From: a virus
DNA: 22,583 nt
Reading direction: 5' to 3' (one strand)
Virus genome (UHGV): UHGV-1292143
Both the position numbers and the translations under genes were made by a program. This document shows positions 1 to 22,583 of the stretch, one piece after another. The notes under the pieces were generated by a model. That model worked only from the letters and a program-made list of their open reading frames with translations, searched no databases and was not told the origin of the DNA. Numbering within the stretch: the first letter of the stretch is position 1; each line of letters opens with the position of its first letter.

Positions 1-202
1 CCCGGCATCCAACGCCATTCATGGCCATATCAATGATTTTCTGGTGCGTACCGGGCTGAGAGGCGGTGTAAGTGAACTGTAGTTGCCATGTTTTACGGCA
101 ATGAGAGCAGAGATAGCGCTGATGTCCGGCAGTGCTTTTGCCGTTACGCACCACGCCTTCAGTAGCGGAGCAGGAAGGACATCTGATGGAAATGGAAGCC
201 AC
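1..202 (-). CDS. insA: IS1 InsA, N-terminal part (3' end lies outside the window)
   Basis: Minus-strand frame starting at GTG (200-202) translates to [51 protein letters not shown]..., the InsA zinc-finger N-terminus; the start sits at IS1 position 56 as expected. Confidence 0.75.
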
Positions 203-257
203 GCAAGCACCTTAAAATCACCATCATACACTAAATCAGTAAGTTGGCAGCATTACC
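1..257 (-). mobile_element. IS1-family insertion sequence, partial; the element continues beyond the window start
   Basis: Reverse complement of 1-257 aligns to the first ~257 bp of IS1. The terminal inverted repeat at 235-257 has one mismatch to the canonical GGTGATGCTGCCAACTTACTGAT. By eye this copy is roughly 10% divergent from the canonical copy at the right edge. Confidence 0.85.
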
Positions 258-383
258 CAGATACCAGTCCCCCCATATCAAGAACATTGGCTAACGTATA
301 AGCGGCTTTTTGCTGGAATGATGGATCTTGTCCTGATTTAAGCCCAAACGCTCGACGTTGCGCTTCTGTATCATTCCAACCGG

Positions 384-902
384 TTAAGCGAATTCCCAAA
401 AACGCAAATCAACGATCGCTTCTTTGAATTCCGCGTCGTCTTCAGGTGGCAATGCTGCACGGCGCATCTCCAGCATTTCCATTGCCCAACCATCAAGCGG
501 CACGATACGCCATTGATAAGGTACTCCCTCTACAGGCACCTCAATATCGTCAATGAACGGTTCCACTTCCAGGACCTGGATATCTTCAGCCAGAGCATTC
601 ATATCGCAATCGTAATAATGCTCTTTACCGCAATGTTTACAGGTGTAGGTGAATGTCTCGACCGGTGTTTCACGGGAGCCGGTAAATATCCACCATAACG
701 CGGTAATCCGGTCCTGCGCCGTCCATGTCAGGGGATCATGTTTCGCGGGTTCAGCCAGCAAGGCTTTTAAATACGCCGTTGTCTGTTGTTCTTGTTCCTC
801 CGGTGTTATCGAGTTGAAACGCATCGCATCAGCAATATTTGGCTGACGGAACTGGATCAATTCAGTTGGCCGCGATGGTAGCGGGAAAAGGGGTAAAAGC
901 AT
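384..902 (-). CDS. hypothetical phage morphogenesis protein (172 aa, CKHCGKEHYYDCD cysteine cluster)
   Basis: ORF with GGAG Shine-Dalgarno 6 nt upstream of the ATG at 902; tightly packed behind 917-1528 and 1539-2105 in one minus-strand operon. Function not recognisable from sequence. Confidence 0.6.
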   Translation of the reverse strand: MLLPLFPLPSRPTELIQFRQPNIADAMRFNSITPEEQEQQTTAYLKALLAEPAKHDPLTWTAQDRITALWWIFTGSRETPVETFTYTCKHCGKEHYYDCDMNALAEDIQVLEVEPFIDDIEVPVEGVPYQWRIVPLDGWAMEMLEMRRAALPPEDDAEFKEAIVDLRFWEFA

Positions 903-916
903 CCTTGCTCCTTAAT

Positions 917-1528
917 TCAAAGAGAAAAACTAAAGCCCAGAAGGGAAGCCAAAGAACTTGAGGATTGGTTAAACGTGCTGTGCAATGCGAAGGTCATTGG
1001 GAATGACTTAAATTCCGTAACCTGATCCCGCGCATAGGTGACATCGCCGGTAGTGACCGGGAATACCGTCATCTCATTTTCCAGTTTGGTTAAGCCGGAA
1101 GACAGCAACCGATAAATACGCACATTGAGCAAATATTTAGACGGTATATTCCCGGTACCGTCCGGATTGATCACCCGACTTTTTGCCGTCTTAAACCAGT
1201 CCAAAACGAGGCCATCAACGGTATCCCTGACCATCATTGTTATCTGCCCAGGCGAACGCTCTGTTGGTTGAAGGATATTCCCTCCGCCGATTTTAATCGT
1301 TTCATATTCGATGCTGTAATCGTGGTAGGTAATGTCTTTGGCAAAGAAGTCTGCCCCCTCCAGTCCATCAACTTCGACAGAGAACTGCCATCCTTGCGCG
1401 AACAGCATTTTGTTCATGATGATTGACGTCAGCTTACCAACTTCCCGCTCACCAACGCCGGAGCCAAATAATGTCGTCGTTAATGCCGAAGATACATAAG
1501 ACTTTACTGAAGCAACATTAAGCCCCAT
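917..1528 (-). CDS. phage structural protein, possibly tail-tube or tube-initiator-like (203 aa)
   Basis: ORF in the operon with 384-902 and 1539-2105. Sequence pattern loosely resembles T4 gp19-type tube proteins; this is a by-eye impression, not a search result. Confidence 0.45.
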   Translation of the reverse strand: MGLNVASVKSYVSSALTTTLFGSGVGEREVGKLTSIIMNKMLFAQGWQFSVEVDGLEGADFFAKDITYHDYSIEYETIKIGGGNILQPTERSPGQITMMVRDTVDGLVLDWFKTAKSRVINPDGTGNIPSKYLLNVRIYRLLSSGLTKLENEMTVFPVTTGDVTYARDQVTEFKSFPMTFALHSTFNQSSSSLASLLGFSFSL

Positions 1529-1538
1529 ATCAGCCCCC

Positions 1539-2146
<608 letters not shown>

Positions 2147-2235
2147 ATGTCATTTGTCCATTGTGCCAACTGTTATTATGGATATCATAATTCATACGAA
2201 TCGCGCTGCTACAGGATGTATAGCAACCTTAATAA

Positions 2236-3495
2236 TTATTTGAATATATCAGTTATAGTTGGGTAATTATACATCTTAAGCTTATCTCTAAATTTCATAG
2301 AAAATATAGGGTCTACCTTACATCTGTGTAAGAGCTTTGCAATCCTTAGCTCCCTCTCATTCATAATATCTTTGTATTCGCTATCAATACTTTCCTGAAT
2401 TTGCTGATTCTCAACAGGAGACGGTTTAGTAATTTTATCCCATTGATAAGTTGGCTTCGTAGTGTAATTTAAACTATCATCATTTTGGAGTAATGCCTCA
2501 AGACGAGACTTAGCATTTTCATATAGCATTCTATCTTGGGGCAACATACTTGCAACACGCATTTCCATTTCAATTTCCGATACTATCATTTCAAGTTGAC
2601 GTTTTTCCGTTTCAATAGCTAAAAGAAATGGAAATAGGGCTTCTTGCTTAATCATTTGACAATTCAAATTATTGTTTATGCCACTAAGTAATTTTGTAAA
2701 TGAGAACTTCTTTAAAGGCTGCTGATTTATAACACTCTGTCTAACTGGCATTGTGTAGTTCGGTGTTTTTTCAAGTGTTTTCTTCACTTGCTCTATAGCA
2801 ACATTAGGAGTGTTGAAAACAGTCTTTGCTGGAATACGTAGCACCATAAACCCCTCCTTTATTGAATATTCATCACGAATACGATCTCGCTCTATTTGTT
2901 CTGGGGATGAATGCCATGCTGCACCATCAATTTCTATAATTTGGCGTCCATTTACGACAAAATCAAAACGATAACGCTTATAGGGCACTTGCATTTCAAG
3001 CACTAAGTCAGGAGAAACTAACATTCCAGATTTAGGTTTAAGATTAAACTCTGCAACCATTTTACGAAGAAATGCCTCCTCAGCCGGAGATTCGCAACCT
3101 TTGCAAAATATATCAAGCCAGTTTTCTGCGTCAGCGTCAACAGTTTGCCACCATGCTAACAGTCCACGTCGGTGTCCATATAATCGTTCATCTGACGGTT
3201 TTGTTAATGGCTTTGTTAACGGTTTAACTAAGGGTTCATTTAACGGCTTTAATAACGGCTTAAATAACGGCTTATTTAACGAATTTAATAACGATTTATT
3301 TAATGGTTTGATTGACGGTCTATTTGACGACTCAATCGGTGGTTTAGATGATGATTTGTTTTTTTTATCAAAACCTACGATAGTTATATATGCTACATAT
3401 AGCATCATGCCTGCAACAGGCCATACACATGGATAAATCACGTAACACAACAGTAATAGAACAATAGTCCCAAAAAATGTTAACTTCTTCCGCAT
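2236..3495 (-). CDS. membrane-anchored protein with DUF559/Vsr-like (PD-(D/E)xK-type) endonuclease-like domain (419 aa)
   Basis: N-terminus MRKK + hydrophobic hairpin (FFGTIVLLLLCYVIYPCVW / MMLYVAYITIVGF); Pro/Lys-rich tetrapeptide repeat linker; core YRFDFVVNGRQIIEIDGAAWHSSPEQIERDRIRDEYSIKEGFMVLRIP matches the DUF559 signature (RxDF ... IEIDG..H ... D..R ... G..VLR); C-terminal ~190 aa predicted helical, unknown. Confidence 0.6.
   Translation of the reverse strand: MRKKLTFFGTIVLLLLCYVIYPCVWPVAGMMLYVAYITIVGFDKKNKSSSKPPIESSNRPSIKPLNKSLLNSLNKPLFKPLLKPLNEPLVKPLTKPLTKPSDERLYGHRRGLLAWWQTVDADAENWLDIFCKGCESPAEEAFLRKMVAEFNLKPKSGMLVSPDLVLEMQVPYKRYRFDFVVNGRQIIEIDGAAWHSSPEQIERDRIRDEYSIKEGFMVLRIPAKTVFNTPNVAIEQVKKTLEKTPNYTMPVRQSVINQQPLKKFSFTKLLSGINNNLNCQMIKQEALFPFLLAIETEKRQLEMIVSEIEMEMRVASMLPQDRMLYENAKSRLEALLQNDDSLNYTTKPTYQWDKITKPSPVENQQIQESIDSEYKDIMNERELRIAKLLHRCKVDPIFSMKFRDKLKMYNYPTITDIFK
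3195..3356 (-). repeat. about 13 imperfect tandem 12-bp units inside the 2236-3495 CDS, encoding K-P-L-x tetrapeptide repeats
   Basis: Plus-strand units such as TTAATAACGGCT / TAAATAACGGCT / TATTTAACGAAT; translated on minus strand as LNKP LFKP LLKP LNEP LVKP LTKP LTKP. Confidence 0.8.
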
Positions 3496-3720
3496 ACCAA
3501 ACTCTTTGCATCAATAAAGGGGACTGGCTTATATAATCAAATCACATGCCCGAAATAAAAGATGACCAACACCAACGGAAATCACACTCTAAACTAATAT
3601 ACATTAACACTTAATATCGCCATCACAATTGATTGATTATGCTAATTTAAAAATGATATTTTTACAGAGAATATACAGCTCTACAAGATGACTATTACAC
3701 CAAAATTTAAAAAAATCATT

Positions 3721-3766
3721 GGCAACCTTGTAGAATTGATATTAACAATCGATTCTACGGGTTGCC
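3721..3766 (-). terminator. long inverted repeat (GGCAACCTTGTAGAAT-N15-ATTCTACGGGTTGCC) followed on the minus strand by a T-run; likely terminator of the 4874-3811 transcript
   Basis: 15-16 bp arms with one mismatch; minus-strand sequence after the hairpin is AATGATTTTTTTAAATTTTGG. The 15-nt loop is large for a terminator. Confidence 0.45.
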
Positions 3767-3810
3767 ATTTGCTACATAGAGTGTAATAAGAGAGGATGGT
3801 TCAACGGAAA

Positions 3811-4350
3811 TTACCACCAGCTACTGGCTTTTTTCTCCCTTGCTTTACCTTCGCTTTGCAATAAATCCTTACTCCCTGAAGAGATGTTACGATTTGCATC
3901 AGCTTCAGACTGAATCACATCAGTTCTTGCAGCCCTTTCCTTTAGCTCCTGCTCAATGAAATCGTTTTCTCTCTTAACTCGAGCAGCTTTCGCTTGTAGC
4001 TCAAGCTTCATTTTCTCAAGTTCTAATTTACGAAGCTCATCTTCATAAGCCTGATTTCGCTTTTTCTCTGCGGTCAATTCAGCTTCACGCTTCGCTCTGC
4101 GCTCATTTTCCGCCGCTATACGAGCTTTCTCGCGGGCATTTGCAGCTGCCGCAGCCCTCTCTCTTCTTAAACGTTCAGCATTTTCTTGCTTGCGAATTTG
4201 CTCTAGTCTGGCATCCTCCAGCTGCTGTTCTCTTGCTCGACCTTCACTTTCTGCCTGGGCAATAGCAGCTATTTGACTCTGCAATGAATTAGCAAATACA
4301 TTGCCTGTATTCAAAGCAGCCAAACATAAATAACAAATAATTTTCTTCAT
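3811..4350 (-). CDS. secreted highly charged ER/K-rich coiled-coil protein (179 aa)
   Basis: N-terminal signal peptide MKKIICYLCLAALNTGNVFA; mature part is E/R/K/A-rich helical (TolA-domain-II-like composition). Starts 11 nt after the stop of the upstream lipoprotein gene. Confidence 0.65.
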   Translation of the reverse strand: MKKIICYLCLAALNTGNVFANSLQSQIAAIAQAESEGRAREQQLEDARLEQIRKQENAERLRRERAAAAANAREKARIAAENERRAKREAELTAEKKRNQAYEDELRKLELEKMKLELQAKAARVKRENDFIEQELKERAARTDVIQSEADANRNISSGSKDLLQSEGKAREKKASSWW

Positions 4351-4361
4351 ATCTTATTGAG

Positions 4362-4874
4362 TTATTTTTTATCAGGACATGTAGCATTAGGTTGAATGCG
4401 CGTTTCGTTTTCTTTCGTTGAAATCAAAGCCGCGATTCCAGGGGCAAATTGGCAAGCTCTACCAACCTGTGTAGATGTATAGACTTTAGTACCTTCCTTG
4501 TAAGTAAGAGATACACCTTCAACAATTGATTTATCACTTACCATAGAACCAGCAGCTGCGCCAAGAGCTCCACCGCCAGCACCACCAGCAACTGCACCCA
4601 AGGTAGAAGTTCCTTTAATATTATATCCAGCAACACTACCAGCTACTGCACCGAGAACAGCACCGAAAGTCTGAGCTGCTTGTTTATTAGCTGTATTATC
4701 AACTTTTACTTTGGCTGGGAGAACAGAGATTATATTTACTACTCTTGTTTCTTGTTTTGAATTAAGTTGGGCTGTGTCGTACACATCTGCCGCATATTCA
4801 GCACCATTAGACTGACACCCTGAGAGAAAAATTGCAGAAACAACCATGACGCATAAAGAAGAAATTTTAGCCAT
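4362..4874 (-). CDS. SlyB/Pcp-like glycine-zipper outer-membrane lipoprotein (about 170 aa from the chosen start)
   Basis: Lipobox AIFLSG|C after a signal peptide; Gly/Ala zipper GAVLGAVAGSVAGYNIKGTSTLGAVAGGAGGGALGAAAGS; overall resemblance to E. coli SlyB. Start chosen at ATG 4872-4874 (MAKISS...); alternatives are 4883 or the track start 4934. Confidence 0.65.
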   Translation of the reverse strand: MAKISSLCVMVVSAIFLSGCQSNGAEYAADVYDTAQLNSKQETRVVNIISVLPAKVKVDNTANKQAAQTFGAVLGAVAGSVAGYNIKGTSTLGAVAGGAGGGALGAAAGSMVSDKSIVEGVSLTYKEGTKVYTSTQVGRACQFAPGIAALISTKENETRIQPNATCPDKK

Positions 4875-5163
4875 TAGAATCATCCCAGAAAAAAAATATA
4901 ATCCAAGAAAATCTATCACATAAGCCAAATACAAACAAGATTAATCCTATTGATGTATATCAATTATTATAAAAAATACGATCTTCATTGCTGAAGCTGC
5001 GTTATATTAAGTCTAAAAAAATCAACTATCGACATTATATGCTCTGCTAATAATTTACACTTGATTTAGTTGAGTTGGTTTAATATTGACACTAACTCAC
5101 TCTCTAATTATATACAATTTCCAATTTTATATGCGCATATATGGAAACCTATACCAACAGCAT

Positions 5164-5180
5164 GTTGCTCTAATAAATTT
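5164..5180 (+). promoter_or_regulatory. C1-repressor-type operator (P1 Op51-like) overlapping a promoter
   Basis: GTTGCTCTAATAAATTT, one mismatch to the P1 C1 operator consensus ATTGCTCTAATAAATTT as I recall it; TTGCTC acts as a -35 with TAAGTC 17 bp downstream (5188-5193). Confidence 0.6.
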
Positions 5181-5218
5181 GTCTTTTTAAGTCACGAATG
5201 CTATCTTTTCGCATCATA

Positions 5219-5247
5219 TTGACCTTTTAATCGTTCAGGCTTATAGT
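5219..5247 (+). promoter_or_regulatory. sigma70-type promoter for c4-icd-ant (-35 TTGACC, 17-bp spacer, -10 TATAGT)
   Basis: TTGACC at 5219-5224 and TATAGT at 5242-5247; sits downstream of the operator, as for the constitutive second promoter of P1 immI. Confidence 0.5.
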
Positions 5248-5367
5248 TCCGCCGTCGTAGCAAATTCTGCGACCGGGTTTAGCAGCCTGAATGATTGTGC
5301 GGACAGCCGCAGATATCCGATATTGCGGTATTTTTGTGTCCGTAAAACCGCGTTACGCCCAAATTAT

Positions 5368-5444
5368 GGTGGGACGTGATGGGGAGGCTTCGGCCTGCTG
5401 GTTTCACAATCGCCAGTCTGCTAACCCCGTCACGTCCTGCCACC
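5368..5444 (+). ncRNA. c4: C4-like antisense RNA (77 nt) of the immunity-I region
   Basis: GGTGGGACGTGATGGGG ... CCCCGTCACGTCCTGCCACC closes a long stem; internal hairpins AGGC-UUCG-GCCU and CUGG-UUUCACAAUCG-CCAG. Loop sequence CACAATC is complementary to GATTGTG at 5293-5299 and at 5477-5483, the latter just upstream of the icd GAGG Shine-Dalgarno (5483-5486). Confidence 0.55.
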
Positions 5445-5494
5445 TGTTTAGCAGCGGGTAGCAGGTTGTTAAACCTGATTGTGAGGCCGTAACT

Positions 5495-5716
5495 ATGGTT
5501 AATGCCAATCCTTACGCACGCCAAGAATTCATCTGGCGTTTCTATTCCTGTAAAAAACACCACTATCACTTCGTCATCGCAGCAACAGAAGACGAAGCAC
5601 GCTCTCAATTGCCTGATGGCCCCTGCATTTTTACTGCCCGTTTTTCAACTAACTCGCGCAATTCACTTAGTTACTGGAACCTCCCCTTCTCTGCCGACGT
5701 TCAGGGGGATTTATGA
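5495..5716 (+). CDS. icd: Icd-like small protein (73 aa), translationally coupled to ant
   Basis: 73-aa ORF whose stop overlaps the ant start (ATGA at 5713-5716); position downstream of c4 matches P1 immI organisation. Confidence 0.65.
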   Translation: MVNANPYARQEFIWRFYSCKKHHYHFVIAATEDEARSQLPDGPCIFTARFSTNSRNSLSYWNLPFSADVQGDL

Positions 5717-6747
5717 AAAAACCTCTCGTCACCCGTAATGAAATAGCCGAAGCGATCGCCCTGCATACAACCTGTATGCCGACACGGGAGATCCCCGGCG
5801 CAATTGCCAACTATTTCATGATAACCAGACGTTTTTATACCCGAACAGATAAGGCTGTGATCAACAAGCTACTGATAGCCGAGATCAGGGATTATTTGAT
5901 TGAACAAGGACGTCTACGTTACGCAACAGTGGCAGCAGAAATGAGAAAGGAGGCACACAGAGTGACCGGTAAAAATTTGAATATTGAAAAACCAGCACCT
6001 GTTACGTCAGCTACGCCAACACCAGCCGTGAATGTCATCCCCAACATCGGAGACACAATCGACAGCCAAACATTGTTGAAGATGGTCAATGAGGCACGGA
6101 AATTATGTAGCGAAAAACCAGTTCGCAATAATGATTTCATTGCCAGAGTTAAGGATGAACTTGAAGGAGAAACCTACGAAATTTTCGTAGGTCAAAAAAA
6201 CGGCGCAGAAATAGATATTATAACAATGACCTACAAACAAGCCCTGCGAGTTGCCGCGCGCGAGTCAAAAGCGGTCCGCCGTTCGCTGATCGACAAACTG
6301 GAAGAATTACAGCAGGCAAACTCCCCTACCCCATCGATCCCCCAGACATTACCAGAAGCCCTACGCCTGGCTGCCGAGTTAGCAGAACAGAAAATGCAGT
6401 TGGAACAACAGCTGGTGGCCGCAGCCCCTAAAGTCGATTTTGCCGACCGGGTATCAGTGGCCAATGGAATCCTGATCGGGAACTTTGCAAAGGTCGTTGG
6501 ACTTAAGCAAAACGCCCTTTTCTCATGGTTGCGCCAGAACGGCATTCTCATGGCTTTTGGTGCGCGCAAAAACGTACCGCGCCAACAGTACATCAACGCC
6601 GGGTATTTCACGGTGAAAGAAGTGGTGTTGGATGATGAAAATGGCTACCAGATACGGCTGACGCCCCAATTAACGGGTAAAGGCCAGCAGTGGTTAACTC
6701 GCAAGCTACTTGATGCTGGTTTGTTAAAACCAGTAGCAATAGGTTAA
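5713..6747 (+). CDS. ant: antirepressor Ant-like protein with C-terminal KilA-C/ANT domain (344 aa)
   Basis: C-terminal region PKVDFADRV...IGNFAKVVG...LFSWLRQNGIL...GYFTVKE...GKGQQWL is a KilA-C-type antirepressor domain; gene order c4-icd-ant. Confidence 0.65.
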   Translation: MKKPLVTRNEIAEAIALHTTCMPTREIPGAIANYFMITRRFYTRTDKAVINKLLIAEIRDYLIEQGRLRYATVAAEMRKEAHRVTGKNLNIEKPAPVTSATPTPAVNVIPNIGDTIDSQTLLKMVNEARKLCSEKPVRNNDFIARVKDELEGETYEIFVGQKNGAEIDIITMTYKQALRVAARESKAVRRSLIDKLEELQQANSPTPSIPQTLPEALRLAAELAEQKMQLEQQLVAAAPKVDFADRVSVANGILIGNFAKVVGLKQNALFSWLRQNGILMAFGARKNVPRQQYINAGYFTVKEVVLDDENGYQIRLTPQLTGKGQQWLTRKLLDAGLLKPVAIG

Positions 6748-6758
6748 CAAAAGAAAAA

Positions 6759-6784
6759 ACCTGCCAGCAAACTGACAGGTTTCT
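6759..6784 (+). terminator. rho-independent terminator after ant
   Basis: ACCTGCCAG-CAAA-CTGACAGGT hairpin (one mismatch) followed by TTCT. Confidence 0.5.
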
Positions 6785-6824
6785 GAGCAGATCGACCAAC
6801 CCGATCTGGATCGAGTTAGAAAAA

Positions 6825-6841
6825 TTTGCTCTAATAAATTT
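6825..6841 (+). promoter_or_regulatory. C1-repressor-type operator (P1 Op53-like) in front of kilA
   Basis: TTTGCTCTAATAAATTT; same extended promoter architecture as at 5164 (TTGCTC ... 17 bp ... TAAGTG). Confidence 0.6.
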
Positions 6842-6910
6842 CGTTTTCTAAGTGCAAAGAATCACCATTTCGAGCTGGTGATTGAAGGTTGATGCAAATT
6901 TGGAGAAAAA

Positions 6911-7711
6911 ATGCAACAAACATTCAATGCGGATATGAATATATCAAACCTTCATCAAAATGTCGATCCTTCAACCACTCTTCCCGTTATTTGTGGTGTT
7001 GAAATTACGACCGACCGCGCTGGCCGTTACAACCTTAATGCTCTACACAGAGCGAGCGGACTCGGTGCCCATAAAGCGCCAGCTCAATGGCTAAGAACGC
7101 TGTCAGCTAAACAGCTCATCGAAGAGCTTGAAAAAGAAACTATGCAGAATTGCATAGTTTCGTTCGAAGGCCGTGGCGGCGGCACTTTTGCCCATGAATT
7201 GCTCGCAGTGGAGTACGCTGGTTGGATTTCTCCCGCGTTTCGGCTGAAGGTAAACCAGACATTTATCGACTATCGAGCTGGAAGATTACAACCTGCTATT
7301 CCGCAGAGTCTCCCTGAAGCTCTCCGTTTGGCTGCCGAACTGGCAGAGCAAAAGCAACGGCTGGAGCAAAAAATGCTTATGGATGCACCTAAAGTCGAAT
7401 TCGCCGAACGCGTTGCTACCGCCAGCGGGGTTCTAATCGGCAACTATGCCAAAGTGCTCGGCCTGGGCCAAAACTATCTCTTCACCTGGTTGCGTGATAA
7501 CGGAATTCTGATCGCAACCGGTGAACGCAGGAACGTCCCCAAACAAGAATACATATCCCGTGGATATTTCACCCTTAAAGAAACCGTGATCGATACAAGC
7601 AATGGAAGCAGGATTTCTTTCACGACTCGTATAACCGGCAAAGGTCAGCAGTGGCTGATGAAGCGATTGCTTGATGCTGGTGTGCTGGTACCTGTCGCGG
7701 CAACGCGCTAA
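6911..7711 (+). CDS. kilA: KilA-like protein: KilA-N domain plus KilA-C domain (266 aa)
   Basis: N-terminal VICGVEITTDRAGRYNLNALHRASGLGAHKAPAQWLRT...FAHELLAVEYAGWISPAFRLKV (KilA-N-like); C-terminal domain about 65% identical to the Ant C-terminus; GGAGA Shine-Dalgarno before the ATG. Confidence 0.7.
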   Translation: MQQTFNADMNISNLHQNVDPSTTLPVICGVEITTDRAGRYNLNALHRASGLGAHKAPAQWLRTLSAKQLIEELEKETMQNCIVSFEGRGGGTFAHELLAVEYAGWISPAFRLKVNQTFIDYRAGRLQPAIPQSLPEALRLAAELAEQKQRLEQKMLMDAPKVEFAERVATASGVLIGNYAKVLGLGQNYLFTWLRDNGILIATGERRNVPKQEYISRGYFTLKETVIDTSNGSRISFTTRITGKGQQWLMKRLLDAGVLVPVAATR

Positions 7712-7740
7712 CAGACGTAGTAAGAACCACCAGCATTGTA

Positions 7741-8241
7741 ATGCTGGCTAAAGTCACTTTCCTGAGCTGTATAACGATGAGCGATTTTACTTTTTCTGGC
7801 TATGAATTGGCCTGCTTTGTAACACACTCCGGTCTATCCCGTAGCGCCGGGCATATCCTGTCGCAATGTGCAAATCTCGCGGCAACAACCAGTGAATACT
7901 TCATTCACAAGCCTCACCGCCTGATCGCGGCAGAAACTGGTTATAGCCAATCAACCGTCGTTCGTGCATTCCGTGAAGCTGTAAACAAAGGAATCCTGTC
8001 TGTAGAGATTGTTATCGGCGATCACCGTGAACGTCGCGCTAACCTGTACCGGTTTACACCATCCTTTTTGGCCTTCGCACAACAAGCCAAAAATGCGCTG
8101 ACTGAAAGCAAATTAAAGATCTCTTCAGCGGCAACCAAGGTTAAAGCTGTTATCGCTAAGACATTGGCTTTATTTAATTTTATATCCACACCCCATGTCA
8201 AAATGATACCCCCTCCCCCTGTCAGGATGACGTGGCAATAA
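7741..8241 (+). CDS. repL: RepL-like lytic replication protein, N-terminal reading frame (166 aa); appears truncated by a frameshift
   Basis: Immediately follows kilA as in P1; frame ends at 8239-8241 just after a CCCCCTCCCCCT tract. Confidence 0.55.
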   Translation: MLAKVTFLSCITMSDFTFSGYELACFVTHSGLSRSAGHILSQCANLAATTSEYFIHKPHRLIAAETGYSQSTVVRAFREAVNKGILSVEIVIGDHRERRANLYRFTPSFLAFAQQAKNALTESKLKISSAATKVKAVIAKTLALFNFISTPHVKMIPPPPVRMTWQ

Positions 8242-8585
8242 AGAATAAGAAGTCACAAGTTAAAAAAACAAAAAGATCAGTTTCCGGCGGTGCCGGAACG
8301 TCCAGACTCAAAAAATTGACTTCATGGATCGCTGAGGCAAAAGCAAAGGCTGACAATCTGCGGTTATCCCAAAAACGCGCTCAAAAACATGAGTTCAAGC
8401 AGAAAGTAGAGGCGGCTGCGCGGAAATATGCTTACCTGAAGAACAAGCGTTCGCCTGATATTGGCGGGATATCAAACTTCGATAACCTACCGCATTGCAT
8501 GACGGTAAACGAAGCTCTTAATGCGGTTTTAGCCAAAAATAAAGATAACGATCAATGGGGTATACCGGCGGGATTCAGAGGGTGA
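8232..8585 (+). CDS. continuation of repL in a different frame (117 aa), or a separate small basic protein
   Basis: Frame is open from 8178 with no ATG. Restoring 1 nt would fuse it to 7741-8241 to give 281 codons, the length I recall for P1 RepL. Confidence 0.4.
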   Translation: MAIKNKKSQVKKTKRSVSGGAGTSRLKKLTSWIAEAKAKADNLRLSQKRAQKHEFKQKVEAAARKYAYLKNKRSPDIGGISNFDNLPHCMTVNEALNAVLAKNKDNDQWGIPAGFRG

Positions 8586-8799
8586 TAGATTGCTCTAATC
8601 TGGAGTCACCTGGCGTTTTCAGTATGGATTTTCTTTGGCGCGGTCTGGCCATTAGGGATCATGTTTGCTGCAACGTTTCTTCTGATGTGGGTATTCACCC
8701 TTCCAGGTGATTTCTATAGAAAAAAAGCCAGACATTGATACAATCGCTGCGGGTGCTTGAGGCTATCTGCTTCAGGCATTACCCGAAAAGCAGATAGAA

Positions 8800-8871
8800 G
8801 AAAGCCCCAGATAACATTACGCGTCCTGCAAGACGCTTAACATTAATCTGAGGCAATATCTATGCTTAGCA
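8800..8871 (-). ncRNA. possible Sok-like antisense RNA
   Basis: Minus-strand promoter-like TTGACC (8901-8906) - 18 bp - TAATCT (8877-8882); the transcript would be complementary to the mok start region at 8862. Inferred from hok/sok architecture only. Confidence 0.3.
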
Positions 8872-9068
8872 TACGTAGATTAGCCTCTTACCGACCAAAA
8901 GGTCAAGGAGAAGCAGGCTATGAAGCAGCAAAAAGCGATGTTAATCGCTCTGATCGTCATCTGTTTAACCGTCATTGTGACGGCACTGGTAACGAGGAAA
9001 GACCTCTGCGAGGTACGAATCCGAACCGGCCAGACGGAGGTCACTGTCTTCACAGCCTACGAATCTGA
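8862..9068 (+). CDS. mok-like leader ORF overlapping hok in another frame
   Basis: 68-aa ORF starting upstream of hok and overlapping it, as in hok/mok/sok loci. Confidence 0.4.
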   Translation: MLSIRRLASYRPKGQGEAGYEAAKSDVNRSDRHLFNRHCDGTGNEERPLRGTNPNRPDGGHCLHSLRI

Positions 9069-9075
9069 AAGGTAA
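8920..9075 (+). CDS. hok: Hok/Gef-family type I toxin (51 aa)
   Basis: MKQQKAMLIALIVICLTVIVTALVTRKDLCEVRIRTGQTEVTVFTAYESER: N-terminal transmembrane helix plus conserved TRKDLCEV and FTAYE motifs; AAGGAG Shine-Dalgarno 9 nt upstream. Confidence 0.85.
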   Translation: MKQQKAMLIALIVICLTVIVTALVTRKDLCEVRIRTGQTEVTVFTAYESER

Positions 9076-9097
9076 GAGACCTGGCGGGGAGAGATCC

Positions 9098-10435
9098 CAT
9101 AAGCGCTAACTTAAGGGTTGAACCATCTGAAGAATGCGACGCCTCGGTGCCTCGTTAAGACGATGCCTCGCGTTCTTCAATTGCGTTTTGTAGGCTGTCA
9201 GGGATACTGTCCCACGAATGGCCACCTGTAAGCTCCAGATGACCATTTTTGTTATTCTCCACAACGAGTTAGTTCTTCTTTTCGGATCCGGCACTTCTGG
9301 GGGGGAAATCCAGCGATGGCTGGATTATGTCGTCAATTAAAAATGCGGCGAGTAGATTAGCAAATATCCACGCTTTCGCGAGTTCAGGTTCCTTTGCACG
9401 CAAAGCATCCAGGTGCAGCAAACTTTTGAGCCGCTTAAAAGCCAGTTCAATTTGCCATCGCAGACGGTAACAATCAGCCACTTGCTCTGCTGAATATTCA
9501 TCTTCCGGTAATGATGTTAGCAATAGCACATGGCCCGCTGCTTCCAGCGTTTCCGCCTGAACTACTCGTCCTTTTCGACGATTCTCGCTGAGCAGTCGGG
9601 TTTTACTGATTAATGCTTTTTCGGGAGGAAGTGATACGGCAATGAGACGTGCCGGAAAGGGAGCTCCGGCTTTTTTATTACCTGAATTGCCTATCATTAC
9701 AGTGGTTTCACCGTTCTTACCGCAATCCAGCCCGCGCAGAAAACCCATCATGTCAAAGCGCATTCCTTCTGCAGTTAACCAGCGCAATCCTCGCCAGTGA
9801 ACCCGGACGATATAATCAGCTTCTCCAAAAGCAAGTGAGCGGATACATTCGGGACGCGAACCGAATCCCCGGTCAGCAATGCGTATCTCGTCTGCCGTTT
9901 GCGCAAATCGGTCCAGCCGTTCAGCGTCTCTGCTGTCGGTTAGCTCAAAATCAGTGAACTGACAGGTATGAGGATCATATCCCATATGTAGTCGCCATTC
10001 AGCGCTGCCGCCCCCGGGCGCACTGATTGCTGTTCCATCGACAAGACGCAATCTCTTTCCGCTTGTACAACCCGTAACTGCGGCGCGTACAGCAAGTGTT
10101 TGTGCGGCAAGTATGCCAAACCAGTCGGCGGCATTCCGCAGCCGCTTCAGGAGAGCCACGTCAGATAATGTTGCAACGTCATGGAGCTGAGCCCATGCAG
10201 TGACTTCACGTAATGACATCCCCCCGGGCCGTAAGCCAGCCCCAGACGTAGCAGAGTTGCAGCATCACGAATTTCGCGGCGGCGGGTTAGAGCCCCGGCA
10301 TTACGTGCCGAAGTATCCAGTTCTTCGGGCTTACCAATATGGGCCAGAATTGCTGACCAGTTATCGTGAGAGTAATTCATCGGCACGTTAAATCATATCA
10401 GGCGTAATACCACAACCCTTAAGTTAGCGCTTATG
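9098..10435 (-). mobile_element. IS186-like insertion sequence (IS4 family), 1338 bp, with a 10-bp target duplication
   Basis: Perfect 23-bp terminal inverted repeats CATAAGCGCTAACTTAAGGGTTG; flanking direct repeat GGAGAGATCC (9088-9097 and 10436-10445) within a GGGG-N-CCCC target, typical for IS186. Confidence 0.85.
9269..10386 (-). pseudogene. IS186 transposase, split by a -1 frameshift in a G-run
   Basis: N-terminal 56 aa (MPMNYSHDNW...GPGG) and the 316-aa DDE body (MSLREV...YRLRWQIELAFKRLK) are in different frames. The junction is a C6 run at 10220-10225 (G6 on the coding strand); restoring one G makes a continuous ~372-codon ORF. Confidence 0.7.
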
Positions 10436-10491
10436 GGAGAGATCCCCGCCACTCTTCGTGTGTCAGGTATCCTCAATGCACCCTTTCCTCT

Positions 10492-10522
10492 CCAAATAAA
10501 AAAGCTCCCGAAGGAGCTTTAA
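10492..10522 (-). terminator. rho-independent terminator ending the minus-strand late operon
   Basis: Minus strand reads AAAGCTCC-TTCG-GGAGCTTT followed by TTTTTATTT, immediately after the stop of the 10540-11049 gene. Confidence 0.6.
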
Positions 10523-10539
10523 AATACAAGGGATGACTC

Positions 10540-11049
10540 TTAATCCCACTCAATCCAGTTGTAGACGATACGAAGTGACGGGCGCACAGCGGCAGTCACA
10601 TCTTCGGTACTAAAGTCGATTGCATCACTGTAGATTTTGCAGTCCAACATTTCAATTGTTGTAGCAGCTTTTGTCACAGCGTTAACCCCGGAAGCTTTGG
10701 ATTCAGGGGTAGCAGCCATCGTGATATCAACATAGTCCTTCGCCGCAATGCGATCCTTAATGAACTGAAGAATATCGCCTTCGATAGTCTCCACGCACTG
10801 GACCTGGATTTCCCCAGAGTTTCGAATTGCTCCGTGCTGGTTGAACTTCACACCATTCGGACCATAGTCCTCCACATCCTCTCGAGTCATTTCAGGGATT
10901 TGCGACGTGCGAACCAGTACGCTGATATCTTCATGGCCTGCAAAAGTGAGCTGGAATTCAGAAGATACCAGTCGTTCGCCTTTGGCCGCGTTGGCAGTAT
11001 AGCGGCCCTTAATAAATTTACGGTTTCCCTTAGTGTTATTGTGCCCCAT
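10540..11049 (-). CDS. phage tail tube-like protein (169 aa)
   Basis: Pattern resembles T4 gp19-family tube proteins (FQLTF... ; C-terminal LRIVYNWIEWD versus gp19 ...LALDYWE); AAGGA Shine-Dalgarno. Assignment from memory. Confidence 0.5.
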   Translation of the reverse strand: MGHNNTKGNRKFIKGRYTANAAKGERLVSSEFQLTFAGHEDISVLVRTSQIPEMTREDVEDYGPNGVKFNQHGAIRNSGEIQVQCVETIEGDILQFIKDRIAAKDYVDITMAATPESKASGVNAVTKAATTIEMLDCKIYSDAIDFSTEDVTAAVRPSLRIVYNWIEWD

Positions 11050-11060
11050 ATAAAATCCTT

Positions 11061-11642
11061 TTACTGGAACGCCCGAACAATATCGGAGCTGTTATATATC
11101 GAAGAACCGGTCAACTGGAGGTTGACGGTGTTTTTCAGGAAATATCCATTACTGTCCCTTGGCGCATCGAGATCAAAACTTAAGTCCTGGATGGCGACAT
11201 CGGTGATGTTGATCCGGCGACCAATGTTTAGCGTCACGCGCTCCGGGATTCGACCACCAACATTGGCCGCTTTTAGTTCCGGGCTAATCATGGCTGTCAA
11301 CGCGGCGATAGCGCCTGAAACTTCAATGAATGGATTGTTCAAAGCAATGAAAGTTACAGGCAGCGTGAACGTCGGCGGAGTCCCCCCTTCCCAAACCATT
11401 AAGCTATTCCAACGGGCAACCGACGTTGTTTCAGTACCTACTTGCACAAAACCACCCAGAGCACCAGAAACAGATCCCATGGACATACCGGTAAACGGCG
11501 CTTCCCAATTCTGGGCCATGTTCATTGCCGCTCCCTGGCTGATATATCCGGTAACCTGGTACTGAGAGTTCGTTAAAGTAACTTTCAGATATGGCGATAC
11601 ACCGTCAGCCTGGCTGTAAACCCCATAAGCTATAGGAGCCAT
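11061..11642 (-). CDS. phage late/virion protein of unknown function (193 aa)
   Basis: ORF in the late operon; start preceded by a GC hairpin rather than a canonical Shine-Dalgarno. Confidence 0.6.
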   Translation of the reverse strand: MAPIAYGVYSQADGVSPYLKVTLTNSQYQVTGYISQGAAMNMAQNWEAPFTGMSMGSVSGALGGFVQVGTETTSVARWNSLMVWEGGTPPTFTLPVTFIALNNPFIEVSGAIAALTAMISPELKAANVGGRIPERVTLNIGRRINITDVAIQDLSFDLDAPRDSNGYFLKNTVNLQLTGSSIYNSSDIVRAFQ

Positions 11643-11652
11643 TCAAGTTAAA

Positions 11653-11670
11653 GGCCGGAGTTCTCCGGCC
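11653..11670 (-). promoter_or_regulatory. GC-rich hairpin between the acidic-protein gene and the 193-aa gene
   Basis: GGCCGGAG / CTCCGGCC stem; on the minus strand it lies between an AGGAGG motif and the ATG at 11642. Confidence 0.4.
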
Positions 11671-11677
11671 TCCTCCT

Positions 11678-12493
11678 TTAGCCAAGGCGCTTACGGCGCA
11701 GTTTCATTGACTTTTTGCGGGCAAGTTTTGCCGCGCCGGTCTGGGCTTTTCGACGCACTTTTTTCAGCGCCGATTTTTGAGCCGCAGTCAGACGTTTTTT
11801 ACGCAGGCGTTTACGGATGAGTTTGATCTCACCGTTACGAACAACCTTCTTAAATGCTTCAGTCAGCATTTCATCAGAAGTGCCAGCAACAACAAACGCC
11901 GCTTCCAGTTCGTCGCGGTCGTCGCTATCTAAACCAGCGATAGAGGCACCAACATCAGCAGCTGCGTCGTCGTCTTCATCGTCAGCCAGTGCTTCGATCA
12001 GGTCATCATCTACACCGCATGCTGCGAGGAAGTTAGCAACATTTGCCCATGCTTCGTTATAGGCATCGTCCTGTTCTTCTGTAACTTCGGAGTCGTCGTC
12101 ATCAGAGATACCAGCGATAGCCTGAACGAAACCATCAAGGGAGTCGAAAGTCAGATCACCGCTATCAGCCCAGGCGAAAACGGCGTCGGCCGCATCACTC
12201 AACGCATTCTGCATAGCACTTCGATTTGCAGCTTCCAGAATCATCTGGTGCGCCTGTTCGACGGTCCATTCTTTACCGTCTTTCCCTTCCAGGATTTGCT
12301 CAGGAGCCGTGGCAGATGGAGCGTTATCGTTAGTCTGTGCCGCCGGTTCCGGATTATTATTAATAACCGGATCTGTTGTCGGTTCGGCGCTTGCTCGGGC
12401 AGACTCCATCAACTGCACAAGATCAGAGTTCAAAGCGAAACGAGACAGTCCATTCCCCAAAAATACCCCGGATTGAAAAAAGTTTTTGCTCAT
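11678..12493 (-). CDS. very acidic protein with a strongly basic C-terminal tail (271 aa); possible scaffold or internal virion protein
   Basis: D/E-rich body (many DDDD runs) and C-terminal KLIRKRLRKKRL...RRKRLG; AAGGA Shine-Dalgarno 7 nt upstream; starts 10 nt after the stop of 12503-14008. Confidence 0.65.
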   Translation of the reverse strand: MSKNFFQSGVFLGNGLSRFALNSDLVQLMESARASAEPTTDPVINNNPEPAAQTNDNAPSATAPEQILEGKDGKEWTVEQAHQMILEAANRSAMQNALSDAADAVFAWADSGDLTFDSLDGFVQAIAGISDDDDSEVTEEQDDAYNEAWANVANFLAACGVDDDLIEALADDEDDDAAADVGASIAGLDSDDRDELEAAFVVAGTSDEMLTEAFKKVVRNGEIKLIRKRLRKKRLTAAQKSALKKVRRKAQTGAAKLARKKSMKLRRKRLG

Positions 12494-12502
12494 TGTATTT
12501 CC

Positions 12503-14008
12503 TTACTTAATAAGCAGCGGTACGCCCTGGATACGACGGGCTACGCCAGTCGGGCAGCAGGCCCAGACTACTTCCCATTTATCGAATTCCGCCTGCGTAA
12601 CTTTCAGCACATACGGTTCTGTACCGTCAGCATCAGGATCACGAGGAGCCACCAGAGCGCCGGAGGCGACAAAGCGATCCAAAAGTTTGGTCATCCCTTT
12701 AGTCAGGCCAGACTCAGTAATGCCGTCCGGGTTATGCTTCATCTGTCGGGCTAACTGGACAAAGAAACGGCTGATTGCGTTCATCAGGGATGGGACGTGC
12801 TGGAAATGCAGATAGTTGTCCTGCGTGCAGCAAGTTAAAGCATCATCGATGATCATCTGGCCCGAAGTACCTACAGATACTTTATTGAGTCGGCCCTTGA
12901 CCATAGCTTCTTCGTCCGGGGTGTCTTCAGGATACAGCGGCTGAAGTGATGCACGAGCAATGACGGCACGTTCTTCACCAGCCGGTGAGTAATGCCAACC
13001 GCCGACATCGGAGTTTTTCTTGACGCCACGAGCTTTCGCCGCATACGCCGCGCCAGACAGACCGAAGACCACGCGGGATTGGGTCCATTTGTCTTTGCAG
13101 GAGAACGGGAAATGATAGACAGCACAGCTTACATAATCGGTACCAAGTAAACCGGTATCTTCAACAGCAGAGATCGCCGCATTGTCATAGCAACCCAGGC
13201 CGAGAACAGCGGTGTGCATGTACGGCGCATTGTTCAGCACTTTCACCGCACGCAGGTAAGCAGCAGTGGAAATGTTCGACTGATCGCCGTTGGTACCGCC
13301 AGTGAACGCCAGCGATTTTTTATTTGTTACTTTCGCCGTCGAAATCAGCTCTTCATTAACAACCGCGCGCAGATATTTAGAACGGGCTTCCAGAGCCGTA
13401 GGCAGATAACACAAGCGGCCCATGTCATCTTTCGCTTCTTCCGCCAAAGACACAGTGTGTGTCTCCAGGGTCGTTACCACACCGAGCGAAGTCGTCTGGG
13501 TCAGTTTTAAGAGGAAGCGTTCATTACCCGCGCTGTCCGCTGTTGCCGTTTCGATGGTTAACTCACGGGTAGGAGAAATACACGGATCACCATCATCAAC
13601 GTAGATAGCAAAGGCTTCGCCGCTATCAAGTTCAATTTCAGAACCGTATGGCAACGCACTGTAAGCCGGTTCGCCTGATTCATCGAACATAATAATCGGG
13701 AACTTCGCATCATCCGGAACAGCACGGACAACATAACCAGACGTTTGCTGAATAGCTTCGTACACATGGCGAATTGGTTCGAACTGTGAGCCGGAGGACG
13801 GCTTCAGCGGTTCGCCGAGAACATCTTCGTAATTGGACTCAGTAACCGCAAGAACAGTAAACGGCTTGCCACGCGCAAATACGCCAATACCAGCCCACAA
13901 GCTGCTATTTAATGCAACACCGGTAGATAACGTCGCATCGGCATTGATCGGGCTAACAGCGACACCGGATGCATTACCTAATGACTGTTGAATTGAATAT
14001 TGAGACAT
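12503..14008 (-). CDS. large late structural protein (501 aa), possibly tail sheath
   Basis: Size and position between the head-precursor gene and tube-like genes; function is inferred from gene order only. Confidence 0.5.
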   Translation of the reverse strand: MSQYSIQQSLGNASGVAVSPINADATLSTGVALNSSLWAGIGVFARGKPFTVLAVTESNYEDVLGEPLKPSSGSQFEPIRHVYEAIQQTSGYVVRAVPDDAKFPIIMFDESGEPAYSALPYGSEIELDSGEAFAIYVDDGDPCISPTRELTIETATADSAGNERFLLKLTQTTSLGVVTTLETHTVSLAEEAKDDMGRLCYLPTALEARSKYLRAVVNEELISTAKVTNKKSLAFTGGTNGDQSNISTAAYLRAVKVLNNAPYMHTAVLGLGCYDNAAISAVEDTGLLGTDYVSCAVYHFPFSCKDKWTQSRVVFGLSGAAYAAKARGVKKNSDVGGWHYSPAGEERAVIARASLQPLYPEDTPDEEAMVKGRLNKVSVGTSGQMIIDDALTCCTQDNYLHFQHVPSLMNAISRFFVQLARQMKHNPDGITESGLTKGMTKLLDRFVASGALVAPRDPDADGTEPYVLKVTQAEFDKWEVVWACCPTGVARRIQGVPLLIK

Positions 14009-14023
14009 AACTTTCCCTGTTAT

Positions 14024-14041
14024 GCGCCCCGCACGGGGCGC
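14024..14041 (-). promoter_or_regulatory. perfect 8-bp GC stem hairpin between the head-precursor and sheath-like genes
   Basis: GCGCCCCG / CGGGGCGC with no downstream U-run; likely an mRNA-stability or attenuation element rather than a full terminator. Confidence 0.4.
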
Positions 14042-14067
14042 TATGTTAAACGGAGAACTTCCCCTGA

Positions 14068-15774
14068 TTACTCAGAGTCACCGGCATCAATCGTGTCGCT
14101 GCTTATAAAGTTAAGCCCGCCTTTTTTGGCCATTGTCAGCGTTACACGAGTGAAGTAATCAGCGCCGTTGCGTGGGTGCATATCGTTGATAGCCGAACCC
14201 CACAGCGTGGTACGGTTGACCAGCACCGGAGTGGTCGGATGCTGGAACGGGATGGCCGGGACAGCATCACCAGTCACGAAGCCTGCTTTACCCGGATTTT
14301 CATCACGGACGTAGCACAGCACATCCATCGAGCTGAACTGAATGTTCTCTGTCGTTAAGTTCTTACAAATACCAGCAGGTACTTCGTACACTTTCACGTT
14401 ACCGAACAGGGTACCGATGTAGTGAACATACGGAGTCTGGATATAGTCTTCGGCTGGCTGGAAGAAATCCTTCGGCAACTGTTTGAAGAAAGATGCTGCA
14501 TCAGCACCAGCAAACATCCCCATCGCACCAGAAGATTTAACGCGCTCAATAATGTCGCGATATACAGTCTGGAATTTGCCACGAATGATGGTTGCCCATA
14601 CATCAAAGGACTGGTTAACCGGCAGAGCGATGTCAAAGGTGTCGGTCGCAAGAGTACGCCAGATCATGATGCGAAGACGCAGCATATCCTGTTCATGAGA
14701 CAGGTATTCCTTCAGGGTGCGGAACTGTAGGGAACCCAGGTCCAGACCAAATTCACGCTGTGCTACATACGCCGCCTGTACCGTGTGCTCAGCCGCGATA
14801 ACGAACTGACTTGGGAACAGGGTGTATTTCTTCATTTCGTGGTTGATCAGCGGGATCAGCTCAGGAGCGGCTTCAATATTGATTTCCGTCTCAATTGCGA
14901 TCTCAGTGCCTTTATCCGGCGCTTTGGAGAACGACAGGGCAATCTGACCAATGTTGTAGTTCAGAGAGCAGGTAACAGTGATTTGCTCACCAGCAGCATT
15001 AGTAAACGAGTGAAGTAGGCTGCCGGAACCGTTATCAACAACAGACTTAATACGGTTAACGTAGATGTTAGTGCGACCTTTTCGGATTGGTACATTCTGG
15101 CCTTCGAAGTCTTCCATCTTGAAGGTTGCGGTTTTGCTGGTGCCATCGGAGCTTGCCACCAGCACATAGCGGCGACGTAACTGGCTGTACACACCGACGG
15201 ATTGCATGTCCAGAACATCACCAGCAGCATAAGAACCAAAAGATGAACCTGCCACGTTAAAGACTTCATAGATGTCGGACTGGTCACGCGTAACCGGAAT
15301 GAAGGTACACGCATCAGCGGTAGCTGCCCCCAACTGAACAGGCAGGATCATCGCGAGGAATAAAGGCAGACGCATAACACCGTCAGAAACGCTCATCATC
15401 TCTGCTGCGACGGATTCCAGCATCGCTTTATTAGTGGCATCCATGCTATTGCGGGTGGACTCAATCAGGCAGTTTTCCAGCGTCTGGTGGCAGGAGGCCA
15501 GAATTTCCGGACGCGGCATAGATTTATGTGCTGCGGCGTAGTCAGCCAGTGCACTTGCCCACGCTGTAGCGATTTGAGCGGTGGCATTATCAGAGATACC
15601 CGCAAAAACCGGGTCTTTACGTGCAGCTTCAAGGATAGATGCGGCACGCGCGGCATCATCTTTAATGAATTGGTTATCAGTACCGAACTGCGCAGTGCTT
15701 GCCCAGCCAAGCACAGCTTTAGAGCGTTTTGCGATATCTGCAATACGATTCTGGTATTCGCGTAAGTTACTCAA
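14068..15774 (-). CDS. major head protein precursor (P1 gp23-like) with helical N-terminal delta-like domain (about 568 aa)
   Basis: N-terminal ~150 aa are helical/Ala-rich, then a large beta-rich body. Probable TTG start at 15772-15774 with AAGGAAGAG Shine-Dalgarno; the track start at 15795 has none. Sits next to parS/parB as I recall for P1 gene 23. Confidence 0.55.
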   Translation of the reverse strand: MSNLREYQNRIADIAKRSKAVLGWASTAQFGTDNQFIKDDAARAASILEAARKDPVFAGISDNATAQIATAWASALADYAAAHKSMPRPEILASCHQTLENCLIESTRNSMDATNKAMLESVAAEMMSVSDGVMRLPLFLAMILPVQLGAATADACTFIPVTRDQSDIYEVFNVAGSSFGSYAAGDVLDMQSVGVYSQLRRRYVLVASSDGTSKTATFKMEDFEGQNVPIRKGRTNIYVNRIKSVVDNGSGSLLHSFTNAAGEQITVTCSLNYNIGQIALSFSKAPDKGTEIAIETEINIEAAPELIPLINHEMKKYTLFPSQFVIAAEHTVQAAYVAQREFGLDLGSLQFRTLKEYLSHEQDMLRLRIMIWRTLATDTFDIALPVNQSFDVWATIIRGKFQTVYRDIIERVKSSGAMGMFAGADAASFFKQLPKDFFQPAEDYIQTPYVHYIGTLFGNVKVYEVPAGICKNLTTENIQFSSMDVLCYVRDENPGKAGFVTGDAVPAIPFQHPTTPVLVNRTTLWGSAINDMHPRNGADYFTRVTLTMAKKGGLNFISSDTIDAGDSE

Positions 15775-15825
15775 TTTACTCTTCCTTAAACACAAGGCAC
15801 TTGTGTGAATCCCTTTTCGGAAGAG

Positions 15826-15854
15826 ATTTTATTGAAAGTCACTTGTTGACTTTC
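15826..15854 (-). promoter_or_regulatory. candidate late promoter: palindrome GAAAGTCA-N5-TGACTTTC with a TAAAAT -10 hexamer 2 bp downstream
   Basis: Seen on the minus strand about 50 nt upstream of the head-gene start. Architecture (palindrome around -22/-25 plus -10, no -35) resembles P1 Lpa-dependent late promoters as I recall them. Confidence 0.35.
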
Positions 15855-15914
15855 TCGCGAAAAGTAATTTTTTAAATTTTTTGTGCGGGGAAGTGGACGG
15901 TGAATGCAGGCGTT

Positions 15915-15990
15915 AAATCGTGGGAATTTCAGTCTGAAATTCTCCTAAAAAACACATGCAAATCATAAGGTTAGTAATGAAATTGGTGCG
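15915..15990. other. parS: candidate parS centromere
   Basis: Immediately downstream of parB: inverted heptamer-like boxes AATTTCAG-T-CTGAAATT (15925-15941), an IHF-like site AATCATAAGGTTA (15961-15973), then AATGAAATTGG; compare P1 parS box A ATTTCAC with an internal IHF site. Confidence 0.45.
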
Positions 15991-16038
15991 GGACATTTTA
16001 GGAAGGGGAGGGGCTAACACCACCTCCCACCAGCGGGA

Positions 16039-17004
16039 TTATTCCCCAGCAGACATTTTCCCAATGATTTTTTTTATTGCTTCGTCAATTTCAGTTTGCA
16101 CTTCAGACGGGAGTCTGGAGAACTCGTAGGCGACAACCCGTTTTTTCGGATCGGACTTCTTTCGAGCATATTGGCGACGGTCAGAGAAGTCTCGCAGCTT
16201 CTCAACCACCACAGATTTAACCGGCGCGGGCTTCAGGCTTTTGCTTTCCGCTTTGAAGATAGCCAGTATCTTCGCTTTATCCTCTTTCGCGCCCTCAGTC
16301 TCTGCAATTCGTTCGCGCACCGTATCAACCAGCTCTTCAATAGGCACGCTTTTAGCGTTGGCATCCTCGGAGATCTGGAGCAGTAACTGGTAATCTGGCA
16401 GGGCGAGATCGCTGGCAACAGGGAAGACAGCAATCATCTCATCCGGCACCGCTGCCGCCTGGAACGCGCGCGTAACTTTAGCCTTTGAAATGTTCTCAGC
16501 GCGGGCGATCTCTTCTTTGGTCATGCTCTTACCATACATAACCTCGAAGCGTTTACCCAGTTCGCGCAGGGTGTGTTCGCGGGCTGTCTGGATATCAATG
16601 GCCAGCTGGCGTGCATCCGCCAGGCTGATCTCATCTTTCGTCACCAGAATCTCAAATTTCGTTTCATTGAAGATACACGCAGCGCGGCGACGTGATCCGT
16701 CCAATACCTCAATGCGCTCCCCAACCATACGACCGATAGCCGGGAAGAACTGTTGCAATTTAATGGTGCGGGAAATATCGCTTACCGACTCAGGGGTGAG
16801 CAGAGACTGATCGCGGCCGTTAACTGCCGGGTCAACGAACGTGCGCGACTCAATCTCACCACTCAGCACAACGGTAAGCAAAAATTTAGCCTGGCGGCCA
16901 GATTTTAGGGTAAAGGTTTTGGTGCCTTCACTGCCTTCAAGCATGCGAGCAAACTCGGAGCTATTCTTGCCCAGCACTCGTCCACGGGAAACTATTTTTT
17001 TCAT
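16039..17004 (-). CDS. parB: ParB partition protein, P1/P7 type (321 aa)
   Basis: Core ...FFPAIGRMVGERIEVLDGSRRRAACIF...KAKVTRAFQAAAVPDEMIAVFP... aligns with P1 ParB by eye at roughly 50% identity; ATGA overlap with the parA stop. Confidence 0.85.
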   Translation of the reverse strand: MKKIVSRGRVLGKNSSEFARMLEGSEGTKTFTLKSGRQAKFLLTVVLSGEIESRTFVDPAVNGRDQSLLTPESVSDISRTIKLQQFFPAIGRMVGERIEVLDGSRRRAACIFNETKFEILVTKDEISLADARQLAIDIQTAREHTLRELGKRFEVMYGKSMTKEEIARAENISKAKVTRAFQAAAVPDEMIAVFPVASDLALPDYQLLLQISEDANAKSVPIEELVDTVRERIAETEGAKEDKAKILAIFKAESKSLKPAPVKSVVVEKLRDFSDRRQYARKKSDPKKRVVAYEFSRLPSEVQTEIDEAIKKIIGKMSAGE

Positions 17005-18212
17005 GCCGCCTCACCCCTAACAAACTCAATTCGATCAAACACAGCCTTAGTGAAACGCTCGGCCTCGGTTCGTGCCTTCTTCAGCGCCTCTGCACTGCCT
17101 GGATACGATTGCGGGTTGGCACTGATTACGGTGTCGAAAGACTCGCCGCATCGCTCAAATCCATCCAGACGAGGCAGAGAAGAGTCCAGAATGTTGCTGG
17201 CGTAAACCTCACGCGCAAGGCTGTGTGATGTCTCGTGATCGCGCTTGCCGGTCATCTTCGACATAAAACCAATGCTGGCGCTTAAACGCGGTTCTACGCC
17301 TTCCTCCTCCAGTTGCTCCAGCATTTCTGGCAGACGGGTGAGATATTTCAGTGTTGAGTGGAAGTCAACCTGGGCTGGTGGGGTAGGGGTAAGCAGCAAA
17401 TCGCTGGCCGCCAGACCGTTGAGCAGGAACGGATCCAGGTGTGGACCGGTATCAATAAAGATAAAGTCATAATCATCCGCAACACGATCAATGATATTGC
17501 GTCGAAGGATTTCGTACTGATTTTGTCCGGGAAGATGCTCTTCAACCAGCTCTTTCCATTGGCTGGCAACAAAGCCATCGTCGATAGAGGCTGGAATCAC
17601 GTCTACGCCAGGAACGATGGTCGGACGAATCACCTCTTTGCGTAGCGTCTCCGCGTCCAAGTCGTTCAGCATCGCCTGCGCGGCGGTTTCCAGGATGGAA
17701 CCAATACTGTGAGTATGGTCGAGGAACATTGTGCTGGATGCCTGAGGGTCAAGGTCAATTACCAGAATGCGCAGATCGTGACGCAGTAAATCCTGATGCA
17801 CACGCAGAGCGTGCGCCAACGTGACTGTGGAAACCGTTTTGGATACGCCACCCTTCAGGTTTACGACAAAAATAACGTAAGGCGATTTGTGAATGTCGCG
17901 ATATTTTGGGATCTTACGGTGGGCATAGATATCAATGACGTTCTGGATGGTCAGCGCGTACTGTTCAACGTTACCGACCTGTTTCTTGTTGAACTGGTAC
18001 CCATCATCTTCCATCTCTTTGATGGCCTGCTCCACAATGCGGCGGCTCAGCTTCGGCAACTTTGCCACAGCGTTACGAGTGAACGTCTGATAATACTCGG
18101 TCTGATTGAACTCTTTGCGCTGATCTTCAATATCCTGACTCATGGCCTTAAGTAATGCGCTTGCACGAAGAGCTATGGTGCCGACACCGCCGTAATCGCG
18201 TTTCATCATCAT
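17001..18212 (-). CDS. parA: ParA partition ATPase, type Ia with N-terminal DNA-binding extension (about 400 aa)
   Basis: Deviant Walker A NLKGGVSKTVST, plus ...RILVIDLDPQ..., ...GFMSK..., LPRLDGFERCGESFDTVISANP; three consecutive ATGs at 18204-18212 behind an AAGGAG Shine-Dalgarno. Confidence 0.9.
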   Translation of the reverse strand: MMMKRDYGGVGTIALRASALLKAMSQDIEDQRKEFNQTEYYQTFTRNAVAKLPKLSRRIVEQAIKEMEDDGYQFNKKQVGNVEQYALTIQNVIDIYAHRKIPKYRDIHKSPYVIFVVNLKGGVSKTVSTVTLAHALRVHQDLLRHDLRILVIDLDPQASSTMFLDHTHSIGSILETAAQAMLNDLDAETLRKEVIRPTIVPGVDVIPASIDDGFVASQWKELVEEHLPGQNQYEILRRNIIDRVADDYDFIFIDTGPHLDPFLLNGLAASDLLLTPTPPAQVDFHSTLKYLTRLPEMLEQLEEEGVEPRLSASIGFMSKMTGKRDHETSHSLAREVYASNILDSSLPRLDGFERCGESFDTVISANPQSYPGSAEALKKARTEAERFTKAVFDRIEFVRGEAA

Positions 18213-18256
18213 CTCCTTATCATTTCGTATGAGTGAATTGTACGTTTGATTCTGCT

Positions 18257-18297
18257 ACGTGCAACTTATTTTGATTCGTGCGTAAATTATTGCACGT
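18257..18297 (-). promoter_or_regulatory. candidate par operator/promoter region (inverted repeat ACGTGCAA ... TTGCACGT)
   Basis: Inverted repeat directly upstream of parA; ParA-type autorepressor operators are imperfect inverted repeats at this position. Confidence 0.4.
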
Positions 18298-18299
18298 AA

Positions 18300-18600
18300 A
18301 GAAATGGCGATGAGGCTATTAGATGTGTGCTGGAGGGATGATGCAGGACCAGAATGTGCGATAGAGGGAAGTCGCATTGAATTATGTGTTGTGGAGGGAT
18401 CGCTGGTATCAAATATGTGCGCTGAAGGGAAAGATAGAAGATTAGATGTGCGCTGGAGGGAAACTTGGATGGTTAGATGTGTGCTGGAGGGAATGTCTGG
18501 GCAAACTGCGTGGCGCAACCCTCCAGCGCACACCAAAAACAGGAAAATGGGCAGGCATTCCCGGCAGCGCACATTTTTCAAATGCAGCTGCCCTCCAGCA
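18300..18600. repeat. incA-like array of ~19-bp RepA iterons (about 9 copies, both orientations)
   Basis: Repeated GATGTGTGCTGGAGGGAAA-like units with the last copies inverted; located downstream of repA. Confidence 0.8.
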
Positions 18601-18605
18601 CACAC

Positions 18606-19466
18606 TTATTCGGGAAGTTTCAGCTTTGGATTGCGAGAATGGACGATTACAAAACTTTCCCGGCCTTTCTTCTCAATTGAACAGTCGAGATAGCCGATTG
18701 TTTTAAGCTGTTCTATCGCTTTCTTAATGATACGGTTTTGCTCGCCAACAGCTGACTGCAAAGCCAGGCGCTCACGGATTCGCGCGAACGATAGCGGCAA
18801 CGGGTTCTGCGGAAGGCTTTCGATGAAAGTGTAAATGGCTTGTGCAGCTTCTTTCTTCGGAAGGGCACGCAAGGCGTGGTGTTGCAACAGAACGCGATAA
18901 TCAAGCTGGAACAGCTCCCAGAGCTTCGAATCGGCCTCCAGCTCTATCAGATCAAGGTCAGCATCAAAACGCCCGACCTTCAGCAGACCAGTCTGATAGC
19001 CGCCTTTAGCATCTTTTCCGCGCTTAAAAGCGATACCCTTGTTACGCAAGCGTCCAAGTGATTCATGAATGGTTAAACGCAGTTTCGCATCCAGACGTTT
19101 TGAGGGGAAACCACAGGCTTTAGCGAACTCCTGAAACGATAACTGGATGGTGTTTGAAGACAAGCCGTATTTGCTGAACGCGTAGATGACACCGATCCAC
19201 GTTTTGAAATCAGTATCCATATCGAGTCGAGGACCGGTGATTTTAATATCATCGTAACCCTCGGCTTTAGCTATCTCCAGCTGGGAAAACGCTTTGGTGG
19301 CATCAATCTCTTTACTTTCTCCTTTGCTCTTTGATGGCTTCGGAACGAATACCCCCAAGCGCATCAACGCTACAGGCTGCACAGTGTTGTTTGAATTAAC
19401 TGTTAGTTCTTTTGCCTTACTTTCAATGTCTGCGTAAAGAATATCGGAGATAAATGATTGATTCAT
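18606..19466 (-). CDS. repA: RepA plasmid-prophage replication initiator (286 aa)
   Basis: Flanked by iteron arrays on both sides; protein matches my recollection of P1 RepA very closely (not verified). Confidence 0.9.
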   Translation of the reverse strand: MNQSFISDILYADIESKAKELTVNSNNTVQPVALMRLGVFVPKPSKSKGESKEIDATKAFSQLEIAKAEGYDDIKITGPRLDMDTDFKTWIGVIYAFSKYGLSSNTIQLSFQEFAKACGFPSKRLDAKLRLTIHESLGRLRNKGIAFKRGKDAKGGYQTGLLKVGRFDADLDLIELEADSKLWELFQLDYRVLLQHHALRALPKKEAAQAIYTFIESLPQNPLPLSFARIRERLALQSAVGEQNRIIKKAIEQLKTIGYLDCSIEKKGRESFVIVHSRNPKLKLPE

Positions 19467-19756
19467 ATTACTTTTTCCGAATTATGTGGATAGTTTTTAT
19501 AAGTGGTGATAACTACCCAGGCTTTCCCGTCAGCACACATCCTATATCCCGCCAGCACACATTAGCAACCCGTCAGCACACATTTTTATCCCTCCAGCAC
19601 ACATCGTTTTCCCTCCAGCACACATCGCGATACACTTCTAAGCCAGACGTGGCGCGGCCTGCAACGATCAGGGATCTATATGGATCTAATTGGGATCTGT
19701 ATGGACCTAATTATTGGATCTACCCAGTGGATAATGTGGATAATGTGGATAAGTGA
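19467..19756. other. oriR-like plasmid origin: five incC iterons, GATC-containing heptamer repeats, tandem DnaA boxes
   Basis: Iterons at 19524-19628 (CCAGCACACAT cores); five GATC motifs at 19667-19725; TGTGGATAA-type DnaA boxes at 19728-19755 and near 19474-19490. Confidence 0.8.
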
Positions 19757-19780
19757 AAAACCGGCCAACATAGCCGGTTG
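19755..19780 (-). terminator. rho-independent terminator after the 19793-20185 gene
   Basis: Minus strand AACCGGC-TATGTTG-GCCGGTT followed by TTTTT. Confidence 0.5.
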
Positions 19781-19792
19781 GAAGGAAGGGTA

Positions 19793-20185
19793 TTATTCTA
19801 CGCTTTCGATAAGAAGACCATGTTCATAACATTTAAGCTCATCGCCTTCGTACAGGAATTGGTATCCAATACCACCATTTTCATGGACATTAGGGAATAA
19901 CTCATAACTCACTGAAGAGCAAATCACACCAATGCAGCGATCAACGCCTTCTCGTTCTTCAGTGCTGAAAAAATCCTCTTCGGTAAGGACATGAGTACAT
20001 TGCTCATCAGCATAGGTCGGAAATACATGCTCGATGCAATCCGGGTGTTTTAAACCAAGCTGATCGGCAAGCTCGAAAGCATGACGGTATTGTTCAGATC
20101 CTGGCTTGCCAACAGTGATGTGCTCAATTTTGTAGATTGAAGTTGCTTTGTTGATAGTTTGCTTTACTGTTACTTTATCAGACAT
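19793..20185 (-). CDS. hypothetical protein (130 aa)
   Basis: ORF ending next to oriR; no recognisable motif. Confidence 0.6.
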   Translation of the reverse strand: MSDKVTVKQTINKATSIYKIEHITVGKPGSEQYRHAFELADQLGLKHPDCIEHVFPTYADEQCTHVLTEEDFFSTEEREGVDRCIGVICSSVSYELFPNVHENGGIGYQFLYEGDELKCYEHGLLIESVE

Positions 20186-20196
20186 AAAAATCCCTT

Positions 20197-20448
20197 TTAG
20201 TTACCTCTGATAGCGCGGTTGTAATCATTAACGTTGCGATTCTTCCTGTTAATCCCCATCAGCATCGTTTCTGTATCGAGGATATACGCTGGCAGATCAT
20301 CAAAATATTCACTGCTAAACTCTGGCATCCTGCACATAAATGCACTTTTGGGGGCAGGGTGGTTAACCTTTGTCGGCGTCGGCGTTAAATTCGCTGATCG
20401 ACTGCCGGAGCAACCGCTGAGTGTCAGCAGGAATGCGCTGGCGAACAT
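20197..20448 (-). CDS. o-spanin (Rz1-like outer-membrane lipoprotein), overlapping the i-spanin gene in another frame
   Basis: Signal peptide with lipobox LTLSG|C (MFASAFLLTLSGC), Pro-rich mature part (TPTPTKVNHPAPK); start taken at ATG 20446-20448; overlaps the 3' 86 bp of the i-spanin gene. Confidence 0.6.
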   Translation of the reverse strand: MFASAFLLTLSGCSGSRSANLTPTPTKVNHPAPKSAFMCRMPEFSSEYFDDLPAYILDTETMLMGINRKNRNVNDYNRAIRGN

Positions 20449-20785
20449 TACCCGCCGCAACCAGTTGTTTCTGAACTTCAGCTTTTCGTTCCATTTGCCT
20501 GTCAGCATATTTGGCTTGTTCTGATTCATTTTTCACTTCCTGGCTGTGAAAATGTTGCTCTGCTTTGTTCATCGTCTCAATGGTCTGGTTAAGATCCATT
20601 ATTGACTTATCACGTTCCTTAACAGCCTGATCAAGACTGCCAATTTTCTCCATGGCTTGCTTTAGCTGATGACGTTCCCATGCAAACCCAGCACCAACAA
20701 GTGCGCAAATCAGAACAAGAACACCAGTAGCAGCAAGTTTCTCCTTCAAAGACAAAGCTGTTTTTAACGTAGAAAAGAATGACAT
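20363..20785 (-). CDS. i-spanin (Rz-like): N-terminal transmembrane anchor plus periplasmic coiled coil (140 aa)
   Basis: MSFFSTLKTALSLKEKLAATGVLVLICALVGAGFAW, then coiled-coil region; ATG at 20783-20785 with a strong AGGAGG Shine-Dalgarno (the track start at 20812 is an upstream TTG). Confidence 0.7.
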   Translation of the reverse strand: MSFFSTLKTALSLKEKLAATGVLVLICALVGAGFAWERHQLKQAMEKIGSLDQAVKERDKSIMDLNQTIETMNKAEQHFHSQEVKNESEQAKYADRQMERKAEVQKQLVAAGNVRQRIPADTQRLLRQSISEFNADADKG

Positions 20786-20824
20786 GTCTTCCTCCTGAAG
20801 AAAAATTATCAATGAAGTCCTTTG

Positions 20825-21613
20825 TTACTGTGCCGCTTTGTTTAATTCATCAAGAACAGAATCAGGAACCAAAGCGGCAACTGCGCTGGCTGTGCTGACC
20901 TTATTTGCTGATGCTTCCGCAAGCGCGGTACCGATAGCATGGTTATAAGCAGTTATGGCTACGTTGGCGCTTTCATTCGCTCGTTCATACTGCTGTTGTA
21001 ACGCAGTTGTGGGCGCTGTTGTCTGGTTGAAAACAACCCCAAACTGTTCAGTTGCTACTTTCAGAGATTCAATTTGCTCTTCTGTTAGTGCTGGTGGGGG
21101 AGTGGCAGTGCCGCCGCCTGAACCAGAGCCTGACGAGCTTCCTGAGCCAGTGTTAAGGGTCTGGTTAATCTCCCCCATAGCAGCGACTAAACTTGATGTA
21201 TTAAGCGCGTTAACAGCGTCCTCAAGCGATTTAGTAATATTCACATCACCAATGGCAATAGAGATCGGCAGTTCTGAAACTTCTCGCTCATTAGCACGGC
21301 AGTAAACATCCCAACCAATATCGAGTTGAAGCAGCATTGACAGATCTGCATAACCAGCCAACAGGTCCGCGTGCTTAGTTGCCAGTTCTCCAATGTTCGT
21401 TAAGCCGGTTGTGGTTGTTCTGATCGTTGAAACATAGCTGGTAATAGTGTCGGGATAGACAATTGTATCCAGAATTAATCCGGTCAATTCTTCTGCAAGC
21501 AGTTTTGCTGTGTTAGCACTGTTTCGTGCCGATGTTATGGCACCAGGTGTTTTCATCCCACCGGCGGCGGCCAATTTTTTATATGCGGATAACTGGTAGT
21601 CTTTTTCCAGCAT
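20825..21613 (-). CDS. hypothetical protein with central Gly/Ser-rich linker (262 aa)
   Basis: ATG at 21611-21613 with AGGAGA Shine-Dalgarno, 9 nt after the PAAR-like gene stop; linker NTGSGSSSGSGSGGGTATPPP between two predicted helical domains. Confidence 0.65.
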   Translation of the reverse strand: MLEKDYQLSAYKKLAAAGGMKTPGAITSARNSANTAKLLAEELTGLILDTIVYPDTITSYVSTIRTTTTGLTNIGELATKHADLLAGYADLSMLLQLDIGWDVYCRANEREVSELPISIAIGDVNITKSLEDAVNALNTSSLVAAMGEINQTLNTGSGSSSGSGSGGGTATPPPALTEEQIESLKVATEQFGVVFNQTTAPTTALQQQYERANESANVAITAYNHAIGTALAEASANKVSTASAVAALVPDSVLDELNKAAQ

Positions 21614-21621
21614 GATATCTC

Positions 21622-21906
21622 CTAACTTACCTGAACCAGGCCGTCTCCGGACGCTACGGTAGATCCGCATGAAACAGGGTCACCAACGCATACGATCCCT
21701 TTACCATTGACGGTAAACCATGCCCTGGTTGATATAGCTTGCCCACCGTGCGTACTGTTTCCATCGGTATGCTGTGCATATTGCTTACCATCAACTAACA
21801 CTTCGACTCCGTTGACTTTAAGTAGTGGTTCACTCTCTACAGGAGGCCTGGATGGGAATCCTCCGTGCCCCGAACAAATGCTGTCTTTTGTTGCAATACT
21901 TGCCAC
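21622..21906 (-). CDS. PAAR-like spike-tip protein (94 aa)
   Basis: Three repeats of the PAAR-type motif (ATKDSICSGHGG; AQHTDGNSTHGG; VCVGDPVSCGSTVASGDG); GTG start. Confidence 0.55.
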   Translation of the reverse strand: MASIATKDSICSGHGGFPSRPPVESEPLLKVNGVEVLVDGKQYAQHTDGNSTHGGQAISTRAWFTVNGKGIVCVGDPVSCGSTVASGDGLVQVS

Positions 21907-21986
21907 GTCATCACCAATTATTTGCTCTGGTTTTCGTTATTTTAACTTAGGTTACTTGTGGTCTAAATGGCGTCAACTATTGCATA

Positions 21987-22003
21987 ATTGCTCTAATAAA
22001 TAT
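21987..22003 (+). promoter_or_regulatory. third C1-repressor-type operator/promoter; its downstream gene is interrupted
   Basis: ATTGCTCTAATAAATAT with TATGTC 17 bp after the TTGCTC; same architecture as the operators at 5164 and 6825. Confidence 0.5.
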
Positions 22004-22074
22004 TGTTTTTTATGTCTTGTTTTCGGTACCATTCAGCCATCGCCCTTCAATGGGTATTTGTTTGGAGTCGTCAG

Positions 22075-22147
22075 ATGCAGATGGAGCTAATAAGCCGCAA
22101 AGAGTTCGATAGCCGTGTAACCAGCGGTGAACTCGACAACTTGCAGG
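22075..22147 (+). pseudogene. 5' fragment (about 24 codons) of an operator-controlled gene truncated by IS911-like insertion
   Basis: ATG at 22075 with GGAG upstream; reading frame MQMELISRKEFDSRVTSGELDNLQ runs into the IS end at 22148. Confidence 0.35.
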
Positions 22148-22478
22148 TGAAGTGGTTTACTGAATTTGGCCTCCTGAACAGAGGTGATATGCTCACCTCA
22201 GAACAACACAGGTGCTCCAATGAAAAAAAGAAATTTTAGCGCAGAGTTTAAACGCGAATCCGCTCAACTGGTTGTTGACCAGAAATACACGGTGGCAGAT
22301 GCCGCCAAAGCTATGGATGTTGGCCTTTCCACAATGACAAGATGGGTCAAACAACTGCGTGATGAGCGTCAGGGCAAAACACCAAAAGCCTCTCCGATAA
22401 CACCAGAACAAATCGAAATACGTAAGCTGAGGAAAAAGCTACAACGCATTGAAATGGAGAATGAAATATTAAAAAAGG
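22148..22478 (+). mobile_element. IS911-like (IS3 family) element, left 331 bp only; truncated by IS1
   Basis: Begins TGAAGTGG...; encodes an OrfA almost identical to IS911 OrfA as I recall it; sequence switches to the IS1 terminus at 22479. Confidence 0.75.
22220..22478 (+). CDS. IS3-family (IS911-like) OrfA helix-turn-helix protein, 3'-truncated
   Basis: [86 protein letters not shown], then interrupted. Confidence 0.75.
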
Positions 22479-22583
22479 GGTGATGCTGCCAACTTACTGA
22501 TTTAGTGTATGATGGTGTTTTTGAGGTGCTCCAGTGGCTTCTGTTTCTATCAGCTGTCCCTCCTGTTCAGCTACTGACGGGGT
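22479..22583 (+). mobile_element. IS1 (canonical sequence), left end only; element continues beyond the window
   Basis: GGTGATGCTGCCAACTTACTGATTTAGTGTATGATGGTG... matches the IS1 left terminus exactly as I recall it; insA GTG start at 22534. Confidence 0.9.

What the first reader, a model, noticed from the sequence alone, without database searches (positions are those of the whole stretch)
20197..20785. Overlapped i-/o-spanin pair located next to the plasmid origin, with no holin or endolysin nearby
An Rz-like gene and an Rz1-like lipoprotein gene overlapping it in another frame are unambiguous, but they sit beside oriR in an operon with a PAAR-like protein rather than in a lysis cassette. 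Spanin expression here would be uncoupled from the other lysis genes.
Basis: partly seen in the sequence, partly recalled or inferred. Interest (0 to 1): 0.35.

Follow-up and report, generated by a model that had tools for sequence, protein, structure and literature searches.

The report
Phage P1 spanin genes ppfA/mlp
This is the already catalogued two-gene "spanin" pair (ppfA/mlp) of phage P1, in its normal place beside the plasmid origin. Here it survives intact in a decayed P1-derived IncY plasmid that has lost its holins, most of its endolysin and its late-gene activator, so it is an ordinary, known feature.

Summary
Window 20363-20785 (-) encodes a 140-aa type II inner-membrane protein. 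Window 20197-20529 (-) encodes a 110-aa lipoprotein precursor (lipobox LSGC, Ser at +2) in the +1 frame, with a 167-nt overlap.

These genes are ppfA and mlp of phage P1 (95-99% nt identity to P1, P7 and relatives). Kongari 2018 lists them as an "overlapped" two-component spanin, and Bednarek 2022 describes them as lying in an operon unlinked to lyz/lydD and lydA/lydB. They are remote homologues of P2 LysB/LysC.

The order upfC-upfB-ppfA-mlp-upfA-oriR-repA is native: 76 of 82 related loci show it complete, and the other 6 lack only an end gene.

"Uncoupled expression" is not supported for intact P1. Published P1vir RNA-seq puts the whole operon in the late class, with lyz, lydA/B/D and the structural genes. 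I also find P1 late-promoter boxes directly upstream of upfC and ppfA; the ppfA box is kept in the divergent phage JK004.

In this replicon the point is moot. The window matches IS-riddled IncY plasmids (p1505h_scFOS: 100% and 99.97% over its two parts) that lack lydA-D and lpa and keep only 30% of lyz. The pair is most likely a silent relic retained by linkage to oriR.

Novelty: already known. Spanin function is still untested experimentally.

The parts
21939..21967 (-). Promoter region upstream of upfC. It holds a sigma-70-like TTTAGA-17-TAAAAT. Overlapping it is a P1 late-promoter-like box, ACAAGTAACC-TAAGT-TAAAAT, at 21939-21959.
   Evidence: Promoter scan. The late-promoter consensus has 4 hits with at most 2 mismatches in the window, against 0.08 expected. 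The same site is one of only 9 hits in a whole P1 genome. Variants occur across the IMG/VR loci. Its function is inferred.
21622..21906 (-). upfC: PAAR-type tail-spike tip protein (94 aa, GTG start).
   Evidence: Pfam PAAR_motif E 8.5e-6; PHROG 281 E 2e-30; NCBIfam PAAR E 4.5e-9, below cut-off. The P1 cryo-EM study places UpfC as a monomeric spike tip like T4 gp5.4 (PMC12810830).
20825..21670 (-). upfB: the tail-tip 'tripod' protein of the P1 virion.
   Evidence: 97.7% identical to P1 UpfB; PHROG 1559 E 9e-138; structural role from PMC12810830.
20805..20825 (-). Late-promoter-like box ACAAAGGACT-TCATT-GATAAT. Its -10 hexamer ends 19 nt before the ppfA start codon, in the upfB-ppfA gap.
   Evidence: It is invariant in the 79 related loci in which the site was located. 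Divergent JK004 has ACAAATGACC-TGGCG-GAAAAT at the same place, one of only 2 hits in that 12.4-kb locus against 0.03 expected. It is not annotated as a late promoter in NC_005856. Its function is inferred.
20363..20785 (-). ppfA: i-spanin (140 aa). The N-terminal TMD is residues 17-35 (nt 20681-20737) and the periplasmic domain is helical.
   Evidence: PHROG 89 'Rz-like spanin' E 1.1e-25, the family that P2 LysB hits at 5.8e-61. Listed as P1 OIS gp064 in Kongari 2018.
20197..20529 (-). mlp: o-spanin precursor (110 aa from ATG 20529). The lipobox LSGC is at nt 20410-20421. The mature lipoprotein is 71 aa.
   Evidence: PHROG 30284 E 1.4e-76 and PHROG 456 (the LysC family) E 4.2e-5. BLASTP to P2 LysC gives 37% identity, E 4e-8. 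Listed as P1 OOS gp063 in Kongari 2018. The start codon is uncertain; alternatives are TTG 20460 and ATG 20448.
20363..20529 (-). The 167-nt doubly coding overlap (mlp in the +1 frame of ppfA).
   Evidence: In the signal-peptide and lipobox part, the DNA is 86% identical to JK004.
19793..20185 (-). upfA: last gene of the operon, function unknown.
   Evidence: PHROG 1453 E 2.4e-61; P1 annotation.
19759..19779 (-). Terminator-like hairpin followed by a T run, 14 nt after the upfA stop and abutting the DnaA boxes of oriR.
   Evidence: The exact string occurs in only 12 of 80 related loci. Its function is inferred.
19523..19772 (-). oriR, the plasmid origin (iterons, GATC sites, DnaA boxes). The position is mapped from the P1 annotation and is approximate to within about 8 nt.
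   Evidence: rep_origin feature of NC_005856; 95.5% nt identity over window 18319-22147.
18606..19466 (-). repA, the plasmid replication initiator.
   Evidence: 100% aa identity to the RepA of P1 isolate OP279344.

Best explanation
The feature is the ppfA/mlp gene pair of a P1-type element, the P1 version of an overlapped two-component spanin distantly related to P2 LysB/LysC.

How it works in an intact P1 (inferred from the sequence features and from the lambda Rz/Rz1 paradigm):
- PpfA inserts into the inner membrane N-in/C-out and projects a helical rod into the periplasm.
- Mlp is exported, lipidated at Cys40 and sent to the outer membrane, because residue +2 is Ser.
- The two join through the peptidoglycan mesh.
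- Once the holins (LydA, LydC, LydD) trigger and the SAR endolysin Lyz removes the wall, the complexes fuse or disrupt the outer membrane. This is the last step of lysis.

The pair is not in a lysis cassette. It lies in a late operon with the tail-tip proteins UpfC and UpfB. Coupling to the other lysis genes is temporal, probably through Lpa-dependent late promoters. It is not positional.

In the replicon this window most closely matches, a P1-derived IncY plasmid eroded by IS elements, the holins, Lpa and 70% of lyz are gone. The pair is therefore most likely an unexpressed or harmless relic. It has survived because it lies within about 300 bp of oriR/repA, which the plasmid must keep.
For: Identity:
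- 95-99% nt identity to P1, P7, SJ46 and RCS47 across 19700-22000.
- PpfA is 97-99% identical to the P1 proteins.
- The P1 annotation shows the same order, upfA-mlp-ppfA-upfB-upfC next to oriR.

Already known:
- Kongari 2018 Table S1 lists P1 and P7 as 'ovl' with OIS gp064 and OOS gp063.
- Bednarek 2022 says the pair partially overlaps and lies in 'yet another unlinked operon'.

Spanin features:
- TMD, charged helical periplasmic domain, lipobox, Ser at +2, +1-frame overlap.

Homology:
- PpfA and P2 LysB both hit PHROG 89 over their full length (1.1e-25 and 5.8e-61).
- Mlp hits the LysC family PHROG 456, and LysC hits the Mlp family PHROG 30284.
- BLASTP of Mlp against LysC gives E 4e-8.
- The best NCBIfam hit of PpfA is TIGR03495 phage_LysB.

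Conserved arrangement:
- 82 loci keep this gene order, 76 of them complete, and none has Lyz or LydA-C within about 6 kb.

Late expression:
- RNA-seq Table S1 of PMC8201110.
- The late-promoter motif, checked against the annotated LP23, LPlyz and LPsit, gives 9 hits in a whole P1 against 0.4 expected. Six are at late operons (three of the sites checked against the annotated LP features, the rest taken from my own knowledge of P1) and two are upstream of upfC and ppfA.
- The ppfA site is conserved in JK004.

Relic status here:
- The window is 100% and 99.97% identical to NZ_OQ534123.1 across that record's origin.
- That plasmid and pLR-25_1 lack lydA, lydB, lydC, lydD, lpa, pacA and most tail and head genes. 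lyz is cut to residues 1-55.
- In PLSDB, 606 plasmids hold at least 80% of the pair, against 485 for lyz and 471 for lydBA.
Against: - No experiment has shown spanin activity for PpfA/Mlp (Bednarek 2022).
- CRISPRi knock-down of mlp or ppfA did not reduce P1 plating, whereas lambda Rz scored as essential in the same study.
- The curated models do not include the pair. The Pfam Rz and Rz1 models do not hit, and TIGR03495 scores 19.5 bits against a cut-off of 92.75.
- Profile comparison of the shallow PpfA alignment with single LysB or Rz sequences is not significant.
- The 39-residue signal peptide is unusually long. Its first 27 residues are only 33% conserved against JK004.
- The ppfA-proximal box of P1-type elements has G where the six late promoters I inspected have T.
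- The late promoters are inferred, not mapped.
- I cannot prove that the window comes from one of the eroded plasmids rather than from a sibling with a fuller P1 genome.
Confidence: 0.85

Rival explanations
1. PpfA/Mlp are not lysis spanins. They are envelope proteins that serve the tail-tip module they are transcribed with (UpfC spike tip, UpfB tripod), or some other periplasmic role such as exclusion. The resemblance to spanins would then be only topological.
For: - The pair shares an operon with two virion tail-tip proteins.
- Spanin function has never been tested.
- Knock-down of either gene has no plating defect.
- No curated Pfam or NCBIfam spanin model reaches its threshold.
Against: - Reciprocal PHROG-level homology to P2 LysB/LysC, plus BLASTP of Mlp against LysC at E 4e-8.
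- The gene architecture is exactly the overlapped spanin class.
- Spanins are dispensable under ordinary laboratory conditions, so the negative CRISPRi result is expected.
- In P2, lysB/lysC also lie inside a late operon between tail genes.
- The cryo-EM study did not list PpfA or Mlp among the proteins it identified.
Confidence: 0.07
2. One reading: because the pair lies in the plasmid-maintenance region, it is expressed independently of the lytic programme, for example constitutively in the lysogen from sigma-70 promoters.
For: - The NC_005856 annotation predicts only sigma-70 promoters (P1ppfA, P2ppfA) and no late promoter here.
- A sigma-70-like site lies upstream of upfC.
- The neighbouring repA and par genes are plasmid genes.
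Against: - At 10 min after infection the operon is as low as the late genes (log2FC 4.1-5.6, against 7.4-9.5 for repA, parA and uhr). It then rises about 70-fold by 30 min.
- Late-promoter boxes lie at both upfC and ppfA.
- The operon partners are virion proteins.
- No data from lysogens were available to me, so low basal expression is not excluded.
Confidence: 0.05
3. In the eroded IncY plasmids the intact pair is kept by selection for a new, non-lytic function, such as envelope remodelling, vesicle release, or help for a co-resident prophage's lysis. Linkage to oriR would not be the reason.
For: - Both ORFs are intact in plasmids that have lost about half of the P1 genes tested.
- At least 121 PLSDB plasmids appear to hold the pair without a full lyz.
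Against: - The neighbours upfA, upfB, upfC and the structural genes 21, 22 and 23 are equally intact in the same plasmids, although they are useless without the rest of the virion.
- The spanin DNA is 100% identical to copies in other plasmids, so the erosion is recent and says nothing about selection.
- Lpa is absent, so late promoters should be silent.
Confidence: 0.03

Closest known systems
Phage P1 / P7 ppfA (gp064) and mlp (gp063)
   Same: It is the same gene pair. PpfA is 97-99% identical at the protein level (Mlp 100% in the closest plasmid). The lengths are the same (140 and 110 aa), as are the lipobox and the flanking genes upfC, upfB, upfA, oriR and repA.
   Different: - There are only allelic substitutions.
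- The upfC-upstream box differs (ACAAGTAACC here, ACAAATAATC in NC_005856).
- The host replicon is probably a degraded IncY plasmid without lydA-D or lpa and with a truncated lyz.
Phage P2 LysB / LysC (prototype overlapped two-component spanin)
   Same: - Overlapped architecture, with the lipoprotein gene in the +1 frame running past the end of the i-spanin gene.
- Similar sizes (141 and 96 aa).
- Shared PHROG families, and 37% identity between Mlp and LysC.
- Both pairs lie in a late operon next to tail genes.
   Different: - P2 lysB/lysC directly follow holin Y, endolysin K and lysA. The P1 pair is about 32 kb from lydA and about 43 kb from lyz.
- The similarity is too weak for the curated TIGR03495 model.
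- Mlp has 23-27 extra N-terminal codons.
Phage lambda Rz / Rz1
   Same: The same predicted topology and the same presumed mechanism: a type II inner-membrane protein with a helical periplasmic domain, plus a small outer-membrane lipoprotein encoded in the +1 frame.
   Different: - Rz1 is fully embedded in Rz and lies in the S-R-Rz cassette.
- There is no detectable sequence relationship (PHROG 13 and 3198 against 89 and 30284; hhalign probability below 2%).
- Lambda uses periplasmic Cys in both subunits. PpfA has none and mature Mlp has one (Kongari Table S1).
Phage T4 pseT.3 / pseT.2
   Same: A precedent for spanin genes that are not next to the holin or endolysin genes of the same phage. This rests on my own knowledge of the T4 map. 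The 'separated' spanin class is described.
   Different: The T4 genes do not overlap and belong to unrelated sequence families. I did not test them here.

Membership tests
Two-component spanin (criteria of Summer 2007 / Kongari 2018) | i-spanin: a single N-terminal transmembrane domain, type II topology | tested here: met
   One hydrophobic segment at residues 17-35, KD19 maximum 2.35, with basic residues before it (K8, K14, K16). The topology itself is inferred.
Two-component spanin (criteria of Summer 2007 / Kongari 2018) | i-spanin: periplasmic domain mainly alpha-helical, in two helices joined by a linker | tested here: met
   AlphaFold2 predicts helix 13-110, a break at 111-119 and helix 120-137, at mean pLDDT 70. 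35% of the residues are charged. I did not run a coiled-coil predictor.
Two-component spanin (criteria of Summer 2007 / Kongari 2018) | o-spanin: signal peptidase II signal with lipobox [LVI][ASTVI][GAS]C | tested here: met
   LSGC with Cys at residue 40. It is unchanged in the 81 P1-type loci, and JK004 has LSAC. The signal is unusually long if translation starts at ATG 20529.
Two-component spanin (criteria of Summer 2007 / Kongari 2018) | o-spanin: outer-membrane sorting (no Asp at +2) and a short mature domain | tested here: met
   Residue +2 is Ser. The mature part is 71 aa with 6 Pro. The sorting rule is established knowledge of the Lol pathway.
Two-component spanin (criteria of Summer 2007 / Kongari 2018) | o-spanin gene embedded in, overlapping or directly following the i-spanin gene | tested here: met
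   +1 frame, 167-nt overlap, extending 166 nt beyond the ppfA stop. This is the 'overlapped' class.
Two-component spanin (criteria of Summer 2007 / Kongari 2018) | Function: disrupts the outer membrane at lysis and complements lambda Rz/Rz1 | not testable with these tools
   Reported as not verified experimentally for P1. CRISPRi knock-downs have no plating defect.
Two-component spanin (criteria of Summer 2007 / Kongari 2018) | Periplasmic Cys for intermolecular disulfides (general in Kongari 2018, shown for lambda) | tested here: inconclusive
   PpfA has no periplasmic Cys. Mature Mlp has one besides the lipidated Cys (the same counts appear in Kongari Table S1).
Expression with the lysis programme (late genes of P1) | Transcript kinetics of the late class | tested here: met
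   Published P1vir RNA-seq shows a 10-to-30 min rise of 5.7-6.9 log2 for upfC-upfA, against 5.3-8.9 for the other lysis genes and 0.7-5.3 for early or plasmid genes. These data are for P1vir, not for this element.
Expression with the lysis programme (late genes of P1) | Lpa-type late promoter (-22 box plus -10) upstream | tested here: inconclusive
   Two-mismatch matches lie upstream of upfC and ppfA, and the motif is highly specific genome-wide. These sites are not annotated as late promoters and are not mapped experimentally. lpa is absent from the closest replicons.
P2 LysB / LysC family | Sequence membership by curated model (NCBIfam TIGR03495 phage_LysB) | tested here: not met
   19.5 bits against a cut-off of 92.75. 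So this is a remote relative (PHROG 89, 456 and 30284), not a member of the equivalog.
Lambda Rz / Rz1 families (Pfam) | Match to the Pfam Rz or Rz1 models | tested here: not met
   Neither protein hits a spanin model in Pfam-A at E up to 0.1. hhalign against lambda Rz gives a probability of 1.7%.
Punavirus (P1-like) ppfA/mlp locus | Near-identity and synteny with P1: upfC-upfB-ppfA-mlp-upfA-oriR-repA | tested here: met

The most novel reading that the evidence does not exclude
The intact spanin pair in lyz-less, holin-less, lpa-less IncY plasmids is not a passive relic. It is maintained and expressed from its sigma-70-type promoters for a non-lytic envelope function, or as a 'helper' that completes lysis for co-resident prophages. 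At least about 120 such plasmids appear to exist in PLSDB.

A more modest new point is likelier to be true, at roughly 0.6. P1 spanin genes have their own unannotated Lpa-type late promoter in the upfB-ppfA gap. That would explain how scattered lysis genes are synchronised.
Probability: 0.04. Interest if true: 0.5.

Novelty: already known. Interest (0 to 1): 0.12.

Why it matters
It matters little beyond correct annotation.
- The pair should be labelled ppfA (i-spanin) and mlp (o-spanin). Many records call them hypothetical or omit mlp.
- Scattered lysis genes can still be co-regulated. P1 appears to do this with late promoters rather than with a cassette.
- Genes that lie next to a replication origin outlive the rest of a decaying prophage. 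An "orphan" spanin next to an IncY origin is therefore a marker of P1 ancestry. It is not evidence of lytic capacity.
- The one open question is experimental: nobody has shown that PpfA/Mlp act as spanins.

Tried and rejected
- Searches for distant relatives returned only P1-type sequences (at least 59% identity). These were the word-indexed protein search, the viral-contig scan with an alignment and tblastn against phages. I therefore could not test whether distant homologues lie in lysis cassettes.
- Profile-to-sequence comparison of the shallow PpfA alignment with P2 LysB and lambda Rz was not significant. The PHROG profiles were what revealed the LysB/LysC link.
- Pfam gave only spurious coiled-coil hits.
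- Rfam found nothing in 18000-22583.
- Lobocka 2004 and Summer 2007 are not in the paper library. What they say is taken from the GenBank annotation, from later papers and from my own recollection.
- I considered whether ATG 20448 or TTG 20460 is the true mlp start. P2 LysC aligns from residue 24, and the first 27 codons are poorly conserved. However, JK004 has no ATG at codon 28, and in both lineages only ATG 20529 keeps an SD. This stays unresolved.
- I did not use the 1.84-billion-protein HMM search, because it gives no genomic context.
Full report
**What is there.** On the minus strand, window 20363-20785 is a 140-aa ORF with a strong Shine-Dalgarno sequence (AGGAGGaagacATG). Window 20197-20529 is a 110-aa ORF in the +1 frame that overlaps it by 167 nt and runs 166 nt past its stop.

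- The first protein has one hydrophobic segment, residues 17-35. Its 104-residue C-terminal part is 35% charged.
- AlphaFold2, run on an 11-sequence alignment, predicts one long helix (13-110), a short break and a second helix (120-137), at mean pLDDT 70.
- The second protein carries the lipobox LSGC, with Cys at position 40 and Ser at +2.
- Its mature part is 71 residues, with six prolines and one further cysteine.

**It is real, not a chance ORF.** Cronobacter phage JK004 has a PpfA only 60% identical. It nevertheless keeps a 110-codon overlapping ORF with LSAC, an AGGAGG and an ATG within one codon of the same place.

- Against JK004, the part of the overlap that encodes the signal-peptide core and lipobox is 86% identical at the DNA level. 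The rest of the locus is 62-70% identical, as expected when two frames are constrained.
- In the other 81 related loci, Mlp reads 110 aa with an unchanged lipobox in 80, the exception being a cut alignment. PpfA is intact in 80.

**What it is.** The window is a P1-type element. Bases 19700-22000 are 95-99% identical to P1, P7, SJ46, RCS47 and others, and most of the window aligns to P1.

- In the reference annotation the two genes are ppfA ('possible periplasmic function') and mlp ('membrane lipoprotein precursor ... possibly involved in regulation of lysis, by homology'). RefSeq now labels mlp 'Rz-like spanin'.
- They are flanked by upfA and oriR/repA on one side and by upfB and upfC on the other.
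- Kongari et al. 2018 list P1 and P7 in their spanin table as 'ovl' (overlapped), with gp064 as i-spanin and gp063 as o-spanin. Their table carries the remark 'too long signal sequence'.
- Bednarek et al. 2022 state that the P1 spanin genes partially overlap. They place the genes 'in yet another unlinked operon', say they were identified from predicted features (citing Summer 2007), and say they have not been verified experimentally.
- That paper's text attaches 'o-spanin' to ppfA and 'i-spanin' to mlp. The sequence shows the reverse.
- I found no later paper that tests them.

**Family relationship.** No Pfam spanin model hits either protein.

- PHROGs place PpfA in family 89 (E 1.1e-25, full length). 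P2 LysB hits the same family at 5.8e-61.
- Mlp hits the LysC family 456 (4.2e-5), and LysC hits the Mlp family 30284 (5.4e-4).
- BLASTP of Mlp against LysC gives 37% identity over 68 residues, E 4e-8.
- The best NCBIfam hit of PpfA is TIGR03495 phage_LysB, but far below its cut-off.
- The pair is therefore a remote relative of P2 LysB/LysC, the prototype overlapped spanin. It is not a detectable relative of lambda Rz/Rz1.

**The surroundings are native.** In 76 of 82 loci (80 IMG/VR contigs, P1, JK004) the order is UpfC-UpfB-PpfA-Mlp-UpfA-RepA on one strand. The other 6 lack only an end gene. None has Lyz or LydA-C within about 6 kb.

- In a complete P1 (OP279344, 88.4 kb) lyz lies at 15.8-16.3 kb, lydC/A/B at 25.9-27.0 kb and ppfA at 58.8-59.2 kb.
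- The window itself has no homologue of these lysis proteins, and its non-P1 inserts encode no lysis family.
- A recent cryo-EM study assigns UpfC as the monomeric spike tip, like T4 gp5.4. It assigns UpfB as a 'tripod' at the tail tip.
- The 'PAAR-like protein' of the finding is therefore a virion protein, and the operon is a morphogenetic one.

**Is expression uncoupled from lysis?** In intact P1 it is not.

Table S1 of the P1vir RNA-seq study (PMC8201110) gives log2 fold changes at 10 and 30 min:

| Genes | 10 min | 30 min |
|---|---|---|
| upfC | 4.86 | 10.63 |
| upfB | 4.12 | 11.07 |
| ppfA | 5.57 | 11.25 |
| mlp | 4.15 | 10.53 |
| upfA | 5.21 | 11.24 |
| lyz | 6.05 | 11.35 |
| lydD | 4.23 | 9.97 |
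| lydA | 5.21 | 11.77 |
| lydB | 3.37 | 11.01 |
| gene 23 | 5.44 | 12.07 |
| repA | 7.37 | 10.16 |
| parA | 9.46 | 11.46 |
| uhr | 8.62 | 11.06 |

- The physical neighbours repA, parA and uhr are already high at 10 min.
- Grouped, the spanin operon rises by 6.2 log2 units on average. The other lysis genes rise by 6.8, the structural late genes by 7.1 and the early or plasmid genes by 3.0.

I then asked how this could be achieved.

- From late-operon upstream regions of P1 I derived ACAARTGACT-N5-TANAAT. Three of these sites I checked against the annotated -22 and -10 elements of LP23, LPlyz and LPsit.
- With at most two mismatches it occurs 4 times in the window, against 0.08 expected. The sites are LPsit/pmgC, LP23, 20805-20825 just upstream of ppfA, and 21939-21959 upstream of upfC.
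- In a whole P1 genome it occurs 9 times, against 0.4 expected. Six hits are at the late operons mat, prt, S/R, sit/pmgC, 23 and 26. I take these as known late promoters from my own knowledge of P1; only the three named above were checked against annotation. Two more are the upfC and ppfA sites, and one lies inside gene 7.
- In JK004 only two hits occur in 12.4 kb: LP23, and ACAAATGACC-TGGCG-GAAAAT directly upstream of ppfA, in sequence that is otherwise diverged.
- These two sites are not annotated as late promoters in NC_005856, which predicts only sigma-70 promoters there.
- That they are Lpa-dependent promoters is my inference. The P1-type ppfA box has a G where the six late promoters I inspected have T.
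- A terminator-like hairpin follows upfA and abuts the oriR DnaA boxes.

**The replicon this window comes from.** The window starts and ends in IS1. An IS3-family orfA fragment sits in uhr.

- The window is 100% identical (1-19466) and 99.97% identical (19467-22583) to IncY plasmid NZ_OQ534123.1 (p1505h_scFOS, 102 kb), across that record's origin. It is nearly identical to pLR-25_1 and about ten other plasmids of 77-102 kb.
- I ran tblastn with 84 P1 proteins against the two plasmids I fetched in full.
  - Intact: repA, parAB, genes 21-23, bplB, pmgG, tub, pmgC, kilA, c1, cre, phd/doc, upfA-C, ppfA and mlp.
  - Absent: lydA, lydB, lydC, lydD, lpa, pacA, prt, pro, the tail-fibre and baseplate genes, and genes 5, 6, 7, 24, 25 and 26.
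  - Reduced: lyz to its first 55 residues, and sit to 4%.
- These plasmids carry resistance genes, metabolic islands and many IS copies.
- P1-derived IncY plasmids of this kind have been described before.
- In this setting the pair has no holin, no working endolysin and no late activator.
- Spanins are held inactive by intact peptidoglycan in the lambda model (established knowledge). Their retention should therefore cost nothing.
- Their position within about 300 bp of the indispensable origin explains their survival.
- In PLSDB, at least 80% of the pair is found in 606 plasmids, lyz in 485, lydB-lydA in 471 and lpa in 567. So at least about 120 plasmids hold the spanins without a full endolysin gene.
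- These are counts of records, not a matched per-plasmid table.

**Verdict.** The feature is already known.

- The open points are the lack of any functional test, the true mlp start codon, and the status of the two late-promoter-like boxes.
- On the start codon: the first 27 codons are only 33% conserved against JK004, and P2 LysC aligns from residue 24.
- I score interest as low.

Noticed in passing
window 20805-20825 and 21939-21959 (-): There are two matches to the P1 late-promoter motif (-22 box plus -10), directly upstream of ppfA and upfC. NC_005856 does not annotate them as late promoters. The ppfA one is conserved in divergent phage JK004 (L002 5962-5982).
   Followed up: yes
window 1-257, 22136-22478 and 22479-22583: The window is bounded by IS1 sequence at both ends. 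An IS3-family orfA fragment (ORF 22220-22483) interrupts uhr after about 25 codons, and is itself cut by the terminal IS1.
   Followed up: partly
window 7741-8585 (+): repL, the lytic replication initiator, is split into two overlapping ORFs of 166 and 117 aa. This looks like a frameshift or a mosaic junction, so lytic replication is probably defective.
   Followed up: partly
window 257-902: pmgB is truncated to 172 aa at the IS1 junction. In the matching plasmids only 4% of sit remains next to it.
   Followed up: partly
window 20449-20529 (-): The first 27 codons of mlp are poorly conserved in the Mlp frame (33% against JK004) and more variable among P1-type alleles than the mature part. P2 LysC aligns only from Mlp residue 24. 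The true start could be ATG 20529, TTG 20460 or ATG 20448.
   Followed up: partly
window 16039-18212 (parB, parA): The par genes are only about 65% identical at the DNA level to those of the P1 reference NC_005856, but 99-100% identical at the protein level to those of P1 isolate OP279344. This is a different partition (incompatibility) allele.
   Followed up: no
window 9269-10219 (-) and neighbourhood 8600-10500: The rlfA/rlfB region of P1 is replaced. The segment holds an IS4-family transposase ORF. In the matching plasmids a hokD-type toxin gene is annotated at about window 8920-9075.
   Followed up: no
window 2163-5166: The sim (superimmunity) region of P1 is replaced by three ORFs: a 419-aa protein annotated DUF559, a 179-aa protein annotated DUF5384 and a 190-aa protein annotated as a membrane protein. 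A 3-mismatch late-promoter-like motif lies at 3752-3772 (-).
   Followed up: no
literature, PMC9025707 introduction: The text calls ppfA the o-spanin and mlp the i-spanin. The sequences show the opposite: PpfA has the TMD and Mlp has the lipobox.
   Followed up: yes
PLSDB plasmids: At least 80% of the query was found in 606 plasmids for the spanin pair, 485 for lyz, 471 for lydB-lydA and 567 for lpa. Orphaned P1 spanin pairs therefore appear common among P1-derived plasmids.
   Followed up: partly

Follow-up and report, generated by a model that had tools for sequence, protein, structure and literature searches.

The closest described counterparts of the locus presented here are the genes upfC and upfB of phage P1, so the pair is already known. 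An atomic model of UpfC was built in the cryo-EM structure of the P1 baseplate, where the protein is a monomer capping the trimeric gp5 (PMC12810830, January 2026); the entry PDB 9VYI was released in 2025. An independent preprint on the P1 baseplate also places UpfC at the needle tip (bioRxiv 2025.07.21.665459). UpfB was assigned in January 2026 to three trimeric 'tripods' anchored on the UpfC tip. As the authors state explicitly, this assignment is based on a medium-resolution map and a fitted AlphaFold3 trimer, the fit being described as good, and they offer the view of gp5, UpfC and UpfB as a membrane-piercing apparatus as speculation (PMC12810830). UpfB goes unmentioned in the second baseplate study (bioRxiv 2025.07.21.665459). 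UpfC was predicted by HHpred as a gp5.4-like tip and was not detected by LC-MS/MS, and deletions of upfC and upfB caused no plaque defect (Gonzales et al. 2022). CRISPRi likewise scores both genes as non-essential in P1, with no plating defect. The original P1 annotation is said to have already predicted UpfC as a gp5.4-like tip.

In phage T4 the comparable protein is gp5.4 (PDB 4KU0, 5IV5), like UpfC a single-domain PAAR-fold cone of ~95 aa, which sits on the gp5 β-helix. The two proteins share 28% identity. Neither contains literal PAAR motifs, gp5.4 being an accepted member of the PAAR family, and neither is required for plaques to form on standard hosts. [quoted passage not shown] The gp5.4 gene adjoins gene 5 in T4, whereas upfC lies about 9.6 kb from gene 5 in P1, and P1 gp5 lacks a lysozyme domain, unlike T4 gp5. 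We know of no partner bound to the gp5.4 tip. A second comparison is offered by the PAAR-repeat proteins of the T6SS, VCA0105 and c1882 (PDB 4JIV, 4JIW), with which UpfC shares the fold and the His3Cys positions at 14-22% identity, as well as the role in spike sharpening and as docking platform. The UpfC locus differs from these systems in that it is not accompanied by a T6SS and that the partner of UpfC, a helical protein, is not covalently joined and has no toxin domain.

The DNA analysed here, a stretch of 22,583 nucleotides referred to as the window, aligned in megablast searches to phages P1 and P7 over positions 257-22147, in several pieces and with ~97% identity. In the 3 kb around upfC-upfB the nucleotide identity to P1 and P7 amounted to 95.5-98.8% (95-98% for the block overall). 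The 684 bases from 21900 to 22583, which hold the upfC start and the junction with an insertion sequence (IS), are 100% identical in the 91-kb IncY plasmid pTetA_020022, one example of the E. coli IncY plasmids of ~91 kb that carry this stretch. These alignments, together with the gene order shared with P1, identify the window as an E. coli phage-plasmid of the P1-like (IncY) type. Compared with P1, the locus shows one substitution in UpfC, a few substitutions in UpfB and an IS in uhr, 241 bp upstream of upfC. Our reading of the locus is that upfC and upfB are the P1 genes, that UpfC forms the spike tip and UpfB a tip accessory, and that both are transcribed together late and play a conditional role; taken as a whole, we give this reading a probability of roughly 80%.

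Table 1 Features of the upfC-upfB block in the window, in the direction of transcription
Feature	Position	Strand	Basis
Candidate Lpa-dependent late promoter AAGTAACCT-AAGT-TAAAAT, ~30 nt upstream of the upfC GTG	21939..21957	-	Pattern match
upfC, 94-aa PAAR-fold (T4 gp5.4-like) spike-tip protein, GTG start	21622..21906	-	PDB 9vyi_A, PHROG, AF2 model
upfB ribosome-binding site AGGAG, 5 nt before ATG 21613	21619..21623	-	Read from sequence
upfB, 262-aa acidic protein, predicted all-helical with a disordered Gly/Ser linker, ATG start, reported 'tripod'	20825..21613	-	
ppfA, Rz-like inner-membrane spanin, next downstream	20363..20785	-	phrog_89 'Rz-like spanin' E 1e-25, P1 annotation
mlp, Rz1-like lipoprotein (outer-membrane spanin), overlaps ppfA	20197..20529	-	phrog_30284 E 1e-76, P1 annotation 'Rz-like spanin'
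upfA, 130 aa, function not assigned, last gene of the block	19793..20185	-	phrog_1453 E 2e-61, P1 annotation
Terminator-like GC hairpin and T-run, directly after upfA and before oriR	19759..19779	-	Consensus scan

An earlier note on this DNA had described an ORF of 94 aa followed after 9 nt by one of 262 aa, and both were found on the minus strand (Table 1). The upfC stop codon TAG occupies positions 21624-21622 and, with 8 intervening nt, the upfB ATG follows 9 nt past the stop. The AGGAG Shine-Dalgarno sequence of upfB overlaps this stop codon. The P1 reference annotation NC_005856 gives a longer UpfB of 281 aa, which starts inside upfC at the ATG at 21670, whereas OP279344 uses the 262-aa form. 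Judged from the sequences, the position of the ribosome-binding site favours the 262-aa start, as does the fact that all homologues begin ML(E/D)K...QL and comprise 240-265 aa; in the alignment 15/15 UpfB homologues start with ML, and Q7 and L8 are invariant.

The neighbours of the pair are those of P1, namely ppfA/mlp, upfA, oriR-repA-par and the genes 23 and 22. On the P1 minus strand, NC_005856 lists upfC, upfB, ppfA (overlapping mlp) and upfA, followed by oriR, repA, incA, parA, parB, parS, capsid gene 23, sheath gene 22, gene 21, pmgG and the tube gene bplB. The replication/partition module thus sits between upfA and gene 23, and the pair is indeed split from the sheath and tube genes, as had been noticed before: upfA, oriR, repA, parA, parB and gene 23 intervene before gene 22 and bplB. 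The order of UpfC, 8-nt gap, UpfB, PpfA/Mlp, UpfA and RepA...gp23 was kept in all 80 of 80 IMG/VR P1-like loci, despite the presence of two types of RepA module with either 100% or ~42% identity to RepA of the window. This conservation argues that upfC and upfB are real genes and not chance ORFs. Repeat and Rfam scans of the upfC-upfB region revealed nothing relevant.

UpfC is a PAAR-fold spike tip by identity, fold and position. It is identical in 93 of 94 residues to chain A of PDB 9VYI ('Cryo-EM structure of bacteriophage P1 baseplate'; UpfC), the sole difference being S86 here in place of A86 in P1. Searches with phmmer related it to T4 gp5.4 (E 1e-7) and to the PAAR protein VCA0105 (E 4e-4), and it matches phrog_281 over its full length (E 2e-30). 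An AF2 model built with 19 homologues reached a pLDDT of 96.2 and a pTM of 0.85. The model adopts the PAAR fold, as the earlier note had supposed for the spike tip, and superimposed in Foldseek on UpfC of 9VYI with a TM score of 0.97. High scores were also obtained for the gp5.4-like protein of Klebsiella phage KP1 (9F4B_BA, 0.93), VCA0105 (4JIV_D, 0.88), c1882 (4JIW_D, 0.87) and T4 gp5.4 (4KU0_D, 0.86), whereas the next match outside the PAAR proteins reached only 0.31. The residues H14, H46, H53 and C80, which we take to be the PAAR metal ligands, do not vary among 19-21 homologues with identities as low as 40%, and UpfC retains with them a predicted His3Cys metal site near its apex. All four align with His/Cys positions of VCA0105 (4jiv_D). 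The description of the protein as carrying three PAAR-type repeats was borne out for fold and family and not at the level of the motif: the literal Pro-Ala-Ala-Arg tetrapeptide is absent from UpfC, which reads EVLV and GIVC at the positions of the two PAAR motifs of VCA0105. The Pfam family PAAR_motif (PF05488) covers only residues 51-91, with 26.4 bits (E 8.5e-6) against a gathering score of 27; a precomputed match to this family exists for most UpfC homologues.

UpfB is an acidic protein (pI 4.5) rich in Ala, Thr, Leu and Ser, and is, as far as models tell, soluble and all-helical with a disordered Gly/Ser linker. The linker reported in the earlier note was located: the Gly/Ser run GSGSSSGSGSGGG spans residues 156-168 and is followed by TATPPP, and AlphaFold assigns residues 158-169 a pLDDT <50, which predicts disorder. 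Its length and composition vary among homologues, the Salmonella types using Gly/Thr/Glu and the Serratia types Pro/Ala. No hydrophobic segment of transmembrane grade was found in UpfB, the N-terminus included, the maximal 19-residue Kyte-Doolittle average being 1.06 near the C-terminus. UpfB is 91-98% identical to P1 proteins and matches phrog_1559 ('unknown function') over residues 1-262 (E 7e-138). A profile search in 1.84 billion proteins retrieved 88 cluster representatives of this small family, the complete ones of about 240-265 aa; family members are of uniform length, and no fusions to other domains were observed among them. No Pfam family, enzyme domain or toxin domain was found in UpfB, a sequence search of the PDB returned low-complexity Gly/Ser matches only, and its structural neighbours are generic helical bundles with 5-15% identity, many of them designed proteins. 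Tryptic digestion would release 11 peptides of 7-28 residues; EVSELPISIAIGDVNITK and VSTASAVAALVPDSVLDELNK are candidates for targeted proteomics.

The Lpa-dependent late operons of P1 were recognized by a 9-bp inverted repeat AAGTNACTT centred near -22 and a -10 hexamer. The pattern was rebuilt from the annotated promoter LP23 (AAGTGACTT-TCAA-TAAAAT, window 15826-15844) and a scan of the whole P1 genome with AAGTNACTT-N4-TANNNT. The scan yielded three perfect matches, upstream of lydA, R and 23, and eight matches with one mismatch, half of which (4/8) lie upstream of mat, prt, lyz and pacA; according to the literature P1 has 11 late promoters. Shuffled genomes contained 0 perfect, 2.4 one-mismatch and about 25 two-mismatch matches per genome. 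The site upstream of upfC, AAGTAACCT-N4-TAAAAT, deviates from the pattern by one mismatch in the window and by two in the P1 copy, in which the -22 box reads AAATAACCT; the box of the window is the one closer to the consensus. Two mismatches are also present in the accepted late promoters of pmgC/sit and 26. The upfC site is not annotated in NC_005856. The P1 late-promoter box was not found upstream of the PAAR genes of the related loci L003, L009 and L011, so the promoter call is drawn from P1-type genomes only, and the site is regarded as a candidate.

The co-transcription of both genes proposed in the earlier note is consistent with the 8-nt gap, the ribosome-binding site over the stop codon and a consensus scan that showed no minus-strand terminator-like site between upfC and upfA and a hairpin only after upfA. 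From these features and the candidate promoter we infer that upfC and upfB are transcribed together as late genes.

The gene order around PAAR genes was compared across relatives of P1. In the diverged phage-plasmids of the Serratia type, loci L003-5, the PAAR gene and the gene for UpfB, here only 24% identical (E 7e-18), overlap stop-to-start and are followed by a Rz-like spanin. The same stop-to-start overlap with a Rz-like spanin next was found in L096, and the two genes overlap in L097 as well. A looser arrangement was found in L009, L011 and L098, where UpfB is encoded 1.1-3.3 kb from the PAAR gene on the same strand. In L009 and L011 the identity to the window is 34-36% for the capsid and sheath proteins. 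Lysis-type genes follow the PAAR gene there, one of them in L009 coding for an Amidase_3 enzyme, and the gene for UpfB comes 1-3 kb later, directly before the capsid and sheath genes and with no plasmid genes between. L098 presents in one direction a gp6-like hub (33% identical), a gp5-like spike (36%), the PAAR gene 4 nt after the spike gene and, after ~2.6 kb of further genes, UpfB, capsid and sheath. Where gene context was examined, UpfB was thus encoded in P1-like phage-plasmids and their more distant relatives, and in every such lineage a PAAR gene was located on the same strand within about 3.5 kb upstream. A P2-type phage encodes a 94-aa PAAR homologue with 43% identity directly after the gpV (Phage_base_V) spike gene, in the hub-spike-PAAR order shared with L098; the next gene is gpW, and the locus has no UpfB homologue. 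Its absence there suggests that UpfB was added in the P1 lineage specifically, with the PAAR gene alongside in every lineage examined.

In P1 about 9.6 kb (uhr-hrdC-dmt-tRNAs-tci-ban-dbn) separate upfC from the genes 5 and 6. Since distant relatives keep the genes for hub, spike and PAAR protein co-directional with those for UpfB, capsid and sheath and have no plasmid genes in between, we conclude from the gene maps that the position of upfC-upfB apart from the tail genes reflects a rearrangement and is not a sign of a separate function. By the same comparison, the tight coupling of upfC and upfB arose within the P1-like phage-plasmids and has been conserved there over large sequence distances.

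These data can be joined into a model of the spike tip. The 94-residue PAAR-fold cone of UpfC, with its predicted His3Cys site, would cap as a single copy the blunt end of the trimeric gp5 β-helix and provide the sharp point that is driven into the outer membrane upon sheath contraction, the task of gp5.4 in T4. UpfB would be translated from the same mRNA, with its ribosome-binding site over the upfC stop codon, and its trimers, flexible at the Gly/Ser hinge, would stand as three 'tripods' on the faces of the cone. UpfB would then serve as an accessory in penetration and not as a toxin. The block upfC-upfB-ppfA/mlp(spanins)-upfA is probably a late transcript that starts at a degenerate Lpa-type promoter and ends at the hairpin before oriR. 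By analogy with T4 gp5.4, a conditional role is expected for the dispensable UpfC and UpfB, and it may lie in how efficiently the envelope of some hosts or LPS types is penetrated. The placement of UpfB on the tip, which agrees with the earlier suggestion of a spike tip with an attached partner, is published but less firmly established than that of UpfC, as it derives from an AlphaFold3 model fitted into medium-resolution density (PMC12810830).

Whether the genes still serve this purpose in the present element was considered in view of its lesions. A 1-bp deletion in a C-run splits the repL ORF, 28 residues conserved even by a homologue of 36% identity are missing from the sheath protein gp22, hok/sok and an IS occupy the place of rlfA and rlfB, and uhr is cut by an IS3-family element at 22148. 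With such lesions the element may have lost particle production, with upfC and upfB left intact. The two genes could then be idle, passive passengers of a decaying prophage that makes no particles, as would fit the complete identity of the 684 bases at the window end with a 91-kb IncY plasmid. We consider this unlikely, however, as upfC and upfB are full-length and 98-99% identical to those of functional P1, and the repL frameshift, given its location in a C-run, is possibly a sequencing error. The coding content of both genes is unaffected either way.

Alternatively, UpfC may be the tip and UpfB not a stable virion component. UpfB would then be a non-structural late protein, such as a tip assembly factor or chaperone or a partner of the adjacent spanins, and the tripod density, which was assigned by fitting a predicted model into a medium-resolution map, would be mis-assigned. 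UpfB is absent from the 23-protein LC-MS/MS proteome of CsCl-purified P1 virions in spite of its 11 suitable tryptic peptides. Under the tripod model 9 copies are expected, and gp6 was detected with 3 copies. The location of upfB directly upstream of spanin genes in P1 and relatives, the lysis-type genes between the PAAR gene and UpfB in L009, L011 and L098 and the lack of a plaque phenotype of the upfB deletion fit this alternative as well. In the published virion mass spectrometry, a kind of check suggested in the earlier note, UpfC and UpfB were both undetected; UpfC is part of the cryo-EM baseplate structure. As genuine low-copy baseplate proteins, among them PmgA, gp5, gp26 and UpfC, were missed too, the absence of UpfB is not a refutation. 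Against a non-virion UpfB also speak the good fit reported for the tripods and the translational coupling to the PAAR gene, which is conserved down to 24% identity, and we regard this alternative as quite improbable. A role of UpfB in lysis at the membrane or in the periplasm is unlikely because the protein has no hydrophobic segment anywhere; the periplasmic lysis role was rejected for want of a hydrophobic N-terminal or transmembrane segment.

A further and still more doubtful proposal is that UpfB is more than a decoration: it would enter the outer membrane or periplasm with the PAAR tip and act at that site, whether as a delivered protein or as a conditional factor for host range or penetration that particular LPS or envelope types make necessary. 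A T6SS-style module, in which UpfB would be toxic or enzymatic cargo delivered into a target cell, was rejected as highly improbable, and with it the 'cargo or effector-like' label of the earlier note, since UpfB has neither a Pfam, enzyme or toxin domain nor an immunity-like partner, its structural neighbours are the generic and often designed helical bundles of 5-15% identity, the family is uniform in length without the domain swapping of polymorphic effectors, and the context is a P1 genome that has phage spanins and plasmid replication genes as neighbours and no T6SS genes.

In the published structure the assignment of UpfB is the weak link, as it comes with medium-resolution density, no mass-spectrometry support and no phenotype. 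The comparative data provide independent genomic support for the partnership of UpfC and UpfB, namely their coupling down to 24% identity and their co-occurrence in all lineages examined. To our knowledge, UpfB has no characterised analogue in other phages, and the nearest are the proteins docked on T6SS PAAR tips. If UpfB were to act in the envelope after delivery on the tip, the linkage of PAAR, UpfB and lysis genes across the P1 lineage would represent an envelope entry/exit module, a phage counterpart of the cargo docked on T6SS PAAR proteins. If an accessory does sit on the tip formed by a phage PAAR protein, it would, as far as we know, be the first parallel in phages to the T6SS PAAR-docked proteins.

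The spanin genes ppfA and mlp lie directly 3' of upfB, which encodes the reported helical partner of the PAAR-fold spike-tip protein UpfC. The genes for the P1 holin and endolysin are located at a distance from this spanin pair. Each P1-lineage relative that was examined keeps a PAAR gene, UpfB and lysis genes together. A box upstream of upfC resembles LP23, the annotated Lpa-dependent late promoter of P1 gene 23 (window 15826-15844). This upstream box carries no annotation in the P1 reference and could be a twelfth Lpa-dependent promoter, driving upfC, upfB, the spanin genes and upfA.

The surroundings of these genes varied among the P1-like loci from IMG/VR (L017-L095). Their RepA proteins were of two types, showing either 100% or ~42% identity to that of the window, and the replication module was swapped at the upfA/repA boundary; on either side of the module, the upfC-upfA block and gene 23 remained >90% identical. 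Some of these loci carried a 53%-identical allele of upfA. In one P1-like viral contig (L094, 1592-3706), ~1.4 kb of extra DNA follows residue 221 of upfB and precedes ppfA; such an interrupted upfB is consistent with dispensability of the gene.

A different arrangement was observed in one diverged lineage (L097, L100 and L101), in which the PAAR gene is frameshifted within a run of four G and encodes Gln in place of His14. The sequence for the conserved C-terminal part of the PAAR protein (NDPVSCGS...) runs on in frame into the UpfB reading frame with no intervening stop codon, so that correction of a single base would yield a PAAR-UpfB fusion. The same frameshifted sequence was present in two runs from one study. 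The arrangement could represent a pseudogene, a fusion or a case of recoding.

Features located in the window and in the relatives
Feature	Location	Strand	Description
419-aa ORF	window 2236-3495	minus	DUF559 / REase_MTES_1575 (endonuclease-like) matches
C4 antisense RNA with a1/b1 target sites, P1 immI region	window 5241-5447	plus	present, intact (Rfam)
repL, lytic replication initiator	window 7741-8585	plus	1-bp deletion near 8190 relative to P1
sok RNA, hok/sok-type	window 8751-8925		Rfam RF01794
Insertion sequence	window 9269-10219	minus	DDE_Tnp_1 transposase
Sheath gene 22	window 12503-14008	minus	deletion junction near 13166
ppfA and mlp	window 20197-20812	minus	overlapping Rz/Rz1-type spanin pair; PHROG lysis families
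Late-promoter-like box	window 21939-21957	minus	AAGTAACCT-N4-TAAAAT; ~30 nt 5' of upfC start
IS3-family element	window 22148-22583	plus	inverted-repeat start TGAAGTGG
orfA of the IS3-family element	window 22184-22483		HTH_Tnp_1
Frameshifted PAAR gene	L097/L100 1433-1700; L101 275-545		one diverged lineage

Several genes of the window carry lesions relative to P1. Gene 22 has lost 28 amino acids in frame (P1 residues 282-309, LGKICADRLIDGFFDVKPTLTYAEALPA). Since even a homologue of 36% identity retains this segment, the sequence comparison indicates that the sheath of this element may be defective. In repL, a C-run is 1 bp shorter than in P1, which splits the gene into two ORFs of 166 and 117 amino acids; the difference is either a true frameshift or a homopolymer sequencing error. 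Between repL and bplB, the tube gene, the place of P1 rlfA, rlfB and pmgF is taken by a hok/sok-type RNA and an insertion sequence (8751-10219). The window also diverges from P1 in the sim/immI-proximal region, where the 419-aa ORF is neighboured by a DUF5384 protein and a TraT/Gly-zipper lipoprotein-like ORF. At uhr, the homology to P1 ends at 22147, around codon 24, and the orfA of the element that follows is presumably IS911-like. In the 91-kb IncY plasmid pTetA_020022, which is identical to the window over 21900-22583, an IS1D transposase gene starts ~50 bp before the position of the window end.

In three distant relatives of P1 (L098, 1389-10382; L009; L011), the genes for hub, spike, PAAR protein, lysis-type proteins, UpfB, capsid and sheath form a single block that runs in one direction and contains no plasmid genes. 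Such a layout suggests that upfC and upfB acquired their map positions in P1 by insertion or rearrangement.

Follow-up and report, generated by a model that had tools for sequence, protein, structure and literature searches.

Phage P1 operator Op68 and promoter Pdmt, very probably left behind after mobile elements removed their operon from an IncY resistance plasmid

The Op68-uhr region at the right end of the window

The sequence analysed here (the window, all 22,583 nucleotides of virus genome UHGV-1292143) ends on its right with a C1 operator, a promoter and the beginning of a gene, all with counterparts in phage P1, followed by the left ends of two insertion sequences (Table 1). In P1 (AF234172) the order is upfB, upfC, Odmt/Op68, Pdmt, uhr, hrdC and dmt, with the unit from Op68 to dmt at 65145-68676; because upfC is intact on the left of the operator, the synteny with P1 is fixed at Op68.

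Table 1 Features of the Op68-uhr region and the other two C1 operators of the window
Feature	Coordinates	Strand	Basis
Op51 (Oc4) equivalent, upstream of c4-icd-ant	5164..5180	+	Synteny with AF234172
Op53 (OrepL) equivalent, upstream of kilA (intact) and repL (split)	6825..6841	+	Synteny with AF234172
upfC (PAAR-motif protein), divergent left neighbour, intact	21625..21906	-	98.9% amino acid identity to P1
C1 operator Op68 (Odmt), ATTGCTCTAATAAATAT	21987..22003	+	17/17 against P1 AF234172 65145-65161; annotated 'monovalent C1-controlled operator Odmt'
Pdmt: -35 TTGTTT at 22003-22008, -10 TACCAT at 22027-22032	22003..22032	+	Transferred from P1 65161-65190
uhr 5' stub, 24 codons and 1 nt, first gene of uhr-hrdC-dmt	22075..22147	+	tblastn with P1 Uhr residues 1-25; DNA alignment
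Chimeric ORF, 54 codons: 24 from uhr and 30 from the IS911 left end, stop TAG at 22237-22239	22075..22239	+	ORF reading
IS911-type (IS3 family) left end, nt 1-331 only, IRL TGAAGTGGTTTACTGAATTTGGCC	22148..22478	+	BLAST-type identities and HTH_Tnp_1
IS1, first 105 nt, left inverted repeat GGTGATGCTGCC	22479..22583	+	100% identity to IS1 of P1, SfIV and others

An earlier note on this DNA had listed three ATTGCTCTAATAAATTT-type operators. A scan of the window found all three on the + strand, at 5164, 6825 and 21987, each with one mismatch to this consensus (16/17), a number of matches that none of 100 shuffled windows reached (mean 0.16 matches). The three operator-linked operons all read rightward, as the note had it; the extended promoter layout that it took them to share is only partly borne out, since about 12 nt of additional 3' similarity are common to the three sites, but in P1 as annotated a downstream promoter whose -35 overlaps the operator end is present at Op51 and Op68 alone, whereas at Op53 the promoter -10 lies inside the operator.

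The site at 21987, 16/17 identical to the consensus, is 17/17 identical to P1 Op68; synteny and alignment to AF234172 put it in the upfC-uhr interval, where its 3' end overlaps the Pdmt -35. Both Pdmt hexamers are those of P1 and the spacer carries one substitution, at 22017; the 161 bp that begin with the operator and end at the breakpoint differ from P1 by three substitutions in all. A generic sigma-70 scan gave no call at Pdmt, and the P1 promoter is likewise off consensus, so that it is assigned here by its identity to the promoter annotated in P1; our statements on Op68 are similarly based on the GenBank annotation of P1, AF234172.

Two further parts of the window with P1 counterparts are altered. 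At 8589-8599 lie the first 11 bp of P1 Op55/Orlf (ATTGCTCTAAT), followed by non-P1 DNA: beyond 8599, in place of P1 rlfA-rlfB-pmgF, lies a segment in which the annotated relative has a hok-type toxin gene. Op55/Orlf is a second C1 site in the window without its genes, the site itself being halved. The lytic replication initiator gene repL, which contains oriL and is a single 281-codon gene in P1, is broken at 7741-8585 into two ORFs, 7741-8241 and 8232-8585, which overlap but are read in different frames; its upstream neighbour kilA is intact with 99% amino acid identity. The replicon and partition segment at 16057-19466 encodes a RepA 100% identical to that of P1, with ParA at 58% and ParB at 43% identity, and the partition module thus appears to be of a different type from the replicon that it serves.

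Alignment to P1 names the interrupted gene, as the note had proposed it should: it is uhr, the first gene of the Dam-type methylase operon uhr-hrdC-dmt. Control of this operon by Op68 is established in P1; a 1989 report on Op21, Op68 and Op88 is said to place the P1 dam methylase under the control of Op68. The uhr ATG is at 22075 and, in a comparison of the window's last 1.2 kb, homology to all P1-like phages ends at 22147, with the IS911-type left end starting at the next nucleotide, exactly where the note had a stub of about 24 codons meet an IS911-like end. The chimeric ORF that results contains no Pfam family. Uhr has no sequence match in Pfam, NCBIfam or the PDB; its sole match is PHROG 2213, labelled with the putative name 'nucleoside triphosphate pyrophosphohydrolase'. 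In a CRISPRi screen of P1, uhr, hrdC and dmt all scored as non-essential (PMC10695390).

From 22148 the terminal inverted repeat TGAAGTGG is followed by orfA with its HTH domain. At the nucleotide level the IS911-type fragment shares 96% identity with IS911 of phage Sf6 and 99.4% with an allele carried by many E. coli chromosomes, that of Nissle 1917 among them. Its truncated orfA' starts with an ATG at 22220 and comprises 86 native codons and a Gly, the stop codon TGA (22481-22483) coming from IS1; the complete HTH_Tnp_1 domain is retained (E=1.7e-14). The fragment ends directly 3' of the A-AAA-AAG slippery heptamer at 22471-22477. We found neither orfB (the DDE transposase), nor a right inverted repeat, nor a 3-bp target duplication, and IS911 nt 332-1250 are absent from the complete plasmid pTetA_020022, described below; judged by its sequence, the fragment is an immobile remnant and no longer an element. 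The IS1 that abuts it opens with the left inverted repeat GGTGATGCTGCCAACTTACTGAT, followed by insA, which starts with GTG at 22534 and reads rightward until the window ends inside the element. RefSeq already annotates both the IS3-family fragment and IS1; in the literature we found no paper discussing this particular IS911-IS1/uhr junction.

Complete relatives and the history of the junction

With 99.97-100% identity, the window matches IncY resistance plasmids that derive from P1 and form a clonal family (pTetA_020022, pE2 and pCrono684-2 among them) with at least 99.9% identity between members. Identity to pTetA_020022 (CP032890) is 99.97%, apart from a 3.6-kb segment, absent from the window, that carries the group II intron gene ltrA; identity to OQ534123 and others is 100% over the part compared. 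The exact 684-bp junction occurs in 12 independent complete PLSDB plasmids, and 9 of the 5,426 complete E. coli genomes have it too, which rules out an assembly artefact or a truncation by the window edge. Its carriers are all IncY plasmids of 81-102 kb, plus one 372-kb record, and come from humans, poultry, swine and food, one of them from Cronobacter; the family has four to nine IS1-matching places per plasmid. The window itself runs out within an IS1 copy at either end (1-256 and 22479-22583), and therefore looks like a contig broken in repeats.

In pTetA_020022 the IS1 beside IS911 has its full length of 768 bp and shares 99.5% identity with that of P1; its transposase CDS starts at the equivalent of 22534. 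When P1 was compared with this plasmid by BLAST, 32.3 kb of its 94.8 kb (about 34%) were matched, and P1 65306-79115 (about 13.8 kb) had no match on the entire replicon; lost with it are what remained of uhr, together with hrdC, dmt, the tRNAs, tciABC, ban, dbn, genes 5, 6, 24, 7, 25 and 26, pmgL and a portion of pmgM, several tail or baseplate genes among them. P1 sequence returns at 79116, collinear with the phage and adjoining the end of an IS5-family element, and the gap is filled by a mosaic of about 18.5 kb that includes four IS1, ISKpn26, mobI (IncA/C type), cadR, a two-component system and DMSO-reductase genes. The absence of this P1 segment from a complete, near-identical replicon means that the truncation of uhr is real and does not stem from the window edge: the intact homologue whose presence in the complete replicon would, by the note, have refuted it is not in pTetA_020022, where the rest of uhr, hrdC and dmt are all missing. 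A repressor-controlled function has been lost, as had been claimed, and the operator concerned is P1 Op68; what disappeared is an operon and about 13.8 kb, not a single gene. With only 24 uhr codons left, and hrdC and dmt gone from the replicon, Op68 counts as orphaned.

The operon loss is part of a wholesale decay of the phage. pTetA_020022 is also without lpa, pacA, most of pacB, prt, pro, lyz, the tail-fibre genes and most baseplate genes; pacA and pacB are the packaging genes served by Dam methylation, and the deletion of lpa leaves the plasmid with no late-gene activator. The complete gene set of a functional P1-like phage (late activator, packaging, head, tail and lysis) is not present in pTetA_020022. 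The plasmid does encode a full-length C1, identical to P1 C1 at 281/283 residues; c1 lies outside the window, and we infer its presence there from the near-identical complete plasmids. pTetA_020022 carries mobI(A/C) and is typed as mobilizable.

Two other losses of P1 DNA were seen in these plasmids. At 42588-42591 of pTetA_020022, P1 homology that spans the position of Olpa/Op94 and Plpa stops 7 nt into lpa and joins the pacB remnant, so that Plpa may be a second C1-controlled promoter left geneless. At the left end of the window, positions 1-256 are an IS1 variant, 91% identical to the IS1 of P1, whose end abuts pmgB at about codon 172 (257-902); the complete relative has this IS1 on the downstream side of ssb, as P1 has its own, and the 21.4 kb of P1 missing beside it, from isaB to pmgB (the dar and lyd genes, cin, tail fibres, baseplate and sit), looks like an IS1-adjacent deletion.

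The two insertion-sequence junctions differ in their distribution. That between IS911 and IS1 is found in 12 of 72,556 plasmids, all within the IncY P1-derived family; as it was met in no other context among these plasmids, nothing suggests that it was imported ready-made, and the restriction to one family places the IS1 event within the plasmid lineage. The uhr::IS911 junction is probably older. A 31-mer across it (CGACAACTTGCAGGTGAAGTGGTTTACTGAA) matched one metagenome contig, OJIU01005321.1 (L011, positions 127-1639), which is 98.8% identical to window 21098-22478, an identity too low for the same clone. This contig has the same junction at uhr codon 24 and an IS911 allele 99.4% identical to that of the window, but its IS911 extends 4 nt further (...AAAAAAGGCTAC, GGCTAC) and then meets the end of an IS30, inside which the contig stops; it is the presence of IS30 in place of IS1 that would make the uhr insertion the earlier event. 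The ancestor probably carried an IS911 interrupted by IS30, like many E. coli chromosomes, and no complete IS911 at uhr codon 24 was found in PLSDB, in the complete E. coli genomes or in IMG/VR. The backbone of OJIU01005321.1 is itself cut by an IS629/IS1203-type end at the equivalent of window 21098.

Origin and present state of the operator-promoter unit

We conclude that the unit in the window is very probably P1 Op68/Pdmt left behind after mobile elements removed the operon of an IncY resistance plasmid. Ordering the events by parsimony, an IS911-type element would have entered uhr after codon 24, co-oriented with uhr; IS1 would then have entered at IS911 nt 331/332, directly 3' of the A6G frameshift site; and an IS1-mediated deletion or a recombination between insertion sequences would have exchanged the rest of IS911 and P1 65306-79115 for the mosaic of about 18.5 kb.

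That the IS911 end is cut by IS1 at 22479, as the note had claimed, agrees with an exact junction and with the 105 nt of perfect IS1 identity; its description of the locus as nested insertions is too simple. Two clean insertions, IS911 in uhr and IS1 in IS911, would account for ends that are both exact and co-oriented, and the window, which stops inside IS1 with the far side out of view, leaves room for the distal halves just past its edge. In pTetA_020022, however, IS1 is followed by GCCACAGGG, an inverted IS1-end fragment, ISKpn26 and mobI; IS911 nt 332-1250 and P1 65306-79115 are nowhere on the replicon; and no target duplication of 8-9 bp surrounds IS1 (...TTAAAAAAGG on its left, GCCACAGGG... 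on its right). The missing distal halves and the absent duplication refute two clean insertions for pTetA_020022, and we put their probability close to nil. Flanks without a direct repeat argue for a later deletion or recombination at that IS1 copy; together with the absent remainder of IS911 and the mosaic that follows, they lead us to read the structure as an IS-mediated replacement that involved at least one deletion or recombination. A different origin would start from p0111-type P1-like plasmids, since about 60 complete E. coli genomes have the arrangement Op68-uhr-hrdC'::IS911(1-335)::IS30 in the same orientation, with IS911 in the 3' end of hrdC, 755 bp further downstream than in the window; a leftward deletion beside the IS911 left end would then have removed hrdC and most of uhr. 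This is extremely unlikely. Identity between these IS911 fragments is no more than 91% (301/331), for which reason we read the hrdC insertion as an independent event, whereas the window's allele is 99.4% identical both to the chromosomal allele and to OJIU01005321.1; a truncated IS911 with neither transposase nor right end would, moreover, be an unlikely agent of deletion.

The remaining alternative concerns function: C1 might have come to gate IS911 OrfA' and/or IS1 InsA/InsAB', such that derepression, by Ant/Coi or under stress, would alter transposition or rearrangement, and a phage immunity switch would have been rewired to gate transposition on a resistance plasmid. Pdmt, orfA' and insA are indeed collinear with no predicted terminator, orfA' has its complete HTH_Tnp_1 domain, and both the four to nine IS1-matching places and the spread of plasmid sizes (77-102 kb, with the one 372-kb record) are consistent with active IS1. 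Against this, IS1 has its own promoter, which InsA represses, and transcription entering IS1 ends from outside is reported to lower, not raise, IS1 activity. The arrangement is, besides, fully explained by chance orientation of the insertions, and the sibling plasmid pTLYA-3 persists after losing the whole block: it is identical (NZ_CP137165.1, 10080-11545) over window 19467-20164, where an IS1 end abuts 20164, and is without 20165-22478, that is, the start of upfA, mlp, ppfA, upfB, upfC, the operator, the stub and the IS911 remnant. The Op68 block is therefore dispensable for the plasmid, and we regard its co-option as very unlikely.

If Op68/Pdmt is instead a leftover of the lost operon, as we prefer, its present behaviour can be predicted from P1. 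Since the operator and the hexamers match P1 Op68/Pdmt, the plasmid's C1 should bind the operator and hold Pdmt shut; a derepressed Pdmt would transcribe the 54-codon chimeric ORF, OrfA' (HTH domain only) and IS1 insA/insAB'. Read-through into the insertion sequences, which the note had thought possible, is plausible, because orfA' and insA are co-oriented with Pdmt and no terminator-like site is predicted on the + strand in 21600-22583. Nothing useful to the phage remains downstream of Pdmt. Most likely the unit has no selected function, and its best reading is as a young neutral relic: the Op68 block looks conserved only because the lineage is recent, and an operator region free of decay (3 differences in 161 bp) fits such youth, while being compatible with selection too.

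Relation to known systems

All the parts, the process and the type of plasmid are already known, and the case is one of ordinary plasmid decay with little importance beyond annotation. What it adds is the identity of an orphan site, P1 Op68, and of the cargo that it lost, the operon uhr-hrdC-dmt with the phage Dam methylase; in the IncY family, the IS junctions could in addition be used to mark the lineage. Against P1 itself (AF234172), the window matches in the operator (17/17), the hexamers, the neighbouring upfC and the first 24 uhr codons, and differs from uhr codon 25 onward, where hrdC, dmt and a further 10 kb or so are missing and IS911, IS1 and foreign DNA stand instead.

For the plasmid family, the comparison changes an earlier description. 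pCrono684-2, pTetA_020022, pE2 and pNDM-M121 were called 'intact prophage ... complete phage-building proteins' from PHASTER (PMC9603571), which is contradicted by pTetA_020022, where about 34% of P1 is left and the genes for packaging, portal, lysis and tail fibres are missing; the IncY resistance plasmids of this family, which has been widely sampled, derive from P1 but are heavily decayed and keep about a third of the phage. P1-derived mobilisable plasmids that have lost phage genes and gained oriT/mob and resistance, while keeping the P1 replicon (IncY/p0111), have been described (Pfeifer and Rocha 2024, PMC10879196), and pTetA_020022 is like them in the share of P1 kept, in mobI(A/C) and in being mobilizable; that study worked at the level of gene repertoires and describes neither the junction in the window nor the fate of single C1 operators. 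A relative of pTetA_020022, pE2, was reported to be transferred in mating experiments (PMC8889117), and we read transfer of the family's plasmids as mobilisation via the acquired mobI/oriT region, not as transduction.

The breakpoint in IS911 also has parallels. In IS911A::IS30 of E. coli chromosomes such as that of Nissle 1917 and in hrdC::IS911::IS30 of the p0111-type plasmids, a 5' fragment of IS911 is likewise cut just past the A6G site, and IS30 follows the same ...AAAAAAGGCTAC in the p0111-type plasmids, in OJIU01005321.1 and, in opposite orientation, on the Nissle 1917 chromosome (sites compared: window 22471-22478, L008 5320-5345 and L009 2318-2345). The pattern points to a hot spot for IS30 immediately 3' of the frameshift site in IS911. 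The IS1 of the window differs in lying 4 nt upstream (...AAAAAAGG), and Nissle 1917 has the rest of the IS3-family transposase beyond its IS30, whereas the window's lineage is without it.

Also close are pSvP1 and pTZ20_1P, rearranged P1-like E. coli plasmids (Venturini et al. 2019, PMC6906374), in which the same region has undergone the same kind of event. There the elements are ISEc84, IS3 and IS100, as opposed to the IS911-type, IS1 and IS5-family elements here, and the breakpoints are others; in pSvP1 the deletion runs from upfA and takes Op68 with it, whereas the window keeps both operator and promoter.
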